From positions 1 through 58,851 of the IMG/VR virus record IMGVR_UViG_3300042477_000507: a DNA stretch of 58,851 nt. One strand, 5' to 3'. Numbering within the stretch: position 1 is the first letter of the stretch; each line of letters opens with the position of its first letter. Under the pieces are notes generated by a model. That model saw only the letters and a program-made list of their open reading frames with translations, was not told the origin of the DNA and ran no database searches. The translations under genes and the position numbers were made by a program. This document shows positions 1 through 58,851 of the stretch, piece by piece. This DNA is from a virus (lineage: Duplodnaviria > Caudoviricetes).

Positions 1-1187
1 AAAGAGTCGCGTTCTAGCTGAAACTTAAACAAAGCCTCTTTCAGGATGTCAACACCGGCCCCACTTTGATTCGTTGAGCTAAAAAAGCCACTAGCAACGA
101 TGCGGCCATCGGCGTAAGAGGTTCCAGTAATGTTATACTCAACAGAGCTATTCGCACCCGCGCTTACCCAAGAACCCCCCGTCGTTGCACCAGTTGCACG
201 AACCTGCCAGTTAAAATTGCCAGTAGAAATAGAAAGCAAAGAAAGCGCTGTTAGGATGACAATTCCATCAAGACGAGCAGACTTGAGACGAAGTGAAATC
301 ACTGGGTAAAAGGTCCCAGCAGTACCAAGCGTGCGAGGAGAGGTCAACGGAATTGAGACGGCTTGCTGTAATCCCCGGAGTTCGTAGCCGCCTTCAGAAA
401 TCACTGTCGAGCAGATTTGCTTTAACGTGCTTGCACTCGCAGTTCCTGCCGTGTTCTCGATTTCATAGCGCAATGGCAATGATGCAGTTGTAATATAAGT
501 TGAAGCAATAAGATTGGCGTGATGGAAAGAGTGGCACAGGATAAAAACTCCGTTAATCACAAAGCCAAGTCGAACAGTGCCCAGCCCGAGCCACTCAATA
601 TCGACCCACATAATCTGTGCCTTTGTCGCATCAAGCGCAAAGCCTGACTCACCTGTTCCGTCAAGCTTGTCGCCGTTCCAGTCAGCTTGAGCAACTTTTG
701 TTTCAACGACAGACCCACTAACTGAGCTGCGCTCAACGAAAGAGAGCGTTGAGCCATCCAGCTCCAAATAGATGCCGTTCGCCACTCCATAATATCCAAC
801 ACGCTGCCTCAGCCCCGCTTTTGCGGGGTTCATCACGAAAGTGTTCAACGCAAGTAACGACTTACCTGGCTGATAACTAAAACACTTGGTCGTTTCTCTG
901 TAAACCTTAGATCCCGAAGCTGTCGTAACAGCAAGATCAACAAGACCCTCGTTTGCCGAAAATGTCGCAGCACCGCTATTCGATACGCTCGTAGCCCACA
1001 GCCCATTATCCGCGTACCGATGACTCGAATCAAAAAGCGTCAACGGATCAGAAACCCTTAGACGCCCAAAAGCATCAACAGATGCACCTGAAAAACTTGA
1101 ATCTACTTCAAGCTTGCCATCATTTGTTGCATCAATCTCTCTTGCGGCGCCCGTGGGCAGTGTTCCGTGGACTACAGCGTCAGGCAT
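1..1187 (-). CDS. virion structural protein (partial, runs off window start)
   Basis: Not in ORF track; read manually from ATG at 1187 (MPDAVVHGTLPTG...RLRVSDPLTLFDSSHRY...YQPGKS...DIEWLGLGTVRLGF), open to base 1; follows the major tail gene. Confidence 0.75.
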   Translation of the reverse strand, partial: MPDAVVHGTLPTGAAREIDATNDGKLEVDSSFSGASVDAFGRLRVSDPLTLFDSSHRYADNGLWATSVSNSGAATFSANEGLVDLAVTTASGSKVYRETTKCFSYQPGKSLLALNTFVMNPAKAGLRQRVGYYGVANGIYLELDGSTLSFVERSSVSGSVVETKVAQADWNGDKLDGTGESGFALDATKAQIMWVDIEWLGLGTVRLGFVINGVFILCHSFHHANLIASTYITTASLPLRYEIENTAGTASASTLKQICSTVISEGGYELRGLQQAVSIPLTSPRTLGTAGTFYPVISLRLKSARLDGIVILTALSLLSISTGNFNWQVRATGATTGGSWVSAGANSSVEYNITGTSYADGRIVASGFFSSTNQSGAGVDILKEALFKFQLERDS

Positions 1188-1200
1188 GATCGTACTCAGA

Positions 1201-1230
1201 AAAAAGAAAAGCCCCGCCGAAGCGGGGCTG
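1201..1230 (-). terminator. intrinsic terminator after major tail gene
   Basis: Minus strand AGCCCCGC-TTCG-GCGGGGCT followed by TTTCTTTTT. Confidence 0.85.
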
Positions 1231-1246
1231 TGTAACCCTGGCTGAA

Positions 1247-2014
1247 TCAGGTGGTAGCAAAGTCAAAGCTCACAGCTTCCGAAGGACGGAAGTTGATGGC
1301 AACAGACTGAGCGTCGTCCGGATTCACGTTCAGAGAAGCCGAGGTCAGGGTGACAGGCATCTCGATCGAGCGAGATTTAGTGTCATCCACAGAGCCACCA
1401 GACTCAATGCGCTCCAGGTAGAGCTTCATGCCAGCGCCCACCTGTTTGCGCAGCAGCACGTCCTGCACGAGGCGATTGGCCAGAGCGTTATCTTCGTCGG
1501 TCATGTAGACGTTGGCGGTGCCATTGGCATCACCAAAGCCAGAGATGTACTTGCGGAAGGGCACGTACTGACCAAGGGTCTGACCGATGGTTGTAACATC
1601 AATTTCGGCGCGTGAAATTTCAAGGCTCCAGTCGCGCACTTCTGCCACAACTGCGTAGCTGGCGTAGAACACTTCAAACTTGTTAGGCGCAGCAACAGTG
1701 CCGTCATCAGCAATGTCAACAGTTGCACCGCCAGCAGTGGTGGAAACTTGCAGAAGTCCAGTGGAGCTGCTGTAAGCAATTACGTAATAGGTGGTTGCGG
1801 TACTGAGAGGGGAAGGAAGGGTGCCAGAACCAGCAGCGCCAGTTTGCGTATTGCGGAAGTTAAATTTTACAGGATCGCCAACCTTGAAATTCAGATTGGC
1901 TCCAACGTTGATCGTGTCGCTTCCGACAACAATATCGGATTCACCAAAAGTTGCTGTGGTACCTGCGGGCTTGTAGTAGAAGGCGCCAGAAACGCCGGAC
2001 AGAACGGTTGCCAT
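1247..2014 (-). CDS. major tail tube protein with inserted beta-rich domain
   Basis: VAEVRDWSLEISRAEIDVTTIG...ISGFGDANGT tube-type motif; position after tail terminator; followed by terminator. Confidence 0.8.
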   Translation of the reverse strand: MATVLSGVSGAFYYKPAGTTATFGESDIVVGSDTINVGANLNFKVGDPVKFNFRNTQTGAAGSGTLPSPLSTATTYYVIAYSSSTGLLQVSTTAGGATVDIADDGTVAAPNKFEVFYASYAVVAEVRDWSLEISRAEIDVTTIGQTLGQYVPFRKYISGFGDANGTANVYMTDEDNALANRLVQDVLLRKQVGAGMKLYLERIESGGSVDDTKSRSIEMPVTLTSASLNVNPDDAQSVAINFRPSEAVSFDFATT

Positions 2015-2071
2015 GACAAGAAGGGGGTAGTGGCTTGTGTGGGCACTGCCCAGCTAGATACAGGTTAGCGA

Positions 2072-2500
2072 TTACTTGACGCTCGCCTGCCAACCGGTAT
2101 CAATACGCCCAATAAAATGAGGCGAATCATTTGGCGACTGAAAAGACGGCCCAGTAATTGCACCTGTTCTTACATAAGTAGTAGTCGATGTTTTATTTGC
2201 TGCATTTAGCGCATCAAGAGTCTGCTTTGCAAGCTGAATTAACTGTTGGCAACGTGCTGGTCCTGCGCTTTTGGGAGCAAAGCAGCGAATAATTAATGCA
2301 CCTCTCGCGTAATCAAGCGACCCATCAAGCGTCGATTCGGTCGTCAATCCAAACGTAACGTTGATTCGCACGTATTCACTCGGTGGGTCAGGAGGAACCG
2401 CAGTGATGTTATCAAAATAAACAGGAACAGGCGGAGATTGAGTGTTGTAAACGGTAAGCAATGGTGCCTCGATCTTGGCACGAATGGACTGATAGTTCAT
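2072..2500 (-). CDS. tail terminator / tail completion protein
   Basis: 142 aa, PVYFDN...VRINVTFG...RGALIIRCFAPK; synteny. Confidence 0.65.
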   Translation of the reverse strand: MNYQSIRAKIEAPLLTVYNTQSPPVPVYFDNITAVPPDPPSEYVRINVTFGLTTESTLDGSLDYARGALIIRCFAPKSAGPARCQQLIQLAKQTLDALNAANKTSTTTYVRTGAITGPSFQSPNDSPHFIGRIDTGWQASVK

Positions 2501-3072
2501 TAACGAATACCTCCAAATCCAATGCTAAAACCGTAACGAAGATTTTTGTTCAATTTACCACCCAGTGCATAAGTTGTTAGCCAGTCAGGCTCTGCCGTAA
2601 TCATTGCGTTTGGCTTGCTACTGTCGTCATGGCCCATGCTGATGTCATAACGAAAAGACGGCTCCTGCTCGCCATCTGCGTCTTTCGGGCGAAAGCCAAA
2701 CTCAACAGGATCTTTTAGCGGATCGGCATCATTTGGATGCGTGAAAATTGCTTCCTCGCCATCAATTGCGATTGCAGCATGTGGCGCGGTATTTACAATC
2801 TGAAATTGCTTTACCCCTTTTTCGATTGCTTTCTGAAAGCGCGAGACAGGAAAATTGCGCTTGTCATATTTATAGATTCTGCCTGAACCTCTTGGCGAAG
2901 ATGCACTTTGCCCAGGTCCAACAACATCCCAAGAAGCGGAAAATTCACCACTCCAGGCCGGGCCAACATCAACTAAACCATTAATGATTTCCACGGCTGC
3001 GCTTTGAACACCGTAAGCAATTTCGTTCTTCATGCGTTTTGTTAGTTCCTTCAAATTGCTTTTCTTTGCCAT
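2500..3072 (-). CDS. neck protein, HK97 gp10-like
   Basis: GPAWSGEFSASW and IVNTAPHA motifs; synteny. Confidence 0.6.
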   Translation of the reverse strand: MAKKSNLKELTKRMKNEIAYGVQSAAVEIINGLVDVGPAWSGEFSASWDVVGPGQSASSPRGSGRIYKYDKRNFPVSRFQKAIEKGVKQFQIVNTAPHAAIAIDGEEAIFTHPNDADPLKDPVEFGFRPKDADGEQEPSFRYDISMGHDDSSKPNAMITAEPDWLTTYALGGKLNKNLRYGFSIGFGGIR

Positions 3073-3073
3073 A

Positions 3074-3451
3074 TCAACTCAACCTCCCAACAACTGAGTG
3101 CAGAATAGCGCTATCGCCTCGATACGAAAACATGCCAATAATTTTTGCAGTTCTTGTCACCCCATTCTGTAAGTAGCGAATTGAGTCAGTTGTTTGCGGA
3201 AAATACCCAGAAAGAGAGTCGGCGGCAATGAGAATTTTTACATCAGTTTGCTGATACAGCCCCTGCATCTCCTCTGGCTTTAATTCAGAGATAACAATCT
3301 TGATCGCAATCTCGGCTGCAGCTCCCGAAACCGTGCCTGTTGTTGGATTGTAAGTCGGATTTGCGTTGGCTTTAATATATGTCGCGTCAACCCCAAACTG
3401 ATTGATCAGCGGGGCGGGAATTGAAGAAAAAATGTCGTCAACGAGAGACAT
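3074..3451 (-). CDS. head closure protein
   Basis: 125 aa, TYNPTTG motif; between adaptor and neck genes. Confidence 0.6.
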   Translation of the reverse strand: MSLVDDIFSSIPAPLINQFGVDATYIKANANPTYNPTTGTVSGAAAEIAIKIVISELKPEEMQGLYQQTDVKILIAADSLSGYFPQTTDSIRYLQNGVTRTAKIIGMFSYRGDSAILHSVVGRLS

Positions 3452-3457
3452 GGTTCA

Positions 3458-4117
3458 TCACAGCGGGTTGCTGTACCAGCCGCCGCGAGCAGGGAAAACT
3501 TGATTCCCAGCGAAGCGAACACGACTCGGGCGGAACGAGGCGCCGCCGTAGTAGGGGTCAATACGCGCCGTGCTGCTACGGCTCACATACGGTTGATTGA
3601 AGCTTGGGTCAATCATGTAGCGATACAGAATATCCATTGCAAACGGTGGAATGTAATCAATTCCCGTTTGTGGAATGTCACCTTGCTTAAACTTGACGCG
3701 TAGTGCTCCATCGCCCAATTCAACTTCCTCGTATTGATTTGTGCTACGAAGAGTTGCACCACCATCGTTTGCGGCAACTGCTGTATATCCGCCCCCACTT
3801 CCAAGAAATGCCGCCATGTAAGCGACAGCAATTTCAAAATCAATTGGCAGCTCATCAGTTGGCAATTGGCGCCCATCAACCTTGATCAGGCGCGGCCAAG
3901 AAAGAGACTGCGAAGCATCGGCGACATACCCCTTCCACTTCAAGGGGTTGACAGTCATCGTTGCGGCAACAAGTGTCTGCTCTTTTTGTGTGTTGTTGAG
4001 AGCAAGCCAGGCCGTAATGCCAGCGCTCACAGGAAGCTCACCGAGAAGCGTGGTGGCCCTCGCAACACTGATGAAGGAGTTGGCGTTAGCAGCTCCCAGG
4101 GTCGATACGAAGGCCAT
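3458..4117 (-). CDS. head-tail adaptor (DnaT-like N-terminus)
   Basis: ANSFISVARA...KEQTLVAAT...WKG...QSLSWPR motif; downstream of capsid gene. Confidence 0.7.
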   Translation of the reverse strand: MAFVSTLGAANANSFISVARATTLLGELPVSAGITAWLALNNTQKEQTLVAATMTVNPLKWKGYVADASQSLSWPRLIKVDGRQLPTDELPIDFEIAVAYMAAFLGSGGGYTAVAANDGGATLRSTNQYEEVELGDGALRVKFKQGDIPQTGIDYIPPFAMDILYRYMIDPSFNQPYVSRSSTARIDPYYGGASFRPSRVRFAGNQVFPARGGWYSNPL

Positions 4118-4136
4118 CGTGACGCCTCTCTAGGGC

Positions 4137-4310
4137 TCAGCCCTTGACAGTGGTGGTCTTGGTCTTTGCGCTGGCCACGGGAGCCTTAGGCGCAGGTGCG
4201 GGGCAGGCGACAGGAGCTTCCTCAACGGGGGCTTCAGCAGGTGCTTCAACCTCAGTCTTCAGCTTGGCCTCTTCTTGCTCGCGTGCGAGACGAAAAGTAG
4301 TAATCGACAT
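4137..4310 (-). CDS. small Ala/Pro/Glu-rich hypothetical protein (57 aa)
   Basis: Manual read MSITTFRLAREQEEAKLK...TVKG*; fills the gap between MCP and adaptor. Confidence 0.6.
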   Translation of the reverse strand: MSITTFRLAREQEEAKLKTEVEAPAEAPVEEAPVACPAPAPKAPVASAKTKTTTVKG

Positions 4311-4327
4311 GACGGTTACTTGATAGT

Positions 4328-4351
4328 GAAAAGCCCCTCCGAAGAGGGGCC
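4328..4351 (-). terminator. terminator after major capsid gene
   Basis: GCCCCTC-TTCG-GAGGGGC then TTTTC. Confidence 0.75.
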
Positions 4352-4364
4352 GTGACTACAGCGA

Positions 4365-5348
4365 TCAGATGTAGCAGCGGAGCTGCGTGATCCGAATGTT
4401 GCGATCGTCGGTGAACACCTTGTCCCAGTTGGTGCCAGTAGCAAGCTCAGCATTGGTGGGCGAGTTGCCAGCAGCGTTGCCAACCCAACTGATGCCATTG
4501 GGATGCACCAGATAGTGCGTCCGGTTGATCAGGTAGTCGATGCCCTTCAGGGAATCGCGGTCAGTCTCGAGCGGGGTCTTGGCAGGAGCAGTTGCAAAAG
4601 CAAATGCACCAGGGCCGAAGAAGTAGGTGTGCAGCACGTCAGCACCGCCAGTACCGGCGCCAGCATCAACAGGCAGGGTGTCGTCAACGAACACCGGGCG
4701 ACCCAGGTAGGTGCCCAGCTCAAGGCGTTGAGCAGACAGGCGAGTATCGAGCTGAGAGGTGCTGGAAGCAGGAACAATCAGATCCAGCTTCATCAGTGCG
4801 TAGTAGATGCGGGAGTGCATCAGAACGCCAGTCAGCTCTTGACCCGCATCACCCAGCTTGGCGATGGCGTCAACCATCACGCTTTGAGAGAGCTGAGTGC
4901 TGGTACCGCCAGCAGCGTGAGAGGAGGTCAGAGGACCACCGGTGGCGAACAGACCCTTGATCACGTTGATCAGCGAGGTCTGCATGTCGCGCACCCAATA
5001 CTGACCAGTGCGACGAGCAATGGCCTGCATGGGGTCAGAGCCAGCCAGTTCACCAGCCAGGTCAGAAGCCTTCCAAGCCTTACCACGCATGTTGCGCACG
5101 CCGGTCTGCACGTCGCCAGCCAGAGTGGCGGCGGTCAAACCAGTGGTGTCATCAAGGATCTCGGAGTCACCCGACAGATCACCGAAGAAAGGCAGGTCGA
5201 TGGTCTTGCCGCCTTTAGCAAACTCAGCCTGGATGGCAGAGTTCGTAACCATCAGGCCGGAAGTGACCAGAGCGTTGCGGTTTTGCAGCTCTTCCTGCTG
5301 GTATTCCAGGAAAAGCTGAGGAATAAAAGGAATGCCAGCGAGAAGCAT
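4365..5348 (-). CDS. major capsid protein
   Basis: GGKTIDLPFFGDLSGD, RGKAWKASDLA, GSDPMQAIA, KLGDAG, LMHS, ETDRD, HPNGISW motifs of a phage coat family; strong codon bias. Confidence 0.9.
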   Translation of the reverse strand: MLLAGIPFIPQLFLEYQQEELQNRNALVTSGLMVTNSAIQAEFAKGGKTIDLPFFGDLSGDSEILDDTTGLTAATLAGDVQTGVRNMRGKAWKASDLAGELAGSDPMQAIARRTGQYWVRDMQTSLINVIKGLFATGGPLTSSHAAGGTSTQLSQSVMVDAIAKLGDAGQELTGVLMHSRIYYALMKLDLIVPASSTSQLDTRLSAQRLELGTYLGRPVFVDDTLPVDAGAGTGGADVLHTYFFGPGAFAFATAPAKTPLETDRDSLKGIDYLINRTHYLVHPNGISWVGNAAGNSPTNAELATGTNWDKVFTDDRNIRITQLRCYI

Positions 5349-5384
5349 TGTCTTTGCCTCAAAGAAGAGAAGAAAACAAACGAG

Positions 5385-5496
5385 CTGCCTACAGCACTGC
5401 TGTCAGGCGGATTGAAAAAGTTTGTGTCGGTACAACCGCACTGCGCGAGCGCTTGGCTCGACTTCACGAGGCACGGCCTCTAACACTGAAATACTA
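5385..5496 (-). promoter_or_regulatory. -10 element plus multi-hairpin 5' leader of capsid gene
   Basis: cgcTAGTAT at 5496-5491, then five short hairpins with 5-nt loops. Confidence 0.5.
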
Positions 5497-5679
5497 GCGC
5501 TTCTTCTTAGCGGCAGGCTTCCGCTTCTTTTTCGGAGGCATACCACTTTCACTTGCGGCAATTGCCATCGCTTGAGCACGACTTGTCACCTTTGCACCCG
5601 AAGATGACTTAAGTGTTCCAGCGTAAAATTCTCTCATCACCTTTTCAAATTTACTTTGTTGCTTACTTGGTTTTTTCAT
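5494..5679 (-). CDS. small basic protein
   Basis: KFEKVMREFYAGTLKSSSGAKVTSRAQAMAIA motif common in phage head modules. Confidence 0.7.
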   Translation of the reverse strand: MKKPSKQQSKFEKVMREFYAGTLKSSSGAKVTSRAQAMAIAASESGMPPKKKRKPAAKKKR

Positions 5680-5699
5680 GATTAACAAATGCAAGTTAA

Positions 5700-5727
5700 T
5701 AAAAAAGCCCCACCGAAGTGAGGCCCT
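5700..5727 (-). terminator. terminator
   Basis: GCCTCAC-TTCG-GTGGGGC followed by T-run. Confidence 0.7.
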
Positions 5728-5746
5728 TTAAAAAAATGGACGGGGA

Positions 5747-6037
5747 TCAGGCGGTGGTGTCCAGAGTCCAGCCCTTGCCAGTGGCAACAGCTTTCTCACC
5801 GGCGGACACAGTGGCATTACCAGCGGTACCGCTGATGTCCAAGGTCTGGGTGCCGGTCACGGTGGGGAGACCAGCAAACAGTTCCACCAGGTTGGCGCGG
5901 GTGAAAGCAGCAGGGATCACGTAGATGCTGCCGCTGGCCATACCGGCGTCGTAGGAGATGCGAAGAGAGGTAATGACCTCTTCGACCGCAGAAGTGATCT
6001 GGCGGCCAATGACGTTGCGATCAGTCTTGAAAGGCAT
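5747..6037 (-). CDS. hypothetical, probably structural/decoration protein
   Basis: 96 aa, codon bias like MCP, own terminator. Confidence 0.6.
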   Translation of the reverse strand: MPFKTDRNVIGRQITSAVEEVITSLRISYDAGMASGSIYVIPAAFTRANLVELFAGLPTVTGTQTLDISGTAGNATVSAGEKAVATGKGWTLDTTA

Positions 6038-6063
6038 GACAAATGAGGTGAGCGCTCTGACAC

Positions 6064-6306
6064 ATGCTAAGAACCCCGGCCCCTCCTAGCCTTTTCTTGC
6101 ATCGCGGGCGAACGGTGTCAGAAAGACGCACATGGAACTCGCCTGTGCGCGAGCCCTGGAACCCAATCATTCATCACCTACTGAAGGCCGTAGACACGCA
6201 CAATCGACTTTATTTTCAAACCTGCGACGAATGGCATCTTCAAAAAGCTAGAGAAATGCGTGCGTATGTAGTTGAACTTAAGGATTGGATTAAAAGCCAG
6301 GAGTGA
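6064..6306 (+). CDS. hypothetical protein (antisense to head module)
   Basis: Fills intergenic gap; WNSPVREPWNPIIHHLLKAVD; true start uncertain. Confidence 0.5.
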   Translation: MLRTPAPPSLFLHRGRTVSERRTWNSPVREPWNPIIHHLLKAVDTHNRLYFQTCDEWHLQKAREMRAYVVELKDWIKSQE

Positions 6307-6315
6307 ATCTCTTAT

Positions 6316-6588
6316 CTACCATTTAACCTTGTCAGCCCAATAAGCTGCACTCATCTTTCCTTTAGAGATATTATCAGCATGTCTTGCCTTGAAAGCGCGT
6401 TGACGCGCTTTTTCTCTCTCTGCTCTAGGATTGCTACCGGCCCCGGAGACGCCCTGCTGCCCAAAGCGAATCAACTTAACTTCATCGCCACTTTTTGCAA
6501 GAACAGCGTGCGACTTGGTGGGATGATTAGGCGTTCTCTTGGGCTTATTGTAACCTTCAAAAGTCTCCCCGCGATAAGTAATGGACAT
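6316..6588 (-). CDS. small basic protein
   Basis: GYNKPKRTPNHPTKSHAVLAK...KLIRFGQQG...FKARH...SAAYWADKVKW, a widespread phage family. Confidence 0.8.
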   Translation of the reverse strand: MSITYRGETFEGYNKPKRTPNHPTKSHAVLAKSGDEVKLIRFGQQGVSGAGSNPRAEREKARQRAFKARHADNISKGKMSAAYWADKVKW

Positions 6589-6619
6589 TTTGCAAAAGCG
6601 GCTAGTCGCACACTAGCGA

Positions 6620-6645
6620 TAAAAAAGCCCCCAGGCGGGGGCTGA
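6620..6645 (-). terminator. terminator after scaffold gene
   Basis: AGCCCCC-GCCT-GGGGGCT then TTTTT. Confidence 0.7.
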
Positions 6646-6669
6646 ATCCTTCATCTACCACAGATGAAT

Positions 6670-7512
6670 CTACATCGTTTGCAGCGCCCTGCCCAGCACG
6701 GGATCAAGCTTGCCTGCAATGCGCGCCTCAGAGATCAAACGCTTTGCCTTGTCTGGATCCTTCTGCAAGATTTCTGCCGCCTTCGTGGCATTCAGGGAAT
6801 CCTTGCTGAACGGGTTGTTCGAGTAGGACGGCGTAGCAGAACGATTCGTGGTCATGCCCGATCCAGTCGCACCGCTTCCTGCAAAGTAAACAGAGAACTC
6901 CTCGTCGTCACGAAGACGAGAAACGGCGTCACGAAGAGATACGGGATCATCCTCAGACCCATACACAACAGTGTTCTCGTCATCGAGAAGACGGAACTTC
7001 TCCTTCAGCAACTTGTAAAGATGCGACGGACGACGACATTCAACTTTTGACAGCTCGTCAGTCACATAACGCTCAAGCTTGTTCTCTCGACGCTGCTCTC
7101 GCTCTTGATTGCGCTGCTGCTCAAGTTCCTCATTCACCTTGCGCAAATCAGCAAGCTCCTTGCGAAGGGAGGTGAACTGGGCTTTCAGAGCCTCGTTCAT
7201 CGCATCAGAAGGTGTCTGCTCCTGCTGCTTGCTCGATTGCTGCTGCTGAGCCTCAGCGGTGGCAGTGTCGGTCTTGCGAGCGAGCCCAGCAATGCGCTCA
7301 GCAATCGCTTCTTCGTCAAGATCGTCGCTCAGCTCGATGCCAGCAACTTTCAAAAAGCTATCGACGGTCTTCTTTTTCTTAAGATCCTTCAGCAGCCCTT
7401 CTTTTGTTGCCTTGAGCTTCGCGCCCTCACTTTCCAGCTCACCAGTCTTCTTTTGAAGTGCCTGGATCAACGCAAGAGCGTCTTCAAGAGTTTCGGGGGT
7501 GTGCTCGGTCAC
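6670..7512 (-). CDS. capsid scaffolding protein
   Basis: Coiled-coil rich, C-terminal GSGATGSG...NNPF...NAT; between portal and MCP. Confidence 0.75.
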   Translation of the reverse strand: MTEHTPETLEDALALIQALQKKTGELESEGAKLKATKEGLLKDLKKKKTVDSFLKVAGIELSDDLDEEAIAERIAGLARKTDTATAEAQQQQSSKQQEQTPSDAMNEALKAQFTSLRKELADLRKVNEELEQQRNQEREQRRENKLERYVTDELSKVECRRPSHLYKLLKEKFRLLDDENTVVYGSEDDPVSLRDAVSRLRDDEEFSVYFAGSGATGSGMTTNRSATPSYSNNPFSKDSLNATKAAEILQKDPDKAKRLISEARIAGKLDPVLGRALQTM

Positions 7513-7533
7513 GCAAAGTCGTCTGTTGACTCG

Positions 7534-9261
7534 TTAAATAGTAGCATTGTTCGCTTCGTTTAGCTCAGCAGAAGCTTCTGCGACTTCTAGATCACGCCCT
7601 TCGCTCAGCATGGTGCTGTTATCAACAGGGATTTGCCCGCGATTTGCAATCTGACGCCCACCGGCGGCGCCCACCCCAAGGTCTTGAGCGGTTTCTGTGC
7701 CGTCAAGCCCCATGTCGTCAAGCAGATTTTTAACACTGAAATCAGACAGTCCTTCAAACATTTCGCCCGCTTCAAGCATACGCAAGAACATTTCAATCGT
7801 AATTGCGTTGCTGTCTTTGAACAAAGAACTGAGCGCCATTACTTGCTGAGAATGCAGCTTAACGGGGATGAAGTTTTTGCTAATCGTCACGCGCACTTCA
7901 GGAATAGAGCGATAGGCGGACGCATACAGCAGCGCACGATTCAGTGCATCCTCAAGGCTCTGCACAAGGACGGCGAGCTGAGAATCGCTCTGGGAGCGGT
8001 CCAGGAGCTTCGCAAAGCCCGACTCTGCTTGGGTTTTGCTGGTAGTCATAGCAACGGCGGCAAGGCGCTCCATGGCCGCTTCTACGCGCCTCAGATTCTC
8101 AAGCGTCACCGATGCACCCTCCATCGAAGCGCTCATCAAGCTGAATTTCGCGTCGGGATTCTGCGAGAACAGGGCACGCCCAGCACCCGCCTTGATCTCA
8201 TCATCAGGACGCACACCAGTACCCGTAAGGATCGGCGAGGAAGTCAAGTGAATTGTTTCCGCAAGGTCAGCAGACACGCTCCAATGATGCAAGTTGAGAC
8301 GTGCGATGTCAAAAAGCAAAGGGCGGGCGCGGAAAAATGCTTCTTTTTTACCCCCTAGTACGGGAACAAACGGAATAAAAGGAATCGAAAGATACGTAGT
8401 TTCTTCAAGAGTGTATTTATCTACATTGCTGGGTTTGTTGCGCTTTGTATAAAGACGGCAGCGCACTCGCTGACCCTCAACAACTGGCTCAACTTCGTCA
8501 GAAAGCTCGGAAACATCGTTATTTGCAAGATTTACAATGTCATATACGCGCACTGCAGGGATAACTTCTTCAAAAAACTCGTTCTCTTCGCTTTGGCGAC
8601 GTACTTCTGTCTTGATGCGCAAATAAGTAGGAAACGCCCCAAAAATATTCTGCGCCCCAATCTGTGCGTTGAACACGTCATAACGACATTCAAGCACTTG
8701 ATCCATGCGCATCAGCACGAAGTACGGGCGTGGGTTGATACGACGCTCCTCAGCGGCGCTCAAGCCCTCGGGCAGTTTGGGATATTCGACCCAAATTGCA
8801 GAAACACCCCCATCAAGAGCATCTGTAAACACTTCTTTTGTAAAAGAAGCAAGCGAATGCCCTTCAAGATCAACATCTTCAAAGAAATTGCTCCACTCTG
8901 AGGGAACGCTCTCTGGTACAGATACTCCTTTGCGAAGTGCTGTCCCGACCACGAGGTCTCTTAGATGCGAGTAATAGTTCTGAAAACTGCTTTGTGCGCG
9001 TGTCTTGCGTACTTGATAACTTTTTTGCTCTTCTAGATAGTCCTGGGGTAAGTATTCGTCCGATGCTTCAAAGAGATAGAACTCAGGAAGCGTGCAAAAA
9101 CGAATAGGGGCGAGACGTGAAAACTGCTCTGCTTGTTCAATCGAGTACGCATCTACGCCTGATACCTCTTCAAATGCTTCCTCGTACTCAGGAAAGCGAC
9201 GCTCGAAGGGCAGCGTCAAATTATCACTTGTCGGAACGAGCGAGTTAGGGATGATCGTCAC
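7534..9261 (-). CDS. portal protein (DUF4055-like)
   Basis: 575 aa; YLPQ..E..SY..R, DVDLEG, WVEYP, RPYFV, PLLFDIARLNLHHW; next to terL. Confidence 0.85.
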   Translation of the reverse strand: MTIIPNSLVPTSDNLTLPFERRFPEYEEAFEEVSGVDAYSIEQAEQFSRLAPIRFCTLPEFYLFEASDEYLPQDYLEEQKSYQVRKTRAQSSFQNYYSHLRDLVVGTALRKGVSVPESVPSEWSNFFEDVDLEGHSLASFTKEVFTDALDGGVSAIWVEYPKLPEGLSAAEERRINPRPYFVLMRMDQVLECRYDVFNAQIGAQNIFGAFPTYLRIKTEVRRQSEENEFFEEVIPAVRVYDIVNLANNDVSELSDEVEPVVEGQRVRCRLYTKRNKPSNVDKYTLEETTYLSIPFIPFVPVLGGKKEAFFRARPLLFDIARLNLHHWSVSADLAETIHLTSSPILTGTGVRPDDEIKAGAGRALFSQNPDAKFSLMSASMEGASVTLENLRRVEAAMERLAAVAMTTSKTQAESGFAKLLDRSQSDSQLAVLVQSLEDALNRALLYASAYRSIPEVRVTISKNFIPVKLHSQQVMALSSLFKDSNAITIEMFLRMLEAGEMFEGLSDFSVKNLLDDMGLDGTETAQDLGVGAAGGRQIANRGQIPVDNSTMLSEGRDLEVAEASAELNEANNATI

Positions 9262-9358
9262 GTCGAGTCCAGCCTTTCCCTGAGTTTACCTGCTATAAAA
9301 TGGGTTGACCCGGCGGGCTGCAACCCCCGGATCGTGTTCACACCTAACGTCAATAGGC

Positions 9359-10249
9359 ATGACAAGAAGCACTTTAGACCTTTCTGGTCGGGAATTTGGC
9401 TACTGGACGGTTCTTTCTAAAGATTCAAGCAAAAATGGCCTGAGGGAGTCTTACTGGCTATGTGCATGTAAATGCGGTGCGACAAGAAGTGTTAGAAGGT
9501 CGAAGCTCGCAAGAGGTGAGTCGCTTTCCTGCGGATGTCTTTCTGGAAAAAGCAAAGAGAGGCACGGACTGTCCGATACAAGAGAATACAGCGTCTGGCG
9601 CGAAATAAAAAAAAGATGTGAAAAAAATGCAAAAAACAGCGAAGGTGGATTAACAGCGAAAATGTGTGACAGTTGGCGCAAAAGTTTTTTATGTTTTTAT
9701 GAAGAAATGGGAAAAGCGCCATCTAATACGCATTTGATTGCCAGGAATGATAGGTCAATTGAATACTGCAAGGAAAACTGTAAGTGGGCAATACGAGAAA
9801 AAGCTAAAAACACTCAAGATAAATTAAATAAACCTAAGAAAATTTTCAACAATACCGAGCACCCAAGTTACACAACATGGATACAGATGAGACAAAGATG
9901 TCAAAATCCAAATCTTAAAAAATACCCGCTCTATGGAGGGCGAGGGATTTCGGTGTGCGAAAGATGGCAAGATTTTCAAAATTTTTGCGAGGACATGGGC
10001 GAAAGGCCACCAGGAATGTCTCTCGATAGAATTGACACAAATGGAAACTATGAGCCAAGCAACTGCAGATGGGCTACAATTTCAACTCAAAATAGAAATA
10101 AACGCACAAATGTTTGGATATTGCACAATGGCGAGACTAAATGCTTGAACGACTGGGCAAAGTTTTACGGCACTAGAGCGACGACACTAAGCAGATGGAC
10201 TAAAGCTGGACACTTTGGCAAAATAGTCGATAGACCAAGTAACGATTAA
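9359..10249 (+). CDS. free-standing HNH homing endonuclease, two tandem units
   Basis: DLSGREFGYWTV...WLCACKCG...SCGC and YGGRGISVCERW..F.NF.EDMGERPPGMSLDRIDTNGNYEPSNCRWA; codons read on the PLUS strand (track strand label wrong); stop overlaps terL stop. Confidence 0.9.
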   Translation: MTRSTLDLSGREFGYWTVLSKDSSKNGLRESYWLCACKCGATRSVRRSKLARGESLSCGCLSGKSKERHGLSDTREYSVWREIKKRCEKNAKNSEGGLTAKMCDSWRKSFLCFYEEMGKAPSNTHLIARNDRSIEYCKENCKWAIREKAKNTQDKLNKPKKIFNNTEHPSYTTWIQMRQRCQNPNLKKYPLYGGRGISVCERWQDFQNFCEDMGERPPGMSLDRIDTNGNYEPSNCRWATISTQNRNKRTNVWILHNGETKCLNDWAKFYGTRATTLSRWTKAGHFGKIVDRPSND

Positions 10250-11646
10250 CGCCATCTTTGCCCGCGATTTGTAGAAAAACCTGGCCGAGGGAAACTCTGC
10301 CAAATTAAATATCGAATCGCATCACCAAAGTGCGACAAGTCTCTGGCTGATCCCTTGGAAGGTTTTAATGTATTATCGTACGCCCAATTTTCCATTACAT
10401 CAATAATGTCATGACAAGTAGATGGATTGAATAGTATTTGATTTCTATGCAGAAAGTTGTTAACATGTGATACGGTCTCAGAGATTGGTGGATTTCGACG
10501 CTCTGCAATTACTTTACATCCCGCTTCCCTGAGAATATCGTGATCGCTCATCGTTGAAGAAGTGCTGGCGTGAGAGCCTGAGCTATCTGGATAGACGACG
10601 ACCATGCCCTTGGCAAGCTGTATTGGAAAACGACGCCTGATGTGATCCGCCAAAGCAAAAGTATCTCTGCATAGAAACTCCTCAAATATATGCAACTGCT
10701 GTCCCTGTGAAGAGTCACGCATGACGCCATAAATACTAGAGCTTTTGCCAACGTTAAAGTCGCACCCAACAAGTACAGGCTCATTCTGTTCAGCGTGAAA
10801 AACACTTGTCACATGTGCATCTCGAGCAAACTCAGAGAACACAGTCGCCGTCTCAAGGTTGACGAACATGCCTCGGATGTAGGCATCGGCGAGGTGCTGT
10901 GGATAGTTAGCAAGTAGATCCTTGACATAATTTTCGTCAAGATATGGATTTTGTCTTGTGTCGGCTCGATAAATAGCTTTGTCCTCTGTTTTATTTTTCT
11001 CAAAAAAGTTCCAAACAAATTTGCGCCCCTCTGGCGTTGAAGCAAAGCAAATCTGTGGACATTTGCCAACACGAACACGGCCCTGCAGCTTGACGAGAGC
11101 CGCTTCGGCAATCTCTTGTTTAACGGTATCCGCTTCGTCAATCACAAGAGACGCTGCGTTGATGCCCACAAGACGCTCAACATTCATCAAAGGGCGCAAA
11201 AGAATAGTTGTCTCGCCTTTTGGCAAATGCAAAGTAAAGCTGGGCTGAGGAGATATACGCATGGTGTATGGAATGTCATACTTATCGAGCAGCTTTGTCC
11301 AGGTCGGCATGGCGATGTCATTGAGCATCACGTAAGTTGGCTCAAGATAAATGTGATATTCGCCTTGACTGCGAAAAGCCAAAAGTATTGCTTTTGCAAC
11401 GCTACTATATGATTTACCAGATCCCAGGCCACCCACATAGAGCAAGTATCTTTGCTCCCAGTTACAGACGAATTCACGCTGGTGCGGGAGTAGGTCGGAA
11501 AGAATTCGGATCTCTGCTGCAGCTACGTCAAATCTTGAGTTCGTGCGCCCACGCAGCTTCTTAAGTTCGGAGCCCGCTTCAAACAGCCCAAGCGACTGCA
11601 ACGCAGCTCGATCTGCGTAACGACTACTACGAGCCTTGGCGGGCAT
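10246..11646 (-). CDS. terL: terminase large subunit
   Basis: LLPHQ, Walker A GGLGSGKS, Walker B LVIDEAD, STPEG, nuclease GCDFN and HFGDAIRY. Confidence 0.95.
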   Translation of the reverse strand: MPAKARSSRYADRAALQSLGLFEAGSELKKLRGRTNSRFDVAAAEIRILSDLLPHQREFVCNWEQRYLLYVGGLGSGKSYSSVAKAILLAFRSQGEYHIYLEPTYVMLNDIAMPTWTKLLDKYDIPYTMRISPQPSFTLHLPKGETTILLRPLMNVERLVGINAASLVIDEADTVKQEIAEAALVKLQGRVRVGKCPQICFASTPEGRKFVWNFFEKNKTEDKAIYRADTRQNPYLDENYVKDLLANYPQHLADAYIRGMFVNLETATVFSEFARDAHVTSVFHAEQNEPVLVGCDFNVGKSSSIYGVMRDSSQGQQLHIFEEFLCRDTFALADHIRRRFPIQLAKGMVVVYPDSSGSHASTSSTMSDHDILREAGCKVIAERRNPPISETVSHVNNFLHRNQILFNPSTCHDIIDVMENWAYDNTLKPSKGSARDLSHFGDAIRYLIWQSFPRPGFSTNRGQRWR

Positions 11647-11714
11647 GACAACTTCTCGACTTGTTTTTACTCTACAGCACTACGCAATACAGCTTCGCTG
11701 ATCGCTTCGTTGCA

Positions 11715-11969
11715 TCATTTCTTCTTGCGACGGTGTTGATAGCTTATCTTCTTTGAGCTTGTTTTTTCACGTTTGAAGCGACGTTTTTCTGCAGGCGTCA
11801 GCTCTTTGGAGGTCTTCGGCGTGTCAGCAGAAACTCTCTTGGACGGGCGGCAGGCTGGATAGCTACGGCGCTTCTCCCCGGCAGAGCGCCCGCAGGGCTT
11901 GCCCGTCTTCACATCTACCCACTCCTCGTCAAACCAACGAGTGAGCCCTGACTTCGCTTTTCTAGGCAT
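11715..11969 (-). CDS. small basic protein (DUF5872-like)
   Basis: GLTRWFDEEWVDVKTGKPCGR...YPACRPSKRVS.DTPKT. Confidence 0.75.
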   Translation of the reverse strand: MPRKAKSGLTRWFDEEWVDVKTGKPCGRSAGEKRRSYPACRPSKRVSADTPKTSKELTPAEKRRFKREKTSSKKISYQHRRKKK

Positions 11970-11978
11970 TGCAGTGAC

Positions 11979-12131
11979 TCACTTTTCTACACGATAACGC
12001 CCACCGCGCTTCTTGTATTCACGCACTAACCAAGCATTCGCGTAGGCGCTAGGGTAAACTTTAAATTTACGTTTTGCAGCAGCTTTTACGCGAGCGTAGA
12101 GAGCTTTATCAGTCGGGACATTGCGTGACAC
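11979..12131 (-). CDS. small basic protein (50 aa)
   Basis: Manual read, GTG start: PTDKALYARVKAAAKRKFKVYPSAYANAWLVREYKKRGGRY. Confidence 0.75.
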   Translation of the reverse strand: MSRNVPTDKALYARVKAAAKRKFKVYPSAYANAWLVREYKKRGGRYRVEK

Positions 12132-12169
12132 GAGGATTGATAGGCGGCTAAAAGGAGTCTATTCGAGGG

Positions 12170-12448
12170 CTAGTCAGTAAAGAATAAAACATCTGGGATC
12201 AGATCAGAATCTTTCAGTTCAGAAAAGGGGCGAGTGGCAACATCATCAGGGATAAAATTAACAAAAGATTGTTGATTTTCGCAAGTAATCAAAACATATT
12301 CAAATTTATTCAATTTTTGAGTCATGCGAAACAAAAAACGTGATTTTTCATTCAATTTACTAGCTATTGCAAAGCGCTTAAAGTCTTGAGGGCGCAAATA
12401 AATACGTAATAGTTCAATGAAAGCTTGTCGATCTAAAGTATTTTTCAT
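12170..12448 (-). CDS. hypothetical protein
   Basis: ORF track; ATGA overlap with upstream gene. Confidence 0.55.
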   Translation of the reverse strand: MKNTLDRQAFIELLRIYLRPQDFKRFAIASKLNEKSRFLFRMTQKLNKFEYVLITCENQQSFVNFIPDDVATRPFSELKDSDLIPDVLFFTD

Positions 12449-12645
12449 GTCATTTCACGTGTTGCATTGACAACATCATATTGCGACTTTCGTAATGCGC
12501 TCGATAGCTCAACAAAGCGCTTGAATTGTTGTAAATCTTTGATATCAAGCAGCAGCATATTGATTGCGTCTAGCTGTTCATCTAATTTTTGCTGCAATTC
12601 ATGCACTTGTTGCTCAAGATGCTCGATGCGTTCTGTTTTTGACAT
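12445..12645 (-). CDS. coiled-coil hypothetical protein
   Basis: ORF track; sigma70 promoter directly upstream. Confidence 0.6.
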   Translation of the reverse strand: MSKTERIEHLEQQVHELQQKLDEQLDAINMLLLDIKDLQQFKRFVELSSALRKSQYDVVNATREMT

Positions 12646-12666
12646 GACATGCGTGATAGCAAAGCA

Positions 12667-12695
12667 AGTTTACTGCGTCATGCGCGATCTGTCAA
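12667..12695 (-). promoter_or_regulatory. sigma70-type promoter
   Basis: TTGACA-17-TAAACT. Confidence 0.75.
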
Positions 12696-12860
12696 GTGTT
12701 AATACTTTGCAAGTAGTGAGCTGGAATGCGTTTTTAAAAAAAAATTGAGCTGGAATAGGGAAAAAAAATTCGCTGCGGGGGATAAAGTAAGCCCCCCTGG
12801 CAGGAGAGGCTACCCCCGGTGGGGGCCAGCTGGTGAGGCTGACCCTACCGGCTGCCGGGC

Positions 12861-13472
12861 TTACCTGGCTGCGATGGCTACGCCGTAGGCTGACGCGTGG
12901 GCGTTAAAGAGTTGGGCCCATACGTCGGCGGCTGCCATCGGCTCGGGGATGTCACAGATCAGCCAGCCAGCTTCGGCTACGGGTCGGCTGACTGGCAGGC
13001 CGGTGAGCGCTGACAGGCGGACGGCAAGCTGAGCGGGCGAGGTGATCTCAACGCTTAAGTGCGCCGCCACTGCTGCAACCTCTGGGAGCCAGACTCGACC
13101 GTTTGATCGGGCCAGCACTGAGCACAAGCCAGCCCAGAATTGGCTGGAAGCCTGGCGTTCGGGGCTGAGATCGCCATAGGTGGCGGGGTTGATGATCGGG
13201 CCAGCTTTGACCTTTGCGGTTGGCTTGGGTTCTGCTGGCTTGGGGCTGCTTAGCTTGCCAGCCCAGCCAAGCTGCTCCAGTGCTGCGCGATCGCGCTGGG
13301 TCAGTTCCTGGGCCAGTTTCTCGGGTGCTGCGGTGCTGCGCGATGTGGTGCGGGTTGGGTTGGCCTTGGCGCTGGCCTGGAGGGCGGCCAGTAGCAAGGC
13401 GGCGGGATCCTGGGCGGCGTTGCGCTTGTTGGGCTCGGGGGCGCTGGCGGTCTTGGTGCGGGTGTTGGTCAT
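12861..13472 (-). CDS. GC-rich, Ala-rich hypothetical protein
   Basis: 203 aa with own promoter; far higher GC than neighbours. Confidence 0.65.
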   Translation of the reverse strand: MTNTRTKTASAPEPNKRNAAQDPAALLLAALQASAKANPTRTTSRSTAAPEKLAQELTQRDRAALEQLGWAGKLSSPKPAEPKPTAKVKAGPIINPATYGDLSPERQASSQFWAGLCSVLARSNGRVWLPEVAAVAAHLSVEITSPAQLAVRLSALTGLPVSRPVAEAGWLICDIPEPMAAADVWAQLFNAHASAYGVAIAAR

Positions 13473-13520
13473 CGGTCTGTGATCTGTGGTTGTGTGTCAG
13501 GTCTTGCCTGACTTGTTCAC

Positions 13521-13549
13521 AAGTTACAGGAGATCCGGTGACTTTGCAA
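13521..13549 (-). promoter_or_regulatory. sigma70-type promoter
   Basis: TTGCAA-17-TAACTT with TG upstream of -10. Confidence 0.6.
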
Positions 13550-13559
13550 GCCTTGAACG

Positions 13560-14207
13560 ATAAGGATACTTTATAGCTACACTTTTATATTTAACTAAAC
13601 ATAAAGTATAAAGTAACGATTCAATGCAGATACAAATACTTAGCAAATGGTAAACAATACTATTACTTTGCAAATACTTGTTAATTACAAACAAATAGCA
13701 TTTACTGATTAACTTTATACTTTACAAATACCTGGATATTACAAATAACTAGCATTTGTTATTTAACATTTAGCAATCGTCAACAAATAATAATATTTAA
13801 CAAATAGCTGCAATTACAAATAAACAGTATTCACAAAGTAATAATTACATTTAACAAATGCTATCTGTTATAAATAAACAGCAATCATTAATTAACAAAT
13901 AGCGATTGTAAATAAATAATTGCATTTAATAAATAACTGTAATTAATAAATATTTGAAGTTTGCAAATAAATACTATTAATAAATAATCGCAAATAATAA
14001 ATAAATACAAATAACTAATCTTTGCACTTAACAAATAAATGCAAATAGCAAATAGCAGCAAATAGCAAATAAATAATGCGTGCAAATAAATACAGTTAGC
14101 AAATAATCTATGCAATAAATGTATGCGATAAATAAATGTATGCGTGAATGAAGATAAATGTATGCGATAAATGAATGCAAATTATGAATGAATGCGATGA
14201 ATGTAAA
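13560..14207. repeat. very AT-rich non-coding tract of strand-polarised CAAATA/AAATA repeats
   Basis: Many CAAATA words on plus strand; three ATAAATGTATGCG copies at about 14116-14166. Confidence 0.85.
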
Positions 14208-14690
14208 TTATGAACACAGGTCAGAAATGTCTTCACTTTTTATTGAATCAAAGTCAGGGTGAATGGTTTTTATGTATGAAAATCTACCTGTTTTGTTTTT
14301 TGCAATTGCCCTGTTTTTGAATTCCTGCTCTGAATGAATGGGCGGACCATAAAATCTTGAATGGCGAGACTTAGTATAAATTACTTCCTCCTTCCATAAC
14401 TTTACCCTGAATCTTTTAAGTTTAATGCTGCCTTGGTAGCAATAAATTGGGTTGATCATGAATCCAATTCTGCCGTTGCATTCAACTTTTTTAACGACAT
14501 CTAATGATTTCAGCTTGCGAATTCTTCTATAAACGCTACTAATATCAATTTCAAAAAACGCTGCAATTGTTTTTTCGCACTGAGTTGTGAATCCCCATTC
14601 ATTGCACATATCTGTTAAGTAAAATAAAATCAACAACTCTGAACTTGATAAATCGGCGCGAAGTAATGAATGAAAGCTCTTCCTGCTCAT
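14208..14690 (-). CDS. winged-HTH protein, RepL-like
   Basis: LILFYL...IAAFFEIDISSVYRRIRKLKSLDVVKK...FMINPIYCYQG. Confidence 0.6.
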   Translation of the reverse strand: MSRKSFHSLLRADLSSSELLILFYLTDMCNEWGFTTQCEKTIAAFFEIDISSVYRRIRKLKSLDVVKKVECNGRIGFMINPIYCYQGSIKLKRFRVKLWKEEVIYTKSRHSRFYGPPIHSEQEFKNRAIAKNKTGRFSYIKTIHPDFDSIKSEDISDLCS

Positions 14691-14924
14691 GAAAATCCCC
14701 ACTGTGGCTAGTGGAAAATTCTACCACAATCTAATGAGTCTCGAAATAAGAAACCTAGTCAGGGACTGAATTTCTCATTTCAAGAACCTGAGACTCAAAA
14801 AATGAGACCCCTTGCGGCGCAAAGGATCTCAGGGGCGTGTCAATTTTCTCCTATAGGGTATGGGAGACGGTTCAGCAGCTAATCCAGGACAGGCGCAAAA
14901 CAAATCATCGGCGAACAAATAAAT

Positions 14925-15560
14925 TCATTCATCAAAATCAGCTTCTTCCAAAGCAACTAAAAGCTGCTCAACACCTAAAGCGCCTGATTGTAAATTCTTG
15001 CCCACTTCAGCAATTTTTGCGGCGCTGTTAAGTATCGACGGAATATCACGAATATCTATGCTGCGATCATTTTCTAAATACTCGTCTAATGTACGCTGAG
15101 ATAATGCAGCTAATTTGGCTGCGTTCGCAGATAAATTTCGCCCAAGAAATTCTTGCTGTAATCTATAAGCTTCTAAACGCTTTTTATGTTCAATCGCTCG
15201 TGAATCTTGCTCTACACGTAACTTTTGCTGCAACATATCTATGTCATAATCACTTGCACGTTCTGCCCAATAATTCTTTTTGCTAATTGCTAGCACTTTG
15301 TTATCTTGTAAATTAAATGTATTTGCAATATATGTTGTAGATCTTCCCGATCCACAGCTCAAATAAAACTTAAAAATTTCAAACTCTTTTTCTGTTTCAG
15401 AAGTTGCCCCTCCTCCATTTTTCATATAACTTTTATTTACTAAGACGCGAGAATTTAAAATTGCATCTGCGTCATTAAACGCGAACTGTTCACGTTCGTG
15501 ATTAGCGTTTAGAGACTCATCGCTTTCATTGAAAGTATCGGCGTCAAATAAATCAGACAT
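14925..15560 (-). CDS. probable terminase small subunit
   Basis: ETEKEFEIFKFYL..G..RS...SKKNYWAERASDYD HTH-like block plus coiled coil, resembling TerS-type proteins; upstream of terL. Confidence 0.55.
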   Translation of the reverse strand: MSDLFDADTFNESDESLNANHEREQFAFNDADAILNSRVLVNKSYMKNGGGATSETEKEFEIFKFYLSCGSGRSTTYIANTFNLQDNKVLAISKKNYWAERASDYDIDMLQQKLRVEQDSRAIEHKKRLEAYRLQQEFLGRNLSANAAKLAALSQRTLDEYLENDRSIDIRDIPSILNSAAKIAEVGKNLQSGALGVEQLLVALEEADFDE

Positions 15561-15846
15561 GAACAGTAAAATATCCAGGCGACTAAAGAATAGCATGAAA
15601 CCCATAATCAAACACTCCCCATAAAAGGGTCGTGTTTGCACGCTCGCAGGCTCGCTCACACACAAATAAAAAGCAAGAAGAAAGAAATAGCGCGGGCGCG
15701 ACTAATAAATTCCTATCTGGGGCGCAACATTGCAAATCGTGCGTAGCACAAATAAATAAACTGCGCATAACTATTAGCAGACAATAAAAAACCCCTGCTG
15801 CGATTAACAGCAAGGGCGAGTCGTAATAAATTACTTTATCTATAAA

Positions 15847-16032
15847 CTAACGAATACATCTATCTGTACTCGCATGATCTAATTTTGCAGTTACTAAACA
15901 AGCTCTGTATTCTAAATCTCTATTTATTTGCGATGTTGTAAAATCAACTGTTGATGCAGCAATTAAAGGGGCGCCAATAACAACTGCTGTGCAAGCACAA
16001 ATCTTTGCAAATGCAGAAATAATGTTGTTCAT
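15847..16032 (-). CDS. small membrane/secreted hypothetical protein
   Basis: Hydrophobic N-terminus. Confidence 0.5.
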   Translation of the reverse strand: MNNIISAFAKICACTAVVIGAPLIAASTVDFTTSQINRDLEYRACLVTAKLDHASTDRCIR

Positions 16033-16038
16033 GAGAAA

Positions 16039-16203
16039 TCAAACAGAATAGTTAGGACGTGCAACTTTTGAAACGTAAAAATAAGCTCTACCGTGCTCAC
16101 CAAACTGATACTCATTTTTCATTTTCTCAGCCTCTTCTCTTGTTTCAAATTCATCAACTGTTTCGTGATAACGACCAGCTTGTCTGTTAATAAAATAAGT
16201 CAT
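16039..16203 (-). CDS. hypothetical protein (54 aa)
   Basis: Manual read MTYFINRQAGRYHETVDEFETREEAEKM... Confidence 0.6.
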   Translation of the reverse strand: MTYFINRQAGRYHETVDEFETREEAEKMKNEYQFGEHGRAYFYVSKVARPNYSV

Positions 16204-16235
16204 TGATCAAAAACGTGAGGGGTACGAAAAAGAAA

Positions 16236-16436
16236 TCAGTTGTTAATGTAAGCGTGAAATGTCTCAATCATTTTGTATTCTTCATCAGTCAAGAAACAAA
16301 TGCCGAGACGCTTGCATAAATATTCGGCGCAACTTGCAACGCTTTCGCCGTCACAAATCATTGAAACGCAATCTTTGTTCAAAAAATAAAGAACGCGCAA
16401 TTTGAGATCTTTTTGTGCAATTTCAAGTTTAGTCAT
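16236..16436 (-). CDS. hypothetical early protein
   Basis: ATG just downstream of promoter-hairpin module. Confidence 0.6.
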   Translation of the reverse strand: MTKLEIAQKDLKLRVLYFLNKDCVSMICDGESVASCAEYLCKRLGICFLTDEEYKMIETFHAYINN

Positions 16437-16467
16437 GAATCTTTTGTTGTAAATAAATAAACAGCAA

Positions 16468-16535
16468 AACAACAAAGCACTTCTCTCTTTGTTGTTACAG
16501 CTATTATAACACGTATCACATTACATGTCAAGCAT
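16468..16535 (-). promoter_or_regulatory. early promoter + stem-loop module 1
   Basis: TTGACA-17-TATAAT then AACAACAAAG..CTTTGTTGTT hairpin. Confidence 0.9.
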
Positions 16536-16550
16536 CAATCAATGCGAATT

Positions 16551-17036
16551 TCAAAATAAATCATTGTACGCAACTAATTTATCATAGTAAAATCTATTCT
16601 TTGCATCTTTATAAAAGAGTCTCGGCGCGTGATGTAAGCTCCCCAAGCAAATAATAACTTTCATCATCATCTGCTTTTTTCTGTCTAGCAAACAAAACGA
16701 CGTAACACAAAACAGTCTTCTCAACGCATCTAAATACTCATCAACGTATTCATGCAAGTTATAAATCCTGAACATACTTTTATCAACAAACATTTCACGA
16801 TTATCTTTCACGCATTGTCGAATTAACTCTTCAGATAAATCAACTGTATTTACAAAGTTGTATTCATTCAAGCAATCATAGTCTTGTAAAGAAATGCACG
16901 GGAGCGATAAATGATCATCAGGGGCGAGAAATAAAAGTCTCTGTGTTTTGTATCTTTGCAAATAACGTTTTGCTTCGCTGAGTCTTCTTTTGACTTCAGC
17001 AGACGTGAAATGATCTGTTGCAGAAATCTTTGCCAT
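16551..17036 (-). CDS. hypothetical protein
   Basis: 161 aa ORF. Confidence 0.6.
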   Translation of the reverse strand: MAKISATDHFTSAEVKRRLSEAKRYLQRYKTQRLLFLAPDDHLSLPCISLQDYDCLNEYNFVNTVDLSEELIRQCVKDNREMFVDKSMFRIYNLHEYVDEYLDALRRLFCVTSFCLLDRKKQMMMKVIICLGSLHHAPRLFYKDAKNRFYYDKLVAYNDLF

Positions 17037-17050
17037 CTCAGAAATCTACA

Positions 17051-17178
17051 TCGCTCAGAAATCGCCCCGAGAAGCCCAGGGAATCGGGCGCTGGCATGAA
17101 TCCCTCCTGAAGCAAATAAAAAGCCCCTTCTGGGCGATTCCAGAGGGGGCTCACGAATCTCTTGGGCGCAGAGATCAA
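17051..17178. repeat. GC-rich intergenic element, copy 1
   Basis: Shares TCGCTCAGAA-N35-ATGAATC and GGGCGCAG-RR-ATCAA with 22391-22482. Confidence 0.55.
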
Positions 17179-17190
17179 TCCCCGCTGTCA

Positions 17191-17385
17191 TCAATCGACG
17201 ATTTCACTGACAGAAATCACCTCCTTCGCTGAAAAATGTTTTGTAAAACGATTAAGTGCATCTTGTTTTGTTTTGCACTCAGAAATAACTGTCCACCCAA
17301 TAAATCCTCTAGCTTTTGTATCTTCAAATAAAATACGAAACTTTCTGTATTTAATCGTTTCGTAGCTGCGCATCAAACTTTGCAT
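17191..17385 (-). CDS. hypothetical early protein
   Basis: ORF track, tandem packing. Confidence 0.5.
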   Translation of the reverse strand: MQSLMRSYETIKYRKFRILFEDTKARGFIGWTVISECKTKQDALNRFTKHFSAKEVISVSEIVD

Positions 17386-17573
17386 GAGTGTGCAGTAACT
17401 GTAACATGCGTGATGTTTCCCTCAATAGAAAGCAATGCGTCATCAATAGATTTAATGACTGCATTATTTTCTTTGTAGACTTGAGGGTATTTAATTTGCA
17501 TACGAATTAACTCTGCACGATAATCAACAAGCGCAGTACGAATTGTTGTCGAAGAAAGAATTGACATAATCAA
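17373..17573 (-). CDS. hypothetical early protein
   Basis: ORF track, tandem packing. Confidence 0.55.
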   Translation of the reverse strand: MIMSILSSTTIRTALVDYRAELIRMQIKYPQVYKENNAVIKSIDDALLSIEGNITHVTVTAHSCKV

Positions 17574-17878
17574 GCAAATGATTTTTCTAGTGAAAATTGA
17601 ACAAGTTGCGTGCGATCATCTTTGTACGCTCGCACTAAATCAAGTATTCCGTCAACTTGATCTTCAGGGACATTAAAATCCTTGCACACTAATTTCACAA
17701 GCGAAACAAAATGCTCGTCTTTGTTAAATAAGATTTCTCTGTTTTCGTCAATTTGCACGAACAAATCAATCGCTTTCCGAGTAATCTGCATTTGCGGATT
17801 TTCAGTAAAACCAAGCGTAGATAATCTTTCAAGTGCCCCATAAACCCAAAGAACTTGACATGTTTTCTTGTCAATCAT
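17570..17878 (-). CDS. hypothetical early protein
   Basis: ORF track. Confidence 0.65.
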   Translation of the reverse strand: MIDKKTCQVLWVYGALERLSTLGFTENPQMQITRKAIDLFVQIDENREILFNKDEHFVSLVKLVCKDFNVPEDQVDGILDLVRAYKDDRTQLVQFSLEKSFA

Positions 17879-17909
17879 AATGAATTAGCGAAGTGATTAA
17901 AAAGCAAAT

Positions 17910-18290
17910 TCAGTCTTCTACACGTTCTGAAACGGGTAGACGGGAAAGGTTCCCGTGTTTTTTAATCGAATAAAAAATATATTCGCAGAACTCTTGTGCG
18001 TATTCTGCACGGCAGAAATCATTTCCTGTCATGTATTGAACTTCTGTTTCGTATTCCTGTTCGCCGCCGATGCTTCTAACTTCTCTGATCCACAAATAAA
18101 TCTCCCACATCGGACAGCAAACTCCGAAGAAATCTTCGTGATCACTTGTGTATTCACGAACCGAGAAAGAAATAAATTGCTTTTCTCCGTCTTCATCAAA
18201 TGTGCAAATTTCTTCCGAATCAATCCTGCCGCCGTGAAAACCTCGTGAGAAATCTTCCCACACAATTTGCTGCTGTTCTGTAATTTGCAT
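17910..18290 (-). CDS. acidic hypothetical early protein
   Basis: ORF track. Confidence 0.65.
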   Translation of the reverse strand: MQITEQQQIVWEDFSRGFHGGRIDSEEICTFDEDGEKQFISFSVREYTSDHEDFFGVCCPMWEIYLWIREVRSIGGEQEYETEVQYMTGNDFCRAEYAQEFCEYIFYSIKKHGNLSRLPVSERVED

Positions 18291-18325
18291 TTCCTTGAAA
18301 AATGGGGGGCGAGTGAATTAAAAAA

Positions 18326-18580
18326 TCAGGTGTGCGAAGATCCGTCAGGAGAAATACATCCGTACATTTTGCAGTTAGGAAGAATCCCAAACAAGAAAAC
18401 TTCTTTGCTTTGATCGTTAATCTGTTCGCACATAAACTTTGCGTCTTTGAGCATGTCTTTAACTTTAACGTCAAGAATCAATGCCCAAGTCAGCAATTTA
18501 GATTTCTGCGCTTCAGTTAATAACTGAAACACGTCATAATCAATCTCGTCAGAAACAAAAAGAGGGGCGCGGAAATTCAT
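18326..18580 (-). CDS. hypothetical early protein
   Basis: ATG after promoter-hairpin; ends YGCISPDGSSHT. Confidence 0.65.
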   Translation of the reverse strand: MNFRAPLFVSDEIDYDVFQLLTEAQKSKLLTWALILDVKVKDMLKDAKFMCEQINDQSKEVFLFGILPNCKMYGCISPDGSSHT

Positions 18581-18603
18581 GATTGTCTGTGAAAAAGAAA
18601 TAA

Positions 18604-18682
18604 ATGCGAGAGGAAGAAAAGTACTTCCTCCCCCTCGCATGTTGCTATTATAGCATGTCACACGTTACGCGTCAAGCATTTA
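18604..18682 (-). promoter_or_regulatory. early promoter + stem-loop module 2
   Basis: TAAATGC-TTGACG-17-TATAAT then ATGCGAG..CTCGCAT hairpin. Confidence 0.9.
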
Positions 18683-18957
18683 TCTGTTGAATCTTTGAAT
18701 TTATTTTCTCGCTTCAGCAATTCAACACTCGCAAGCTTTGCAATTACAAATAACTTAGCTTGCGTAAAAACAAACTGCTTTCTGTACTTGTTTTTGAGAT
18801 AACATAAAATGTTTCCCGTAACAGAATCCCACTGCTTAATAGTTACATCCATAAATTGATCGTGATCTTTTGATTTGCAAATGTGTTTGTAAGTTGTGGA
18901 TGTTTTGACAATACGAATCACCTCGTCGTCAACAAATTTGCTCAAGCTGTCAGTCAT
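18658..18957 (-). CDS. hypothetical early protein
   Basis: ORF track; 3' end runs into promoter module. Confidence 0.55.
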   Translation of the reverse strand: MTDSLSKFVDDEVIRIVKTSTTYKHICKSKDHDQFMDVTIKQWDSVTGNILCYLKNKYRKQFVFTQAKLFVIAKLASVELLKRENKFKDSTDKCLTRNV

Positions 18958-19154
18958 TTTTTCAAGCAGATGTATTTACCGCCAACAAGTGCGTCATTCA
19001 TAAAAATAAGACGTTCGGCGGGGCAGTGATGAAAAGCATGATTACTCAGCTTTTCGTTAATGAATCTAGCACAAACAAAACCAATCGCTGTGCCCGCAGT
19101 GATAGCAAGTACTGCGTGAAGAAACTCTTTGTGTTCAGAAAAGAAGTCTTTCAT
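18954..19154 (-). CDS. small membrane protein
   Basis: One hydrophobic segment. Confidence 0.55.
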   Translation of the reverse strand: MKDFFSEHKEFLHAVLAITAGTAIGFVCARFINEKLSNHAFHHCPAERLIFMNDALVGGKYICLKK

Positions 19155-19157
19155 GAT

Positions 19158-19445
19158 TCAATCAATGTGTTTGATGTAAAATCCTGCAGATTCCCAGGAA
19201 ATAACTGAGTCAAAGGGATTGAAATCAGTCTTGATGCTTGCAAAATAATCCCCATCCATTCCATGAATTAAAGGGAGATCTACTTCTGCTTCACCGCTGA
19301 AATAATCTTTAACCCAGTGAATCACTTGAGTTTCTAAATCAAGAATGTCATCATCTTTGATTTCTTTGAAAAACTTTTGGCCTGACTTGCAATCATAAAT
19401 GTACAGATAACATTCAAATGGCGCAGGTGTACAAAGATTTGTCAT
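19158..19445 (-). CDS. hypothetical early protein
   Basis: ORF track. Confidence 0.6.
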   Translation of the reverse strand: MTNLCTPAPFECYLYIYDCKSGQKFFKEIKDDDILDLETQVIHWVKDYFSGEAEVDLPLIHGMDGDYFASIKTDFNPFDSVISWESAGFYIKHID

Positions 19446-19465
19446 GATGAAATTAAATGAGTTAG

Positions 19466-19840
19466 TTAAATGTAACCAGCGTCTTGAATACCCGGCTCGT
19501 CATAAAACCAAGTAATTGACGCATCTTCGTACATTTCACGAAGTTTTTCACAAATACCGCAAGGCGGTGCCCATGCAGTCATAAACATCATTTGCAAATA
19601 CTCATCTTCATCTTCAACAAAAGAAACATCCGCTGCTTCAATGTCCCACTTTGTTCCCCAATGATTTACGCGCCATGAATACCATCCGGGTGTAAAATCA
19701 TTGTCCTGTGGCAATTCCTCTTCTGAGGGCTGAGGAAGAATCTTACTGAACGGATTATCTTGAGAAAATAACTCTTTGATCTCTTTGATCTGATCTGCTT
19801 CCGCAGTAATCGAAACGCGATTTTCGCACCAGTTAGGCAT
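19466..19840 (-). CDS. DUF1281/YubB ferredoxin-like fold protein
   Basis: MPNWCEN...WYSWRVNHWGTKWD...FMTAWAPP...YDEPG. Confidence 0.85.
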   Translation of the reverse strand: MPNWCENRVSITAEADQIKEIKELFSQDNPFSKILPQPSEEELPQDNDFTPGWYSWRVNHWGTKWDIEAADVSFVEDEDEYLQMMFMTAWAPPCGICEKLREMYEDASITWFYDEPGIQDAGYI

Positions 19841-19869
19841 GATAAAACTCCGTGTTGAATTGAATAAAA

Positions 19870-20298
19870 TCAGAGACAGCAAACATAATCAATAACTTCT
19901 TGCGGCAATTCTTCTTTCAACCACTTGCTTCCGTATTTGTATCCGTCATCAACTAACGCATCAAAGCGTTGCAAGTAATTGCAGGCGTCATCGTAATCAT
20001 TTAGCTCAACTCCAGAAGCTTTTGCCTGACGCAAGATTTCTTCTTGCACAAATGTTCCAGCACGCATGTCATTTAAGTGCCAACGCTTCCAGATTTCGTA
20101 GAGTCGTGCGGGAATAATTTCCTTGACCTGATCTTGAATCTGTCCCCAGCCGAGTAAATTCTTTTCTGATTTGAGAAGTTTTTTACCCGTGAAGCAAGTA
20201 CCGACAATACTCAAAGACTTGAAAGAATTTTTGTCTTTGATCTCAATCTTGAGCGTGCAAGAGAAATTTTCTCCTGCAAAAAAGACAGTTTTTAGCAT
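19870..20298 (-). CDS. hypothetical early protein
   Basis: GQI...W.RWHLNDMRAG...GYKYGSKWLKEELP, a recognisable phage family. Confidence 0.75.
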   Translation of the reverse strand: MLKTVFFAGENFSCTLKIEIKDKNSFKSLSIVGTCFTGKKLLKSEKNLLGWGQIQDQVKEIIPARLYEIWKRWHLNDMRAGTFVQEEILRQAKASGVELNDYDDACNYLQRFDALVDDGYKYGSKWLKEELPQEVIDYVCCL

Positions 20299-20323
20299 GA
20301 AATTTTCTGATTGAAAAAAACAA

Positions 20324-20402
20324 ATACAAGCGAAAAAGAATTACTCTCTCTCGCTTGTATGCCTACATTATAGCACGTAACAGCTTACGTGTCAAGCATT
20401 TA
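20324..20402 (-). promoter_or_regulatory. early promoter + stem-loop module 3
   Basis: TTGACA-17-TATAAT, spacer palindrome CACGTAA..TTACGTG, hairpin ATACAAGCGA..TCGCTTGTAT. Confidence 0.9.
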
Positions 20403-20906
20403 TTTTTCGTCTTTCTGAAAGTAACCATCCCACCAAGTCTTTGATTCTTCTATCTGTGCAAGCATTTTGTCGCAAAATTTTTCAGCTTCACGCTCTGTTT
20501 CGTATCTAAATGGATCGTGATCAAATTCATCAACACCATGATAATTAACAAGTGTCAAATAGGCACTCGCGCACTTAACAACATCTTGTGACGTAAGTAA
20601 ATTTATAAACTCCTGAAGATCCCAGTTTGCAAAATTAGCAGCAGTCTCAAGTTCATCGCTAAACCATTCTTTGTATCTGGGATGAAATCTATTTGTCCCG
20701 ACGCCCAGGAATTCTCCCGAGTCGTCAAGAATTTTATGACAGCGCTCTAGTGCAACTTCACTGCGCTTTCTAAAATCTTCATCATAAATCAGAAGAATGG
20801 GGTCGTAAATTGCTCGACGATCAATGCAAACAAATGCGCCCCCGTAAGTAAAGGGATCGGCGTCACCAAGATTTGCGATGCAGAAATAACTAGGCTGTGC
20901 AGTCAT
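20400..20906 (-). CDS. hypothetical early protein
   Basis: IANLGDADPFTYGG motif; stop TAA lies within next promoter module. Confidence 0.7.
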   Translation of the reverse strand: MTAQPSYFCIANLGDADPFTYGGAFVCIDRRAIYDPILLIYDEDFRKRSEVALERCHKILDDSGEFLGVGTNRFHPRYKEWFSDELETAANFANWDLQEFINLLTSQDVVKCASAYLTLVNYHGVDEFDHDPFRYETEREAEKFCDKMLAQIEESKTWWDGYFQKDEK

Positions 20907-20908
20907 GA

Positions 20909-21172
20909 TTAAATTTGCTGTGTTGGATAATTGAACTTTGTGCCCGTAGAAAGTTTTGTAACCTCAAGATCAGACTTGGGTAAACAAATCATCGCTTGCT
21001 CAAGAACAGTGTTCGCAAAACTTTCTGCAACATTTTCCGAGTCGATAACTTTCCCGTCTTGCGTTCTTTTCTCAAGGAGAAAATAATCATCAATGCGACG
21101 AAAATGAACAATGACAAGTTGTTCGTTGCGACGATCAAATAACTTGAACTCTTGAACTTGTTGAATCTTCAT
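20909..21172 (-). CDS. hypothetical early protein
   Basis: ORF track. Confidence 0.6.
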   Translation of the reverse strand: MKIQQVQEFKLFDRRNEQLVIVHFRRIDDYFLLEKRTQDGKVIDSENVAESFANTVLEQAMICLPKSDLEVTKLSTGTKFNYPTQQI

Positions 21173-21213
21173 GAATCATTCCTCATCGAAAGAAAAGCCT
21201 TCGAGTGCTTCAA

Positions 21214-21504
21214 TCACGATTCATCCTCGAACGAAAATCCCTCCGGGATCTCCCACAAATCGCCGTCTTGATGCAAGCCCCACTTCACGCCGTCAGAAAT
21301 CCATTCGGCGTTCTGACAAATAATGTCCCAAGATTCCCAGTACCATTCATGATCTGGGCCTTCTTGACAAATTTTTACGTCTTCAAAATCAATCTGCATC
21401 TCCTCAGCAATCTTTTCATCAATGTGATTGCAGTAAATCTGCGGAATGTAAATACCGTTCCTGTCGGAAATAACAAGAATCGGATCAAGAGTTTTGTTTG
21501 ACAT
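21214..21504 (-). CDS. hypothetical early protein
   Basis: GIYIPQ...GPDHEWYWESWD...LHQDGDLW. Confidence 0.7.
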   Translation of the reverse strand: MSNKTLDPILVISDRNGIYIPQIYCNHIDEKIAEEMQIDFEDVKICQEGPDHEWYWESWDIICQNAEWISDGVKWGLHQDGDLWEIPEGFSFEDES

Positions 21505-21531
21505 GAAATTTTCTGAGAATGAAAGAAACAA

Positions 21532-21608
21532 ATGCGACAAAAGAATAATTAGTTCTCTCGTCGCATGTGTGTATTATAGCACGTTACATGCAACGTGTCA
21601 AGCATTTA
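21532..21608 (-). promoter_or_regulatory. early promoter + stem-loop module 4
   Basis: TTGACA-17-TATAAT, CACGTT..AACGTG, ATGCGAC..GTCGCAT hairpin. Confidence 0.9.
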
Positions 21609-21803
21609 TTTTTCGTCTTTTGCAAAGAAATCAATTCCATTCAAGGTTGTATTGTCCCGATGCGTCAGCCCAATACAATAATCATTATCCAAGCATTTAA
21701 TCAAATACTGTCCAATAGAATCTTTGATTACGATGTATGATTCAGAATCGCAATAAACTGTCCTCCCTGAATCAACTAAGTCGCGGATTTGTTGAGCGTT
21801 CAC
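21606..21803 (-). CDS. hypothetical early protein
   Basis: Y.VIKD..GQYLI...N.YCIGLTH.D.TTLNG. Confidence 0.65.
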   Translation of the reverse strand: MNAQQIRDLVDSGRTVYCDSESYIVIKDSIGQYLIKCLDNDYCIGLTHRDNTTLNGIDFFAKDEK

Positions 21804-21813
21804 AATTAAAAAA

Positions 21814-21999
21814 TCAGAATGGATTACCCCAGGAATTTACTTGACGATCATTAATCTCACCGTCTCGATGTAATTGATCTATAAATTGCACAAATGCTTG
21901 GCGCTTTGCACAAATGTCGTCAACAGAGTTAGGGGACTGAAATTTAATAAAGCAATTCCACTCGTCTTTGAAAATAGCAATCGCTTCTTGTTTTGTCAT
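21814..21999 (-). CDS. hypothetical early protein
   Basis: MTKQEAI...AKRQAF..FID.LHRDGEI..Q..SW.NPF. Confidence 0.7.
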   Translation of the reverse strand: MTKQEAIAIFKDEWNCFIKFQSPNSVDDICAKRQAFVQFIDQLHRDGEINDRQVNSWGNPF

Positions 22000-22022
22000 G
22001 TTTTTGAGAAAGAAATGAAACA

Positions 22023-22100
22023 AAAATGCGAGAGAAAAATTAGTTCTTCGTCTCGCATTTTGCTATTATAGCACGTGTGACATTACGTGTCAAGCATTTA
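22023..22100 (-). promoter_or_regulatory. early promoter + stem-loop module 5
   Basis: TTGACA-17-TATAAT, CACGT..ACGTG, AAAATGCGAGA..TCTCGCATTTT hairpin. Confidence 0.9.
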
Positions 22101-22358
22101 TCTAGCCACGTTTTTAGTAAATATCTTGCTATCGCAAATATCACACTTTAAATATCTATCATTCTTATTCACGCAGTCTGCTTTAATAATCCAGGGCGCA
22201 AGTGTTGCAAATCGCTCTCTAAAAATATGACAACAATGACTACAAGCAACAAAATTACCCTGCGTTAAAACATATCTTGCTCTCGCATGTTTCTTTTGTG
22301 TTAAATACTGCGACGCAAGAATGTCTGCAGTGCGCAATGAAAAACTCTTTGAACTCAT
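22098..22358 (-). CDS. CxxC zinc-finger-like protein
   Basis: CSHC and CDIC pairs. Confidence 0.55.
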   Translation of the reverse strand: MSSKSFSLRTADILASQYLTQKKHARARYVLTQGNFVACSHCCHIFRERFATLAPWIIKADCVNKNDRYLKCDICDSKIFTKNVAR

Positions 22359-22390
22359 CAAAATATGCAATAAGTGAATAATCGCTCAGC

Positions 22391-22482
22391 TCGCTCAGAA
22401 TCCTCTGTGAGCCGCAGAAATCCCCTCAGCGTGGGATGAATCGACTGAGGGGAAACAACCCTACTGCGGGCGCAGGAATCAA
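22391..22482. repeat. GC-rich intergenic element, copy 2
   Basis: Shares blocks and spacing with 17051-17178. Confidence 0.55.
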
Positions 22483-22486
22483 GGTC

Positions 22487-22702
22487 TCAGGCGGAAATAA
22501 GGCGCTCGAACTGCTCAAGAACCTTCTGCTTTGATCCAGTCAGTCCGTATTCTTTTTTGATAATTGAACAAGCACTTGCCCCACGAGAAATCTTCATTCC
22601 CTTAACTTCAAGCATCAATGCACGCAACAAAGCACGCTTGCGAAATTCTTGAATGCTGTCGCCTGTAACGACAAAACCACCGTCAAAAGTTTCAACTGTC
22701 AT
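22487..22702 (-). CDS. hypothetical early protein
   Basis: ALMLEVKGMKISRG.SA...K...GLTGS..KVLEQF. Confidence 0.7.
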   Translation of the reverse strand: MTVETFDGGFVVTGDSIQEFRKRALLRALMLEVKGMKISRGASACSIIKKEYGLTGSKQKVLEQFERLISA

Positions 22703-22884
22703 GATAAAGCGTCAATGATTAAAGTGTTTTCTTGATGCGGGCGTGCAAATCTTTGTAGATCACTTTAGCTTCTTTCCACGCACGTTGATTTTCTTCTTTA
22801 TCGCCATCTTTCACAAGAGGGACAAAGTTTTCACCATAATTGTGCATGAAAGAGATTGCGCTAAGTAATGCTAGTTTTTCTTTC

Positions 22885-23208
22885 TTACTTAGACTCATTT
22901 CTCAACTGCTCAATCAACATTTCACATTCTTTAGTTTTTTGTTGAGATACAGTCTCACAAACAATAAGAAGCTCCTCGACTGTTAGATACTTTAAAAAGT
23001 TTGATTGCATGTCAGCAAATGGGGTGGCATTTCCATAATCTTCCTCCTGCAAGCACATGCGAAATAAATGAATCGCTGCCATCAAAAACTCTGATTCAAA
23101 TAAATAGGAATACAACAATTCCTCTGGGCTGAGCTTTGACGCATCTCGCTCACTGTTTTTCCATGAACAGTAATTGTCAAGCAGTTGTTCAAATGTAATT
23201 ACGTTCAT
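22885..23208 (-). CDS. hypothetical early protein
   Basis: ORF track. Confidence 0.6.
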   Translation of the reverse strand: MNVITFEQLLDNYCSWKNSERDASKLSPEELLYSYLFESEFLMAAIHLFRMCLQEEDYGNATPFADMQSNFLKYLTVEELLIVCETVSQQKTKECEMLIEQLRNESK

Positions 23209-23771
23209 TATCTTTTCAGCTCCTGCTTTTGCCTAAAGGCTGAATCGCAAATCTCTCGCATTGTGACAGGAGCCTCTCCGCCGGAGTTGTCGTAAAGATA
23301 CTGCGGAGTTGGATCAATAGTTCCAAACTCAACAGAAAATTCTCTGCCCTCGTTAATCATGTATTCGGCGAGTGCAAATAATTCTTCTGAGTCAGTATCT
23401 TCATCTACCGCGCTGATTTCTCCTGTATTCGTTTTTTCTTTTAACACCCAGTGAACGTCATGTGTTTCACTGAAATTAACTTGAAAGTAAACAGGCACAG
23501 AAACATCAGATCGCGGAACAATCTGCGTCGCATCAATAAAGATTTCACAGTCATCAGGGGAGTCACCCCCATGAATTTGTGCAATCATTTGCAGCACATC
23601 TTTCATGCTGCCCTCGCCGTACTCCTGAGAAACATTTTTGTTGAAGATTTTTTGATCTTTGTCGTAACGAACTTTAGTACGCTGAACAATCCAAGTGGCG
23701 GTGTTTGACATTTCTTGATCGAAATAATCTGGAGGATCGAGCGGGCGTGGGTCGTAAATAAAATCAGACAT
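23208..23771 (-). CDS. acidic hypothetical protein
   Basis: Start moved to MSDFIYD, overlapping upstream stop. Confidence 0.65.
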   Translation of the reverse strand: MSDFIYDPRPLDPPDYFDQEMSNTATWIVQRTKVRYDKDQKIFNKNVSQEYGEGSMKDVLQMIAQIHGGDSPDDCEIFIDATQIVPRSDVSVPVYFQVNFSETHDVHWVLKEKTNTGEISAVDEDTDSEELFALAEYMINEGREFSVEFGTIDPTPQYLYDNSGGEAPVTMREICDSAFRQKQELKR

Positions 23772-23979
23772 TCTGAATTTCAGCAAGGCGAGCCTGTGCA
23801 AATCGAGAGCCGGGACCGTACTGTTCAAACAATTCGGGCCAAGCGTTCAGAATCTTTGCTTTGTTTGTAAGGTCTGCGGCGCAGTAGGCATCTGCAAGCT
23901 TTTTGCAAAAATGCCCACCGTAATGACGCATGGTTTCTGCAAACACATAATGGTCATCTGGAGTCATAGCCTTTTGCAT
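23764..23979 (-). CDS. hypothetical early protein
   Basis: YGGHF...LA.AY.AAD..N..KI..AWPELF..YGP. Confidence 0.75.
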   Translation of the reverse strand: MQKAMTPDDHYVFAETMRHYGGHFCKKLADAYCAADLTNKAKILNAWPELFEQYGPGSRFAQARLAEIQNV

Positions 23980-23998
23980 TTTCTGTAAAATAAAAAGA

Positions 23999-24068
23999 AG
24001 AGGCGGGCTTGCAAGCTTTGCCCGACCCCTCTATTGTACAAGCAATTGGCGCTGCTGTCAAGCATTTA
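23999..24068 (-). promoter_or_regulatory. early promoter + stem-loop module 6
   Basis: TAAATGC-TTGACA-17-TACAAT then GC-rich hairpin. Confidence 0.85.
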
Positions 24069-24338
24069 TTTGTCGTCGTCTAATTTGTAATTCATCAGCC
24101 CTGTCTCAAGAGACTGACGCAGGTTGCGAATCGCTTTCTCGATTGAAGAAAGCCCTCTCAAGACTGCGAACAAAAAATCAGGGCTAACTCTGTCATCTCG
24201 ATCAATTAACTTTTCAATTGTCGTAAATTTATTTGAGCAGTTTTGACACACGCATCTTCTTCTAACTTCATTTGATTGAGGGCGGGATTCAATAACTTTT
24301 CTTTCTGTGCTTTTACAAGTTGGGCACTGGACGCCCAT
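24066..24338 (-). CDS. NrdR-like zinc-ribbon protein
   Basis: CPTC...KVIESR...RRRCVCQNC..KFTTIE. Confidence 0.7.
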   Translation of the reverse strand: MGVQCPTCKSTERKVIESRPQSNEVRRRCVCQNCSNKFTTIEKLIDRDDRVSPDFLFAVLRGLSSIEKAIRNLRQSLETGLMNYKLDDDK

Positions 24339-24360
24339 TTTTAAGCTTCTGTATCTCATT

Positions 24361-25257
24361 CTAAATAAATTCTTTTTCTTCATCAATTTTTGAAAGAAGT
24401 GAGGCAATTCTATCTCCTGCAAGAATTTGTTTAATTGCATCCTCTGAAGCAAGATTCATATTTTTTATTTTTTGATACAACTTATAGTATTCAACTCCAT
24501 GCTGTTCGGCAAGAACCGAAATCGAAATCTTCCTCCCATTGAATGTTACGAAAATAGAATTTGATCTTCTCCTGCAATTTTCTTTTCTTGTAGCCCAAAG
24601 CGCAAGACCTGGGGCGTAAATTTTATTACCAGCAAGAACCGCCTCTTTGTCCAATTGATGATCTTTTGAGGGTCTTGGTCCCAGGTCTTTGTAAAAGTTT
24701 GCAAACGAACCGCCATTTGCGGGATTCCAGCGATCACAAACAGAAACACCGCGCCCGCCATAAAGTTCATATGATGTGTGATCTTTGTTGTAGCATCTTT
24801 GAATCATGTTATACCAAATTCTGTATTCATCCGTCTTGGACATGCGGTGGGTTTCCTTTTCCGCGTTTGAGCATTTTCTGCATTTTTGATACCTTGAGCT
24901 AAAAAGCCTGTCAGAAGTCATTAATGACTCCGCTCCGCAATCACAAACGACCAAAAACTGTCTTTTGTAATGATTACTGCTAGATCCGCGCCTTTCCTTA
25001 ATCACGGTCCAGCTTTTAATTTTTTGTCCAATTGCGACAGTATTTTTTGTAAAGCGCAAGCCTAGGCACTTCTGGCATGAACCAGCTTCGCCGGAGGTTA
25101 AATAATAAAGGTCTATTTTTTTTCTAAATTTACATCTGCATTCAACTGGTACAACGTAAGTTCTTTTTCCACTAGGATATATTTTTAGCTCTGGACTCCC
25201 TAAAACAGTCCAGCCGCCGTAAACACTCCCAATGGGAGGCGGTAATCTTTTGGGCAT
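24361..25257 (-). CDS. free-standing HNH homing endonuclease
   Basis: YGGWTV..CRC, V.CDCG, YRIWYNMIQRCY...YGGRGVSVCDRW...F.NFYKDLG.RPS. Confidence 0.85.
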   Translation of the reverse strand: MPKRLPPPIGSVYGGWTVLGSPELKIYPSGKRTYVVPVECRCKFRKKIDLYYLTSGEAGSCQKCLGLRFTKNTVAIGQKIKSWTVIKERRGSSSNHYKRQFLVVCDCGAESLMTSDRLFSSRYQKCRKCSNAEKETHRMSKTDEYRIWYNMIQRCYNKDHTSYELYGGRGVSVCDRWNPANGGSFANFYKDLGPRPSKDHQLDKEAVLAGNKIYAPGLALWATRKENCRRRSNSIFVTFNGRKISISVLAEQHGVEYYKLYQKIKNMNLASEDAIKQILAGDRIASLLSKIDEEKEFI

Positions 25258-25338
25258 CGTTCAAATCGGAGTTGGACGGTCAAGAGCCAGGAGCTGCAAC
25301 TCGCTGGCTCACCTAATTAAAGCAGGCAGGCGAGAAGG

Positions 25339-25743
25339 TTAGGCGAAATAAATTTTTCCATCATCACCTAAATACGCTTCTACCTCTGGCTGGCTTTGCG
25401 CAGCTTCTTTCAGAATTAAAGCAACCCGAGGATTCCATGAATTTTTATCAAAACCATCGCCACATCTGTTCCTGGTAAGTATGTAATCATATTCAGTTTG
25501 ATTTGGTGCCGGTTGTGCTAAATCATAAAAGTCATCAATGCAATCCCATTTGTCGCCTATTGCTGCAGTGATTTTTCCTTCTACTATTGAAATAAAACTT
25601 TGGTAATCAGTGTAAAGCTTTTTCAGTGATTCCTCTTCAAAATCCGTGATTGAATAGTTTTTATCAAGAGGCTCGTCACGATCGTCGCACTCGGTGTACA
25701 AAACAGTTTCAGCGAGCGCAATAAGAGTTGGATTCATTTTCAT
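25339..25743 (-). CDS. hypothetical early protein
   Basis: DY.LTRN..G.GF...YLGDDGKIYF. Confidence 0.7.
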   Translation of the reverse strand: MKMNPTLIALAETVLYTECDDRDEPLDKNYSITDFEEESLKKLYTDYQSFISIVEGKITAAIGDKWDCIDDFYDLAQPAPNQTEYDYILTRNRCGDGFDKNSWNPRVALILKEAAQSQPEVEAYLGDDGKIYFA

Positions 25744-25752
25744 GATTGACTC

Positions 25753-26061
25753 TCAGTAAAGATTACCGAGTTTGAATTCATTGAGCGCAGATTGAGCAAA
25801 TCTAAAGGCGATAATAGAAATAATTTCGTTTTTGTGCGTAAAAAACAGATCTTTCTGAGTGGAATACTTGCTCCAGAAAAAAGCAAAAAACTTTGAAACA
25901 AACTGCGATGTCTCGAATAAAGCTGAGTCGTAGTAATCAGATTGTTCAACGTTTTGATAAATCCAACTCAGCGATTTCATCAATGCGTTGTATGAAATAC
26001 CATCGTGATTCTCAAGAAACAATGTGAAGTTGCCAACTTCTTGCTTAAATGATGTCTGCAT
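25753..26061 (-). CDS. hypothetical early protein
   Basis: ATG after promoter-hairpin. Confidence 0.6.
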   Translation of the reverse strand: MQTSFKQEVGNFTLFLENHDGISYNALMKSLSWIYQNVEQSDYYDSALFETSQFVSKFFAFFWSKYSTQKDLFFTHKNEIISIIAFRFAQSALNEFKLGNLY

Positions 26062-26081
26062 GAAATCTCTGAAGTAATAAA

Positions 26082-26147
26082 AAAGACCGCCCTGCGTTGA
26101 GCGGTCTTTGCATTGTAGCGCGTTGCTCACTACTTGTCAAGCATTTA
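26082..26147 (-). promoter_or_regulatory. early promoter + stem-loop module 7
   Basis: TTGACA-17-TACAAT then AAAGACCGC..GCGGTCTTT hairpin. Confidence 0.85.
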
Positions 26148-26448
26148 TTTGTTCAGCTTTTTCGCAAATCTGCTTGTATGTGATAGCTCGCATGTCGTCG
26201 TCAAATCCTTCTGCTTCAAGAATTTTCTCGCGCAGTTCAGAAAGAAGCTCAACATGCTTCATGATTACATCAGCCTTGAAAGCAAGCGCTGAGTAAATCT
26301 CTCGACTAACCCACGGCGCAAAAAATGCAGCAACCTGCGCTCTTCTTTTTTCTTTTTTCAGTGTTTCAACGCAATGCTCCATTTGCATAAACAAACCCTG
26401 CATTAAAGCATTGAGTTCGTGCAGATAAAGTTCGGACTGTAGTTTCAT
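26137..26448 (-). CDS. hypothetical early protein
   Basis: ORF track; stop TGA is inside the -35 box. Confidence 0.6.
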   Translation of the reverse strand: MKLQSELYLHELNALMQGLFMQMEHCVETLKKEKRRAQVAAFFAPWVSREIYSALAFKADVIMKHVELLSELREKILEAEGFDDDMRAITYKQICEKAEQINA

Positions 26449-26450
26449 AA

Positions 26451-26909
26451 TCAGTTCAGGAATTGATTAGCTTTTCCGCTGAATACCAAATCCAGCACGC
26501 CACCAAAAGTAGCAGGAGTGACATTGTAATCATACTTCCCAAAACCCTTAGTAATGAAATAAAACTTTGACGTAGCTCGCGCAATCTTGCTTTGCATTTC
26601 GCCGAGACGATCATTTTTTAGAAAGCGCATCATGTGAACTTCGGCGACAGAAAGCTCGTACTCTGATTCTTCTTGTCTGTACTTTTCATAAAGCTTGCAA
26701 TACAGGGGAAGAAAGTTGCTACCCATCTCTGAAATAATCCAGAGACGGGTATCACCTGGGCGCATCTTGTTAATTATCTTTTTATCATGAACAGCAACAT
26801 CTGTCCAGTTGTGTTTTACAACGCTGTCCGCTTCATAACACATCCATTCATGCAATGTTAAATTACGCAGATTGCGCTTAACGCTTTCTTGTCTTGAAAT
26901 AATTTGCAT
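26451..26909 (-). CDS. hypothetical early protein
   Basis: ORF track. Confidence 0.65.
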   Translation of the reverse strand: MQIISRQESVKRNLRNLTLHEWMCYEADSVVKHNWTDVAVHDKKIINKMRPGDTRLWIISEMGSNFLPLYCKLYEKYRQEESEYELSVAEVHMMRFLKNDRLGEMQSKIARATSKFYFITKGFGKYDYNVTPATFGGVLDLVFSGKANQFLN

Positions 26910-26933
26910 GAGCTGTTGTGATTGAACTTACGG

Positions 26934-26969
26934 AGTATAGCGCATTGCAAGTAGCATGTCAAGCATTTA
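26934..26969 (-). promoter_or_regulatory. early promoter 8 (no clear hairpin)
   Basis: TAAATGC-TTGACA-17-TATACT. Confidence 0.85.
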
Positions 26970-26982
26970 TCTTGCATGTAGC

Positions 26983-27543
26983 TCAGATGAATGTAACATC
27001 TAAATCAGGGTAGATCTTTTTGTTTGCAAGTCTAGGCAAGATCTTTCTTGCTTCCGCATAAGGTAAAAACGGCTCACTTCTCACAAAACCCATGCCTGAA
27101 TACGGAGCCACCCATTTAGCAACACTGTTCGCAACATAAATTCTAGGAAACTCCTCAAAGCTTCCAATCCAGATGCAGCCCTCATCTATTGGGGTCTGCG
27201 AGTTAAATCTCGTGCGCACAAATGGAAGAAATGCGCCCTCAGGCAATGCACTCTCATCGTAACTTGTATAAACTCCACCCCATGCACGCATCTGAAGTTG
27301 AAAGTATCTGTCTGTAAACAAACCTGCAATCTCAAATTCTTTCATCGCATTGTTCTCAACTTCTTCAAGCGACTCATAGATATCTTTGAATCTAGTCGTG
27401 TATGATTTGTTGTTGGACAACGCTTCTCTGCATAGATGCAATCTCTTTTTCACCTGACTCGCCGTTATTAAAAGCTCGCCGCGTTCTGAGTATTTCGCAA
27501 CAAATCTCTTCGCTACTTTTCGCGTCATACCTTTCGACTTCAC
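26983..27543 (-). CDS. hypothetical protein
   Basis: 186 aa ORF; overlaps upstream ORF by about 150 nt. Confidence 0.55.
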   Translation of the reverse strand: MKSKGMTRKVAKRFVAKYSERGELLITASQVKKRLHLCREALSNNKSYTTRFKDIYESLEEVENNAMKEFEIAGLFTDRYFQLQMRAWGGVYTSYDESALPEGAFLPFVRTRFNSQTPIDEGCIWIGSFEEFPRIYVANSVAKWVAPYSGMGFVRSEPFLPYAEARKILPRLANKKIYPDLDVTFI

Positions 27544-27997
27544 TCATGATTGGGCGCTTGGTCACAATAAACCCTTTCAGATACTGATGAAGCCCCCAGC
27601 AATAATCCTCTACCCGTAAATTCCACAACCACTCAAGTATTTCAAATGATCTTTTTCTGCACCAATACCAATAAGAACGAAACTTTTCAGCATCTTCTTT
27701 TTTAGAGATCTGCGCAACATAAAAAGTTTCTTGACACAAAAACTCTTTTACTTCGGGCGCCCCAATGCGAGTTATGCAGTAATAATTCCACCAACGATAC
27801 TTAAGTTTCACGTGCGCCTTCAAAACTTGAAAATAAAATCTGCGTCGCATGACGTACAATGATCTCTGTTTCCATTCGATAGAAACATAGTTATTTATTT
27901 TCTCTCGCTGAAATGAATGCCCCTGGGGGCGCAGGAGAATTCCGTGCTTAAACGCTGACTTCGTAGCCTTGGGCACAAATTTCTTGCCGTCACGCAA
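27392..27997 (-). CDS. basic aromatic-rich hypothetical protein
   Basis: 201 aa ORF; start uncertain. Confidence 0.45.
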   Translation of the reverse strand: MRDGKKFVPKATKSAFKHGILLRPQGHSFQREKINNYVSIEWKQRSLYVMRRRFYFQVLKAHVKLKYRWWNYYCITRIGAPEVKEFLCQETFYVAQISKKEDAEKFRSYWYWCRKRSFEILEWLWNLRVEDYCWGLHQYLKGFIVTKRPIMSEVERYDAKSSEEICCEILRTRRAFNNGESGEKEIASMQRSVVQQQIIHD

Positions 27998-28040
27998 GAT
28001 TGTAAGTTACAATCGTCGCAAGCTTTAGGAGCTTCATGTC

Positions 28041-28214
28041 GTGCTTCCCTTCTTCTTCTGCGTGATTCTGCCCGATGAGACGGGCGGTGAGCAAATCATT
28101 TCTGGCCGTCTCATGCAACAAAGCATCTCAGAAGCAATCAGGGCAGTCGAGGATCTCTACCCGGCGGCACTAGAAATCAGGGTCTACAAACAGAAAGCCC
28201 TGCAGCCGCTTTGA
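28041..28214 (+). CDS. hypothetical protein (57 aa), first gene of rightward arm
   Basis: Manual read; AGGAG RBS then GTG LPFFFCVILPDETGGEQ... Confidence 0.5.
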   Translation: MLPFFFCVILPDETGGEQIISGRLMQQSISEAIRAVEDLYPAALEIRVYKQKALQPL

Positions 28215-28480
28215 ACTTCCCCGCAAGCGACGAAGAAAAAATGCTCGTGCATCAAACAATGCGCGAGCTAAAACAATCTCTTGCAAAATCAGCGCAACTT
28301 GCTGAGCATCTAATTGATTTGCTTGACGACAACTTTCTTGCAATTACAGCAGAGTACAGAAAAGAACTTTTTCCGAACGTTGACAGAATTAGCTCTGCGT
28401 TGTGGAAACTAAACCTGCGCTTTTTCAAAACACTGACTCAGAAGGAAAGAATCATTGCAAGCAATGAACAAAGCAAATGA
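28211..28480 (+). CDS. hypothetical protein
   Basis: ORF track. Confidence 0.55.
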   Translation: MNFPASDEEKMLVHQTMRELKQSLAKSAQLAEHLIDLLDDNFLAITAEYRKELFPNVDRISSALWKLNLRFFKTLTQKERIIASNEQSK

Positions 28481-28511
28481 ATCACAAATGCTGTCGATAC
28501 GCTGACTTGTA

Positions 28512-28540
28512 TTGACAGACGAAACCCAATACGTTACACT
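28512..28540 (+). promoter_or_regulatory. sigma70-type promoter
   Basis: TTGACA-17-TACACT. Confidence 0.75.
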
Positions 28541-28567
28541 TAAGAGGTTCTATGCAAAAACCCTGTC

Positions 28568-28810
28568 ATGGCTAGACGCGAGAGACTGAGATTCAGGCCC
28601 GGAGACCTCGTGTTCGCCCGCTTCCATGGGGAGGAGGAGTTTGAAATCATTGAAGAGGTAAAATGTGATTCATCTTTTCCACACTTCAAATGCAAAACCT
28701 GGGGCGGGCGTAGGCATGATTACTGGGTGTTCCCACAAATCCATCTTTCTTCTAAATCAATTCAAACGTTGATTCAGGAAGCAAATCGCAAACAACTCTC
28801 TCTCATCTGA
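28568..28810 (+). CDS. hypothetical protein (possible SH3/KOW-like)
   Basis: FRPGDLVFARF; follows promoter. Confidence 0.6.
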   Translation: MARRERLRFRPGDLVFARFHGEEEFEIIEEVKCDSSFPHFKCKTWGGRRHDYWVFPQIHLSSKSIQTLIQEANRKQLSLI

Positions 28811-28819
28811 TTCAGAAAC

Positions 28820-29206
28820 ATGGCAACATTTCTTTCTCGTCGGGAAGCTCAGGAACGTGCGCGTCAAGAAAAAGAGCAAAAACGGCAAAACAAACTACGT
28901 CATAAAGATTTGATGTGGGCGGCTAAGCGACGCTATCTTGATGATAGCGAATGGTATGAGCTTTTTGTTCTTGATCGCACGTTTGGGCAGTGGGGTCCAG
29001 AGCAAGCGGAATATGAATTTGGGGTGCTTTCAGAATTGCGTGAATTTTTTGCACGTCACGCAGTTGGAAGCAAGTGCCCGCACATGAACGCTCTAGAAAA
29101 ACACTTGGCACTACACGCAGAAAAAGAAAACACTGAAGTCAAGCAAAAAAGCAAGAAGCTTGTTTGCGCACATCCCAGTGAAAAGAAACTTGCAAAAGCA
29201 AAATGA
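28820..29206 (+). CDS. hypothetical protein
   Basis: ORF track. Confidence 0.6.
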   Translation: MATFLSRREAQERARQEKEQKRQNKLRHKDLMWAAKRRYLDDSEWYELFVLDRTFGQWGPEQAEYEFGVLSELREFFARHAVGSKCPHMNALEKHLALHAEKENTEVKQKSKKLVCAHPSEKKLAKAK

Positions 29207-29454
29207 CAAAACGCAATCAAGAAAAGAGCGACTTTCCAACAGGAACTCGCACAATCATCCTTGAAGACCTTGACGAAGATACTTGGTTTCACTTGCTTGC
29301 AACAATTGATGCGCGCATTTTTCATTTTGAAACTCGACTTCGTGAGGCAGAGAAATTCAATGATCCAGACAACGTGATCTGGCACTACAAGTGGACAATC
29401 GAAATGCACAAGAAAATCAAAGAGACAATGCGCAAGCAAATTTGGCAGCAATAG
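29203..29454 (+). CDS. hypothetical protein
   Basis: ATGA coupling. Confidence 0.6.
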   Translation: MTKRNQEKSDFPTGTRTIILEDLDEDTWFHLLATIDARIFHFETRLREAEKFNDPDNVIWHYKWTIEMHKKIKETMRKQIWQQ

Positions 29455-29587
29455 CCTTGGGAGCTTGCATGGCCTAAACAACAGACGACGTACAAAGTCA
29501 AGGGGCTATGTGCCACTTTGCACTTAACTGCTTAAGTGTCACTAGTACACCGGCAAGTTATTTTGCACACCGACCCCTCTCTGCTCT

Positions 29588-29920
29588 ATGCACTTGACCG
29601 AAGCGCTTGCAAAGTCTCTCGCACGCGCTGTCCATCTCAGACACAGCATCATCACGCGACGCGATGAACACAAAAAACGAGTTCAAGAGCTTACAAGCAA
29701 AAGATCAGCGCTTTACATAAAAGCAACTGACTACCTGGAAGATTCACCAGCGATGAGTGAATTTCACAGACAACTTGATTTGCTCGACAAACAAGAGTTT
29801 GAGCTTCACGACGAATTCAAAAAGTTTCTCAGAAAAACAGATGACGAACTCACAGTCACAATCGGCGAGATTGTACGAGAAAAGTTTGGACCCGATTGGG
29901 ATTTCAATTCAGCTATCTGA
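29588..29920 (+). CDS. coiled-coil hypothetical protein
   Basis: ORF track. Confidence 0.6.
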   Translation: MHLTEALAKSLARAVHLRHSIITRRDEHKKRVQELTSKRSALYIKATDYLEDSPAMSEFHRQLDLLDKQEFELHDEFKKFLRKTDDELTVTIGEIVREKFGPDWDFNSAI

Positions 29921-29933
29921 ACTTGCGCCGGTA

Positions 29934-30116
29934 ATGAATTTACGACAGGCGCAAAAAGCAAATGAGCTGCAATCATTTATTTCACAATTAGCGATCAGTA
30001 AGCTTCGCGCAGCAGATAAGGGCGACAGAAATAAATATGACACAATAGAGAAACAGCAAATTCAAGCTGCGCTAGCTGCTTTGCAAATTATTCAGGAGGT
30101 TGAAAATGCTATCTGA
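29934..30116 (+). CDS. hypothetical protein
   Basis: Start moved to MNLRQAQ. Confidence 0.5.
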   Translation: MNLRQAQKANELQSFISQLAISKLRAADKGDRNKYDTIEKQQIQAALAALQIIQEVENAI

Positions 30117-31011
30117 AGACAGACCGAAAGCGGAAATAGTCGGAAGGCAGTCATTTACTGCGTTGCCAAATTGGATTATCAGAAAACGCGCAGAAGATGC
30201 AAAGTGGCTGAGCTGTACTGAATTTTCAATTTTGGTAACGCTGCAGTTTTTTGCAAATGGCGCAGGTGCTGACTCGTCCGTTTTTCCAAGCTACAACACA
30301 ATTGCAATGTATTCAGGCGTATCAAAAAGGTGTGCGATTGATTGTATCGATTCACTTATCGACAAAAAACTTGTGAGAAAAGAGACGAGAAAAAATAAAG
30401 ATGGCCAGCAATCGAACATTTACAAATTGATGATCTGGAGCGATGGGGAGCCCGTTCGGGAGTCAGGGGGTGGTGCAGGAGCTGCACTAGGGGGGGTGCA
30501 GGATTTGCACTGGGGGGGTGCAGGATTTGCACCCAAACAAGAACCAATGAACAAAAAAAGAGAAGAAATCCCCCCTGTATCCCCCCGACAGATCCCTACG
30601 CCGCCCACGCCCTCCACAGACACGCTTTCACCCGGTTCCGCTACCAAGAGAGTCAAGGCGACCCAGAGCAGCGTTCCTGACGATCTCAGGCCCCTCTCAG
30701 AGCTGATCTGCAGCTTCTTCAACGATCACAAAGCTGGGGCAAGGACACAACGAGCTTTCGCAGGGTTGATTTTGCAACTAAGAAAAATCTTGCAAGATAA
30801 AAGCGGTGGTATGCAGCATGTAAAAAAACAGTTGCAAGTTGCTATCGAAAAATCGCAAATGGGCGAGAAGAAATGGAATTCAATTACTTACGAAAATTGG
30901 GAGCGCTTTGGAAAGCAAAAAACTCCTGCATGGCAAATCAACAACAGACCCAGCACGCAAGCTGTCACAACAATTTTTGACGAAGACGCAGCAAGCGACT
31001 TGCAATTCTGA
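30106..31011 (+). CDS. replication initiator with N-terminal HTH (lambda O-like organisation)
   Basis: FTALPNW...FPSYNTIA...SKR...ID.L....L.K..R....G.Q.SN.Y; internal iterons; precedes DnaB. Confidence 0.8.
   Translation: MLSEDRPKAEIVGRQSFTALPNWIIRKRAEDAKWLSCTEFSILVTLQFFANGAGADSSVFPSYNTIAMYSGVSKRCAIDCIDSLIDKKLVRKETRKNKDGQQSNIYKLMIWSDGEPVRESGGGAGAALGGVQDLHWGGAGFAPKQEPMNKKREEIPPVSPRQIPTPPTPSTDTLSPGSATKRVKATQSSVPDDLRPLSELICSFFNDHKAGARTQRAFAGLILQLRKILQDKSGGMQHVKKQLQVAIEKSQMGEKKWNSITYENWERFGKQKTPAWQINNRPSTQAVTTIFDEDAASDLQF
30473..30532 (+). repeat. three iterons, probable replication origin
   Basis: GTGCA-GGA(GC/TT)-TGCAC at 30473, 30496, 30518 followed by A-rich tract. Confidence 0.75.
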
Positions 31012-31052
31012 AATACGTGCTACAATCTGCAAACTCTCCCACTCAGAGCAAC

Positions 31053-32471
31053 ATGACAACACTCGGCATCGAAGACTTTGAAACTCAGCAGGACTCAGTT
31101 GAAATAGAAAAACATTTTCTTGCCGCCGCCTACAACCATCTTTGCTTTGGGTTTGGCGAGCAAGATTGGATTGATAAATTCATGGACTTACCTAAAGGGC
31201 GCGAGATATTTTCTGACGCACTCAACAAAAGCATGTTCGACTGCCTACAAGAAGAACTACTAACTTTCCAGGATGCGCCGACAAATGAAATTACAGTTTC
31301 GACTCGCCTGCGAAAGATTGTTGAATGTGATGCGGCGACAATAGATAATTACATAGATGAGATTGTTTCACACCCTGTTGAAAAAGATCTTGATGTCTGG
31401 AAGAACAAGATTATCCCTATCTGGCATTTTCATCACTCACGCTCGCTTGTCAAAGATTACTTAAAGAATTCACTCGACATTGTAGAAAGAAGCTGCAATA
31501 TACAAGAATCGCAAGTCGCACTCTCTTATGTGCTAAATGCTGCGCAGCTTATTGAGGGCGTAGAAACACAAAAAGATGAGGTACATCCCTTCATCGCCGC
31601 CAAGGAGATGCTGCTTGGCCCGAAGCAGGAAAACCGTGTCCTACGCACGCGCTTCGGCTTCCTGAACAGCGCTCTGGGCGGCGGCCTGAACCATCCCGCA
31701 CTTGGGACGGACGGACGCCTGATCGTCGTTGCAGGACGCCCCGGCAGTGGCAAATCGACCTGGGCCATGAACCTGGCTCTCGATGTCGCCACCAAGGGTT
31801 CCAAGGTGCTTTTTTACACGCTTGAAATGTCTGATAAAGAAGTTTGTCAGCGCATGTTGTCGTGTCTTGATTATTTGATGTGCCTAGAAAAAGGGGGTAC
31901 TCCTCTTAGTTATGGGCACATCATCAGGCAAATTAAAGACGAAGAGCAGGAGGAGCGGATTCGATCAATTCCTATTGAGCGCATTGCTGATAACTTTATT
32001 TTCACAAATACTTACAACGTGTCGCCAAGTCAAGTTGTGACAAAGATCAAAACGGAAAAGCGTAAAAACAAAGATTTGTCACTTGTGATTATCGACTATT
32101 TGACATTGATGGATCTTGACTCTGATTCAACAAAAGCTGAAACACGCGCACTTGCAATCGGGGCGGCGACACGAAAACTGAAAACTGTTGCATTGCAAAC
32201 TGGTGTTGATGTTCTCGCTGTCTGTCAATTGAATAGGGGCGTTGAGTCAAGAAATGATAAAAAGCCGATGCTGTCAGACCTTCGTGAATCTGGGCGCATC
32301 GAAGAAGATGCTGATCTTGTAATTATGAACTACTGGCCTTGGTACTACGACAAGAATGAAGATGCCATGCGCTATGAGTACGCCGTTGTGAAAAACAGAA
32401 AGGGTGCGACGGGTACATGTGAGATTTCTTTCGCAAAAGAGTTCTATGCAATGACGGAGCGTGCAGAGTGA
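31053..32471 (+). CDS. dnaB: replicative helicase DnaB-like
   Basis: AGRPGSGKST, TLEMS, IIDYLTLM, QLNRGVE.R..K.P.LSDLRESG.IEEDAD, KNR.G. Confidence 0.95.
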   Translation: MTTLGIEDFETQQDSVEIEKHFLAAAYNHLCFGFGEQDWIDKFMDLPKGREIFSDALNKSMFDCLQEELLTFQDAPTNEITVSTRLRKIVECDAATIDNYIDEIVSHPVEKDLDVWKNKIIPIWHFHHSRSLVKDYLKNSLDIVERSCNIQESQVALSYVLNAAQLIEGVETQKDEVHPFIAAKEMLLGPKQENRVLRTRFGFLNSALGGGLNHPALGTDGRLIVVAGRPGSGKSTWAMNLALDVATKGSKVLFYTLEMSDKEVCQRMLSCLDYLMCLEKGGTPLSYGHIIRQIKDEEQEERIRSIPIERIADNFIFTNTYNVSPSQVVTKIKTEKRKNKDLSLVIIDYLTLMDLDSDSTKAETRALAIGAATRKLKTVALQTGVDVLAVCQLNRGVESRNDKKPMLSDLRESGRIEEDADLVIMNYWPWYYDKNEDAMRYEYAVVKNRKGATGTCEISFAKEFYAMTERAE

Positions 32472-33061
32472 ATCATTCGTCTCGTAAAAATCCTTGCCCC
32501 GTGTGCGGGCGAAACACTGATGATAAATGTAGAATAAGCGATGAATTTATACTTTGTTATGACGGAGATTCTTTTGCGCCCCCTCAGCATTTGCGTGTCG
32601 GCGACAAAGTAAAAGTCAACGCAGAAACATTTGCCCTATGCTCAACGTTGTCAGGATTTGCTGGAAACTCTCATTGTTTTGCGCTTGTCGATGATTTTAA
32701 TTATCGCTTCTTAAAATACGAAGACAAGCGTGCGTACAGAACTCAATGTGTGCGCGTAATGAAAGAATTTCTGCAAAGGAAGAAGTCAATAGATCTTGCT
32801 GTTAAATTCATTAACTTGAATGAAAATTTGCAAGCTTTCACCGTTTTGGAATTGATGCAATGCAGATTGATTGCTGAAAAATGCAAGTCATTAACAGACG
32901 AGCTACTGAGTTATGCGTCAGCAAATAAAAGATATATCGCTGACTATCTCTCGTATGTGAATGCGATTTTTGAGGCAGAGAAAGTAGCGGCTGATGCGCT
33001 TGCTGAGATTTCGAGTTTTGAGGAAGCCTGCTTAGGAGGCGCTCAGGTATTGACAAAGTAA
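32468..33061 (+). CDS. primase-type zinc-finger protein lacking visible TOPRIM domain
   Basis: SSRKNPCPVCGRNTDDKCR...ILC N-terminus; helical C-terminus. Confidence 0.55.
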   Translation: MNHSSRKNPCPVCGRNTDDKCRISDEFILCYDGDSFAPPQHLRVGDKVKVNAETFALCSTLSGFAGNSHCFALVDDFNYRFLKYEDKRAYRTQCVRVMKEFLQRKKSIDLAVKFINLNENLQAFTVLELMQCRLIAEKCKSLTDELLSYASANKRYIADYLSYVNAIFEAEKVAADALAEISSFEEACLGGAQVLTK

Positions 33062-33078
33062 AGACAGCGTGCAAGACT
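33050..33078 (+). promoter_or_regulatory. sigma70-type promoter
   Basis: TTGACA-17-AAGACT. Confidence 0.5.
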
Positions 33079-33085
33079 TTGCACA

Positions 33086-34609
33086 ATGCGCACTCACTCA
33101 TTCAACGCAGAACAGACAATGCTTGATCAAATTCCTGCTGAAAAAAAGAAAAACTACATCTCCTGCAAAAAGATTGCGTCTTTTCGTAGTGGTATGAAAA
33201 CGACAGAAAAAGGAAGAATGTCGTCTTCAAGTTACACGCTTTTTGCGTTTGAACATGAAAATTCGATAACTTTTTCATCTCGCCTTAGGTCAACGCACGG
33301 AGGTGAATCAGCCTTTGGCGATCATTTTAAGTTTCAACTTAAAATCAGAACGCTAAAATCTGGCGAAAAAAGATTTATTTTTTACAACTTAATTGGGCGC
33401 CCGACAGGAGTTCGCACTTCATCACCAAACCAAATGCGTAGCAAGTTAGCGATTCTCTGCAGGAAGCAAGAAGATAATCGCAAAAAACCTATGCACAAAG
33501 ATCCTAATCGTGGACTCTATTTGGCACAGGAGCGTCGCCTACTCGTTTTTCTACGCAGCTTCCTAAAGCGTCACGGGGTCTCGACTCGGCACCTCAGCAG
33601 CGACCCGTTCTCCTTGATGACGCAGCTCTGCTATCCAGGAACTTGTGGGTTTGACGACTCGACGCTTCGCTCAATTTCGGTTGGAGAGTTTTTACTGGAA
33701 GATCCGGTCAAAATAATCTTGCGCACAAATGGAAAGAAAAGTAAGCGGGTTTTGTTTGGCGCGATCAAGAAAAATCCACTGATGGCGCAAGGGGTATTGC
33801 GATTTGCAAAGTACATCAGAATTAATCGCTCGCTAGATCATGCGCAAGAATTTCTTGAACAAATGACGCAAGAGCGATTGGATTGCTTTGGGCAAGAACG
33901 CCGATTTTCCGATGGTCTTTATTACGAGTACGGCGCAAAAAATCTAAAAACAAAGCAAATGAAAGTTTTTGATCGCCTGTCTATTGACGCAATTATTTCA
34001 GCACTTTATAGCAATATGATCCTTAATGATACATTTAGAATGATTCACGAACTTAACGCAAACGAAGGATTTGATTTTTCACAAATTGAATATAATAGCA
34101 TCAGAGAGCTGCACGACGCACTTATTGAGCTAACACCAAAGCGCAAAAAGAACTCATTTGCTCATTTTTGCTTCAAAGAAAGCAATCCTTCAATCCAGTT
34201 CTGCAAAAAGCTGCAAGATGGATTTACTGACGATCGCTACTCAATTTGTTACGCAACTGGAACAAAAGAACTTCATCAACTGGCGGGCATCATGCACAAC
34301 TGTGCTTTTTACTATTACAATAGAATTGAAAAAGGAGACTACGCAATCTTCTGTATAAAAGATGACAATAAAACAAAATACATGTTTGGAATGAATATTT
34401 ACTACAGAACAGATGTGAATTGCTTATTTGCAAAGCTTGATCAAGCCGTAGCAATGTGCAATGCAAAAATTGAGGTAGATATTGAAAACGAATTGAATGA
34501 TAAAATTCAAAAAGCCTTAGCTCCCTCAATTTTTTACAGCTATGAACTCCGGCTACCCAAAAATCAGCCCCGCGCCGAACTGGGTGTCAATCTTCACGCT
34601 GCACCCTGA
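33086..34609 (+). CDS. PcfJ-like domain protein
   Basis: DTFRM...ELHD.L...EL...A..MHNCA..Y..RI..G...IF. Confidence 0.7.
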   Translation: MRTHSFNAEQTMLDQIPAEKKKNYISCKKIASFRSGMKTTEKGRMSSSSYTLFAFEHENSITFSSRLRSTHGGESAFGDHFKFQLKIRTLKSGEKRFIFYNLIGRPTGVRTSSPNQMRSKLAILCRKQEDNRKKPMHKDPNRGLYLAQERRLLVFLRSFLKRHGVSTRHLSSDPFSLMTQLCYPGTCGFDDSTLRSISVGEFLLEDPVKIILRTNGKKSKRVLFGAIKKNPLMAQGVLRFAKYIRINRSLDHAQEFLEQMTQERLDCFGQERRFSDGLYYEYGAKNLKTKQMKVFDRLSIDAIISALYSNMILNDTFRMIHELNANEGFDFSQIEYNSIRELHDALIELTPKRKKNSFAHFCFKESNPSIQFCKKLQDGFTDDRYSICYATGTKELHQLAGIMHNCAFYYYNRIEKGDYAIFCIKDDNKTKYMFGMNIYYRTDVNCLFAKLDQAVAMCNAKIEVDIENELNDKIQKALAPSIFYSYELRLPKNQPRAELGVNLHAAP

Positions 34610-34745
34610 ACTTGATCCACCAGGATACGCCGACACTTTTATCGAGATTCACGAGCACCCTTACGTGAAGCCAGGCGCAGACAAAGAAGAAAAGGCGAAG
34701 GAGAAAAAGAAAAAGAAAAAGCTGGGGCGCAACGAAAAAGCTTAA
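34542..34745 (+). CDS. small hypothetical protein
   Basis: W..IF...PELDPPGY motif, Lys-rich tail. Confidence 0.55.
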   Translation: MNSGYPKISPAPNWVSIFTLHPELDPPGYADTFIEIHEHPYVKPGADKEEKAKEKKKKKKLGRNEKA

Positions 34746-35035
34746 AAATCATCCCAGTTGCTTTCTTTGCGCTTTTCAAACTCATCAAGCGTTACTTTTT
34801 CAAAATCAATAGGCGCAACAGGAATCTTTCTTGTTAGGTGCTTGTGAGACGAATTTTCTTCAGTAGCAATTCCATTGATCTCGCAGTACTTTTCGTGCCA
34901 CTCCTGAATCATTCTTCTGTCAACAAAGCCCTGCATCAGATTTGCAATCGCTTGCACGCTCTCGCCTTTCTCAAAAAGCAAATTCACTGTCACTCGCAGG
35001 ATTCGATTGAGCGAGGTCGAAGCGCGTGTGGGCAT
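34742..35035 (-). CDS. HTH-like hypothetical protein
   Basis: LFEKGESVQAIA; divergent from erf promoter. Confidence 0.55.
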   Translation of the reverse strand: MPTRASTSLNRILRVTVNLLFEKGESVQAIANLMQGFVDRRMIQEWHEKYCEINGIATEENSSHKHLTRKIPVAPIDFEKVTLDEFEKRKESNWDDF

Positions 35036-35050
35036 TTTGCAGCGAATGGG

Positions 35051-35080
35051 TTGACAGGTTGTTTGATCTGATGCTACCTT
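35051..35080 (+). promoter_or_regulatory. sigma70-type promoter
   Basis: TTGACA-18-TACCTT with TG extension. Confidence 0.6.
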
Positions 35081-35105
35081 GCATCTGTTCAACACACAAG
35101 ACGGC

Positions 35106-35867
35106 ATGTCCGTTCATCAGAAGCTCATGCAGGCGCGTATCGCGCTTCAGGGCAAAAAACTCTCAAAAAGCGGTAAGAACAAATTCGCTGGATACAATTA
35201 CTTTGAACTTGGGGACTTCCTCCCGACTGTTCAAGAAATCTTTCTGTCGCTTGAATTGTCAGGTGTCGTTAGCTACGGCAAAGAAGAAGCCACGCTGACC
35301 ATCACCGATTGCAGCAACCCAGACGACTGCATCGAGATCTTCAGCCCCATGTCCAGCGCTGCTCTCAAGGGGGCGCATGAGATTCAGAACCTGGGCGCAG
35401 TGCAGACCTACCTCCGTCGCTACCTCTGGGTGACAGCCATGGAGATCGTTGAGCACGACGCCTTGGATGCTGTTCTGGGCAGCGATGGCGGCACCTCTGC
35501 ACCGAAGGCAGCTCCTGCAGCTCGCAAGCCCGTTGATGAGACACCCGGTGGTCTGCGAGCCAGCGAGGCGTTTGCACCTACCTCGGTCAACGAGAAGCTT
35601 GAAACCAAGTTGATGGACCTGGGCATCACGCAGTACGGAATCAAGACCGTGCTCACGATCACCGAATCACTCAGCCTCGCCGAAATCCCTGAAAACAAAG
35701 CGACGGCGCTGTTGAAAGCAGTGGGCAAAGATCACGTCAGGATGTTCAATCAGGGCAAGAACAGCAAGGGCGCTCAAATTATTCCTGAGCCCGTCAGCGA
35801 CAAGATCAATACCAAGTCGATTGACGATCTTGCAAAAGCTGCTGAAGACGCATTCGGGGACGACTGA
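35106..35867 (+). CDS. erf: ERF-family single-strand annealing protein
   Basis: KSGKNKFAGYNYFELGDFLP and Q.LGAVQTYLRRYL...D. Confidence 0.85.
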   Translation: MSVHQKLMQARIALQGKKLSKSGKNKFAGYNYFELGDFLPTVQEIFLSLELSGVVSYGKEEATLTITDCSNPDDCIEIFSPMSSAALKGAHEIQNLGAVQTYLRRYLWVTAMEIVEHDALDAVLGSDGGTSAPKAAPAARKPVDETPGGLRASEAFAPTSVNEKLETKLMDLGITQYGIKTVLTITESLSLAEIPENKATALLKAVGKDHVRMFNQGKNSKGAQIIPEPVSDKINTKSIDDLAKAAEDAFGDD

Positions 35868-36070
35868 TGAAAATCAACGCAAGTCAGCGAGTTACTTTTA
35901 CCCTTCCTCGCCCGATCTACGAGAAACTTGTTGAACTGGCACAACTCAGCGATACAAGCATTGCTGGGCTGACGAATCGAGCCACTCGTGAGTGGTTGGA
36001 GGAGAATTACAGGCAGTTCATTGCTTTTTACTCAAAAGACAAGCCAGCGGCGCAAGAGCGCTGGAAGTAA
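35867..36070 (+). CDS. ribbon-helix-helix (CopG-like) protein
   Basis: RVTFTLPRPIYEKL..LA....SIA.L...A..EWL. Confidence 0.7.
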   Translation: MKINASQRVTFTLPRPIYEKLVELAQLSDTSIAGLTNRATREWLEENYRQFIAFYSKDKPAAQERWK

Positions 36071-36091
36071 CAATCAACCAAAGTATTCATC

Positions 36092-36487
36092 ATGAAAAAC
36101 AACACTGTTTTCACAATCAGCATTACCGTCGCATCTCTTGCGGCACTCGCTTTTGTCCTTTGGGGGCTCCCTCAATTGGGTGTTTACAACCGCACCTTGG
36201 CGGGCAAAGCCTCATTGATGGAAGCTGAAAGCACACGCCAGGTGAAAGTGCTTGAGGCGAAGGCCAAGAAAGACGCAGCATCGCTCGAAGCGGATGCCGA
36301 GATCGAACGCGCTAAAGGTGTTGCAGAGGCTAATCGCATCATCGGTGATTCTCTGAAAGATAATCCGCGCTATTTGCAGTATCTGTACATCGTTGGGCTA
36401 CAAGAAGGCAGCGAGAAAGGCAACCGCACAATCTACGTGCCTACCGAAGGCGGACTACCTGTTCCGACGCTCGGCATCGAAAAGTGA
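36092..36487 (+). CDS. membrane-anchored coiled-coil protein (SPFH C-terminus-like)
   Basis: TM segment; AEIERAKGVAEANRIIG.SL...YLQYL; IYVPTEGGLP. Confidence 0.7.
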   Translation: MKNNTVFTISITVASLAALAFVLWGLPQLGVYNRTLAGKASLMEAESTRQVKVLEAKAKKDAASLEADAEIERAKGVAEANRIIGDSLKDNPRYLQYLYIVGLQEGSEKGNRTIYVPTEGGLPVPTLGIEK

Positions 36488-36690
36488 CTTCACGCTATCT
36501 CGTTTACCAAGTTGGCTGCATCGAGTGCGGTGTGTCTTCTTACCCCATTAAGGCGTGCGTAACACTTGAAGACGCTCAAGCTGTAGCAAAAGCCCATCCG
36601 AGCACCTGGGAAACCGAGGGCGGTGAAGGATACGTAACCATAATTGACCTAGAAGAATGCAAAACGGTTGTTGATTGTCCCAGCGCTTAG
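36484..36690 (+). CDS. small cassette ORF
   Basis: GCIECGVSS; stop TAG is part of a putative recombination site. Confidence 0.6.
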   Translation: MTSRYLVYQVGCIECGVSSYPIKACVTLEDAQAVAKAHPSTWETEGGEGYVTIIDLEECKTVVDCPSA

Positions 36691-36711
36691 ATCTACACAC
36701 TTCTCTTTCTC

Positions 36712-36912
36712 ATGACTGACCTTCCCTTTCTTGACCTCAAGGTTTCCAACCCGTGTCCAACAATCGTTTACTCGCCAACGAAAGTTGTCTGTCCCAAGCA
36801 CGGCACACACCCTCATACGATCAGCAGCACTATCCCTGGCCATGAAGGCACTTGGTGCATGTTGTGCGCTTTAGAACAACTACACCCTCCGCTTCCTACA
36901 ACCAATGACTGA
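36712..36912 (+). CDS. small Cys/His cassette ORF
   Basis: CPKHG...WCMLC. Confidence 0.65.
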   Translation: MTDLPFLDLKVSNPCPTIVYSPTKVVCPKHGTHPHTISSTIPGHEGTWCMLCALEQLHPPLPTTND

Positions 36913-37268
36913 CCACCCGATCACCCCGCCACCTGAGCTGGTGCATCAGTGGCACAAAGAAACGTGCAAAGATCCCTGTAACGGGGGGCACTTTCTTTGA
37001 ATCAAAAACACTGAAACACGTCGCCACCCAAGCCGCCCGCTGGGGCGCTGATGAACAGCTAGAACAAGACGCAAGGTGGCTTGACACCTGTGCTTTGTTC
37101 AGCACACACTTAACAATCACACCATCTGGAGATGCATTGAGACAAGCAATGCGTTCCAAGCCGCCGAGCTTGAAGGAGCAGGCGCTGGAAGAAGTAGGCG
37201 CCTTTGAAGGTATGGGCACATGCAACATCGACATCATCCGCCGTGCTCTTGAATCCCTGCCTGAGTAA
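36905..37268 (+). pseudogene. HPITPPPELV-type ORF, frameshifted at G6 (36983-36988)
   Basis: Removing one G gives a 120-aa ORF continuing ATQAARWGAD...KPPSLKEQAL...IRRALESLPE. Confidence 0.7.
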
Positions 37269-37273
37269 TTACA

Positions 37274-37486
37274 ATGACCCATCAGATTGAACCTGTTGAA
37301 TTTATCAAACCTGACTTTGCTTACATCTATGCCAAAGTTGCTAGGCATGTAGCAGCAGCTTATGCTGTATGCGGTTATGACGAACATGTTTTAGATAAAG
37401 AACTCCGATTGGCAATGGAAGCCATTGAGTTGTTTGAAAAAGCAAGCATGACCATTTACTCTGTTATTCCTAATCCTAAGGATTAG
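37274..37486 (+). CDS. small cassette ORF
   Basis: ORF track; stop abuts putative recombination site. Confidence 0.6.
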   Translation: MTHQIEPVEFIKPDFAYIYAKVARHVAAAYAVCGYDEHVLDKELRLAMEAIELFEKASMTIYSVIPNPKD

Positions 37487-37510
37487 TAGTCAACATCACT
37501 TCTCTTCCTC

Positions 37511-37807
37511 ATGACTGACTTCCGAAAGCTTTGCGATGAGCTACTCGATGAACTTCAGTTTCAGACAGACTGGAGCGTTGCAGAAGAATTGAAAGAACGC
37601 GCCCGCGCTGCACTAGCCGAGCCCGAGCCGGAGGGGTCGACAGAAGTCGAGATCGCATCCATTTTGCTGGCCTATGCCGTTGTTGAGCCGCAGGTGGGCG
37701 TAAGCCGAATCCTGCACGAAAAGCATTTCGGCAATGCCGCCCGCGCCGTTCTCGCCCGTTGGGGCAACCATCCGGGATCTCCAGATAGTTCAACCCAGCC
37801 CTCCTAG
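37511..37807 (+). CDS. small cassette ORF (MTDFR.LC.EL...RARAALA.PEP...ARAVLARWG type)
   Basis: ORF track; bracketed by two putative sites. Confidence 0.7.
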   Translation: MTDFRKLCDELLDELQFQTDWSVAEELKERARAALAEPEPEGSTEVEIASILLAYAVVEPQVGVSRILHEKHFGNAARAVLARWGNHPGSPDSSTQPS

Positions 37808-37908
37808 TCCGATCAACCTCTGCGTTTGCCAACTTGTAAGCCGTACTTACACGTTGCCCGAACGTGTTAAACATTCCGGAATTTCCGGACAGTTCCTCCA
37901 CCTCTTAA

Positions 37909-38145
37909 ATGACTGACATTCTTGACGACAACCACTACGAGTGGGAATTGGAGGATGACGAAGGCGAATGGCAAGCCGGTGGCTCAGCCAACAGCCTGGA
38001 AGATGTACGGCGTGAAGGGATGCGTTATCTGCAGACCTACGCTCAAGAAGGATTTCACAAGCTAATTATCCGTCAGCACTGCACAAGAACTATTCAGGTG
38101 ATTACCAATGGGCTGAACTTTCACCCGCTGCTCAGGCAGTTTTAA
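37909..38145 (+). CDS. small acidic cassette ORF
   Basis: ORF track; C-terminus probably extended by the extra G at 38110-38112. Confidence 0.6.
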   Translation: MTDILDDNHYEWELEDDEGEWQAGGSANSLEDVRREGMRYLQTYAQEGFHKLIIRQHCTRTIQVITNGLNFHPLLRQF

Positions 38146-38327
38146 CGGCTGTGACGCTGACAAAATACGACGTACCTCCAGAAGGGTTGCCTGCTTTTGC
38201 TGAAGAAATGGCTCCTTTGCTTGCCGCCGCCCTTCGCGCTGCTGCGGATCAGTTCTTTTTTGACTGGAATGGCATGTGCTGCGAAGAGCATCTCAAATCC
38301 ATCGCTACCGAGCTTGAAGCCCTATGA
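38108..38327 (+). pseudogene. LSPAAQAVL paralogue 1, start out of frame by one G
   Basis: ATG-G-GCT GAA CTT TCA CCC GCT GCT; reads AELSPAAQAVL...AAALRAAADQ...IATELEAL*. Confidence 0.7.
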
Positions 38328-38557
38328 CTAAACTTTCACCCGCTGCATATGCAGTATTGGATGCCTACATGAACAACTGTGGCTGGCTAGATGGCCCTCT
38401 CGAAAAAGATTATCGCTGCGCTGCCGCCGTCCTGAGGGCTGCTGCGATGCAACTGCGCAGCGAAGAGTATGCAATCTGCAATGGCTCCTCTTACGCCATG
38501 ATGATCGAAATAGACGATTTACTTGACCTTGCCACCGAACTAGAAAGTGCTTCATGA
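38324..38557 (+). CDS. LSPAAQAVL paralogue 2
   Basis: MTKLSPAAYAVLDA...AAAVLRAAA...LLDLATELE. Confidence 0.75.
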   Translation: MTKLSPAAYAVLDAYMNNCGWLDGPLEKDYRCAAAVLRAAAMQLRSEEYAICNGSSYAMMIEIDDLLDLATELESAS

Positions 38558-38700
38558 ACGACCTTAAAGATAGCCTAATCACCGCATTTGGCGTTCTGGT
38601 CTTCATCTTCTTTGTCCCCATCGTGGGGCTTGGGGGAATCTGGACTGCGTTCTACATTTACTGCGGACTTACGCAACAATCATGCGAGGTGAAGAAATGA
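38554..38700 (+). CDS. small membrane protein (48 aa)
   Basis: Manual read; ATGA overlaps at both ends. Confidence 0.6.
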   Translation: MNDLKDSLITAFGVLVFIFFVPIVGLGGIWTAFYIYCGLTQQSCEVKK

Positions 38701-38909
38701 CTGATCTTTCCCCTGCCGCGCAGGCGGTGCTGGATGCCGCCGACAATGTGCGCATTAACGTCGATTGGTGGCCAGAAGGTATGCCGGAGATTGTCGCCGC
38801 CGCCCTGCGTGCTGCTGTAGCCCAGACGCAAAGGCATCCTGGCCACGACATATGGCAGTGCGACGCCGACGACTTACTCGCCATCGCTGATGAGCTTGAT
38901 GCCCAGTAG
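38697..38909 (+). CDS. LSPAAQAVL paralogue 3
   Basis: MTDLSPAAQAVLDAA...AAALRAAV...LLAIADELD. Confidence 0.75.
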   Translation: MTDLSPAAQAVLDAADNVRINVDWWPEGMPEIVAAALRAAVAQTQRHPGHDIWQCDADDLLAIADELDAQ

Positions 38910-38983
38910 TCAGACCCACCTCTAGCCTTCTTCTAGTCAACTCCTAATTTCCCTCAAATTAGAACTTCAGTCTCTCCGCCCCC

Positions 38984-39256
38984 GTGCCTCTCAACAAAGC
39001 CTCCCTGCCCTGTCCCAAATGCAACGCACTGATCACAAAGGTAACGAGTTCCCTAAGAACTCCGAGCGGAGATTTTTACAGATACAGGCAGTGTGAGTTC
39101 TGCGGGCACAGATACAAGACGATACAGCTCGCTGAAATTCTTGCAGCACCAGGCGAGGTAAGAACAACTCACGAAGGTCACGCAGCCATTGTCAACTGGA
39201 AGAAAGTTTTTGATCGAGTCCTTCCGTCTCTTTTGCAGAAACATGACCAAACTTGA
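38984..39256 (+). CDS. NrdR-like zinc-ribbon protein
   Basis: CPKC...KVTSS...RYRQCEFCGHRYKT. Confidence 0.65.
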   Translation: MPLNKASLPCPKCNALITKVTSSLRTPSGDFYRYRQCEFCGHRYKTIQLAEILAAPGEVRTTHEGHAAIVNWKKVFDRVLPSLLQKHDQT

Positions 39257-39416
39257 ACACGAACTCTGTCTCGCCATCTCCCCGATCTTCAATGATCGAG
39301 CGCCTGGAGAATGGGAAGCGGAATCAAAACGCGCGTTGCTTGCAATTATCGTTTACTTGCGAGATAATGGGTACTGGCAGGCTGCCGACTTCTTGCTCTC
39401 AAACACTTCTCTTTAA
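39243..39416 (+). CDS. hypothetical protein
   Basis: Start moved to MTKLEHEL. Confidence 0.5.
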   Translation: MTKLEHELCLAISPIFNDRAPGEWEAESKRALLAIIVYLRDNGYWQAADFLLSNTSL

Positions 39417-39425
39417 TCAGAACAC

Positions 39426-40187
39426 ATGGCGCATCCCAAGTCAGGCTTCTACGTCAAAGACGACCACGAATACGTCTCCGTCAGCTCCGTTCTAGGCAGA
39501 ACGTCTGAGTTATTTGATCCCAGCAAAATAAAGGGTCTTGAAATCTGGCGACAGATGGAGCCTAACTGGGAAGACATCATGCAACGGGCGCAGCGCAGGG
39601 GAACGATCATTCACGCTGAAGTTGAAATGTCGTTCATGGGTGACGCAGAAAAACACAAAATGGATCATGCGACAATGGATGAAGTCATGAATTACAACAT
39701 TCATGAGTACATCACTTATCTCTCGCCCGTCCTTGACTTAATCAAAAAAGAAAACTTCAAAAACGAAGTCAGCGCTCCATCTTTCTTGATGGAAGAGGCT
39801 CTTTACTGCCACTTGGGCTATGCAGGAACCGCTGACTTGCGCCTGCACTGGGACGGTCAATACAGCATCTGGGACTGGAAGACAGTGCGCTCATACAAAG
39901 AAGAGGGCGTCAAGAAAAAAGCAAAGTCAATGTCGCATTACAAAAGCGCTGAAGTGCAAATTGCTGCATATGCACTCGCTCACAATCTTGCTGTAAAACG
40001 AGGCGAGCTTGACAATGAGATAACTCAGGGTGTAATCTGTGTTTGCTACGACTGGCGTGAACCTCATGTTCATGTCCTGAATAAGCAAGAGCTGAAAGCT
40101 CGTGCGCAAGAATTTATCGAGCGTTACAAAGCTTACTGCTCACTCGAAAACACCCAATTCCCAAGGCTTATTGAGCCTGAACTCTGA
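39426..40187 (+). CDS. PD-(D/E)XK exonuclease
   Basis: SVSSVL, RGT.IH, YAGTADL...IWDWKT, QIAAYA. Confidence 0.85.
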   Translation: MAHPKSGFYVKDDHEYVSVSSVLGRTSELFDPSKIKGLEIWRQMEPNWEDIMQRAQRRGTIIHAEVEMSFMGDAEKHKMDHATMDEVMNYNIHEYITYLSPVLDLIKKENFKNEVSAPSFLMEEALYCHLGYAGTADLRLHWDGQYSIWDWKTVRSYKEEGVKKKAKSMSHYKSAEVQIAAYALAHNLAVKRGELDNEITQGVICVCYDWREPHVHVLNKQELKARAQEFIERYKAYCSLENTQFPRLIEPEL

Positions 40188-40543
40188 TGCTCACTCTCGT
40201 CGCTAGTGGTTATGTGACCGGCGAAGTTCAAGTTAAAGATGGCGATTACGGCAAAACTGCCGTTGTCAGCATCCGCTCTAAAACCACGAACGGAAAGCAA
40301 ACTCACTTCGTCAACGCCACTTTCTACGGCAAAAAGATTGAGACTGTCACCAAATTCATGGAAGACGGTCGCCAAGTCACTCTTGTTGGAAGCGTGAAAA
40401 ACGTGTCCCCCAAGAAGAAAAAGGACGGCACTGATTACGTTGCAATCTACATGGATGCAACTGATTTCACGATCCCTGAGCGGCAGGGTCAAGAAATGCC
40501 ATCTCGCTCTACAGCTCCGGCTGCAGACGAAATGCCCTTCTGA
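40187..40543 (+). CDS. ssb: single-stranded DNA-binding protein
   Basis: OB-fold pattern, acidic DEMPF tail. Confidence 0.85.
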   Translation: MLTLVASGYVTGEVQVKDGDYGKTAVVSIRSKTTNGKQTHFVNATFYGKKIETVTKFMEDGRQVTLVGSVKNVSPKKKKDGTDYVAIYMDATDFTIPERQGQEMPSRSTAPAADEMPF

Positions 40544-40546
40544 TTG

Positions 40547-40745
40547 CTTGGCAGAACACGGTCTGATCCCAATAAAACAAGACCGATTCACCTCCCCGCG
40601 CCAACGCTTCTACTGCTCGGGCCAAGCGGTAGCCGACAAAGCACCAGCGCACGCAACGTCAAGGGGTCTCGTCAGGGAGTAAGGCGGCGCCGCCCTTCGC
40701 ATGAGGGTTCTGGGCCTTGCCAAGGTGAATCGTTCGTAAGCCCAA
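40547..40745 (+). ncRNA. candidate structured RNA between ssb and dNMP kinase
   Basis: Several long-range complementarities (see findings); ends at a terminator; no family recognised. Confidence 0.5.
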
Positions 40746-40750
40746 GACTT

Positions 40751-40778
40751 GAAAGCCCCTTCGGGGGTTTTCTTGTAT
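40751..40778 (+). terminator. intrinsic terminator
   Basis: GAAAGCCCC-TTCG-GGGGTTTTC-TTGTATT. Confidence 0.8.
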
Positions 40779-40803
40779 TATTTAACAGCGACAGCAAATT
40801 GCA

Positions 40804-41349
40804 GTGAACAAACTCATCGGACTTTATAGCCCCGCCCCTCAATCAGGTAAATCACTTGCGGCGAACGTTCTTGCACGAACAAGTCATCGCATGATGAGCT
40901 TTGCTGAACCAATCAAGCGCATGGGTGCAGAGTTTTTTATTTCGCTCGGCTACGAAAAAGATGAAGCTGTTGCCTTGGTGTGGGCGCATAAAGAAAAAAT
41001 CGTGCCCGAGATTAACGCAACACCCAGGCACGTACTGCAAACTCTCGGTACTCAGTGGGGGCGTGATTGCATTAATCAAAACATCTGGCTGGACTGCATG
41101 AAATATCGCATTGAAAAAGAAAAGAACTATGGCGTTGTTATTGATGATGTTCGCTTTCTCAATGAAGCGGAAATGATCAAAGACATGGGGGGCGAAATGT
41201 GGAAAATTATTCGCCCTTCCGTCGTCAACAAAGAAACACATGTCTCGGAAGGCGGACTTGATGATTGGGATGGATTTGATCGTGTAATTGAGAACACGGG
41301 TACAATTCAAGAATTTCGCGCAAAACTTGATGCTTTGATGACATGCTGA
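40804..41349 (+). CDS. deoxynucleoside monophosphate kinase
   Basis: IGL....SGKS, SFAEPIK, PR..LQTLGT.WGR, DDVRF.NE, H.SE. Confidence 0.9.
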   Translation: MNKLIGLYSPAPQSGKSLAANVLARTSHRMMSFAEPIKRMGAEFFISLGYEKDEAVALVWAHKEKIVPEINATPRHVLQTLGTQWGRDCINQNIWLDCMKYRIEKEKNYGVVIDDVRFLNEAEMIKDMGGEMWKIIRPSVVNKETHVSEGGLDDWDGFDRVIENTGTIQEFRAKLDALMTC

Positions 41350-42080
41350 AGGATCGCGGTGATATTTTCTATGGCGCCCGTCTCGTTGCTGATGCACGTC
41401 TTCATCTAGGCCCTTTGATCAATGGGGGCGACGGGGAATTATTCTTTGCGACGATGTGGAAAATTATCGACAGCAAAGTGTATTTGGGATACAAAACATT
41501 TGACAACAGAGACATAGTGATGAAAGGAATCAAAGATTTTATCTTTAACTTTCATCACGGACTAGGAATCAAGAAAGCAACTATCGCAACGTTTCTTGCT
41601 AATTGCGCAAAAGCGGCGATCAAAGACAAGACTCAAGCGCAATACGCATCACGTTTTACAAAATGGCTGGGCGAGCAGAATGAAGGTTTTGACTTCCCGC
41701 AAGAGTTCTTTGAATACATGCGGATTAAGTATTATATCAATAAGCGTTACACAAAAAAGAATCCAGACAAGTACAGAAGATTGCAAATTCTTGAAAGAAT
41801 CTACAATCAATACCCACAGCTTTTGCAAGAAGTTGGTGCGGGCAGAAAATACAAAGACATTTTTGATTGCGCAGAAGATCTGACAATTTGGGAGCGAAAG
41901 CGCACTGTGCGCCCTCTTGCTCTTTACAACAACCCAACAGTAAAGCAAACAGAAGAACTGGCGGAAAAGCTAAGTGTCAAACTCAGCAAGCTGAATCGAC
42001 GTGTTTTAATCGCTAAGCTCATAGAAATCTACAAACGCGACAAAGGGATTGATGACGGCAAACTTGTTGACAACACTTGA
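41343..42080 (+). CDS. hypothetical protein
   Basis: 245 aa ORF. Confidence 0.65.
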   Translation: MLKDRGDIFYGARLVADARLHLGPLINGGDGELFFATMWKIIDSKVYLGYKTFDNRDIVMKGIKDFIFNFHHGLGIKKATIATFLANCAKAAIKDKTQAQYASRFTKWLGEQNEGFDFPQEFFEYMRIKYYINKRYTKKNPDKYRRLQILERIYNQYPQLLQEVGAGRKYKDIFDCAEDLTIWERKRTVRPLALYNNPTVKQTEELAEKLSVKLSKLNRRVLIAKLIEIYKRDKGIDDGKLVDNT

Positions 42081-42591
42081 GCAATGCGCCGCTCAGTCCT
42101 ATTCATTCTTTGTCGCCGGCAAACCCGAGACACAGGGCTCCAAAAGCGCCTTTGGCCGCGCCTACACCGACCGTGAAGGCCGTCAGCGCGTTGCTGTGGC
42201 AATGGTGGAGCAGTCCAAGGGTCTCTACGCCTGGAGGGCTTCTATCGGGCGCATGGCGGCAATCACTCGCCCACGAAACTGGGAAACAAGTGGGCTATTT
42301 GTACTGTCAACATTATTTTACATGCCACGCCCTAAGTTGCATTTCAACAGCAGAGGCGAACTGAAGAGCAACGCCCCTCTGTTTCATTCCAATAAGGGCG
42401 ATGCAGACAAGCTGCTCAGGGCCTGCGGTGATGCACTAACAAAAATATGTTATGATGACGACGCTTTGATCGTTGCGGCTTCATCAATGAAGCTGTTTTG
42501 CGATCCGTCTGACGGCCCAGGCGTTCACATCAAGGTCACTCGCCTTGATGTGGAAGCTGCCACCACCATGACGCTTGCACTGAAGCCCTGA
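42049..42591 (+). CDS. rusA: RusA-like Holliday junction resolvase
   Basis: G.P.TQGSK, F.MPRP, DADKLLRA..DALT...DDDALIV. Confidence 0.85.
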   Translation: MMTANLLTTLEQCAAQSYSFFVAGKPETQGSKSAFGRAYTDREGRQRVAVAMVEQSKGLYAWRASIGRMAAITRPRNWETSGLFVLSTLFYMPRPKLHFNSRGELKSNAPLFHSNKGDADKLLRACGDALTKICYDDDALIVAASSMKLFCDPSDGPGVHIKVTRLDVEAATTMTLALKP

Positions 42592-42600
42592 CACGGTTTC

Positions 42601-42629
42601 TTGCAAAAAGAAGGACGCTGTGCTAATTT
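42601..42629 (+). promoter_or_regulatory. sigma70-type promoter
   Basis: TTGCAA-17-TAATTT with TG extension. Confidence 0.55.
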
Positions 42630-42652
42630 GCACGAGTTCTCACGCAGCCGTT

Positions 42653-43201
42653 ATGGCACGCAAAAAACGGGACTCAGATACTGCAGTCCTTGACCCCATC
42701 GAAACTGACACTGAAATGTCCCCTGAAGTTCTCACTCCTGAAACTGAAGCCACTGAAGCCACCAAAACCAGCAAGGTGCGGGTTGGCGGTGAGCGCAAAG
42801 TAGGTCAGGAGCTGCTCGAGTACGCCCAGAGCAACCAAGGCGTTCCCGGCGATGAGCTGGCCTATGGCGCTGGCTACTACACCAAGATCACCGACGCTGA
42901 AACCGGTGAAACCCAGACTCGCATCCACAAGAACGAGTTCTTCAAGGCTCTGACCGAAGCCTCTACCGGCCTGGTCATTCCTTCTGCTCGCCGCGCCTAC
43001 AGCTCCCGCAAGGGCCGCGCTCCCATCGTGACTGTGGGCAAGACCGGCAACTGCGTCGTGGGCGCCCGTCACAGCGCCATCGCTGGCTTCGAGCCTGGTA
43101 GCAAGGTGCAGGTGACTGCTGAAGCAGGCAAGATCGTACTGACCTCCATGAGCGACGCAGAAGCTGCTGACGCTGAAGGCGACGACGATCTGGATCTCTG
43201 A
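42653..43201 (+). CDS. cyanobacterial AbrB-like (cyAbrB) transcription regulator
   Basis: G.ELL...ELA..AGYY...F.KAL.EA...GR....TV.KTGN.VVGA......FEPG. Confidence 0.75.
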   Translation: MARKKRDSDTAVLDPIETDTEMSPEVLTPETEATEATKTSKVRVGGERKVGQELLEYAQSNQGVPGDELAYGAGYYTKITDAETGETQTRIHKNEFFKALTEASTGLVIPSARRAYSSRKGRAPIVTVGKTGNCVVGARHSAIAGFEPGSKVQVTAEAGKIVLTSMSDAEAADAEGDDDLDL

Positions 43202-43220
43202 TTCACGCATCACTGTTCAC

Positions 43221-43248
43221 GCCCTGCTTCGGCAGGGCTTTTTCTTTC
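43221..43248 (+). terminator. intrinsic terminator
   Basis: GCCCTGC-TTCG-GCAGGGC then TTTTTCTTT. Confidence 0.85.
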
Positions 43249-43257
43249 TCTATCAAC

Positions 43258-43653
43258 ATGGGACAACTGCAGCAACAAGCACGGCAATGGCGAAAAGCGT
43301 TTGAAGTTGAAAGCGATAATCAACGCGGCAGCCTTCAGTACAATCTGCAAATCAAGTTGATTATTGAAGAGTACACAGAAGTCATTGAAGCATTTGATGC
43401 GTTCAGACAGAGTGATATTGCTACTCACGCCGATCTCCTGAAAGAACTTGCTGATCTTGTCTTCGTCTGCTATCAGGCGGCGGAAAATATGGACTGGGAT
43501 CTTGATGAAGCGATGCAACGCATCTTTGACAGCAACATGAGCAAGCTCGATGATGCAGGCGCCCCGATCAGAAATGAAGCGGGAAAAGTGACGAAGGGTC
43601 CAAATTACAAAAAGCCAGACTTGACGGACCTTGTGCAAGGCAACGCAGATTAA
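43258..43653 (+). CDS. MazG-like / PRA-PH NTP pyrophosphohydrolase
   Basis: LIIEEYTE, KELADLVFV.Y, SNMSKL, GKV.KGPNY. Confidence 0.85.
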   Translation: MGQLQQQARQWRKAFEVESDNQRGSLQYNLQIKLIIEEYTEVIEAFDAFRQSDIATHADLLKELADLVFVCYQAAENMDWDLDEAMQRIFDSNMSKLDDAGAPIRNEAGKVTKGPNYKKPDLTDLVQGNAD

Positions 43654-43672
43654 ACATTCCCGTTACACGCAG

Positions 43673-43846
43673 ATGACGGATCCCGAAGCAGATGCCATCA
43701 TTGAAGCCGTCTGGACCTCAGAAGCGTCCCTAACTGCCAACCTGAGAGCGCTTGTTCGTGCTGCTGCCTGCTACGGGTGGCGGTGCGCCCAGGCGGCTCA
43801 CTGGATCAACAAACATCGCTCACAGCACAATGGTCAATCCCGTTGA
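43673..43846 (+). CDS. hypothetical protein
   Basis: Start moved to MTDPEAD. Confidence 0.5.
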   Translation: MTDPEADAIIEAVWTSEASLTANLRALVRAAACYGWRCAQAAHWINKHRSQHNGQSR

Positions 43847-43979
43847 AGAACAGAAGCGGCAAGATCGCTTGGAGTCTTGGTATGAACAAGACGGGCGCAG
43901 CGACAAAAGCCACCCCATGTACTCTCTCTACACTGGACTCGCTGACAAGTACATGAACAAGGAGCAAGACGATGTTTGA
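43830..43979 (+). CDS. hypothetical protein
   Basis: RQD.LE.WY..DGR....HP..SLYTGL. Confidence 0.6.
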   Translation: MVNPVEEQKRQDRLESWYEQDGRSDKSHPMYSLYTGLADKYMNKEQDDV

Positions 43980-44124
43980 TTTTGATGATCTCGAAAAACT
44001 TTTTCGTGAATACTGGGAGGGCTCTTATCCCAATGCGCCCGCAAATAAGCAAGCGGCTGCATCGCATGTCGCTTTCGCTCATTTCGTGCTACTAAAGGCA
44101 AGCGAGGCGAAGAGTGAGGGTTGA
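43972..44124 (+). CDS. hypothetical protein (50 aa)
   Basis: Manual read LF.EYW..SYP.AP.N.QA..SH.AF. Confidence 0.55.
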   Translation: MFDFDDLEKLFREYWEGSYPNAPANKQAAASHVAFAHFVLLKASEAKSEG

Positions 44125-44740
44125 ATTCATTCACTGCACGCCAGATGCAGAGCGTTTAGTCGTGAAAATGGCGAGGGTTAGCAACCCAAGCAATGAAGAC
44201 AACTGGGAGACTGGCGCAAAGCTGATTAGATATTTGATCAGTCACAAGCATTGGTCGCCGCTGGAAATGTGCTCGATGTGCGTCAGGATCAATACTGAAC
44301 GTGACATCGCCACCCAAATACTGCGCCACAGAAGCTTCAGTTTTCAAGAGTTTTCTACTCGTTATGCAGAGACTGTAATTGCAGCAGTTCCTGACTTCAG
44401 AAGGCAAGATCTAAAGAACAGGCAAAGTAGCCATGACGACTTCCCTGATCAACAAAAGTCTGATCTTCAGTTTGCAGCCGCAAAAGTTATAGGTAGCGCA
44501 TTTGATGCCTACTCCGAAATGCTTGAGCAGGGCGTAGCGAAAGAGACTGCGCGTCGAATTCTGCCGCTTTGTACTCCGACGACTCTTTATATGCACGGAA
44601 CACTGCGGTCCTGGGTGCATTACATTCAGTTGCGCTGTGAAAACGGTACGCAGCTAGAGCATCAAAAGATTGCAGAAGAGTGCAAGAAGATCTTTATTGA
44701 GCAATTCCCATTGATCGGGCAGGCCGCATTTGAGTCATGA
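44114..44740 (+). CDS. thyX: flavin-dependent thymidylate synthase
   Basis: HWSPLE, QILRHRSFSFQEFS.RY, E.AR.ILP, RSW.HY..LR. Confidence 0.95.
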   Translation: MRVEFIHCTPDAERLVVKMARVSNPSNEDNWETGAKLIRYLISHKHWSPLEMCSMCVRINTERDIATQILRHRSFSFQEFSTRYAETVIAAVPDFRRQDLKNRQSSHDDFPDQQKSDLQFAAAKVIGSAFDAYSEMLEQGVAKETARRILPLCTPTTLYMHGTLRSWVHYIQLRCENGTQLEHQKIAEECKKIFIEQFPLIGQAAFES

Positions 44741-45258
44741 GCATTCTCTGTGATCACGAAATCGAGCGCTTGTGCAAAGAACAGGCAATGATGCTGCCTT
44801 ACAGGTCAGAGCAGCTCAACCCAGCAAGCTATGACGTGCGACTGGGCGATCAGATCATGATCGAGTCCGTCGCAACAGATCAACTCATCCCCACGCCTCT
44901 TTCTGGTTTCACAAAAGAGAATCCTTGGCTGCTGCGTGCAGGGCAGTTCTGCCTTGCCTGCACCGAAGAGATCTTCAACATGCCCGAGGACGTGGCCGGG
45001 CACTTCGCTCTCAAGTCAAGCAGGGGGCGTGAAGGCTACTCTCATGCACTCAGCGCATACATCGACCCTGGGTTTCATGGAAGCCGTCTGACGCTCGAGC
45101 TTCATAACATCAGGCAGATTCACCCAATTCCCCTGTATCCAGGTCTCTTGATTGGGCAGGTTGTTTTTCAACGCATGTCCGACGCGCCACTCGTCAGCTA
45201 CGCCGTCAAGGGGAACTACAACAATAGCGAAACAGTGCGTCAAAGTATCTGGACATAA
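44737..45258 (+). CDS. dcd: dCTP deaminase
   Basis: NPASYD.RLG, LKSSRGREG, IDPGF.G..TLEL, IGQ. Confidence 0.9.
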   Translation: MSILCDHEIERLCKEQAMMLPYRSEQLNPASYDVRLGDQIMIESVATDQLIPTPLSGFTKENPWLLRAGQFCLACTEEIFNMPEDVAGHFALKSSRGREGYSHALSAYIDPGFHGSRLTLELHNIRQIHPIPLYPGLLIGQVVFQRMSDAPLVSYAVKGNYNNSETVRQSIWT

Positions 45259-45501
45259 TCAAGCGAGATCGTCAATCATTTTTTGATATTTATCAAGCGA
45301 AAATTCTGCGCTCATATTTTTCATTGCTTCCCCTATCGCCCACACCGCTCTGCTGTTGTTAAACGATGCTTGGTGATTTAAGAGCAAGGCAAAATCAAGC
45401 AGCCCCTGATAATCGCTTGCTCTAAACAATTCCTTAAGACGCTCAGAGTTCAGCTTCTCCTGGAACTCGTCTTCGGCGCGATACGTTGGTGATGACATCA
45501 T
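45259..45501 (-). CDS. hypothetical protein
   Basis: Fills gap between dcd and sigma gene. Confidence 0.55.
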   Translation of the reverse strand: MMSSPTYRAEDEFQEKLNSERLKELFRASDYQGLLDFALLLNHQASFNNSRAVWAIGEAMKNMSAEFSLDKYQKMIDDLA

Positions 45502-45677
45502 TGTTAAACAGACGGTTATGACTGACAGTAACAAGCCATGGCTTCAGGCGCCATGTAAGGAGAACAATTGGAAATGGCGTGTTTACGGAATCGGCATGGT
45601 GTGGGATCATGCACAGGAGTGGCAAGCCAAATGGAAGCTCCACTGCTTACAAGTCTCTCAAGGTATTTCCGACGACG

Positions 45678-46565
45678 ATGGCCCGTGACGCGATTCAGAG
45701 CTACCTCAATGAGATAGGGCGATACCCCCTGCTCACAAAAACACAGGAGGTCATGCTTGGTACGCAGATTCAGGCTTGGATGACAATTAAAGAAAAAGAT
45801 GAGTCAGTATACACAGAAGAAGAAAAAAAGATAGCAAGAAGCGGCAAAAGGGCGAGAGAGAAATTTATCAAATGCAACCTGAGGTTAGTCGTAAACATTG
45901 CAAGAAAATACACCAATCGCTGTCATAGTCTTGACCTGATGGATTTGGTTCAGGAGGGGAATGTTGGATTGGCTAGGGCGGTAGAAAAATTCGATCCGAC
46001 TCGTGGGTATGCAATGAGTACATACGCCTACTGGTGGATCAGACAGGCGATACAACGGTCCATGCAATTTTCCGATCTTACCATTCGCCTGCCAATTGGT
46101 GTTCATGATGCAACTTTTAGAATTAACAAGGCGGTCGAAATACTAACAAAGGGGCTAGGGCGCGAACCAACGATTAATGAAATATCAGAGTCATCCAATC
46201 TTTCAGTAGATGAAATTAAGAACGCATTAACAGCCCCGCGCGCCAACACAAGTCTCGATAAACAGGCGAACGATACGGAATCAAGCTCATTTTTAATTGA
46301 ATTAATCGCTGATCAAGATAATTCAAATACAATTGAACAAGTTCATCGAGCATCAATAATAGATGATATTTACTCAGCGATAGAAACTTACCTTGACGAA
46401 AAAACTAAATTTGTTGTTCTTGAACGAATAAAAGATCCTCCGACCCCTTGGAAGATAATATGTGAAGCAACGGGGCTATCAAGAGGACGATTGCAAAAAA
46501 TAGAACAGAATGGCTTGCGTCGTTGTGCGATGATTTTAAGTGTCAAAAAAGATCTACAGGTCTAA
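45678..46565 (+). CDS. RNA polymerase sigma factor, RpoD/group-2 type (no region 1.1)
   Basis: YLNEIGRYPLLT..QE..L, NLRLVV.IA.KY, DLVQEG..GL.RAVEKFDPTRGY..STYAYWWIRQAI.R, IRLP. Confidence 0.92.
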   Translation: MARDAIQSYLNEIGRYPLLTKTQEVMLGTQIQAWMTIKEKDESVYTEEEKKIARSGKRAREKFIKCNLRLVVNIARKYTNRCHSLDLMDLVQEGNVGLARAVEKFDPTRGYAMSTYAYWWIRQAIQRSMQFSDLTIRLPIGVHDATFRINKAVEILTKGLGREPTINEISESSNLSVDEIKNALTAPRANTSLDKQANDTESSSFLIELIADQDNSNTIEQVHRASIIDDIYSAIETYLDEKTKFVVLERIKDPPTPWKIICEATGLSRGRLQKIEQNGLRRCAMILSVKKDLQV

Positions 46566-46566
46566 T

Positions 46567-47637
46567 TCAATAATCCCAGACTACTTTTGGGCGCCCTGCC
46601 CTGATTCCAGTGTGAATGAATTTTTTTGGCGCACCTTTTCCAGTGCTGTAGGGCCAATTCTTGATGCACCATTCTTGCAACTTATAAATATCAACACCCT
46701 CGATGTACCAGTCAACTGCACCAACGTTCGGTGCGTTGTAAAGATGCTCTGATTGACTTGCGCCGCCAACCGATTTGTTGATATGAGGTGGGCGATAGCC
46801 ACTTGTGATGATTATTGGCTTGCCACCAAAGGCAGTACGTGCGCGCTCAAGAAAAGCTGCAAGCTCTGCTGCTGTATCAAGCTGATATTGATGCTGAAAC
46901 CTGCGCTCCTCCTTGTCTAAGGCAAATTCACCAAGTCTGATGTGCGGGGTGATCCGAGACGAGAAAGAGCTACTAGGGCGCAGCTTGCTGGTCTCTGGGT
47001 CGGCGACAACAAAATCTTTGGCCCATAACGCTCCCTCTGCCCTGCGGCGCCTCAGGAGGCCCGCCTCAACGTTGCTGCCTGGGTTGCGATACAACTCCAT
47101 TGCTGCAGGTACCTGTCTCCAGTCTTTTTCACGCAAACGCTTGCTGATCGTCTCGAAGCCAGCGCTCCCGTAAAATCCCGTGCCTAAATTGTAGGCAAAA
47201 CTGATGAGCGCACCTTGTTGATTTATGCCCATTGCATTCCAAAAAGGAATTGTTGCACGCAGCTTTTCGGCGATTCGCTCAATCTCAGTCTTTAGTAATT
47301 GATCGGCGTCAATAACTGTAATTTTGTCACCTCGCTGCACCTTGCGCCCATCTGAATAGCGAGTTGTACCATATCCAATTGTCGCAACATCCCAGCCATG
47401 CAATGGATCTGGATAGGCGCTCAGATGACAACCCTCGAACTCCTTGATCAGCTTCATTGCTGAGCTGTAATCAGCGAAAGCAGATGGCTTCTGTTCTGGT
47501 GAAGCACGAAAAAGCTCAAGAAACTCTTTTTGCTGTTCCTTTGTTAGCAGCGCCCAAGCATAGTTCCAAGCAGCAATTTGATGCGACTCTGGATACTGCT
47601 TGTCGGTCCAACGGGCGGCGGAAAGAAAGTCACTCAT
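46567..47637 (-). CDS. endolysin: lysozyme (GH24-like) fused to M15-type peptidase
   Basis: IKEFEG...AY.D...TIGYG.T, ALISFAYNLG, GL.RRR.AE; then ITSGYRP...VGGA..SEHLY...AVD...FIH. Confidence 0.9.
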   Translation of the reverse strand: MSDFLSAARWTDKQYPESHQIAAWNYAWALLTKEQQKEFLELFRASPEQKPSAFADYSSAMKLIKEFEGCHLSAYPDPLHGWDVATIGYGTTRYSDGRKVQRGDKITVIDADQLLKTEIERIAEKLRATIPFWNAMGINQQGALISFAYNLGTGFYGSAGFETISKRLREKDWRQVPAAMELYRNPGSNVEAGLLRRRRAEGALWAKDFVVADPETSKLRPSSSFSSRITPHIRLGEFALDKEERRFQHQYQLDTAAELAAFLERARTAFGGKPIIITSGYRPPHINKSVGGASQSEHLYNAPNVGAVDWYIEGVDIYKLQEWCIKNWPYSTGKGAPKKFIHTGIRAGRPKVVWDY

Positions 47638-47909
47638 CGTGCTTTTCGTTGCGTGCGAACAGCATTCTTGACTGGATTATAGAGAAGCGCCAAAGCTTCG
47701 ATTGTGGTATCAGAAACCTGCCCATCGCTAAACTTTTTAGCAAGATAAGAGATCTCTGATTCGACAACAGCAGGAGGGGCGCCATTGACAATTGCAATTG
47801 GTACAGAAATATCAAGCTTTTCGTAGATTCTAGGAAGTGCTTCTCTGACTGTTTTATCAAGGGCAAACCTTAACAAAACCTTGGCGAGCTGAACGAAAAG
47901 CCCTTTCAT
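47634..47909 (-). CDS. hypothetical lysis-module protein
   Basis: ATGA-coupled to endolysin. Confidence 0.6.
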   Translation of the reverse strand: MKGLFVQLAKVLLRFALDKTVREALPRIYEKLDISVPIAIVNGAPPAVVESEISYLAKKFSDGQVSDTTIEALALLYNPVKNAVRTQRKAR

Positions 47910-47938
47910 CGTAAGCAGAGCAGCGTATCTGCTTCAGA

Positions 47939-48193
47939 CTACTCAGCGTTTCGACTAAGGGAGATCAGCGTAGTCAAAACAGTCATCAAGACTGTAATTG
48001 TTCTATTGTCAACGTCATTGCACCCAAGAGGCGTTATGTCAATTCTCGCCCCTTGCTCCGTTCCAACGTATTTCGCATACCACGGCCAAGCCGTTGGAAG
48101 TGCATAAAAGCGACACGCACCCCACTGGACAAGAGCTGTCAAGGCGATGACTGCAGAAATTGTCATCACTGATCGCTGAAGCCAGTTAGGCAT
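47939..48193 (-). CDS. two-TM membrane protein (holin candidate)
   Basis: Two hydrophobic segments; near endolysin. Confidence 0.5.
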   Translation of the reverse strand: MPNWLQRSVMTISAVIALTALVQWGACRFYALPTAWPWYAKYVGTEQGARIDITPLGCNDVDNRTITVLMTVLTTLISLSRNAE

Positions 48194-48450
48194 TACTTCC
48201 ACATGTGACGAGTCTTTAGCTTTAGATCGTCAACATCATCTTCCACCCGATCAACGCGATCTTCTAAAACTGTTACTCTTTGAGCGATTGCCGTAAGTCT
48301 TTCAAGAATTAAATCAAGTCGCTGTGGGACCGTAAATGCAATAAACCCAATCCCGCATGTTGCCATCAGGATCAGTCCAGCAGCCACTTGCTCCTCTACG
48401 CCCTTCCAGTTGAACAGCGCTCGCGGTTTGCTTTGATTGTCTTCCGCCAC
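48193..48450 (-). CDS. TM + coiled-coil protein
   Basis: One TM then heptad repeats. Confidence 0.55.
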   Translation of the reverse strand: MAEDNQSKPRALFNWKGVEEQVAAGLILMATCGIGFIAFTVPQRLDLILERLTAIAQRVTVLEDRVDRVEDDVDDLKLKTRHMWK

Positions 48451-48474
48451 GGCGCAACGGCATTCCCTTGCAGC

Positions 48475-48612
48475 CTAGCGGCCCTGTCCCCTCAGTTTCT
48501 TTTTGCCGCGACGGCGAGGGCGTGAATGCTGCCCATAACCCTGTTTTGTAGTTTTCGGGCGACCAGATTGATGCTGAACTGACGCCGTACCAGTTTTTGC
48601 TTTTACTGCCAT
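48475..48612 (-). CDS. small basic protein (45 aa)
   Basis: Manual read MAVKAKTG...PKTTKQG.G..SRP...KK.LRGQGR. Confidence 0.7.
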   Translation of the reverse strand: MAVKAKTGTASVQHQSGRPKTTKQGYGQHSRPRRRGKKKLRGQGR

Positions 48613-48614
48613 CG

Positions 48615-48740
48615 TTACTTCCTCTTTTTAGGCTTGCGACGCACGATAAGCTTACCGTCTTTTTCGCTTACCGTCATTCCAGCTTTTTCAGTCTGTCGTT
48701 TCAGCGCCGCATATTTTTGAGCAGTAGTTAGCTTTTTCAT
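48615..48740 (-). CDS. small basic protein (41 aa)
   Basis: Manual read MKKLTTAQKY...DGKLIVRRK. Confidence 0.55.
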   Translation of the reverse strand: MKKLTTAQKYAALKRQTEKAGMTVSEKDGKLIVRRKPKKRK

Positions 48741-48815
48741 TAAATCAAAGCAAATAAAAAAGCCTATGCACATGTCCTGAGACTGCGCACGGGCTTTGGC
48801 GGACCTACTAAAACT

Positions 48816-49133
48816 CTAGCCCCAGGGGACTCCTGCGGCTTTTGTCGGCGCTTGCTGTTCGTCAATCTGAGCTTGCAGGGCCGCCTCGATCTCAGCGATT
48901 TTCTCAGGGCCGCCCAACTTGTCCTGCACCCATCCCAGTACGACCTCTTTTGTGAGATCAGCGTAGGGGATCATGGTGGCAGGATCTGGCTGCTCCAGTC
49001 CGACACTGCCATAGGCGGAACTGCCGTAGATGCCGTTGTTAGCCGAAATCGTATAATGAACCGTAAAAATTGCACCATCAGAGGTGTGGCGCTCCATATT
49101 TGCCACATTCCATTCAAATACGGTGTTGGCCAT
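48816..49133 (-). CDS. tail-fibre-associated protein
   Basis: W.VANMER...DG...TVHY...YGSVGL...IPYADLT.E.V.GWV...GVPW, a family typically adjacent to such fibres. Confidence 0.75.
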   Translation of the reverse strand: MANTVFEWNVANMERHTSDGAIFTVHYTISANNGIYGSSAYGSVGLEQPDPATMIPYADLTKEVVLGWVQDKLGGPEKIAEIEAALQAQIDEQQAPTKAAGVPWG

Positions 49134-49155
49134 GCGCAAGGGAAGCTTTCGCTTC

Positions 49156-50010
49156 TCATAGTACAGGCATTTCGTATTCTTGGGTGGTGTTGCAGTAGTG
49201 CTTGAAGATCACCTCGCTGGTATTTCCGGCCCATGCAGCGACCTGCGGTACGGGAATCCCTGCTTCGATCCAGCGACTGATAGCGGTGTGGCGACAATCA
49301 TACGGACGATAGACGTGCGAAATTAAGCCGACACGCTTTATTGGAAGTAGTTTTTTGCGAAAATAGCTCTGAAAGGCAAGACGATCCCATGGAAATATAA
49401 AATCATTGCTATGTGGAACTGAGTCAAGAATTTCTTTGCAGCGCTTATTCAGTGGAACCCAGCGCTTTTTATTTGTTTTTGTGCTATTTTTTAAGCCATG
49501 CGTCAACGTATAGTTCTGATGCACAAGAATTTTGCCATCCTTAATGTCCTTCCACATAAGCGCTCTGACTTCGCCAGTTCGCATTGCTGTTTGAAGCATG
49601 AACTCTGCATAGTATCCCCAATTTACGTTTTGATATGTAAACTTGGCCCCGAGAACGCCTAGTACAATCTCAACTTCATTTCTGGGTATTACGATAATTT
49701 CATTGTCACGTTGAGGCGCTTTTGGCATCTTGAAACTTGCGAGGGGGTTTCGCTCAAGAAGCGCTACGTCCTCTTGTGCCGCCCATTTGCACATTGTTTT
49801 AAGGTACATTGCAACTCGGCGAGACATGAGAACTGGTTTTTGTCCCAGCACCCAAATCATCGCTTGGCGCGCCTGCAATGGATCTTGCACGGGACAGCCT
49901 TTCAGCCATTTCGTAACTTGGCGATAGTCAGAGGTCAGGCTGGTTGGACAGAGCGAGATGGATCGCTCTTGCAGGAACGCATCCCAAAGTTCGAACAGGG
50001 TCGGTGGCAC
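49156..50010 (-). CDS. tyrosine recombinase (short, no arm-binding domain)
   Basis: TAMRTGEV.AL.W.DI, K..TKT, RPYDCRHT, W.GN, KHY: R-K-(Y)xxR-(N)-Y catalytic set. Confidence 0.92.
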   Translation of the reverse strand: MPPTLFELWDAFLQERSISLCPTSLTSDYRQVTKWLKGCPVQDPLQARQAMIWVLGQKPVLMSRRVAMYLKTMCKWAAQEDVALLERNPLASFKMPKAPQRDNEIIVIPRNEVEIVLGVLGAKFTYQNVNWGYYAEFMLQTAMRTGEVRALMWKDIKDGKILVHQNYTLTHGLKNSTKTNKKRWVPLNKRCKEILDSVPHSNDFIFPWDRLAFQSYFRKKLLPIKRVGLISHVYRPYDCRHTAISRWIEAGIPVPQVAAWAGNTSEVIFKHYCNTTQEYEMPVL

Positions 50011-50021
50011 AAAAAGAAAAA

Positions 50022-50041
50022 AGTGACATCTCTGTCACTTT
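50022..50041. promoter_or_regulatory. perfect palindrome upstream of recombinase
   Basis: AAGTGACA-TCTC-TGTCACTT. Confidence 0.55.
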
Positions 50042-50073
50042 AATTCATATTTCAGGCGCAGAAGGGTCAAAGA

Positions 50074-50271
50074 CTAGTAACGAGTGCCGGTGTAGCTGCA
50101 GCTTGGGCAATGCACCCCATACTGCGGTGGCCAACTTGTAAGGCAAACTGATGGGTTGGAGTCCATCAGCTCCTGTTGGCACTCAGGGCAAGCGATCCCG
50201 TTGGGATGGGGCTGGGTGTTTAGCTGGAACATGCCCAGCGCCTGCTGATTGTGTTGATCGAGGGTCTGCAT
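50074..50271 (-). CDS. 65-aa zinc-ribbon ORF bracketed by two putative recombination sites
   Basis: CPEC...CPSC; sites at 50062-50076 and 50272-50286. Confidence 0.7.
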   Translation of the reverse strand: MQTLDQHNQQALGMFQLNTQPHPNGIACPECQQELMDSNPSVCLTSWPPQYGVHCPSCSYTGTRY

Positions 50272-50288
50272 TAGAGAAGGGGACTCGT

Positions 50289-53168
50289 CTAGTTGGCTTC
50301 GAGTGCAGCAACACGAGCCTTCAGTGATTCGATTTCACCAATGGCTTCCTGCAACGCAGCCGTCAGCAGCGGCACCAGCTTGGACTGGTCGATGCCTTGG
50401 TAGACGGGGTTGCCATCATCATCCACTGCATCTTTGGAGCCCGTGACCGCTTCAGGAACTACAGCTTGAGTTTCGTGAGCGATGAAGCCGTCAACAGTGT
50501 GGCTGGGGTCAGCCTTGAAGTTGAAGCGGCTAGGCTTCAGTTGCCGAAGGCGGGTGATGCCGTCAGTGACTGCGGTGACGTTTTCCTTAAGGCGGTAGTC
50601 GGAAGAGGTGTTGTAAGAGGTGGCCGTTGTCGAGACACTAACTGAACCGACTTCTGTTTCGTTGCGGTAAAAACGAATAGCGTTTCGGGCATCGGTATCA
50701 TCAAAGGTTTGGTTAATATCCAGCACCGAAACAGTGCTTTTACCGTTGTAAACCCAGCGACCAGTATCACCCGCGTACGCAGAGGATATTGTGTTTGTAG
50801 CAAGCGTACTAATGGTCCCGCCAATATACAAACTTCCATCACTAGAAATCCTCATCCGCTCCGTCGGAGAACTCGCCCCATCCGCAGTAGTGGAGAACAC
50901 TAGGCGGCCTGGGTAGCTAGATCCAGCAGTCCAAGTCCCTCCATCCCTTTGTGCCTGTATCCACGCAGCATTTACATGCGTGGCATCGCCAAACATGATA
51001 TAGCCGAGGTCTTCTGTTGAAGTTGGTCCATTTGTAGTTGTGCAGCAACGCAACACACCAGGACCAGTGGTACCGCTGTATCCTTGGAGAAGGAGTGTTG
51101 TATTGCTAGACGTGGAAGACGTACCAACTAAGAGGCGCTTCGATGTATCAATGGTGACTGCTGCGCTGCCGTTTTGAATAATGTCAAAGCCGCCAGCGTA
51201 GTTAGTTCCAATGGCGGCGTTCTGTGTGGTGGAACCACCGCGCAACTCCATGTGGCGAGTGCCGTCGCCAACACGAATAATTGGCGCCGAAGAATTAAGG
51301 ACTTCTAGTGTGGTGTTAACTGTAGAAGTGCCAATCCCTACGTTGCCTGCGGAGTTGATTACCAACAAAGGTGTTGTGAACGTTGTCCCCCCTGCAGCGG
51401 TAGATGGCGTGATCTCAAGTGCATTATCTACATTTTGTTGAGCGCCTATTTTCCAGTTATATTTTGTGCCTGTTCCATAAAAGATAGCCGCACCAGTATC
51501 GCCAGCATCATTTGATCCAATACTTACAACTGTTGCGCCGCCAGCAACGTGTAACTTTGAGCCAGGCGAACTAGTCCCTATGCCTACGTTGCCTGAGGAG
51601 TCGATGCGGGCGCGTTCGGAGGGAGTTGTGGCCGTGCCATTAGAAGACACGGCGAGTACAAGCGCCCCGCCATTATTGGCACCCGCATTAGGGTTAAGTG
51701 CTTGAATGGCCGCAACTGCTTCGCTGCCGCCAAAAGTATTGGAACAGAAAAACTGCATCTGAGCAATGTTGCCAGCATTTGATGCAGACTGGTTCCTCAG
51801 CGTGAGAAGATTTGAGGTAGTTGAACTACCTGTGGCACCGGCAATGTCTAGTGTCGTGCTAGGACTCGTAGTGCCCACCCCTAATCCAGTGGGCGTAAGG
51901 CGCATCATCTCGGTTGGGTCCGAGGCGCTATTTGTAGTCTTTATTGCAAACGCAAGGCTTCCAATGCGATGATCGCTGTTGAGGCCGTAAGCGCCAATCC
52001 TCGCCACTTCTCTGGTGCCAAGCCAGGAAGAAGTATTGTCTGAATAGTATTTAAGTTGAGCCCCCTCTTGACTGGCATTTAGGTAGCGACCTGACCGAAT
52101 TCCTAAAGCATTTGCCGCATCGGTTGTTCCATTAGCAATTTCGAATTTATCGCTAGGCGAACTAGTCCCCACGCCTACGAGCCCTGCCGAGGTGATGCGC
52201 AGGCGTTCCTGTTCATTTGTTTGAATAGTGAACGGAATTGCTGAGCGCGTTTGGATAGACGCAAGTGATCCAGTGTTGTAGAACTCACAACCGACGCCGC
52301 TGTTTCCGGTTAAGCGAAGCGTAGCCGTTGTGCTTCTTTGGATTTCAACACCACTGCCATTACCAAATCCGGCAAACGAAGATCCAATATTGATATTCCC
52401 ATTCGCATCAACAAACAACCTGCCAGACCCACCAGTGCTGATGGCTACTTGGTCTGCGCCGGGGGAGTAGATGCCGGTGTTGGTGTCGCCAGTGAATGCA
52501 ATGGAAGGTGCAGCAGCACTACCACCTGCAGCGCTAAAAATGCCAGTGGTTTGAACTGTCTGGCTGCCGAAATCAGGACTAATCTTGGTGCCAGCAATGG
52601 CGGCGCTTGAATTAATATCTGCGTTGACGATGGTATCATTTCTAATCATCGTACTGGTCACTGTTTCACTATCACCAGTAGTGACAATGGTGCCATTCAC
52701 ATCAGGCAGCGTGATCGTCTTGTCGGACGCAACTGACGCCGGGGCCTGCAGGGCGATGTGATTGGTACCATTTGCAGTGGTCTCGCGGAAGCGCACCTGC
52801 TGCTGGTTGTCCATCACCAGCGCACCAGTCATCACGTCGCCGTTCACGTCTACGAACGTGCCGCTCTCGCTGCGCCACGCTGATCCATCCCAGATCTTGA
52901 GCACGTAGGTACCGCCGGTGGTGTCGAGCCATTGCTCACCCACGCTGTTGCCCGTTGCACCGCCGCTAGCAGGCGAAACGTTGGGTGCCGTAGTGCCAAC
53001 ATGCACCGGGCCTACTTTTACCAGGCCACCAGTGCTGTCCTTGAAGAACAGACCAGGGCTTGCACTATTTGTATTGATTGCGGGACGACCATCAACAAGT
53101 CCCGCAGGAAGGGGGCGCTTGTTTGCGGTGCTGCTGCGGAGAAGTTGCAGGGGATTAACGCTGGACAT
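50289..53168 (-). CDS. modular tail fibre with C-terminal intramolecular chaperone (peptidase S74)
   Basis: Repeated ER.RI...G.VG.GT junctions; SDYRLKEN...GFIAHE.Q.VVPEAV...LVPLL...coiled coil. Confidence 0.9.
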   Translation of the reverse strand: MSSVNPLQLLRSSTANKRPLPAGLVDGRPAINTNSASPGLFFKDSTGGLVKVGPVHVGTTAPNVSPASGGATGNSVGEQWLDTTGGTYVLKIWDGSAWRSESGTFVDVNGDVMTGALVMDNQQQVRFRETTANGTNHIALQAPASVASDKTITLPDVNGTIVTTGDSETVTSTMIRNDTIVNADINSSAAIAGTKISPDFGSQTVQTTGIFSAAGGSAAAPSIAFTGDTNTGIYSPGADQVAISTGGSGRLFVDANGNINIGSSFAGFGNGSGVEIQRSTTATLRLTGNSGVGCEFYNTGSLASIQTRSAIPFTIQTNEQERLRITSAGLVGVGTSSPSDKFEIANGTTDAANALGIRSGRYLNASQEGAQLKYYSDNTSSWLGTREVARIGAYGLNSDHRIGSLAFAIKTTNSASDPTEMMRLTPTGLGVGTTSPSTTLDIAGATGSSTTSNLLTLRNQSASNAGNIAQMQFFCSNTFGGSEAVAAIQALNPNAGANNGGALVLAVSSNGTATTPSERARIDSSGNVGIGTSSPGSKLHVAGGATVVSIGSNDAGDTGAAIFYGTGTKYNWKIGAQQNVDNALEITPSTAAGGTTFTTPLLVINSAGNVGIGTSTVNTTLEVLNSSAPIIRVGDGTRHMELRGGSTTQNAAIGTNYAGGFDIIQNGSAAVTIDTSKRLLVGTSSTSSNTTLLLQGYSGTTGPGVLRCCTTTNGPTSTEDLGYIMFGDATHVNAAWIQAQRDGGTWTAGSSYPGRLVFSTTADGASSPTERMRISSDGSLYIGGTISTLATNTISSAYAGDTGRWVYNGKSTVSVLDINQTFDDTDARNAIRFYRNETEVGSVSVSTTATSYNTSSDYRLKENVTAVTDGITRLRQLKPSRFNFKADPSHTVDGFIAHETQAVVPEAVTGSKDAVDDDGNPVYQGIDQSKLVPLLTAALQEAIGEIESLKARVAALEAN
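50888..52447. repeat. seven in-frame TAGN-N7-WCTN putative recombination sites in tail fibre
   Basis: 50888, 51116, 51326, 51572, 51869, 52163, 52433; spacings 228/210/246/297/294/270. Confidence 0.7.
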
Positions 53169-53205
53169 TCCTTAACGCCCGCAGGCCGGAACTTACCCCT
53201 ACAGC

Positions 53206-56200
53206 TTAGTAAGTGCCGTCATCTAGATCGCTAGTCAAGGCCAAAGTACCGGAGGCGTTGGGCAGAGACACAGTGTGATCGGCGGTTGGATCAACTGCTG
53301 AGAGAGTTGTTTCATATGCGTCCTCGGTACTTCCTTCAAAAACAAGAGCAGCAGTTGACGACAGCGCAATGTTGCCAGTCATCGTGCCGCCACTTGTCAC
53401 GAGGGCGTCATAAGTAGCCCACTCAAGACCTGTTGCGGTTCCACTGTTAGCTTTAAGGATAAAGCCATTTGTGCCAACAGCAAGCTTGGATAGCACGTTG
53501 GTGCCAGATCCTGCGATCAAATCGCCTTTCACATAACTGGTAAGTCCAGTACCGCCAACGGTTGTTGCAAGCGTGCCGCTGGTGATATTCGTGGCAATAC
53601 GGCATTCGCTACTTACTTCTTCAATTGCCGCTTGGACATTTGTGCTAGAAATCTGGCCGGCGGGCGTAAACGAAACCTGTGTAGCGACCTGAGCGATATA
53701 GGCGTCAGATGATTCAATCCGCACCCATGCAGTGCCCGTAGAAAGAATTAGGTCAGGCGGCAGAAGTCCAACTGTCGGTGCCGGACTCGTACCAGTACCC
53801 GCGTTGCTTACAATGACAAAGTAGTTTTGGTTTGTAGCGCTAGCAGCGGGCAGCGGGTTGCCGACGCTAAGGCCAAGCGAAGAACCATCTGCTGTGACTG
53901 ACGCAATTTGGTTTGTATTTGCGTCGTAAGTACCTGCAAAAATAACAGTACCTGCAGTAATACCAACCGGCTGCCAAACGTTACCGTCCCACATGTAGAC
54001 GGTGCGCTCTAGCGGATTTAAGAAGAACTGACCGATAAAATCAGCGGATGGAACCGTAGAACCGATCTGCGCCGTAGAGTAATCAGCAAGTTTGGCGGCA
54101 GTAATGCTTTCATTGGCTAGTGCAGATGAGCCGAAGGTGCCCGTTGCAATCTTGCTCGCATCCAAGCTCGGGATGTCGGCGGCGAGCAGTGAAGCCCCAG
54201 CGGTTACATGACCTTGCGCGTCAAATGTAATCTTTGTGGCTGTACCAGCAGTAACACTATTGCTGTGGTTTAATGTTCCCGTGCTAATTGATAAACCCGT
54301 GCCGGGAACAACGGCACCCTTGGTTGAGCTTGTTGCGTCAGGCAAGTCAGCAGGGACAAGCGCGCGGAAAGTTGGTGATGCTGCGTCTCCCGTAGTTGGA
54401 CCAGCGAATACGCGATTCGCCGATTGAGTGTCGAGCGTTGTTGTAATTTCAGCGCTATAAGGGTCTGGATAGGCGACGGAGAAAGTAAGTGGTGAAGAAT
54501 CAACAAATGTCAGCGAGGCAAGCGAAGCCTGGCGCAGCCAGGCAATACCGTCCCAGGTATATTCAACCGCTGTGGCTGTATTGATCCATTGTTGACCAAT
54601 AAAGGCGCCAGAACCAGATGGGTTTGCGTCAGCAACAATCGCGGCAGAGTTGTCTGCCATCTTTGCTGCAGTTACCGCATTATTAACTATTTTTGTTGTA
54701 GTGACCGAATCGGTGGCGAGCTTTGCGTTGGTTACAACGCCATCGCCAATCGTTGCAGCAAATGAACCAGTACCCGAGCCTGTTACATCACCGGTGAGCG
54801 TGATCGTCTGATCACCTGTATTAGTACCAGAGCTAGTGCCGCTAAACGTGCCGCTGAAGGTTCCATTTTGGGTTGCCAGCGTGCCCAGGCCCAGGGTGTT
54901 GCGCTGAGCAGCAGCATCAGCATCGTCGATCAACGCACGGCCCGCCGCAGTCAGCGTGATCTCTTCGACTGCCCCGGCGCCGGCAGACGAACGACCCAGC
55001 ACTCGATCAGTGCTGCTGACGTTCTGCAGCTTGTCGTAAGTGACTGCACTCGAGGCGAGCTTGGCTGTGGTAACAGCGCCTGCCCCGAGAGCGGTTGCAT
55101 CAACAGCTCCGGAGGCTAGCTTTGCTGTCGTTACAGCGCCAGTGGCAAGCTTTGCAGCAGTGACGGCTGCATCAACCAATTCGGCGGTGTTAACCGCGCC
55201 ATCGCCGATCTGCCCAGCCGTAATCGAGTTGGCTGCAATCTTGGCACCAGGAATTGAACCGTCAGCAAGATTGAGCTTGCCAGCAGCGATGGTTGCATCA
55301 GCAATTTTGGCGTTAGTGACTGCTCCATCGCCAAGCTTGGCTGTAGTGACAGCATCATCTGCGAGCTTCGCGCTCGTGACAGCAAGATTGAGAATGGCAC
55401 CAGAATCAACAGCGTTATCCGCAAGCTCGGAGGCGCCAATAGCATTAGGTGCGACTTGAGATGCGGTGATTGAATCAGTCGCAATCTTTGCTGAAGTTAC
55501 TGCGCCATCAGCGATTTTGGTAGTAGTAACGGCGGAGTCAGCAAGCTCGCTTGCTTGAACTGCACCCGCCGCGATTTGTACGCTCGTGACCGAATCGTTA
55601 ACGAGTTTGGCGCCAGGTACTGAGCCATCTGCTAGGTTCAGCTTGCCTGCGCTGATTGAGGCATTGGCGATCTTGGCATCAGTAACCGAAAGATCGCCAA
55701 GTTTCGTCGTTGTTATAGCGCCGTTGGCAATCTTGGCCTCTGTAACTGCAAGACCCTGGATGGCTGCAGTATCAACAGCATTGTCAGCAAGCTCAGAAGC
55801 ACCAACGGCATTAGGTGCAATCTGATCCGTAGTGATCGAATCAGTAGCAATCTTGCCAGCGGTTACGGCGCCACTGCCAAGCTTGTCTGTGGTAACAGAA
55901 CCATCTGCCAGCTCGCTCGTGCCAACAGCAGAAGCCCCAATCTGCGTGGCAGTAATAGAATCAGTAGCAATCTTCGCTCCAGGTACAGATCCATTGGCAA
56001 GATTTAACTTGCTATAGGCAATTGTTGCTTCTGCAATTTTGTCATTAGTGACTGCAAGATCGCCTAGTTTTGCAGTTGTGACAGCACCTCCAGCAAGCTT
56101 GGCATCGGTGACAGCAAGTGCCTGAATTGCGGCTGTATCAACTGCGTTATCGGCAAGCTCGGAAGCGCCTACCGCACTCGGCGCGATTTGGGTGGCTGTG

Positions 56201-56742
56201 ACGCTATCAGTTGCAAGCTTGGCGGTTGTAACCGCACCATCAGCTATCTTGACCGTGCTGATACTGCCGTCTGCATAGGCTGCAGTACCGAGTGCGGTAA
56301 CTTTGGCGGTAGTGACTGCACCATCGGCCAGCTTGCCTGTGGTGACTTGCAGATCGCCGATGCCGGCTAAAACTTGCTGATAGGCGCTACCATTGAAAAT
56401 CTGAAGATTGCTGGTACTGGTATTAAAGTAGCCGCGTCCTTCAAAGTTATTGGTTGTCGGAGTAGTGGTTTGAACAGCAATAGAGCTGTCGGCAGCAAGC
56501 TTTGTCGCAGTAATGGCGCCATCCGCAAGCGCAGCAGAGCCAAGTTTTGTGACGCTGGTTTGATCAAGCTTGGCGAGGTCAATCTCACCGTTATCAACTA
56601 GGTCAATGCCTGCCGCTACCAGATCCTTTGCGGTAACTTTCTTGGTTTCGCTCGCAGATATATCAGCAATAGGAAGTACGTCAGTGGCTGAAACGCCTGC
56701 TTTGGACAGCGCGTTTAATTGAGTAATACGCTGGTCGGCCAC
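53206..56742 (-). CDS. long tail fibre/shaft protein with 10-aa repeats
   Basis: 1178 aa, dozens of (L/I)ADGAVTTAK-type repeats; MADQRITQL N-terminus. Confidence 0.8.
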   Translation of the reverse strand: MADQRITQLNALSKAGVSATDVLPIADISASETKKVTAKDLVAAGIDLVDNGEIDLAKLDQTSVTKLGSAALADGAITATKLAADSSIAVQTTTPTTNNFEGRGYFNTSTSNLQIFNGSAYQQVLAGIGDLQVTTGKLADGAVTTAKVTALGTAAYADGSISTVKIADGAVTTAKLATDSVTATQIAPSAVGASELADNAVDTAAIQALAVTDAKLAGGAVTTAKLGDLAVTNDKIAEATIAYSKLNLANGSVPGAKIATDSITATQIGASAVGTSELADGSVTTDKLGSGAVTAGKIATDSITTDQIAPNAVGASELADNAVDTAAIQGLAVTEAKIANGAITTTKLGDLSVTDAKIANASISAGKLNLADGSVPGAKLVNDSVTSVQIAAGAVQASELADSAVTTTKIADGAVTSAKIATDSITASQVAPNAIGASELADNAVDSGAILNLAVTSAKLADDAVTTAKLGDGAVTNAKIADATIAAGKLNLADGSIPGAKIAANSITAGQIGDGAVNTAELVDAAVTAAKLATGAVTTAKLASGAVDATALGAGAVTTAKLASSAVTYDKLQNVSSTDRVLGRSSAGAGAVEEITLTAAGRALIDDADAAAQRNTLGLGTLATQNGTFSGTFSGTSSGTNTGDQTITLTGDVTGSGTGSFAATIGDGVVTNAKLATDSVTTTKIVNNAVTAAKMADNSAAIVADANPSGSGAFIGQQWINTATAVEYTWDGIAWLRQASLASLTFVDSSPLTFSVAYPDPYSAEITTTLDTQSANRVFAGPTTGDAASPTFRALVPADLPDATSSTKGAVVPGTGLSISTGTLNHSNSVTAGTATKITFDAQGHVTAGASLLAADIPSLDASKIATGTFGSSALANESITAAKLADYSTAQIGSTVPSADFIGQFFLNPLERTVYMWDGNVWQPVGITAGTVIFAGTYDANTNQIASVTADGSSLGLSVGNPLPAASATNQNYFVIVSNAGTGTSPAPTVGLLPPDLILSTGTAWVRIESSDAYIAQVATQVSFTPAGQISSTNVQAAIEEVSSECRIATNITSGTLATTVGGTGLTSYVKGDLIAGSGTNVLSKLAVGTNGFILKANSGTATGLEWATYDALVTSGGTMTGNIALSSTAALVFEGSTEDAYETTLSAVDPTADHTVSLPNASGTLALTSDLDDGTY

Positions 56743-56773
56743 TGTGTAACTCCGTCACAGGATATGAGCCAGT

Positions 56774-57649
56774 CTAATCCTCGACCTCTTGGAGCAAGAA
56801 GTCAACGGATTGCTGCAAGCCAATCCGATCGTCGTCTTCTTTAAGGATGTACCCAGCAGGTTCGCCAATGAGTAGGCGCACTTCCCCTGTCGTAACAAAG
56901 TCTATGCTGCATTCAACAACGTTGTCGGTATTTAGTGTGATGCCTGCGCGTGTGACAAGCGCTGTCATTTCGTAATAAACCGATTCAAGCGAAGAGTCAA
57001 GGCTGCGATCAGTGACATAAAGCACCAGATCAAACTCACTACCTATGTCAACACGTTGAATAAGTTGAAGCATGAGCAAGGGCGTTTCTTTAATACCCGT
57101 GCTCTGATAGTCAAAAAGACAGTCAATGCTTCCACCGCCACTTATCAGGCCAGCGCTATACTGTTTCTTGAATTTATCACTAAGAGCAGTTACTTCGAGT
57201 GTCTCTCGATCTGAATTAAATGTATATCCCTTGACATTTCCCAATACATTAGCGCGTAAATCACGCACTGTGTATTCAATGTCTATTGGCTCACCGACGA
57301 AAGCATAGAGTGGAATTTCACTTGCCCTAGCATTATTGACGGCATTTTCAAATGAATCAAAGAAACGCAAGCCACCAGCGGCATTGACATTGACGTAAGC
57401 GCTGATTCCGCTTTCAACTGTTGCAGAGTCCCAGGCAGAAGCAGGAAAGCAAGCAAGACCACGCGGATCTTGCGTTGAAATTTCAAGCCTGTCGCCAGTG
57501 AGCAGGTTGTCTAAGGCGGTAGAAAAACCAAGGCGGTTCAAATAAGTGTTGACATCATCAGGAGTGATGCGATCAGCAAGCTGCCCATAGTCCACCTTGG
57601 CGCCACGGCGCAAACGAATGTTGCCTGTATAGCCAAGAAAAACTGCCAT
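56774..57649 (-). CDS. tail structural protein (tube-like C-terminal half)
   Basis: V..YTFN.DRE.LEVTALSD.F....GLISGGGS. Confidence 0.7.
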   Translation of the reverse strand: MAVFLGYTGNIRLRRGAKVDYGQLADRITPDDVNTYLNRLGFSTALDNLLTGDRLEISTQDPRGLACFPASAWDSATVESGISAYVNVNAAGGLRFFDSFENAVNNARASEIPLYAFVGEPIDIEYTVRDLRANVLGNVKGYTFNSDRETLEVTALSDKFKKQYSAGLISGGGSIDCLFDYQSTGIKETPLLMLQLIQRVDIGSEFDLVLYVTDRSLDSSLESVYYEMTALVTRAGITLNTDNVVECSIDFVTTGEVRLLIGEPAGYILKEDDDRIGLQQSVDFLLQEVED

Positions 57650-57651
57650 CG

Positions 57652-58083
57652 TCAGGAAACGACTTCGATAAAGTCTCCATCCATTGTGAACTGGATGGGC
57701 ACTACGCTCAACTCTCCAGTGCTAACGCTAACTTGAGCGCTTGTAATGTAGGCATTGAATCGAATGTCATCAGCAGCGCCGCCGCCTACATTCAGGTCGA
57801 GCAGAACGCGATCAGTCTCGGCAACAGCGCCGGTGCGCATCACCTTGGTCAGCAAGTCAGTGAATTGAGTAAGCGTTGCACTTTCGCCGCTCTCGAGGCG
57901 GTAGTACATCAGGGTTGCGCTGCCAGTAGCGCCCTTGGCACCAGGCGTAAATGTATTGACAGCACTATCAATCGCATTGGTGCTCAGCAGTTCAACGGTC
58001 GTATCAAGTGACCAGTCACGAATTTTGGCGACTGGCTTGCCGTTGAAAACCAGAGAACCGCTACGCCCGGTGTAAAAGCCCAT
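57652..58083 (-). CDS. tail tube-like protein
   Basis: VAKIRDWSLDTTVELL...G.TGSATL. Confidence 0.7.
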   Translation of the reverse strand: MGFYTGRSGSLVFNGKPVAKIRDWSLDTTVELLSTNAIDSAVNTFTPGAKGATGSATLMYYRLESGESATLTQFTDLLTKVMRTGAVAETDRVLLDLNVGGGAADDIRFNAYITSAQVSVSTGELSVVPIQFTMDGDFIEVVS

Positions 58084-58103
58084 GACAGAAAGACCCGCTG
58101 CGC

Positions 58104-58851
58104 TCAGGTTAGCGGGTTGAACAGACCGTCGCTGAAGTCAGCTATCAGGCTTTGACCGCTTGAGTCGCAAGGGTGTTCAGTCGCGCGAATGCTAATTTCG
58201 CCCTCTTCATCCATTTGAACTTCAATTACACGAAATACACGCTTTTCCCTGACCGCTGTACCGAGTACAAATAGCCATCCAGCATAAATGGCAAGGCTGC
58301 TGGCTGTGTTATTTGTTACGGACGCAGTAGTACTTATTACAGCTTGACCGCTCTTGTAAAGCAGCACATTGTAAGTGCCATTTGGGACGGTTGAAGTAAG
58401 CGGGACGTTTAGCGCGCCACCCGCTTCTACCTGTCCGCTGTAAATGCTCTGCCAGCTTTGCTGGCCGTTATCGACGTAAATGTAGGCGCCAGGATACAAG
58501 GGACTGTCGGTAGGGAAAGTCTGAAATTCAATGTTCCTTCGTATATGACGCCTTTGCTGGCACAGTAATTTGCCATACATAATGGCCTGACTGCGATTGG
58601 TTACGTATTGCGATAGATCAAATGTTTGGCGAATGGCGGTAGTCTCTGTGACGCCCTTTAGTGAGATGTCAATGCTTGCATTGCGTGGAAACACGCCATC
58701 GCGCTCTGTGTTTCGATAGATGACCGTAGCGATTAGATCTTGCACACTGCTACCGTAATCAATAAATTCTTCTCTGTATGAACCCTCTAATATGTTGCCT
58801 GCCGTAAACATCGCAGTAATCGGTACTGTTCTCTTGATCAACCCAGCATTG
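58104..58851 (-). CDS. central tail / host-specificity protein, C-terminal part (partial)
   Basis: Frame open to window end; FTAGNI, FDLS.YVT...QA, FRV.EV...EEGE..I.A.EHP. Confidence 0.7.
   Translation of the reverse strand, partial: NAGLIKRTVPITAMFTAGNILEGSYREEFIDYGSSVQDLIATVIYRNTERDGVFPRNASIDISLKGVTETTAIRQTFDLSQYVTNRSQAIMYGKLLCQQRRHIRRNIEFQTFPTDSPLYPGAYIYVDNGQQSWQSIYSGQVEAGGALNVPLTSTVPNGTYNVLLYKSGQAVISTTASVTNNTASSLAIYAGWLFVLGTAVREKRVFRVIEVQMDEEGEISIRATEHPCDSSGQSLIADFSDGLFNPLT

Follow-up and report, generated by a model that had tools for sequence, protein, structure and literature searches.

Phage genomes are mosaics. The attC sites of integrons are folded imperfect palindromes of 57 to 141 bp, and heterospecific lox and FRT sites, with arms of 13 bp, are used for recombinase-mediated cassette exchange in engineering. 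In T4-type phages, PeSLs of approximately 100 bp, which combine a sigma-70-like promoter with a terminator stem-loop, flank small ORFan genes in hyperplastic regions and were proposed as points of homologous exchange between sequences that are otherwise unrelated (PMC2839356, PMC4122927). Short conserved boundary sequences were previously proposed for mosaic junctions: as cited in PMC3029335, short sequences are shared at module borders of lambdoid phages while the flanks differ, they were proposed as substrates of general recombination, and at most mosaic junctions no conserved sequence is detectable.

Here, we analyzed a viral record of 58,851 nucleotides (referred to as the window), in which a 2.4-kb array of small genes is located between the Erf and exonuclease genes. 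The array is best explained as a hyperplastic module of small genes in a lake phage. Its stop-bearing junctions, named linkers F, A, B, and C, share a motif that is restricted to such arrays and stand in a fixed order; the content of the slots varies, and indels end at linkers. We consider, with moderate confidence, that the linkers are conserved sequences marking the boundaries of a mobile small-gene module, with general or microhomology recombination as the route of exchange.

Results

Stop-bearing junctions of the small-gene array

The first-pass annotation had reported the same site at four gene junctions of the array. On re-reading of the sequence, all four junctions carried the quoted letters on the + strand, in the uniform orientation described. 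At each of them, the upstream ORF (36484-36690, 37274-37486, 37511-37807, and 38697-38909) ends in a TAG stop codon, in agreement with the reported stop in or next to the left arm, and a second TAG at 37487 directly follows ORF 37274-37486. At sites 1 and 2, CTTTCTC and CTTCCTC, respectively, come next and are followed by ATGACTGAC, as had been described. The pattern TAGT-N7-ACYTCT showed three matches in the 58.9-kb record, all in the array and on the + strand (shuffle mean, 0.20; 0 of 100 shuffles reached three), in line with the concentration predicted for the array. Site 1 starts with TAGA instead of TAGT and is a looser copy of the motif. The proposed best consensus, AGTAGT-N7-ACTTCT, applied to only two of the four sites (37485 and 38905) at two or fewer mismatches, and sites 1 and 3 were not among the matches. 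The strict core TAGTC-N5-CAC was matched twice in the window versus 0.8 expected, a count equaled in 18 of 100 shuffles. A relaxed motif also matched at 50 to 53.3 kb.

The features of the array described here are all on the + strand. The first gene after the SPFH-like gene is a 68-aa ORF (36484-36690, from the ORF list) that ends in the TAG of linker F; its homologs show 81 to 87% identity in 12 loci, and it has a weak DNA match to Synechococcus phage S-H1. Linker F (site 1, 36688-36704), defined from the sequence and from relatives, consists of TAG ATCTACACAC TTCT, with CTTTCTC and ATGACTGAC after it. A 66-aa ORF from the ORF list (MTDLPF..., 36712-36912) has a cysteine/histidine pattern, homologs in 14 loci, and no Pfam or PHROG match. 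The next gene, of the HPITPPPELV...ALESLP family (36905-37268), is split over two frames at a G6 run (36983-36988): in tblastn searches, the intact proteins of relatives L009 and G008 matched frame 1 at 36911-36991 and frame 2 at 36987/37020-37265. The clusters of this family are virus-only and without a Pfam family. Between this gene and linker A lies a 70-aa ORFan (37274-37486, from the ORF list and strain contigs), a homolog of which was found in none of the fetched loci.

Linkers A, B, and C were defined by motif matches and relatives. Linker A (site 2, 37487-37503), TAGTCAACATCACTTCT, is followed by a 98-aa ORF of the "...ARWG" family (MTDFRKLC..., 37511-37807, from the ORF list), with homologs of 37 to 47% identity in 14 loci and no Pfam or PHROG match. 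Linker B (site 3, 37805-37821), TAGTCCGATCAACCTCT, is followed by a conserved structured non-coding element with two predicted hairpins (37822-37895; RNA fold z = -2.87, with 1 of 200 shuffles folding equally well), which is 89% identical in L007/L059. A 78-aa ORF (37909-38145), 85% identical to L005, has a 3' end lengthened by an extra G at 38110-38112; a 1-nt deletion at 38110 is present in contigs of runs X4, X6, and X7. The translations further showed three xLSPAAxAVL...ELEAQ paralogs within 38109-38909 (38109-38327, without its ATG, 38324-38557, and 38697-38909) and a 48-aa hydrophobic ORF (38554-38700). The paralog region has relatives in 12 loci and belongs to virus-only clusters without a Pfam family. 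Linker C (site 4, 38901-38923) consists of GCCCAG TAG TCAGACCCAC CTCT. Homology with relatives picks up again at 38930-38937, and the conserved right flank (38934-38983, from an alignment of 12 relatives) starts with TAGTCAACTCC, followed by the hairpin CTAATTT-CCCTC-AAATTAG (38944-38962). It adjoins the zinc-ribbon gene 38984-39256 on the upstream side of that gene.

Linker types and their order in related phages

The four junctions had been taken to carry the same site. Instead, each of them has a linker of its own type, and the order F-A-B-C is kept in 19 of 19 arrays with at least two linkers (7 of 7 in the in-array set and 12 of 12 further contigs). In L009, L004, L003, G008, and 9 more contigs, HPITPP-family genes are preceded by the left half of linker F, TCTACACAC, whereas the right half of the linker varies among them. 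The 13-mer of linker A follows ...ALESLP(D/E/S) genes in L007 to L009, G008, and at least 13 further contigs, with varying sequence downstream. For linker B, TAGTCCGATCAAC was present in L003, L004, L009, L056, G008, and 7 further contigs, in every case downstream of A, and for linker C, TAGTCAGACCCAC was present in L006, L008, L009, L012, G008, and 7 further contigs, always in the last position. In strain contigs, the GCCCAG-TAG of linker C is retained even without a preceding gene. Types A, B, and C were each met with three to five different downstream sequences. In G008, the linker set is located between ThyX and a GP88-like gene.

The linkers have a common frame, approximately GCC-N-(A/C)G-TAG-TC-N5-CAC-T(T/A), and the conserved unit of 13 to 20 nt showed sharp edges (TAG to +13) in all comparisons. 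Such a length is short for efficient homologous recombination and corresponds to that of a recombinase core site. Within each linker type, N5 does not differ between phages whose neighboring proteins share about 40% identity; a sequence-specific function could explain this equally well. In 37 non-redundant related arrays (61.9 kb), TAGTC-N5-CAC occurred 16 times on the coding + strand and once on the minus strand, versus no occurrence on the + strand of 243.6 kb of array flanks. TC-N5-CAC was found after 10 of 75 genes ending in TAG, 0 of 110 ending in TAA, and 1 of 274 ending in TGA, thereby supporting a specific tie of the motif to TAG stops. Among 35 pairs of TAG ends with at most one mismatch in the 10-mer, 12 had neither flank alike and 4 had only the upstream flank alike. 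In addition, L073 and L071/L019 share an identical 19-nt linker, tcattaccactaatcaccc, and their genes differ on both sides of it. A second stop in another frame is present at +13 in 8 of 26 linkers.

Variable slot contents and indel boundaries

Among 26 distinct relatives, the gap between the Erf and exonuclease genes ranged from 3 to 4817 bp, and the array was mostly non-homologous, whereas the flanks were 80 to 90% identical. The region is highly variable, in support of the accessory array that had been annotated. Joints of co-occurring strains were taken from assembled contigs of other lake samples, not from raw reads. One joint in the lake-sample contigs connects 37261 to 37487, the ORFan being gone exactly up to linker A; contigs of runs X4 and X7 join 37261 straight to TAGTCAACATCAC. 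A second joint, 37503 to 38113, begins where linker A ends, and a third, 37895 to 38901, ends at the GCCCAG-TAG of linker C. In run X7, the structured element 37822-37895 abuts linker C directly. The annotation had named a similar motif frequency elsewhere, or indel boundaries away from the sites, as evidence against its proposal; the motif was concentrated in the array, and some indels end at the sites (linkers A and C). On these two points, the proposal survived.

Homology breakpoints were defined as HSP ends, which are a noisy proxy for crossovers; 20 of 262 were at linkers and 242 elsewhere, and 171 of the 262 were intragenic. They were enriched 2.7-fold at linkers, 1.7-fold at overlap junctions, and 1.65-fold at other gene boundaries. 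The density of ATGACTGA start/stop overlaps was 0.79/kb in arrays versus 0.11/kb in flanks.

Dyad symmetry, folding, and expression signals

The inverted repeat described for the consensus of the junctions was imperfect: five of six positions matched at site 2 and fewer at the other sites, and across relatives it was present only in the consensus. At the consensus level, the dyad TAGT-N7-ACTA was complementary in 46 to 74 of 80 contexts per pair, where half of the positions had seeded the collection. It extends weakly to AGTAGT/ACTACT, with left-arm positions -1 and -2 fitting in 24 and 34 of the 80 contexts, respectively. The arms are 4 to 6 bp long, and no covariation between them was found in the 80 related contexts (179 complementary cells; shuffle mean, 182.6).

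The linkers are G-poor and were predicted to be single-stranded in minimum-energy RNA folds (site 1, z = +1.77). A search with the sigma-70 consensus only gave no promoter-like site at a linker and one between 34.5 and 40.5 kb, at 39340 (shuffle mean, 4.7), and none of the 16 terminator-like sites was at a linker. No Rfam match was obtained for the linkers, and no RNA pairing partner was found for them in the transcript. In most linker contexts, a start codon is located 11 to 24 nt after the TAG; none is present in the 70 nt that follow sites 3 and 4 or the type A linkers of L008 and L009. Across the window, many leaders are pyrimidine-rich and have no Shine-Dalgarno sequence.

Recombinase genes and the slot beside the integrase

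The first-pass annotation had further suggested that a recombinase encoded approximately 10 kb away assembles the array. The gene in question (49156-50010, - strand) encodes a 284-aa tyrosine recombinase matching PF00589 (E = 5.5e-12) and the phrog_1 integrase (E = 4e-36). In NCBIfam, only a marginal XerD match was found (E = 0.008, 15.5 bits versus a cut-off of 329.6), and the integron integrase models gave no match at E <= 0.01. A 65-aa zinc-ribbon-like ORF (50074-50271, - strand), with homologs in G002 (83%) and L155 (59%), is located between the tail fiber and the integrase. It is preceded by the tail-fiber stop TAG (at 50291) and a 17-nt spacer that ends in CCCCTTCTCTA, before the ATG (50272-50291, - strand, a relaxed-pattern match), and it is followed by a linker of the same style, TAGTCTTTGACCCTTCT, which starts at 50076 with the stop of the ORF (50060-50076, - strand). 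A close variant of the latter, TAGTCTTTGACAC, was found in L145, L172, and L195. A junction of this kind is thus present beside the recombinase, and the likeness to the cassette at 50074 that the annotation had pointed out holds in a relaxed form.

A second phage group carries the same linkers around a small-gene slot that lies directly 5' of the integrase, and the recombinase is co-directional with the slot genes. The strict motif occurred in 384 kb of this group 45 times on the integrase strand versus 5 times on the other strand, and 11 upstream contexts join the same TAGTCACCTTCAC approximately 20 nt before the integrase start codon.

PF00589 was found in the genome of the window (G000), in G013, and in 14 of 14 control genomes, and no match was obtained in G001, G002, G003, G005, G011, G012, G014, or G015. 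Most related linker-bearing phages are without a recombinase gene. Among five array-bearing genomes with a completeness of 90% or more, three had no tyrosine recombinase; the PF00589-negative genomes G002 (94% complete) and G011 (99%) carry the full F-A-B-C set, and G012 (97%), also negative, carries linkers F, A, and C. Relative to G002, the integrase is a clean indel, missing at this place there. Five integrase-bearing genomes showed no match to the exonuclease module in a search run without a positive control. No serine recombinase was found in the five genomes tested (G000 to G003 and G008). Erf without an integrase was present in G002, an integrase without Erf in G008 and G013, and neither in G011 and G012. 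No recombination enzyme is common to all array-bearing genomes, Erf being present in only one of five. The genomes without PF00589, the integrase indel, the four different linkers in a fixed order, the breakpoints off linkers, and the short arms without covariation all argue against the recombinase as assembler of the array. It is most probably an ordinary phage integrase that was acquired horizontally.

Discussion

In the exchange of a mobile module by general or microhomology recombination, which we favor, the TAG belongs to the linker element and serves as the stop for whichever ORF lies upstream. The linkers share their relative order in many phages and therefore delimit slots, the contents of which may turn over via general homologous or microhomology-dependent recombination between co-infecting relatives. 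Crossovers would fall in linkers, in start/stop overlaps, and in short conserved islands inside paralogous genes, and each linker would stay identical through repeated exchange as the DNA to its left and right is replaced. The G-poor, unpaired linkers may serve as intercistronic spacers, with ribosomes restarting 11 to 24 nt past the stop. A dedicated recombinase would not be needed.

The linkers could instead be expression signals only, that is, functional intercistronic elements such as a termination-reinitiation spacer or a site bound by a regulator of the early mRNA or the DNA of the module. They would be inherited with the module, turnover would occur by unrelated illegitimate recombination, and gene-border events alone would survive selection. 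We regard this as possible but doubtful. The usual distance to the start codon, the low G content and predicted unpaired state, the leaders without a Shine-Dalgarno sequence, and the second stops at +13 are consistent with such a function, as are the fixed order, which fits vertical inheritance of the module, the N5 kept per type despite deep divergence of the neighboring proteins, and the breakpoint enrichment at other gene borders. However, the flanking genes that belong to the same operons (243.6 kb) do not have the motif, which is therefore not the general start signal of the phage, and several linkers have no start codon nearby (sites 3 and 4 and type A of L008 and L009). Neither identical linkers between unrelated genes nor indels at exact linker edges are predicted by an expression signal, and neither a pairing partner in the transcript nor an Rfam family was found. 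A chance likeness of four intergenic stretches that share low G content and a TAG stop is very improbable. Only the counts of the strict 8-base core in the window and the per-genome motif counts in G001 to G010, which were near those of a reversed-pattern control, fit it, and it is already contradicted by the statistics of the longer pattern, by the contrast of 16 matches in arrays versus 0 in flanks, and by the 19 arrays that share identical 13-mers in one and the same order.

It is unlikely that the linkers are targets of the 284-aa tyrosine recombinase, be it encoded in cis or brought in by a co-infecting phage. In such site-specific recombination, each core site would comprise a 7-bp overlap region between short inverted arms (AGTAGT / ACTACT), and the differing N5 spacers would make the sites heterospecific, so that each slot exchanges only with its own counterpart and order is preserved. 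The consensus dyad with its 7-nt spacer, the inclusion of the TAG in the motif, the uniform orientation, the sharp-edged unit with each spacer type kept intact, and the strain indels that stop exactly at linker edges would all fit. The linker-bounded slot directly 5' of the integrase in both the window and the second phage group points the same way, together with the shared TAGTCACCTTCAC and the strand bias of the strict motif in the latter. Against it stand the eight relatives without PF00589, including G002 and G011 with all four linkers, the integrase indel relative to G002, the integrase-bearing genomes without the exonuclease module (in the search that had no positive control), the short arms without covariation and with poor fit at positions -1 and -2, the 242 breakpoints off linkers, and the NCBIfam result. 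Moreover, the integrase-proximal linker is placed before the start codon as an intercistronic spacer would be. If the linkers were nevertheless natural heterospecific sites for this recombinase, with promoterless cassettes swapped slot by slot at the Erf-exonuclease module and the tail-fiber-integrase slot, which we think improbable, they would form a phage-borne, order-preserving counterpart of the integron.

At this locus, mosaic junctions are visible as 13- to 20-nt stop-bearing linkers, the order of which is fixed in at least 19 arrays, and slot content varies both between phages and between co-occurring lake strains. The linkers thus offer a well-defined system in which to test whether short boundary sequences drive gene exchange, via which enzymes, and at what minimal identity. 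They also mark a virus-only set of small gene families spreading among lake phages as a module.

Compared with known systems, the linkers resemble heterospecific lox and FRT sites by analogy, in that a common arm frame with differing spacers flanks slots and keeps order and orientation. Unlike in those sites, the arms are far shorter than 13 bp, and the acting enzyme is only hypothetical here. As with integron cassettes, the small genes are promoterless, share one orientation, and carry a 3' conserved element that can overlap the stop, and the array of the second phage group lies directly next to a tyrosine recombinase gene. In contrast to attC sites, the linkers have only 13 to 20 nt, are unpaired in folds, and are without a covarying stem; the order of linkers is fixed, whereas that of integron cassettes varies; the recombinase is co-directional with the genes in the second group; and most array-bearing genomes are without a recombinase, the gene in the window being distant from the array. 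Of the integron hallmarks, no IntI-type match, no attC-like hairpin, and no varying site order was found.

The linkers differ from the lambdoid boundary sequences in that they form a motif family with one frame (TAG-TC-N5-CAC), are tied to TAG stops, and are confined to a single small-gene module, which is itself located at different genomic places. As at the lambdoid borders, the same short border sequence is found with non-homologous DNA on one or both sides (4 and 12 of the 35 pairs, respectively). The PeSLs differ from the linkers in size and in their promoter and terminator stem-loop; neither a sigma-70-like promoter nor a stem-loop terminator was found at the linkers, which have no stable fold. 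The linkers, in addition, contain the stop of the upstream gene and occur as distinct types in a fixed order. In common with PeSLs, they are conserved intergenic motifs beside small ORFans at which indels and replacements of close relatives end, as indicated by the joints 37261-37487, 37503-38113, and 37895-38901 and by the 2.7-fold enrichment of breakpoints.

Genomic setting of the array

The window spans the whole of a 58,851-bp IMG/VR virus record, which is classed as linear and estimated to be 85% complete. Its early genes lie on the plus strand at 28.8 to 46.6 kb and encode DnaD-like, DnaB, and PcfJ-like proteins, Erf (35079-35867), an SPFH/protease-like protein (36092-36487; phrog_11227), a zinc-ribbon protein (38984-39256), a PD-(D/E)XK nuclease (39426-40187), SSB, dNMP kinase, RusA, MazG, ThyX, dCTP deaminase, and a sigma factor. 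The small-ORF array (36484-38921, plus strand) is located after the SPFH/protease-like gene and before the zinc-ribbon gene. A lysozyme/peptidase gene, a 284-aa tyrosine recombinase (49156-50010), and two tail-fibre genes are on the minus strand, and no tRNA genes were found in the window. DNA matches among deposited phages were short stretches of 70 to 76% identity, four of five in Synechococcus phage records, and the runs holding the stretch were mostly lake-water or freshwater metagenomes. Because these short matches and freshwater runs are the basis of the label, we infer only that the phage is a putative cyanophage. In RNA runs X21 to X24, a fraction of 0.06 to 0.10 of the sampled words was present.

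Several conserved elements were observed around the array. A leader (TCAGAAAC or TCAGAAAAC) recurs immediately 5' of the ATG in several conserved genes of the window and its relatives, with copies at 28811-28819 (first early gene) and 39417-39425 (nuclease). The intergenic word TGA-TT(T/G)CTTGGCAGA(A/G)CAC, located 3' of ssb at 40544-40565, is conserved in many relatives with diverged flanks. The hairpin CTAATTT-CCCTC-AAATTAG (38944-38962), kept in 11 of 12 aligned relatives, lies where the conserved right flank begins, 5' of the zinc-ribbon gene.

Array content varies between conserved flanks

Searches with Erf and the nuclease gathered 130 related loci. Across 26 distinct relatives, the gap between the two genes varied between 3 bp, where they are adjacent, and 4817 bp; it was 3559 bp in the window. 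In the closest relatives, the flanks were 80 to 90% identical and the region from 36.7/36.95 to 38.93 kb was mostly nonhomologous. The arrays are made up of a small number of recurring virus-only families (HPITPPPELV...ALESLPD, xLSPAAxAVL...ELEAQ, MTDYK...ARWGK, and MPKRIDLTDE...); no Pfam or PHROG family was found for the array proteins, and the protein atlas returned virus clusters without a family. Two junction styles recurred, namely an 8-nt start/stop overlap (GATGACTGA or AATGGCTGA) and TAG-TC followed by a G-poor spacer. The word ATGACTGA occurs six times on the plus strand of the window, and five of these are the start codons of array genes encoding MTD... proteins (36712, 36905, 37511, 37909, and 38697). 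In relatives, this word forms the start/stop overlap (..DD-stop/MTD..), at 0.79 per kb in arrays versus 0.11 per kb in flanks.

Two array genes showed altered reading frames in the window. The HPITPPPELV-family gene (36905-37268), which is a single ORF of approximately 115 to 120 aa in intact relatives, is split into two frames at a run of six G residues (36983-36988); possible causes are a true frameshift, an assembly error in the homopolymer, and a slippery site. At 38108-38116, the window has ATGGGCTGA in place of the ATGGCTGA of relatives, and with this extra G the first LSPAA paralog lacks a start codon and the ORF at 37909-38145 is longer. Contigs of sequencing runs X4, X6, and X7 lack the extra G.

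A TAG-containing motif is concentrated in arrays

The sequences of the four junctions (sites 1 to 4 at 36688, 37487, 37805, and 38907) were as quoted in the first-pass annotation, and at each of them the TAG terminates the ORF that lies upstream. The pattern TAGT-N7-ACYTCT had three matches in the window, all on the plus strand of the array, against a shuffle mean of 0.20, and none of 100 shuffles reached three. The junction motif is real, but its regularity had been overstated: only two of the four sites fit the proposed best consensus with up to two mismatches, and site 1 is a looser relative. In the window alone, the strict core TAGTC-N5-CAC was not significant (2 matches versus 0.8 expected). 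A relaxed form also picked up a minus-strand junction at 50076, located 3' of a small ORF, and the tail-fibre stop at 50291 has a tail similar to those of the array junctions. Among 22 TAG-ending ORFs, a motif-like tail was seen only in the array and at these two junctions, in a crude longest-ORF gene set of 118 ORFs, in which antisense ORFs had displaced two genuine array genes. Separately, a perfect minus-strand palindrome, GGTAGTT-C-AACTACC (51814-51828), followed by TCAAATCTTCT, lies inside a tail-fibre gene; both of its strands match the relaxed pattern, and it may bear on a separate first-pass finding about the tail fibre.

The predicted concentration of the motif in the array was borne out among relatives. 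In 37 nonredundant arrays (61.9 kb), the strict core occurred 16 times on the plus strand and once on the minus strand, versus 0 and 1 in the flanks (243.6 kb), and the longer pattern occurred eight times in arrays versus none in flanks. At nonoverlapping gene ends of close relatives, TC-N5-CAC followed 10 of 75 TAG, 0 of 110 TAA, and 1 of 274 TGA stops. It is thus tied to TAG and scarcely to the other stops, and therefore TAG is part of the element. A logo from 80 contexts with at most one mismatch to the core extended to GCC at -6 to -4, A/C at -2, G at -1, and T at +13 followed by A/T; in 8 of 26 linkers, a second stop codon in another frame is present at +13.

Linkers of four types keep a fixed order

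The linkers at sites 1 to 4 differ in the 10-mer after TAG and were designated F (ATCTACACAC), A (TCAACATCAC), B (TCCGATCAAC), and C (TCAGACCCAC). The order F-A-B-C was kept in all seven arrays with at least two typed linkers among the first loci, a count that leaves out four one-mismatch hits outside arrays or inside genes. It was also kept in 12 of 12 further contigs among the matches listed for a type A 14-mer. That scan of the viral collection gave at least 118 stretches; most of the 80 examined look like chance matches, and only the approximately 15 loci with an ...ALESLP gene context were used. The complete set is present in the window, related genomes G002 (locus L009) and G008, and loci L256, L269, and L302. 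In G008, the set is flanked by ThyX and a GP88-like gene rather than by Erf and the nuclease, and therefore the module itself moves between genomic places.

The spacing between linkers ranged from 86 to 752 nt for A to B and from 210 to 1102 nt for B to C, and the genes within a given slot vary between phages. The usual upstream gene of type A is ...ALESLP, and types A, B, and C are each followed by three to five different downstream sequences. Among 35 TAG-end pairs with near-identical 10-mers, neither flank was alike in 12 and the upstream flank alone was alike in 4; the corresponding figure for TAA-end pairs was 3 of 70, and many such TGA-end pairs represent one orthologous site after ssb. 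We conclude that the array represents a mobile module of small genes, in which the slots are delimited by conserved linkers that carry a stop codon and follow a fixed order.

A conserved noncoding element with two hairpins (37822-37895; fold z = -2.87) is 89% identical in loci L007/L059 and is the sole content of the B-C slot in one lake strain.

Strain-level indels and breakpoints

Assembled contigs, not reads, of four other lake or freshwater runs were compared with positions 35900-39400. An X4 contig joined 37261 to 37487 with CTCT between, and in an X7 contig 37261 was followed by CTCG and then TAGTCAACATCAC. In both variants, the 70-aa ORFan at 37274-37486 is missing and the arrangement is the usual ...SLPS-TAG-linker A; the X4 forms with and without the ORFan had similar depths (42 and 45). 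A second X4 contig joined 37503, the final base of the linker A 17-mer, to 38113 with ATGC between, placing an LSPAA-family gene immediately 3' of linker A, as in locus L003. An X7 contig joined 37895 to 38901 with GATCCA between, and the structured element then adjoins GCCCAG-TAG-linker C. The expectation that indels would be bounded by the sites thus held for some joints, at linkers A and C, but many others were intragenic, in conserved islands within paralogous genes. In a cruder count in 37 arrays, each end of an HSP with 85% identity or more was taken as a breakpoint. Of the 262 breakpoints, linkers accounted for 20 (enriched 2.7-fold), overlap junctions for 23 (1.7-fold), other gene borders for 48 (1.65-fold), and gene interiors for 171 (0.8-fold).

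Two islands of 31 to 33 nt, at 37156-37186 and 38220-38252 inside HPITPP- and LSPAA-family genes, were 100% identical in relatives versus approximately 70% for their flanks. Their summed depths in lake metagenome contigs were 7792 and 2700, versus approximately 45 for the flanks; either such islands are shared very widely or they mark a hot spot of recombination.

The integrase and a second phage group

The 284-aa recombinase is a phage-type integrase (PF00589; phrog_1) with no integron-integrase match and no solved relatives by sequence. PF00589 is present in the window's genome and was not found in G001 (82% complete), G002 (94%), G003 (100%, terminal repeats), or G005 (65%). Of five additional records with an array, G013 (100%) alone gave a PF00589 match, whereas none was found in G011 (99%), G012 (97%), G014, or G015. 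No serine recombinase was found in the window's genome, G001 to G003, or G008. Comparison with G002 shows the integrase to be an indel: the distance from the small ORF at 50074-50271 (84% identity) to the next match is 76 nt in G002 versus 896 nt in the window. A dedicated Erf/exonuclease enzyme was also rejected, with Erf present in one of five array-bearing genomes.

In other phages, integrase homologs with 61 to 82% identity were present at 80 loci; a nuclease search of five large records from this set, run without a positive control, yielded no match. In 384 kb of these loci, the strict core occurred 45 times on the integrase strand versus 5 on the opposite strand. Their layout consists of a tail fibre, a linker, one to three small genes belonging to the same families as the array genes, each with a TAG-linker end, TAGTCACCTTCAC, approximately 20 nt, the integrase start, and lysis genes. 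The last linker before the integrase, TAGTCACCTTCAC, is common to eleven contexts that differ in upstream sequence. This layout is also found in the window, on the minus strand from 53168 down to 46567, where there is a single small ORF. At loci L141 to L220, the homologs lie between the tail-fibre gene with its small-gene slot and the lysis genes, a position that is unusual for a lysogeny integrase.

Possible mechanisms of slot turnover

The best support is for a mechanism in which slots turn over by general or microhomology recombination, and we favor it with moderate confidence. Phage annealing proteins are reported to have a role in relaxed recombination (PMC3945230 and PMC8093625). The first-pass proposal that the tyrosine recombinase assembles the array was not supported, with PF00589 missing from G002, G011, and G012 among others. 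We rank this model third and regard it as improbable; it keeps some weight because a linker-bounded small-gene slot adjoins the integrase in both the second phage group and the window. The consensus dyad TAGT-N7-ACTA also fits it, with weak outward extension, but the dyad lacks covariation and its arms are very short.

A role of the linkers purely in expression ranks second and seems unlikely. Pyrimidine-rich leaders without a Shine-Dalgarno sequence are common 5' of genes across the window and spacers are G-poor after all three stop codons, and thus a role as restart spacers, which also belongs to the favored reading, is plausible from the sequence. A generic translation leader of the phage was not accepted as a full explanation by itself, since flanking genes lack the motif. 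No sigma-70-like promoter or terminator-like site was found at the linkers, and no Rfam match with an E value of ≤1 in 34 to 41 kb. Linkers were unpaired in predicted folds, and the site 1 region folded worse than 195 of 200 shuffles; a hairpin across the linker was rejected on this unpaired state and the lack of covariation. The 28- to 46.6-kb transcript had no complementary word longer than 8 nt as an RNA pairing partner. Spacers at sites 1 and 2 are in frame (24 nt), and read-through fusion of neighboring ORFs was dropped, as many relatives have 11-, 14-, or 19-nt spacers.

Comparison with known systems

The linkers fail every tested feature of an integron. The closest parallels are PeSL cassettes of T4-type phages (PMC2839356 and PMC4122927) and the short conserved boundary sequences proposed at mosaic junctions (PMC3029335). 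By the PeSL definition given there, the linkers fall outside the class, having neither promoter nor terminator and a length of 13 to 20 nt versus approximately 100 bp. The linkers would work like PeSL cassettes and boundary sequences.

What the first reader, a model, noticed from the sequence alone, without database searches (positions are those of the whole stretch)
49156..53168. Tyrosine recombinase next to a tail fibre built from six in-frame modules delimited by seven quasi-palindromic TAG(T/G/C)-N7-(A/T)CT sites
Seen in sequence (coding strand; plus-strand start coordinate in brackets): GTA GCC ATC AGC ACT (52433), GTA GGC GTG GGG ACT (52163), TTA GGG GTG GGC ACT (51869), GTA GGC ATA GGG ACT (51572), GTA GGG ATT GGC ACT (51326), TTA GTT GGT ACG TCT (51116), CTA GTG TTC TCC ACT (50888). 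Four peptide contexts (VAIST, V/LGxGT, LVGTS, LVFST) give the same DNA pattern. All seven use an NTA codon and a WCT codon, so the wobble bases are fixed, which points to a DNA-level constraint. Spacings of 270, 294, 297, 246, 210 and 228 bp are all multiples of 3, and the 70-99 aa modules between sites are largely dissimilar. The best site (50888) is a perfect TAGT-N7-ACTA. A 284-aa recombinase with no arm-binding domain lies 280 bp downstream, separating the fibre from its accessory gene. Established: tyrosine recombinases act on inverted half-sites around 6-8 bp spacers (R64 shufflon Rci, integron IntI). Inference: the recombinase excises, inserts or reorders receptor-binding modules in frame. 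This would be a direct-repeat, integron-like fibre diversifier, unlike invertible cassettes (Mu Gin, P1 Cin) or DGRs. The N7 spacers differ, so the enzyme would have to tolerate heterology.
Basis: partly seen in the sequence, partly recalled or inferred. Interest (0 to 1): 0.92.

Follow-up and report, generated by a model that had tools for sequence, protein, structure and literature searches.

The report
Cyanophage tail fibre with shuffled modules
The seven "sites" are the conserved joints between structural domains of a cyanophage tail fibre; related phages swap, gain and lose the domains at these joints, but the neighbouring integrase is probably not what does it.

Summary
The seven TAG(B)-N7-(W)CT strings are real, share one codon phase and exceed chance: 8 on the fibre's coding strand against 1.0 expected from synonymous-codon shuffles (0 of 20000 reach 7). 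They are the most conserved codons of the peptide linker (RLVFSTT..ERMRI..SxGNVGIGTSSP) that starts each trimeric beta-helix domain of a fibre ending in an S74 chaperone.

In related phages, blocks of 93-98% identity begin and end at these linkers. Two relatives join linker 2 directly to the module after linker 4. Metagenome contigs break at sites 3, 5 and 7.

The recombinase part is not supported.
- Linker DNA is conserved over 45-77 nt, not 14.
- Breakpoints also fall at linker parts without the pattern, and site 1 is never a breakpoint.
- The same linker DNA occurs in genomes with no tyrosine recombinase: 2 complete podovirus isolates and 3 near-complete IMG/VR records.
- Only 10 of 52 fibres with the exact site-7 16-mer have the integrase nearby.
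- Dyad symmetry is weak and there is no hairpin.

The window encodes Erf, an exonuclease and RusA. Best reading: recombination between similar linker DNA at domain boundaries, a cyanophage counterpart of T-even adhesin motif shuffling. The integrase is an optional cassette, probably for lysogeny.

The parts
50289..53168 (-). Tail fibre gene, 959 aa: conserved N-terminal part, about seven divergent beta-helix modules, and a C-terminal S74 chaperone.
   Evidence: ORF. PHROG tail-fibre families, best phrog_18345 at E 1.7e-104. Peptidase_S74 at aa 856-909. PDB sequence matches to Bdellovibrio MAT fibres 8OND, 8OML and 8ON4.
52390..53168 (-). Conserved N-terminal part (gene nt 1-779), presumably the virion-attachment end. 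It contains site 1 (52434-52447) and ends at the GNINIG linker.
   Evidence: DNA identity is 68-92% in most of the 34 relatives. The L003/L004 block covers nt 1-779 at 91.7%, and the L006 block covers nt 461-771 at 97.4%. Both blocks end at nt 771-779, about 36 nt after site 1. Contigs in X1, X5 and X6 diverge at 52440 and 52496.
52152..52208 (-). Linker 2 (ERLRITSAGLVGVGTSSPS), containing site 2 (52164-52177).
   Evidence: Gene nt 961-1017 are 86-96% identical in L003, L004, L006, L015, L021, L030 and L032 (79% in L033). The piece nt 970-1014 is 93% identical in the integrase-less podovirus 7B11-B. In L006 and L032 this linker is joined to the module after linker 4. Loose ends and joints lie at 52208 in X4 and X6.
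51858..51914 (-). Linker 3 (EMMRLTPTGLGVGTTSPS), containing site 3 (51870-51883).
   Evidence: Peptide and codons. X4 contig pieces 51327-51883 and 51861-52205 meet here. A piece at gene nt 1286-1325 is 85% identical in 7B11-B.
51546..51619 (-). Linker 4 (ERARIDSSGNVGIGTSSPGSKLHV), containing site 4 (51573-51586).
   Evidence: Blocks begin at gene nt 1550-1552 in L006 and L032, but true identity to this window starts at the 3' edge of site 4. The linker aligns to the SERMRIDTSGNLGLGT repeats of the 8OND crystal chain. X4 joints lie at 51619.
51324..51369 (-). Linker 5 (LVINSAGNVGIGTS), containing site 5 (51327-51340). This is the cleanest junction.
   Evidence: The upstream blocks of L006, L031 and L032 end exactly after ACT. 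The downstream block of L014/L016 (96.8%, gene nt 1820-2321) begins at GTA. X4 pieces 50892-51341 (depth 454) and 51327-51883 (depth 19) meet here.
51105..51158 (-). Linker 6 (VTIDTSKRLLVGTSSTSS), containing site 6 (51117-51130).
   Evidence: Blocks of 94-96% identity in L030, L034 and L035 start 0-8 nt upstream of the TAG. The site is one codon out of register with the VGIGT repeat.
50847..50912 (-). Linker 7 (GRLVFSTTADGASSPTERMRI), containing site 7 (50889-50902).
   Evidence: Identity is 100% over 64 nt in L015 and 94.8% over 77 nt in 7B11-B. Codon-level conservation appears in 17 instances and in 90 IMG/VR instances. Block ends fall inside site 7 in L014, L034 and L035, or at nt 2322 in L030. 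Loose ends lie at 50847 in X4 and X6, and the depth bin reaches 8225 in X4.
50442..50603 (-). C-terminal intramolecular chaperone domain (Peptidase_S74).
   Evidence: PF13884, E 7e-10, aa 856-909.
50074..50271 (-). 65-aa Cys-rich ORF between the fibre and the integrase.
   Evidence: ORF. It is 100% identical in L014/L016 and 83% in L015/L033, where no integrase follows it. Only weak zinc-ribbon hits below the cut-off.
50020..50041 (-). Terminator-like hairpin with a T run, directly upstream of the integrase start codon.
   Evidence: Nine-pair stem with a 4-nt loop followed by a T-rich tail.
49156..50010 (-). Tyrosine recombinase, 284 aa, without an arm-binding domain. It is an optional cassette.
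   Evidence: PF00589 scores 46.2 bits against a cut-off of 27.1; phrog_1 integrase, E 4.2e-36. Homologues 61-81% identical sit next to the fibre in S-LBS1, L004, L005, L006, L014, L016, L017 and L034. The gene is absent from the same junction in L009, L013, L015, L020, L026, L030, L031 and L033.
48816..49139 (-). DUF7936 gene, the usual downstream partner of this fibre type.
   Evidence: PF25590, E 7e-35. It follows the fibre in 44 of 52 IMG/VR loci with at least 4 kb downstream and in podoviruses 7B11-B, S-RIP1, DSL-LC07 and S-CBP1.
35079..35867 (+). Erf-like single-strand annealing protein.
   Evidence: PF04404 scores 31 bits against a cut-off of 25; phrog_155, E 7e-20.
39426..40187 (+). Exonuclease, the likely partner of Erf.
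   Evidence: phrog_298, E 4.8e-20.
42049..42591 (+). RusA-like Holliday-junction resolvase.
   Evidence: PF05866 scores 34.6 bits against a cut-off of 22.8; phrog_140, E 5.2e-20.

Best explanation
**What the gene is.** The ORF is a trimeric beta-helix tail fibre. It has a conserved N-terminal part, about seven tandem and strongly diverged beta-helix modules of 70-100 aa, and a C-terminal S74 chaperone.

**What the sites are.** The seven sites are the best-conserved codons of the inter-module linker (RLVFSTT - ADGASSPT - ERMRI - xSxGN - VGIGT - SSP). This linker begins each beta-helix domain.

**What happens at them.** In the gene pool of freshwater and marine Synechococcus phages, both siphoviruses and T7-like podoviruses, these linkers stay nearly identical as DNA over 45-77 nt while the modules between them differ. 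Modules are exchanged between phages, and gained or lost within a fibre, in frame, with the junctions inside the linkers (shown).

**Most likely mechanism (inferred).** Recombination or single-strand annealing occurs between similar linker DNA. It happens between co-infecting genomes or between paralogous linkers of one genome. The phage's own Erf, exonuclease and RusA set, or host recombination, would carry it out. Chimeras survive because the linkers are domain boundaries.

**The recombinase (inferred).** It is a separately mobile, optional cassette inserted between the fibre and its DUF7936 partner. It is most likely a simple integrase for lysogeny; its attachment site is still unknown.
For: **Structure.**
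- S74 domain.
- The linker aligns three times, once per beta-helix domain, to the Bd2133 crystal chain 8OND. Domain limits are taken from passages of PMC10769870.
- Modules are paralogous.

**Mosaicism at the linkers.**
- Nine high-identity blocks (91.7-98.4%) have ends at gene nt 771-779, 1594-1596, 1842-1845, 1820, 2032-2039, about 2278 and 2322.
- L006 and L032 join linker 2 to the module after linker 4, within a 15-nt stretch the two linkers share. They therefore lack modules m2 and m3.
- In a lake metagenome the module between sites 7 and 5 has contig depth 454, against 23 and 19 for its neighbours. Bins holding linkers reach depths of 1492-9822.

**Length of the conserved DNA.**
- Linker 7 is identical in 64 of 64 nt in L015 and in 73 of 77 nt in podovirus 7B11-B. 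That phage's only DNA similarity to this fibre is five linker pieces plus the C-terminus.
- The codon profile of 90 IMG/VR instances has two peaks, LVFST and A..PTERMRI.

**Independence from the integrase.**

**Recombination genes in the window.**

**Precedents.**
- Rad52-like phage recombinases make mosaics by homology-driven exchange that tolerates divergence (abstract of PMC3945230).
Against: - Where junctions can be resolved, the shared identity is short: 15 nt for the linker-2/linker-4 join and about 15-20 nt at site 5. This is at the low end for homologous recombination and could equally come from a site-specific or microhomology process.
- In the unbiased LVFSTTADG sample, the five site codons are more fixed than the next three. 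The major codon takes 58-81% (L as TTA+CTA 65%), against 42-52%. Neutral exchange alone does not predict that.
- The pattern is slightly, but not significantly, commoner in integrase-bearing loci: 17 of 19 against 15 of 20.
- When present, the integrase always sits within about 1.4 kb of the fibre's end. However, loci were fetched around the fibre, which biases this.
- No attP, attB or prophage copy was found, so the lysogeny role is unproven.
- No recombination experiment or raw-read evidence is available.
Confidence: 0.75

Rival explanations
1. The fibre-adjacent arm-less tyrosine recombinase cuts and rejoins at the TAG-N7-CT cores. It excises, inserts or exchanges modules in frame, either within one genome or in trans between co-infecting genomes, where matching sites would have matching spacers.
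For: - A tyrosine recombinase lies 278 nt from the fibre. Homologues 61-81% identical keep that neighbourhood in 8 loci.
- Junctions map to within a few nt of the cores at sites 4, 5, 6 and 7.
- The five core codons of site 7 are the most fixed part of the 5' half of that linker.
- A phage tyrosine recombinase acting on short asymmetric 11-bp sites in a receptor-binding gene has precedent in the Rin shufflon (abstract and passages of PMC6109161).
Against: - The same linker DNA and mosaic pattern occur without any PF00589 gene, in 2 complete isolates and in 0 of 5 IMG/VR records.
- Only 10 of 52 fibres with the exact site-7 16-mer have the integrase nearby.
- There is no link between pattern and integrase, p = 0.41.
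- Conservation spans 45-77 nt, including parts without the pattern.
- Breakpoints fall at GNINIG and at the end of ERMRI, and none falls at site 1.
- Dyad symmetry is weak and there is no single-strand hairpin.
- No copy of the pattern lies next to the integrase gene.
- A terminator-like hairpin separates the integrase from the fibre operon.
Confidence: 0.04
2. The fixed wobble bases serve another function at the DNA or RNA level that has nothing to do with recombination. One candidate is a conserved cluster of rare codons (GTA, TTA, CTA, ATA, GGG) that slows translation at each domain boundary so the trimer can fold. Another is out-of-frame TAG stops. Under this reading, mosaic boundaries sit at linkers only because chimeras joined elsewhere do not fold.
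For: - Codon choice at the motif departs strongly from the genes' own usage: GTA 20 of 24 against 18%, and GTG 73% against 16%, TCC 58% against 11%.
- The linkers are domain starts.
- The idea that conserved rare codons at domain boundaries aid folding is recalled from general knowledge and was not checked here.
Against: - A general IMG/VR sample of 223 GNVGIGT sites shows no such preference (GTA 27%, ACT 30%). Any constraint is therefore lineage-specific, not a property of the peptide.
- Many fixed linker codons are common G/C-ending ones (GTG, TTC, TCC, CCG, GAG), not rare ones.
- High-GC phage S-CBP1 encodes the same peptides with other codons.
Confidence: 0.08
3. Module gain and loss within a genome arise from replication slippage or microhomology-mediated illegitimate joining between paralogous linkers, with no dedicated recombinase. 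The DNA similarity of linkers between phages reflects only recent common descent plus a slower amino-acid clock.
For: - The linker-2/linker-4 join lies in a 15-nt perfect repeat 591 nt apart.
- Synonymous identity of the linkers to relatives is only moderately above that of the N-terminal domain: about 0.5-0.67 against about 0.45 per 10-aa window.
- Several N-terminal codons are as fixed as the site codons, for example A116 in 24 of 25 and R99 in 23 of 25.
Against: - Slippage cannot explain modules exchanged between different phages, including between siphoviruses and podoviruses, with only the linkers shared.
- It also cannot explain the 20-fold depth differences between adjacent modules in one metagenome.
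Confidence: 0.08

Closest known systems
T-even phage adhesins gp38 and gp37: hypervariable segments separated by conserved glycine-rich motifs, with exchanges at the motifs
   Same: Variable receptor-binding segments alternate with short, highly conserved Gly-rich motifs. [quoted passage not shown] 1996 and 1998). The result is in-frame chimeras drawn from a shared pool.
   Different: The fold differs: here a trimeric beta-helix shaft with an S74 chaperone, not the monomeric gp38 tip. The hosts are cyanobacteria. The same linker DNA is shared between siphoviruses and T7-like podoviruses and between lake and sea samples. No crosses have been done here.
Bdellovibrio MAT (mosaic adhesive trimeric) fibres and phage S74 tail fibres (PDB 8OND, 8OML, 8ON4)
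   Same: The repeated SERMRIxxSGN(V/L)G(I/L)GT motif opens each beta-helix domain, and the S74 chaperone closes the protein. The authors describe chimeric tips whose C-termini have been exchanged (passages of PMC10769870).
   Different: Those are chromosomal genes of a predatory bacterium. The sequence match is weak (E 3e-8 for the whole protein). DNA-level linker conservation was not the subject of that paper, as far as the passages I read show.
Rin shufflon of bifidobacterial prophages: a phage tyrosine invertase acting on 11-bp rix sites in the receptor-binding protein locus
   Same: A tyrosine-family recombinase gene lies beside a receptor-binding gene that carries several short repeated sites at the borders of dissimilar modules (abstract and passages of PMC6109161).
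   Different: Rin inverts alternative C-terminal cassettes that lie in both orientations behind one constant N-terminal part, and inversions were seen in prophage and virion sequences. Here all sites are direct repeats inside one continuous ORF, no alternative cassettes lie on the other strand, and the recombinase is dispensable for the pattern.
Synechococcus phage S-LBS1 (MG271909)
   Same: Closest isolate. It has the same order, fibre then 284-aa integrase then DUF7936-like gene. Its integrase is 80% identical, and it shares the linker codon forms.
   Different: Its fibre is 568 aa as annotated, so it has fewer modules. Its authors read the integrase as a lysogeny gene and proposed two att sites inside the portal and helicase genes, without demonstrating lysogens (passages of PMC6157547).
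R64 shufflon (Rci/sfx), integrons (IntI/attI/attC), and the phiCh1 Int1 tail-fibre inversion
   Same: In each, a tyrosine recombinase acts on several short sites to rearrange coding or cassette DNA. These are recalled from general knowledge and were not checked in any call.
   Different: Shufflon and phiCh1 sites are inverted and give inversions. attC sites are long folded hairpins, and integron cassettes are whole genes inserted at an attI next to intI. None of these features is present here.

Membership tests
Tyrosine recombinase (Phage_integrase, PF00589) | Catalytic-domain profile match above the curated cut-off | tested here: met
   46.2 bits against 27.1, residues 134-276. phrog_1 integrase, E 4.2e-36.
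Tyrosine recombinase (Phage_integrase, PF00589) | Catalytic residues R-K-H-R-H/W-Y | tested here: inconclusive
   Read by eye from an alignment of 10 homologues. The Arg of AMRTGE, a Lys in STKTNKKR, the Arg of YDCRH and the Tyr of FKHY are invariant. The two usual His positions read Tyr and Asn in all 10. There was no reference alignment or structure, and no PDB sequence match.
Temperate-phage integration module (int plus attP/attB) | An attP next to int that matches a host site, often a tRNA gene, or prophage copies in host genomes | tested here: inconclusive
   The window has no tRNA or tRNA-like Rfam match. Only 63 nt and 16 nt of non-coding DNA flank int. The genome-contig scan gave 3 MAG contigs and none from a cyanobacterium. 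One relative, L005, has a tRNA-Arg gene directly upstream of int.
Shufflon / invertible tail-fibre cassette (Rci, Rin, Gin, Cin, Min) | Crossover sites in inverted orientation flanking alternative C-terminal coding segments | tested here: not met
   All 7 sites are on the coding strand in one phase. The only opposite-strand match is the palindromic site 7 itself. The fibre is one continuous 959-aa ORF.
Integron-like cassette system (IntI, attI, attC) | A primary site beside the integrase gene, and cassette sites that fold as imperfect hairpins in single-stranded DNA | tested here: not met
   No pattern match lies between 47845 and 50518. Single-strand folding z-scores of the 7 linker regions run from -1.23 to +0.59. 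The modules are parts of one ORF, not promoterless genes.
Site-specific recombination system in general | Presence of the sites is tied to presence of the recombinase | tested here: not met
   PF00589 is absent from 3 of 5 complete podovirus isolate genomes, two of which (7B11-B, DSL-LC07) carry the linker DNA. It is absent from 5 of 5 IMG/VR records. Only 10 of 52 exact site-7 loci have the integrase. Fisher p = 0.41.
Trimeric beta-helix tail fibre with S74 intramolecular chaperone (MAT-like) | C-terminal Peptidase_S74 domain and a repeated SERMRI..SGNVGIGT motif opening each beta-helix domain | tested here: met
   PF13884, E 7e-10. Three aligned repeats in chain 8OND_A. PHROG tail-fibre families. 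No structure of this protein was predicted.
Conserved-motif recombination of phage adhesins (T-even type) | Variable segments separated by conserved motifs, with exchange boundaries in or next to the motifs | tested here: met
   (block ends and the linker-2/linker-4 join). (contig breaks at sites 3, 5 and 7, and unequal module depths).
Conserved-motif recombination of phage adhesins (T-even type) | Exchange depends on homologous-recombination functions | not testable with these tools
   The only evidence is the presence of Erf, exonuclease and RusA genes in the window.

The most novel reading that the evidence does not exclude
The short tyrosine recombinase beside the fibre does act on the linker cores. 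It would catalyse in-frame crossing-over between matching linkers of co-infecting phages, where spacers match, and occasionally between paralogous linkers. Integrase-less phages would then inherit and keep the sites as passive substrates for recombinases supplied in trans. This would be a direct-repeat, site-specific shuffler of receptor-binding domains, unlike invertible cassettes or DGRs. A less radical reading is also open, at roughly 0.3: the linkers are held at synonymous sites by selection as shared recombination joints for phage annealing proteins.
Probability: 0.04. Interest if true: 0.9.

Novelty: new member of a known kind. Interest (0 to 1): 0.4.

Why it matters
Tail fibres set phage host range. 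This locus gives an unusually clear natural picture of how a fibre is rebuilt domain by domain.

The joints are short linker sequences shared, almost letter for letter, by siphoviruses and T7-like podoviruses of Synechococcus from lakes and from the sea. The domains between the joints are swapped, added or dropped. In one lake metagenome, adjacent domains of the same fibre differ 20-fold in abundance.

This makes the rules of domain exchange in cyanophage fibres testable, and it suggests natural splice points for building chimeric fibres in laboratory cyanophages.

It also removes a tempting but probably wrong reading: that a phage integron-like system drives this. And it flags that the S-LBS1-type integrase still has no known target.

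Tried and rejected
- **Reads for deletions or circles.** All 24 runs offered are kept as assembled contigs only. I laid X1, X4, X5 and X6 (4 of 24). The probable source run X1 shows no joint, but contigs drop rare variants. Rare excision products or circles could therefore not be tested either way. The many 'skips' in X4 have short sides (20-54 nt) at 90% likeness, and I read them as other fibres with other module orders, not as deletions in this phage.
- **Integration site.** The genome-contig scan with the integrase gave 3 MAG contigs labelled Methylacidiphilales, Hyphomonadaceae and Ignavibacteria, and none from a cyanobacterium. The window has no tRNA and no Rfam family.
- **Naming the integrase.** It has no PDB sequence relative. 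NCBIfam gave only a sub-threshold XerD hit.
- **Per-residue synonymous identity** from tblastn is noisy, because paralogous linkers align to one another. I use it only to show that site codons are high but not unique.
- **Integrase alignment.** In one search my script picked the wrong ORFs for the two podovirus rows (L165, L166). Those rows are not integrases and were ignored.
- **Literature.** The search for the peptide strings was swamped by MRI-related words, and none of the 15 listed papers held NVGIGT, GIGTTSP or VGIGTTSP. Searches found general work on fibre mosaicism and the Rin shufflon, but nothing on these cyanophage linkers. That is not proof that none exists. Supplementary files of papers were closed and were not consulted.

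Full report
**Context.** The window is an IMG/VR virus record of 58,851 bp, linear and about 85% complete. Its nearest isolate is the freshwater Synechococcus siphovirus S-LBS1, which has the same local gene order: tail fibre, 284-aa integrase, small conserved gene. On the minus strand the window carries, in order:
- a 1178-aa repeat-rich fibre (53206-56742);
- the 959-aa fibre of the finding (50289-53168);
- a 65-aa Cys-rich ORF (50074-50271);
- a terminator-like hairpin (50020-50041);
- the tyrosine recombinase (49156-50010; PF00589 and phrog_1);
- a DUF7936 gene (48816-49139);
- three small ORFs and an endolysin (46567-47637).

All seven strings exist in one codon phase.
- The pattern is not enriched in the window as a whole: 28 matches against 26 expected.
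- Eight of the 28 lie on the fibre's coding strand.
- Shuffling synonymous codons within the fibre gives 1.0 +/- 0.97 matches and never 7 in 20000 trials.
- Of 36 [VL]xxx[TS] positions, 8 combine NTA and WCT codons, and 7 of these are the sites.

**What the sites are.** They are the most conserved codons of a peptide linker that recurs along the protein: RLVFSTT, then ADGASSPT, then ERMRI, then xSxGN, then VGIGT, then SSP.
- Sites 2-5 are the VGIGT strand.
- Site 6 is one codon out of that register.
- Sites 1 and 7 (VAIST, LVFST) are the earlier strand of the same linker. The later parts of those two linkers (GNINIG, SLYIGG) lack the DNA pattern.
- The modules between linkers are divergent paralogues. 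For example, m2 against m3 is 33% identical over 101 aa, E 1.6e-12.
- The fibre ends in a Peptidase_S74 chaperone.
- Its only solved relatives by sequence are the Bdellovibrio 'mosaic adhesive trimeric' fibres. In chain 8OND_A the linker aligns three times. Passages of PMC10769870 place beta-helix domains at those positions.

The linkers are therefore domain starts of a trimeric beta-helix shaft.

**The DNA-level constraint is real but wider than the sites.**
- In 34 IMG/VR relatives the motif keeps GTA (20 of 24 Val), TTA or CTA (13 of 21 Leu) and ACT (31 of 42 Thr). The same ORFs use these codons at 18%, 23% and 30% elsewhere. Whole five-codon forms recur while the preceding codon varies.
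- This is lineage-specific. A general sample of 223 GNVGIGT sites from 120 IMG/VR stretches shows GTA at 27% and ACT at 30%.
- For linker 7, 17 instances share nearly all synonymous positions across about 57 nt.
- In a sample drawn by a degenerate LVFSTTADG scan (the 80 listed of 120 stretches), 46 of 91 instances carry the exact site-7 16-mer.
- In that sample, codon fixation has two peaks. One is LVFST: GTG 73% against 16% background, TTC 81% against 33%, TCC 58% against 11%, ACT 62% against 33%. The other is A..PTERMRI: GCG 64% against 15%, CCG 67% against 21%, GAG 85% against 40%, CGG 61% against 12%, AGG 55% against 13%. Fixation dips at TADG.
- Among 350 four- or six-fold positions of the fibre, 10 of the 13 scorable site codons rank in the top 51. 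Codons elsewhere are just as fixed, for example A116 in 24 of 25 and R99 in 23 of 25.

**The modules really are reassorted at the linkers.**
- blastn of the fibre against the 34 relatives gives isolated blocks of 93-98% identity: gene nt 461-771 and 1550-1845 (L006), 1552-1842 (L032), 1596-1845 (L031), 1820-2321 (L014/L016), and 2032/2035/2039-2321 (L034, L030, L035). L003/L004 share nt 1-779 at 91.7%.
- Base-level views place the block ends as follows: exactly after the ACT of site 5 in three loci; at the GTA of site 5 in L014; 0-8 nt before site 6 in three loci; inside site 7 in L014, L034 and L035; and at the end of ERMRI in L030.
- L006 and L032 carry the window's linker 2 fused to the sequence that follows its linker 4. 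The switch lies within a 15-nt stretch the two linkers share, of which 6 nt are inside the site and 9 nt outside. Relative to the window they lack modules m2 and m3.
- Site 1 is never a boundary. The blocks that cover it end about 36 nt further on, in GNINIG, and one starts at nt 461 in the N-terminal part.

**Independent support from other samples.**
- In run X4 the contig pieces are 50629-50906, 50892-51341, 51327-51883 and 51861-52205. They meet at sites 7, 5 and 3 and at the start of linker 2.
- The piece between sites 7 and 5 has depth 454, against 23 and 19 for its neighbours.
- Bins containing linkers reach depths of 1492-9822, against tens elsewhere.
- Loose ends cluster at linker edges (50847, 51600, 52208, 52440, 52496) in X1, X4, X5 and X6.
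- These are assembled contigs, so they show presence but not rare events.
- Eleven of the 34 related IMG/VR contigs stop within 200 nt after the matched part of the fibre. I read this as assembly breaking on the same mosaicism.

**The recombinase is not needed for any of this.**
- It is optional at this junction. It is present in S-LBS1, L004, L005, L006, L014, L016, L017 and L034, and in the last two it lies after DUF7936. It is absent from L009, L013, L015, L020, L026, L030, L031 and L033.
- L015 and L033 keep the fibre, 65-aa ORF and DUF7936 order without it.
- Whole-record searches found no PF00589 gene in 5 of 5 such IMG/VR records. Two are 100% complete and one is 94% complete.
- PF00589 is also absent from the complete genomes of podoviruses 7B11-B, S-RIP1 and DSL-LC07. 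S-CBP1 and S-CBP42 have one more than 11 kb from the fibre.
- 7B11-B, a marine T7-like phage, carries the same codon forms at three linkers. Its only DNA similarity to this fibre is five linker pieces (85-95% identical) plus the C-terminal end.
It lies in the LVFSTT frame in 121 of 124 matches. Of 52 matches with at least 4 kb downstream, 10 have the integrase and 44 have DUF7936.
- The sites lack the anatomy of known tyrosine-recombinase cores. The arms are 2-4 nt, and 5-10 of 17 positions pair in a 35-nt frame. There is no single-strand hairpin and no copy beside the integrase gene.

**Mechanism proposed.**
- The window encodes an Erf-like annealing protein (35079-35867), an exonuclease (39426-40187) and a RusA resolvase (42049-42591).
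- Rad52-like phage recombinases generate mosaics by homology-driven exchange that tolerates divergence (abstract of PMC3945230).
- I infer that linkers of 45-77 nt and 85-100% identity serve as the homology for exchange between co-infecting phages. Paralogous linkers would serve for unequal exchange or annealing within a genome. Only joins at domain boundaries yield working fibres.
- The shallow divergence of linkers beside deeply diverged modules is what a recombining pool under diversifying selection on the modules would produce. Whether there is also direct selection on synonymous sites, to keep the joints compatible, is open. The extra fixation of the LVFST core codons hints at it.
- The exchange at linkers is shown. 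The enzymology is inferred.

**The integrase itself.**
- Ten homologues keep the Arg, Lys, Arg and Tyr expected of the family, while the two usual His positions read Tyr and Asn. This was read by eye.
- It has its own upstream hairpin and promoter-like elements, and in L005 a tRNA-Arg gene sits directly upstream.
- The S-LBS1 authors read it as a lysogeny gene and did not demonstrate lysogens (passages of PMC6157547).
- I found no attP, attB or prophage copy. Its role as an integrase for lysogeny is the default reading and is not a finding.

**Comparison and novelty.**
- The system works like the T-even adhesins, where conserved Gly-rich motifs separate hypervariable segments and exchanges fall in or near the motifs (passages of PMC3157838).
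- It belongs structurally with S74 and MAT-type fibres.
- It is not a shufflon, whose sites are inverted, as in the tyrosine-recombinase Rin system (PMC6109161).
- It is not integron-like.
- I rate it a new member of a known kind: a clear cyanophage case of linker-mediated domain shuffling, notable because the same linker DNA crosses phage families and habitats.
- The searches turned up no description of these linkers. This does not show that none exists.

**Verdict.** Interest is 0.4.

Noticed in passing
L005:7070-7143: A complete tRNA-Arg(ACG) gene lies between the fibre and the integrase in one relative whose integrase is 81% identical. It may mark that integrase's attachment region. No tRNA is present in the window itself.
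   Followed up: partly
window 50011-50078 (minus strand); also L004, L006, L014 and L157 upstream of int: A recurring short motif starts at or just after the preceding stop codon and contains a -35-like hexamer (TAGTC..TTGAC type). It precedes the integrase gene in several relatives. A related TAGTC..CCTTC string follows the fibre stop codon. It could be a phage promoter or another intergenic signal.
   Followed up: no
L157, L158, L159: MAG contigs labelled Methylacidiphilales, Hyphomonadaceae and Ignavibacteria carry integrases 75-80% identical; L157 and L158 also carry DUF7936, and L158 also carries the endolysin. They are probably cyanophage contigs binned into unrelated MAGs. Two of them begin 67-111 nt upstream of the integrase.
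   Followed up: partly
window 53206-56742 (minus strand) and L003/L004: The upstream 1178-aa repeat-rich fibre is 94% identical in L003/L004. The 959-aa fibre next to it shares only its first 779 nt (91.7%) with them. In L004 the DUF7936 protein is 94% identical but the integrase only 80%, so the mosaic boundaries extend around the integrase as well.
   Followed up: partly
window 50074-50271 (minus strand): The 65-aa Cys-rich ORF between the fibre and the integrase is 100% identical in L014/L016, whose integrase is only 69% identical. It is 83% identical in L015/L033, which have no integrase. Its function is unknown.
   Followed up: no
window 45579-46565 (plus strand): The phage encodes a sigma-70 family factor (regions 1.2, 2 and 3 detected). 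The gene is convergent with the endolysin gene at the boundary of the late genes.
   Followed up: no
window 40804-45258 (plus strand): A cluster of nucleotide-metabolism genes: dNMP kinase, RusA, ThyX and a dCTP deaminase-like gene.
   Followed up: no
window 49156-50010 (minus strand): In this integrase and 9 homologues, the two positions where the family usually has His read Tyr (YDCRH) and Asn (WAGN). Both are conserved across 61-81% identity. This is an unusual catalytic set if my by-eye alignment is right.
   Followed up: partly
L003-L036 (table): Eleven of the 34 related IMG/VR contigs end within 200 nt after the matched part of the fibre. This suggests that assemblers routinely break on this mosaic gene.
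   Followed up: partly

Follow-up and report, generated by a model that had tools for sequence, protein, structure and literature searches.

Comparison with related loci indicates that, in S-LBS1-like cyanosiphoviruses, the interval behind the tail-fibre gene is a hypervariable slot bounded by a short junction motif, and that the small gene occupying it in the genome described here, ORF65, is an exchangeable cassette, because relatives hold many different small genes between the same short boundaries. We consider it reasonably probable that ORF65 was drawn from a pool of accessory genes residing in this slot, the contents of which are swapped by recombination at the short conserved linkers. 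The window, by which we mean the whole stretch of DNA that was analysed, is an entire IMG/VR virus record of 58,851 nt with a completeness estimate of 85%. The source phage is a freshwater cyanosiphovirus of the S-LBS1 type; the nearest cultured phage is the freshwater cyanosiphovirus S-LBS1 itself (69.9% identity over 49% of a 2.5-kb query), in which the integrase gene comes directly after the tail-fibre gene.

Gene order around ORF65

On the minus strand of the window, two large fibre genes are followed by ORF65, the tyrosine recombinase (integrase) gene, a DUF7936 gene, a set of small ORFs and the endolysin gene. The features of the part that concerns us are the following.

56742..53206, minus strand: fibre gene, 1178 aa.
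50289..53168, minus strand: tail-fibre gene, 959 aa, stop codon TAG at 50291-50289; upstream border of the variable slot.
50272..50288, minus strand: left junction site ACGAGTCCCCTTCTCTA, with the core GAGTCCCCTTC at 50286-50276; PWM score 15.8.
50074..50271, minus strand: ORF65, 65 aa, predicted N-terminal helix and four-cysteine zinc ribbon; relatives in 20 viral loci.
50059..50076, minus strand: right junction site TAGTCTTTGACCCTTCTG, core at 50076-50066; recognised from the sequence and from its recurrence in relatives.
50011..50041, minus strand: terminator-like hairpin, stem at 50041-50020 and then a T run; found by terminator scan as a 9-pair stem plus TTTCTTTTT.
49156..50010, minus strand: tyrosine recombinase gene, 284 aa, GTG start; PF00589 at E 5.5e-12, phrog_1 integrase at E 4.2e-36.

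The 959-aa fibre protein carries a C-terminal Peptidase_S74 intramolecular chaperone domain (Pfam PF13884, E 7e-10) and matches PHROG tail-fibre families, the best being phrog_18345 (E 1.7e-104). The ATG of ORF65 directly abuts the left site, and at the other end of the gene the stop codon TAG (50076-50074) is itself the opening of TAGTCTTTGACCCTTCT. An earlier, sequence-only reading of this DNA had described ORF65 as boxed by two sites with no room for a promoter, and both points agree with our results. The two sites lie where that reading had placed them, other sequences share the block 50289..50059 with precisely these ends, and divergence sets in beyond both of them; the gap between the fibre stop and the ORF65 ATG is only 17 nt, and a promoter scan returned no promoter-like site on the coding strand between 49000 and 53400. 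Downstream of ORF65, the terminator-like hairpin (RNA fold of -16.3 kcal/mol, z -2.97) and its T run stop one base ahead of the GTG start of the integrase gene, and this element would close a fibre-ORF65 transcription unit directly before that start.

ORF65 itself is a real gene. Its relatives show 55-100% amino acid identity, and the residues C28, C31, C55 and C58, which make up two CxxC knuckles, are invariant across 13 aligned sequences of the family. The AlphaFold model (pLDDT 77.8) consists of an N-terminal helix followed by four strands, and the conserved CxxC pairs together with the predicted beta-ribbon fold point to a zinc ribbon. No curated family was assigned in Pfam or NCBIfam, where the zinc-ribbon matches were all sub-threshold, and the PHROG match was to phrog_30869 (E 4e-4). 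A Foldseek search against the PDB gave nothing at E <= 0.001, the best matches being generic zinc ribbons at E >= 0.4, and a search of the ESM Atlas returned viral hypothetical clusters only. A word-indexed protein search found three relatives, one of which is labelled by its source as an uncharacterized protein with a PIN domain, a label without Pfam support. A fibre-like gene lies upstream of the ORF65 relative in 13 of the 20 loci, and 4 of the other 7 have less than 120 nt of upstream sequence; an integrase is nearby in only 6 of the 20.

The junction motif

The junctions of the slot carry a pyrimidine-rich, strand-specific motif of about 17-25 nt with the core TAGTC-N4-TC, that is, a pentamer and a dinucleotide, both fixed, with a variable N4 between them, and often followed by AC-TTCT; information outside the selected core spans about -8 to +23. 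Its two commonest forms are TAGTCCTACTC, with 32 copies in 31 loci and usually located after the fibre gene, and TAGTCACCTTC, with 30 copies in 30 loci and usually located 23 nt before the integrase start. These loci are related to each other, and the copy counts do not represent independent events; the number of unique 75-nt contexts is 71. Neither form occurs on the opposite strand in 713,919 nt, and at a PWM score of at least 18 the two strands gave 85 and 3 sites, respectively, with a matrix trained on the favoured strand itself. Variants of the motif include TAGTCCCCTTC, TAGTCATTCCC, which is found at internal junctions, and TAGTCTTTGAC. TAGTCCTACTC links left flanks of 8 kinds to right flanks of 17 kinds, and TAGTCACCTTC links left flanks of 18 kinds to right flanks of 8; depending on the genome, one and the same short stretch stands between different, unrelated flanks, as a boundary (linker) sequence does. 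The literature covered on S-LBS1 (including PMC6157547) and more widely held no description of this motif.

Inside the window alone, the two sites that box ORF65 share little, namely AGTC and a shifted CCTTCT. The loose pattern ACKAGTCYYY has five matches in the window against 0.97 expected, a number reached in none of 100 shuffles, and two of the five are the fibre-internal copies discussed below. The sites are nevertheless more than chance, because relatives repeat both of them as variants of the junction motif of the slot. The left site is a variant of the TAGTCCCCTTC / TAGTCCTACTC type found after fibre genes, and its core, GAGTCCCCTTC, occurs five times in five loci with four kinds of left flank and four kinds of right flank. 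The right-site form TAGTCTTTGAC was found in six loci, always upstream of the integrase, with five kinds of flank on each side.

The sequence-only reading had also likened the upstream site of ORF65 to copies within the fibre gene and had regarded inversion as conceivable. Neither proposal survived inspection of the fibre gene. The fibre-internal copies (51570-51586 and 52161-52177) are opposite-strand matches within a 33-nt triple coding repeat. Its in-frame translation is ER.RI.S.G.VG[IV]GTSSP, found at fibre residues 329, 526 and 608, with G-x-V-G-I/V-G-T-S as the shared peptide, and the copies are unrelated to the junction motif. Because protein constraint explains them, the inversion idea is left without a basis, and crossover sites in inverted orientation of the shufflon type were not found, the two main cores having no opposite-strand copy in the 714 kb searched.

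A stem around the core (GCCCAG...CTGGGC) was considered as part of the motif and rejected, since there was no excess of complementarity over shuffled partners at any offset. Among 97 unique sites, the 6 nt that precede the core paired with offsets 8-29 after it to the same extent as in shuffled controls (absolute z below 2 at all 22 offsets), and the sites are on this ground linear rather than hairpin-forming. Hairpins are present near the motif: one follows the right site in the window, and others follow the left site in several relatives as well as in phages S-CBP1 and S-RIP1; they lie outside the conserved core and are missing at many copies. In some relatives a TTGACA-N17-TAGTGT promoter lies downstream of the TTTGAC-type site, likewise outside the conserved core.

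The motif extends beyond siphoviruses. The podovirus S-CBP1 carries TAGTCCTACTCACTACT right after its fibre stop, as the single copy in a genome of 46.5 kb whose annotated integrase is 33 kb away; podovirus S-CBP4 has a 17-mer identical to that of S-CBP1, and S-RIP1 has the variant TAACCCTACTCTCTACT. We inspected the sequence behind the fibre stop in five isolates and found the motif in two, part of it in one and no copy in the remaining two. When S-CBP1 was compared with the siphoviral loci, mean identity was 86% in the 17-mer after the fibre stop versus 42% in the preceding coding sequence, 11 of the 17 positions being fixed in advance by the search pattern. Within the window the motif is confined to two regions. 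The idea that the motif might be a general promoter or a general nick site was rejected on the basis of the single copy in S-CBP1 and of this restriction to two regions.

One explanation of these observations, which we consider unlikely, is that the motif is an expression adaptor with no role in recombination, composed of a stop codon and a G-poor re-initiation leader or acting as some other RNA-level signal. Illegitimate junctions would then arise anywhere, those that keep the adaptor would survive, and breakpoints would match the motif through selection rather than through mechanism. The better conservation of the 17-mer relative to the preceding coding sequence would fit such a function. 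In addition, out of 98 contexts, 47 have an ORF of at least 35 aa that terminates on the TAG of the motif and 19 more have an ORF end within 12 nt; an ORF start follows the motif in 51 of the 98, mostly 15-23 nt downstream. TAG stops also cluster in the variable regions of the window, most other junctions ending in TGA or TAA, and no Shine-Dalgarno-like purine run is present between the fibre stop and the ORF65 ATG. However, 32 of the 98 contexts have no end of an ORF of at least 35 aa at the motif or within 12 nt of it, and a following start is absent in 47, so the adaptor idea does not cover all copies; some copies precede a tRNA, a hairpin or a second copy of the motif instead of a start codon. 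About one-third of the copies fit neither the stop nor the leader role. Moreover, the motif is missing from most operon junctions of the same genome, which argues that it is not the general coupling signal of the phage.

Contents of the slot in related phages

We collected 80 viral contigs as encoding relatives of the integrase (61-82% identity), the search query being the integrase itself. Among 67 loci with at least 300 nt of upstream sequence, 51 had a fibre ORF upstream, and these yielded 42 distinct fibre-to-integrase intervals, with the window and S-LBS1 counted. The intervals measure 20-2280 nt and hold 0-8 ORFs, with 42 families in 29 orders, and at least one copy of the motif is present in 40 of the 42. 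The ORF65 family is found in two of them, and ORF65 is dispensable in relatives. Slot contents include HNH_3 homing-type endonucleases as well as DUF433 and DUF7936 proteins, and one slot (L007) contains a complete tRNA-Arg(ACG), the sole tRNA among the 54 loci scanned. Other versions of the slot consist of bare hairpins or are empty. In S-LBS1, an ORF-free spacer of 86 nt retains both types of site, TAGTCCCCTTC and TAACCTTTGAC, and in two further loci (L045 and L025) two tandem sites are located 20 nt before the integrase start. Of two multi-ORF arrays, L044 has two regex sites for its eight ORFs and L032 has none for its six. As many internal junctions of the multi-ORF arrays are without a recognisable site, not every gene is individually boxed.

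The sequence-only reading had anticipated that the fibre-recombinase interval of related phages would hold different small ORFs, or an empty site, between conserved boundaries. The relatives were found to have different small ORFs, a tRNA or empty forms with the short boundary sequences conserved, and the opposite outcome, in which the same ORF is always present and the flanks are not conserved, did not occur.

A shared block and its breakpoints

The block 50289..50059, about 231 nt in length, consists of ORF65 with a site at each end; it is found again, with no more than one mismatch, between flanks that are about 65% identical or unrelated. Four IMG/VR contigs (L086-L089) are 100% identical to the window over 50271-50091 against a background of about 50-80%; in these contigs the identity with the window begins at 50289, the C-terminus of the fibre protein is unrelated, and the integrase protein is 69% identical. 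Assembled contigs from runs of other lake metagenomes (X4 and X5) show the same behaviour. X4 contig 2 and X5 contig 13 differ from the window at one position within 50059-50289 and have unlike sequence on either side of it, X4 contig 1 matches the integrase side (48800-50076) with no mismatches and then continues into about 350 nt of other sequence, and one X5 contig keeps the fibre end of the window down to 50278 and then has other slot content. In the contig data, none of the 15 joints listed, out of 61, touches 50059-50289. Because the contigs diverge where they do, the crossovers are confined to about 12-13 nt in each site (50289-50278 and 50076-50064).

Pairwise comparison of loci gave similar positions. 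Where two loci resemble each other on the left only, homology is lost mostly at +11 to +14 (13 of 20 pairs); where they are alike on the right, it is lost at -10 to -1 in 62 of 132 pairs and at +22, the integrase start, in 48 of 132. Homology breakpoints coincide with the edges of the core, and the motif is a junction in its own right, beyond what shared ancestry would produce. Like the PeSL-type borders considered below, the motif is repeated at the borders of variable small ORFs and has breakpoints at the motif.

A second array of small ORFs and two recombination genes are located elsewhere in the window.

35079..35867, plus strand: gene for an ERF-superfamily single-strand annealing protein; PF04404 at E 2.9e-07, 31 bits against a 25-bit cut-off.
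37484..38950, plus strand: second small-ORF array with the same type of motif at its junctions; TAGTAGTCAACATCACTTCT at 37484, TAGTCCGATCAACCTCT at 37805, TAGTCAGACCCACCTCT at 38907 and TAGTCAACTCC at 38934.
42049-42591: RusA gene, 34.6 bits.

The motifs of the second array have PWM scores of 15.8 and 15.3. A related genome, G001, retains TAGTCAACATC and TAGTCAGACCC at the matching place with different content between them, and its homology with the window ends at 36913 and resumes at 38935.

In the reading that we favour, co-infecting relatives would exchange slot contents by recombination inside the short shared linkers, so that after each exchange the gene upstream would be properly terminated and the gene downstream would be preceded by a standard leader. 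Genes on both sides would then work, which may explain why the motif persists, and the motif may also double as a translation-coupling adaptor. A pathway for short-homology recombination is at hand, as the window encodes ERF and RusA, and exchange could plausibly proceed via the ERF-family annealing protein, to judge from its presence. Homing endonucleases encoded in the slot may at times contribute. Since the slot is positioned at the 3' end of a host-range determinant, fibre modules may also be exchanged by means of the motif. A motif-bounded block of 231 nt that keeps at most one mismatch in backgrounds of about 65% identity would arise more easily from exchange at shared sequence than from the selection of adaptor-keeping junctions.

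A crossover stretch of about 12-13 nt would be short for ordinary homologous recombination, and it would suit a dedicated enzyme equally well. It seems to us decidedly unlikely that TAGTC-N4-TC is the recognition site of a putative dedicated phage enzyme, be it a strand-specific nickase, an endonuclease or, in some lineages, an orphan tyrosine recombinase. The more specific proposal, that a putative strand-specific DNA enzyme, either a nickase or a slot-resident homing-type HNH endonuclease, recognises the motif and makes it a hot spot, we regard as very unlikely. The strict strand specificity of the motif and its layout of pentamer, N4 and dinucleotide are what such an enzyme would be expected to leave, as is the shortness of the crossover stretches. 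Furthermore, HNH_3 (and NUMOD4) genes come directly after the left site in L012 and L011, and the L012 type is also present in L041 and L032. Nick consensus sequences have been described as CGACxxxxxCCTA/CTCCGG in phiKMV-like phages and TACT/RTGMC in phage tf (PMC3517423), and the commonest form of the motif has CCTACTC and TACTG in common with them, which is a resemblance only. However, the two sites of the window itself have neither CCTACTC nor TACTG, only 4 of the 42 intervals contain HNH genes, and no HNH was found among the window proteins scanned, which included part of the small ORFs. The single copy in S-CBP1 also differs from the 4-14 nick sites per genome given for nicked phages in the text covered (PMC3517423).

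The adjoining integrase

A different proposal follows from the gene next to the slot. In an integron-like arrangement, the adjacent tyrosine recombinase would capture and excise promoterless cassettes at the two sites, or invert DNA between them and the fibre-internal copies; we consider this highly improbable. The cassette has no promoter of its own, and the tyrosine recombinase adjoins the slot in the window, in S-LBS1 and in the 80 relatives, the latter having been collected by means of the integrase. An assignment of the enzyme to the slot would also be compatible with the lack of signs of integration. In the parts of the S-LBS1 study covered, lysogeny or an attachment site was not demonstrated and no evidence of integration was reported (PMC6157547), and a search of species-representative genomes for integrated copies of the integrase relatives gave three matches, all of them phage-like metagenome-assembled contigs from unrelated phyla. 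The motif could also be an attP that matches a host site, an idea for which the same search offered nothing beyond these three contigs.

Several observations stand against the integron-like arrangement. PF00589 had no match in any of the five records of relatives. Two of these, G001 and G002, are 94% and 95% complete, and both retain motif sites after the fibre gene and in the early small-ORF array and have kept an ORF65-like gene. The position of the integrase relative to DUF7936 varies, and in L090 the integrase is placed beyond DUF7936, on the other side of that next gene. The integrase gave no match to an integron-integrase model in NCBIfam, where the only match was to XerD at 15.5 bits against a cut-off of 329.6 bits, and in Pfam it belongs to the generic Phage_integrase family only. 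It is co-directional with ORF65, lies downstream of it and is separated from it by the terminator-like hairpin. The absence of complementarity around and within the sites, the lack of opposite-strand copies of the two main cores and the in-frame peptide repeat that accounts for the fibre-internal copies are equally unfavourable, and in S-CBP1 the motif follows the fibre gene with the annotated integrase far away.

The adjoining integrase is therefore probably not what moves the ORF65 cassette, as far as these comparisons go, and it may itself be variable passenger cargo of the slot. The sequence-only reading had seen in ORF65 an apparent captured cassette beside the recombinase. The first half of that picture holds, as the cassette appears exchangeable and the block is found unchanged in foreign flanks, but the role given to the recombinase is not supported, given that the sites persist in genomes without PF00589. 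The analogy with integron cassettes lacks support on the points given above, namely no IntI-type match, no hairpin sites, an integrase that is co-directional and downstream, and sites without an integrase in two relatives.

Comparison with known systems

The mosaicism of phage genomes is an old question, and the slot provides an unusually clean example of a boundary sequence, in that 40 of 42 slot versions are marked, the breakpoints span about 12-13 nt, and the 231-nt block was recovered from several lake metagenomes. The same 17-mer is located behind the fibre genes of siphoviruses and podoviruses, and the cultured phages S-LBS1 and S-CBP1 make the case directly testable. If the motif were indeed an enzyme site, cyanophages belonging to different families, from freshwater and from estuaries, would have in common a site-directed exchange of cassettes, a viral counterpart of the integron, in which accessory genes, tRNAs, homing endonucleases and even an integrase are docked behind the gene for the receptor-binding fibre.

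Integrons have an IntI-type integrase with an extra domain, an attI site and a cassette promoter, and the integrase gene is divergent from the array; the attC site at the 3' end of each cassette consists of imperfect inverted repeats that fold into a hairpin. The slot resembles an integron in having promoterless small genes beside a tyrosine recombinase, read through from upstream, with variable contents and conserved ends. It differs in having no IntI-type integrase, no hairpin attC and another gene orientation, and in that the array persists without the recombinase. Classic morons carry their own promoter and terminator. The slot is similar to morons and to the lambda b region, in which dispensable genes are located between the tail fibre and the integrase, whereas ORF65 lacks a promoter and has a shared motif at its ends. 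In shufflons (Rci, sfx) and invertible fibre segments (Gin/Cin), inverted repeats inside coding sequence serve to swap C-termini. A recombinase gene that adjoins an adhesin or fibre gene with short repeats is common to those systems and the slot, but the copies of the motif here are all direct, lie outside the fibre ORF and have none on the other strand.

A closer likeness is found in the PeSL (promoter-early stem-loop) cassettes of T4-type phages, whose hyperplastic regions contain non-essential small ORFs bordered by repeated short motifs that are conserved and non-coding (Arbiol et al. 2010, PMC2839356; Comeau et al. 2014, PMC4122927). According to the text covered, insertions, deletions and replacements between close relatives end at these motifs, and the exchange was attributed to recombination between motifs; PeSLs are composites of a sigma-70-type promoter and a terminator stem-loop, and mini-circles were shown experimentally (PMC2839356, PMC4122927). 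In both systems a short conserved motif is present at the borders of variable small ORFs and breakpoints fall at the motif. In contrast to a PeSL, the cyanophage motif has neither a promoter nor a stem of its own and embeds a stop codon, and it occupies a slot in the late operon of siphoviruses and a position behind the fibre gene in podoviruses; the cyanophage cassette is known from sequence, whereas mini-circles are known for PeSLs. Finally, for lambdoid phages homologous recombination at short gene-boundary sequences has been proposed to join unrelated modules (Pope et al. 2011, PMC3029335), and in the text covered such conserved boundary sequences are said to have been proposed long ago and rarely found at real junctions (PMC3029335). 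The cyanophage motif is like these linkers in that a short conserved boundary sequence joins otherwise unrelated modules, and it differs from them in that one motif family marks 40 of the 42 intervals and is common to several phage families.

Unusual slot contents in relatives

In some relatives of the window's phage, the slot between the tail-fibre gene and the integrase holds the following features.

L007, 5888-5961: complete tRNA-Arg(ACG) gene, bounded precisely by the left and the right junction site
L012, 1244-1735, and L011, 2148-2630; also in L041 and L032: free-standing homing-type endonuclease genes of the HNH_3 (and NUMOD4) type

In L007 the tRNA gene replaces the protein-coding cassettes, and the endonuclease genes are located directly 3′ of the fibre-proximal site.

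Junction motifs outside the slot

Junctions of the same motif type as those of the slot (TAGTAGTCAACATCACTTCT, TAGTCCGATCAAC, TAGTCAGACCCACCTCT and TAGTCAACTCC) were found in another part of the window, downstream of the ERF single-strand annealing protein gene.

36690-39260, plus strand: second array of small ORFs

Two of the exact motif variants of this array are also kept in G001, a relative that lacks the integrase, and the DNA between these two sites differs from that of the window, with homology ending at 36913 and restarting at 38935. Several array-encoded proteins end in ...ELEAQ* or ...ELDAQ*, as do those of F1 and F4, two families of slot ORFs in relatives.

A junction-matrix score of 15.9 was also obtained within the fibre gene, though the segment is coding.

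50826-50945, minus strand: short fibre segment encoding ...GRLVFSTTADGASSPTERMRI..., about residues 742-781 of the fibre

The summed contig depth of this segment was very high in lake runs, reaching 15,460 in lake-metagenome run X4 compared with about 20-500 alongside, and many contigs from the lake runs break at 50847 and at 50906-50916. The segment looks like a conserved linker within the fibre gene that serves as a module-swap point.

Integrase matches and expression

Among species-representative prokaryote genomes, the integrase matched only L083-L085, short MAG contigs assigned to Methylacidiphilales, Hyphomonadaceae and Ignavibacteria, which probably belong to phages and were mis-binned; none of these matches revealed an integrated prophage. 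The TTTGAC-type site before the integrase (50059-50076 in the window; also in relatives L004, L028 and L030) contains a -35-like TTGAC. Several relatives carry a clear TTGACA-N17-TAGTGT promoter 20-30 nt downstream of this site. The window instead has a terminator-like hairpin after the site, which extends as far as the integrase start.

Low-GC block

The minus-strand block at about 14000-28000 has a GC content of 0.37-0.42, compared with 0.45-0.56 elsewhere, and is made up of small ORFs, none of which has a Pfam hit. Two gaps between its genes, 16476-16550 and 22024-22097, contain near-identical copies of a promoter-like sequence, ATGCTTGACA.GTAATGT....GTG.TATAAT, and a looser copy is present in the intergenic gap 26910-26982.

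The motif in podoviruses

The 17-mer TAGTCCTACTCACTACT lies immediately 3′ of the tail-fibre stop codon in estuarine T7-like cyanopodoviruses.

S-CBP1, 37085: 17-mer, the single copy in the 46.5-kb genome
S-CBP4, 36513-36529: 17-mer
S-RIP1, after the fibre stop: 17-mer in the form TAACCCTACTCTCTACT

Based on this position in podoviruses, we conclude that the association of the motif with the 3′ end of S74-type fibre modules extends across phage families.
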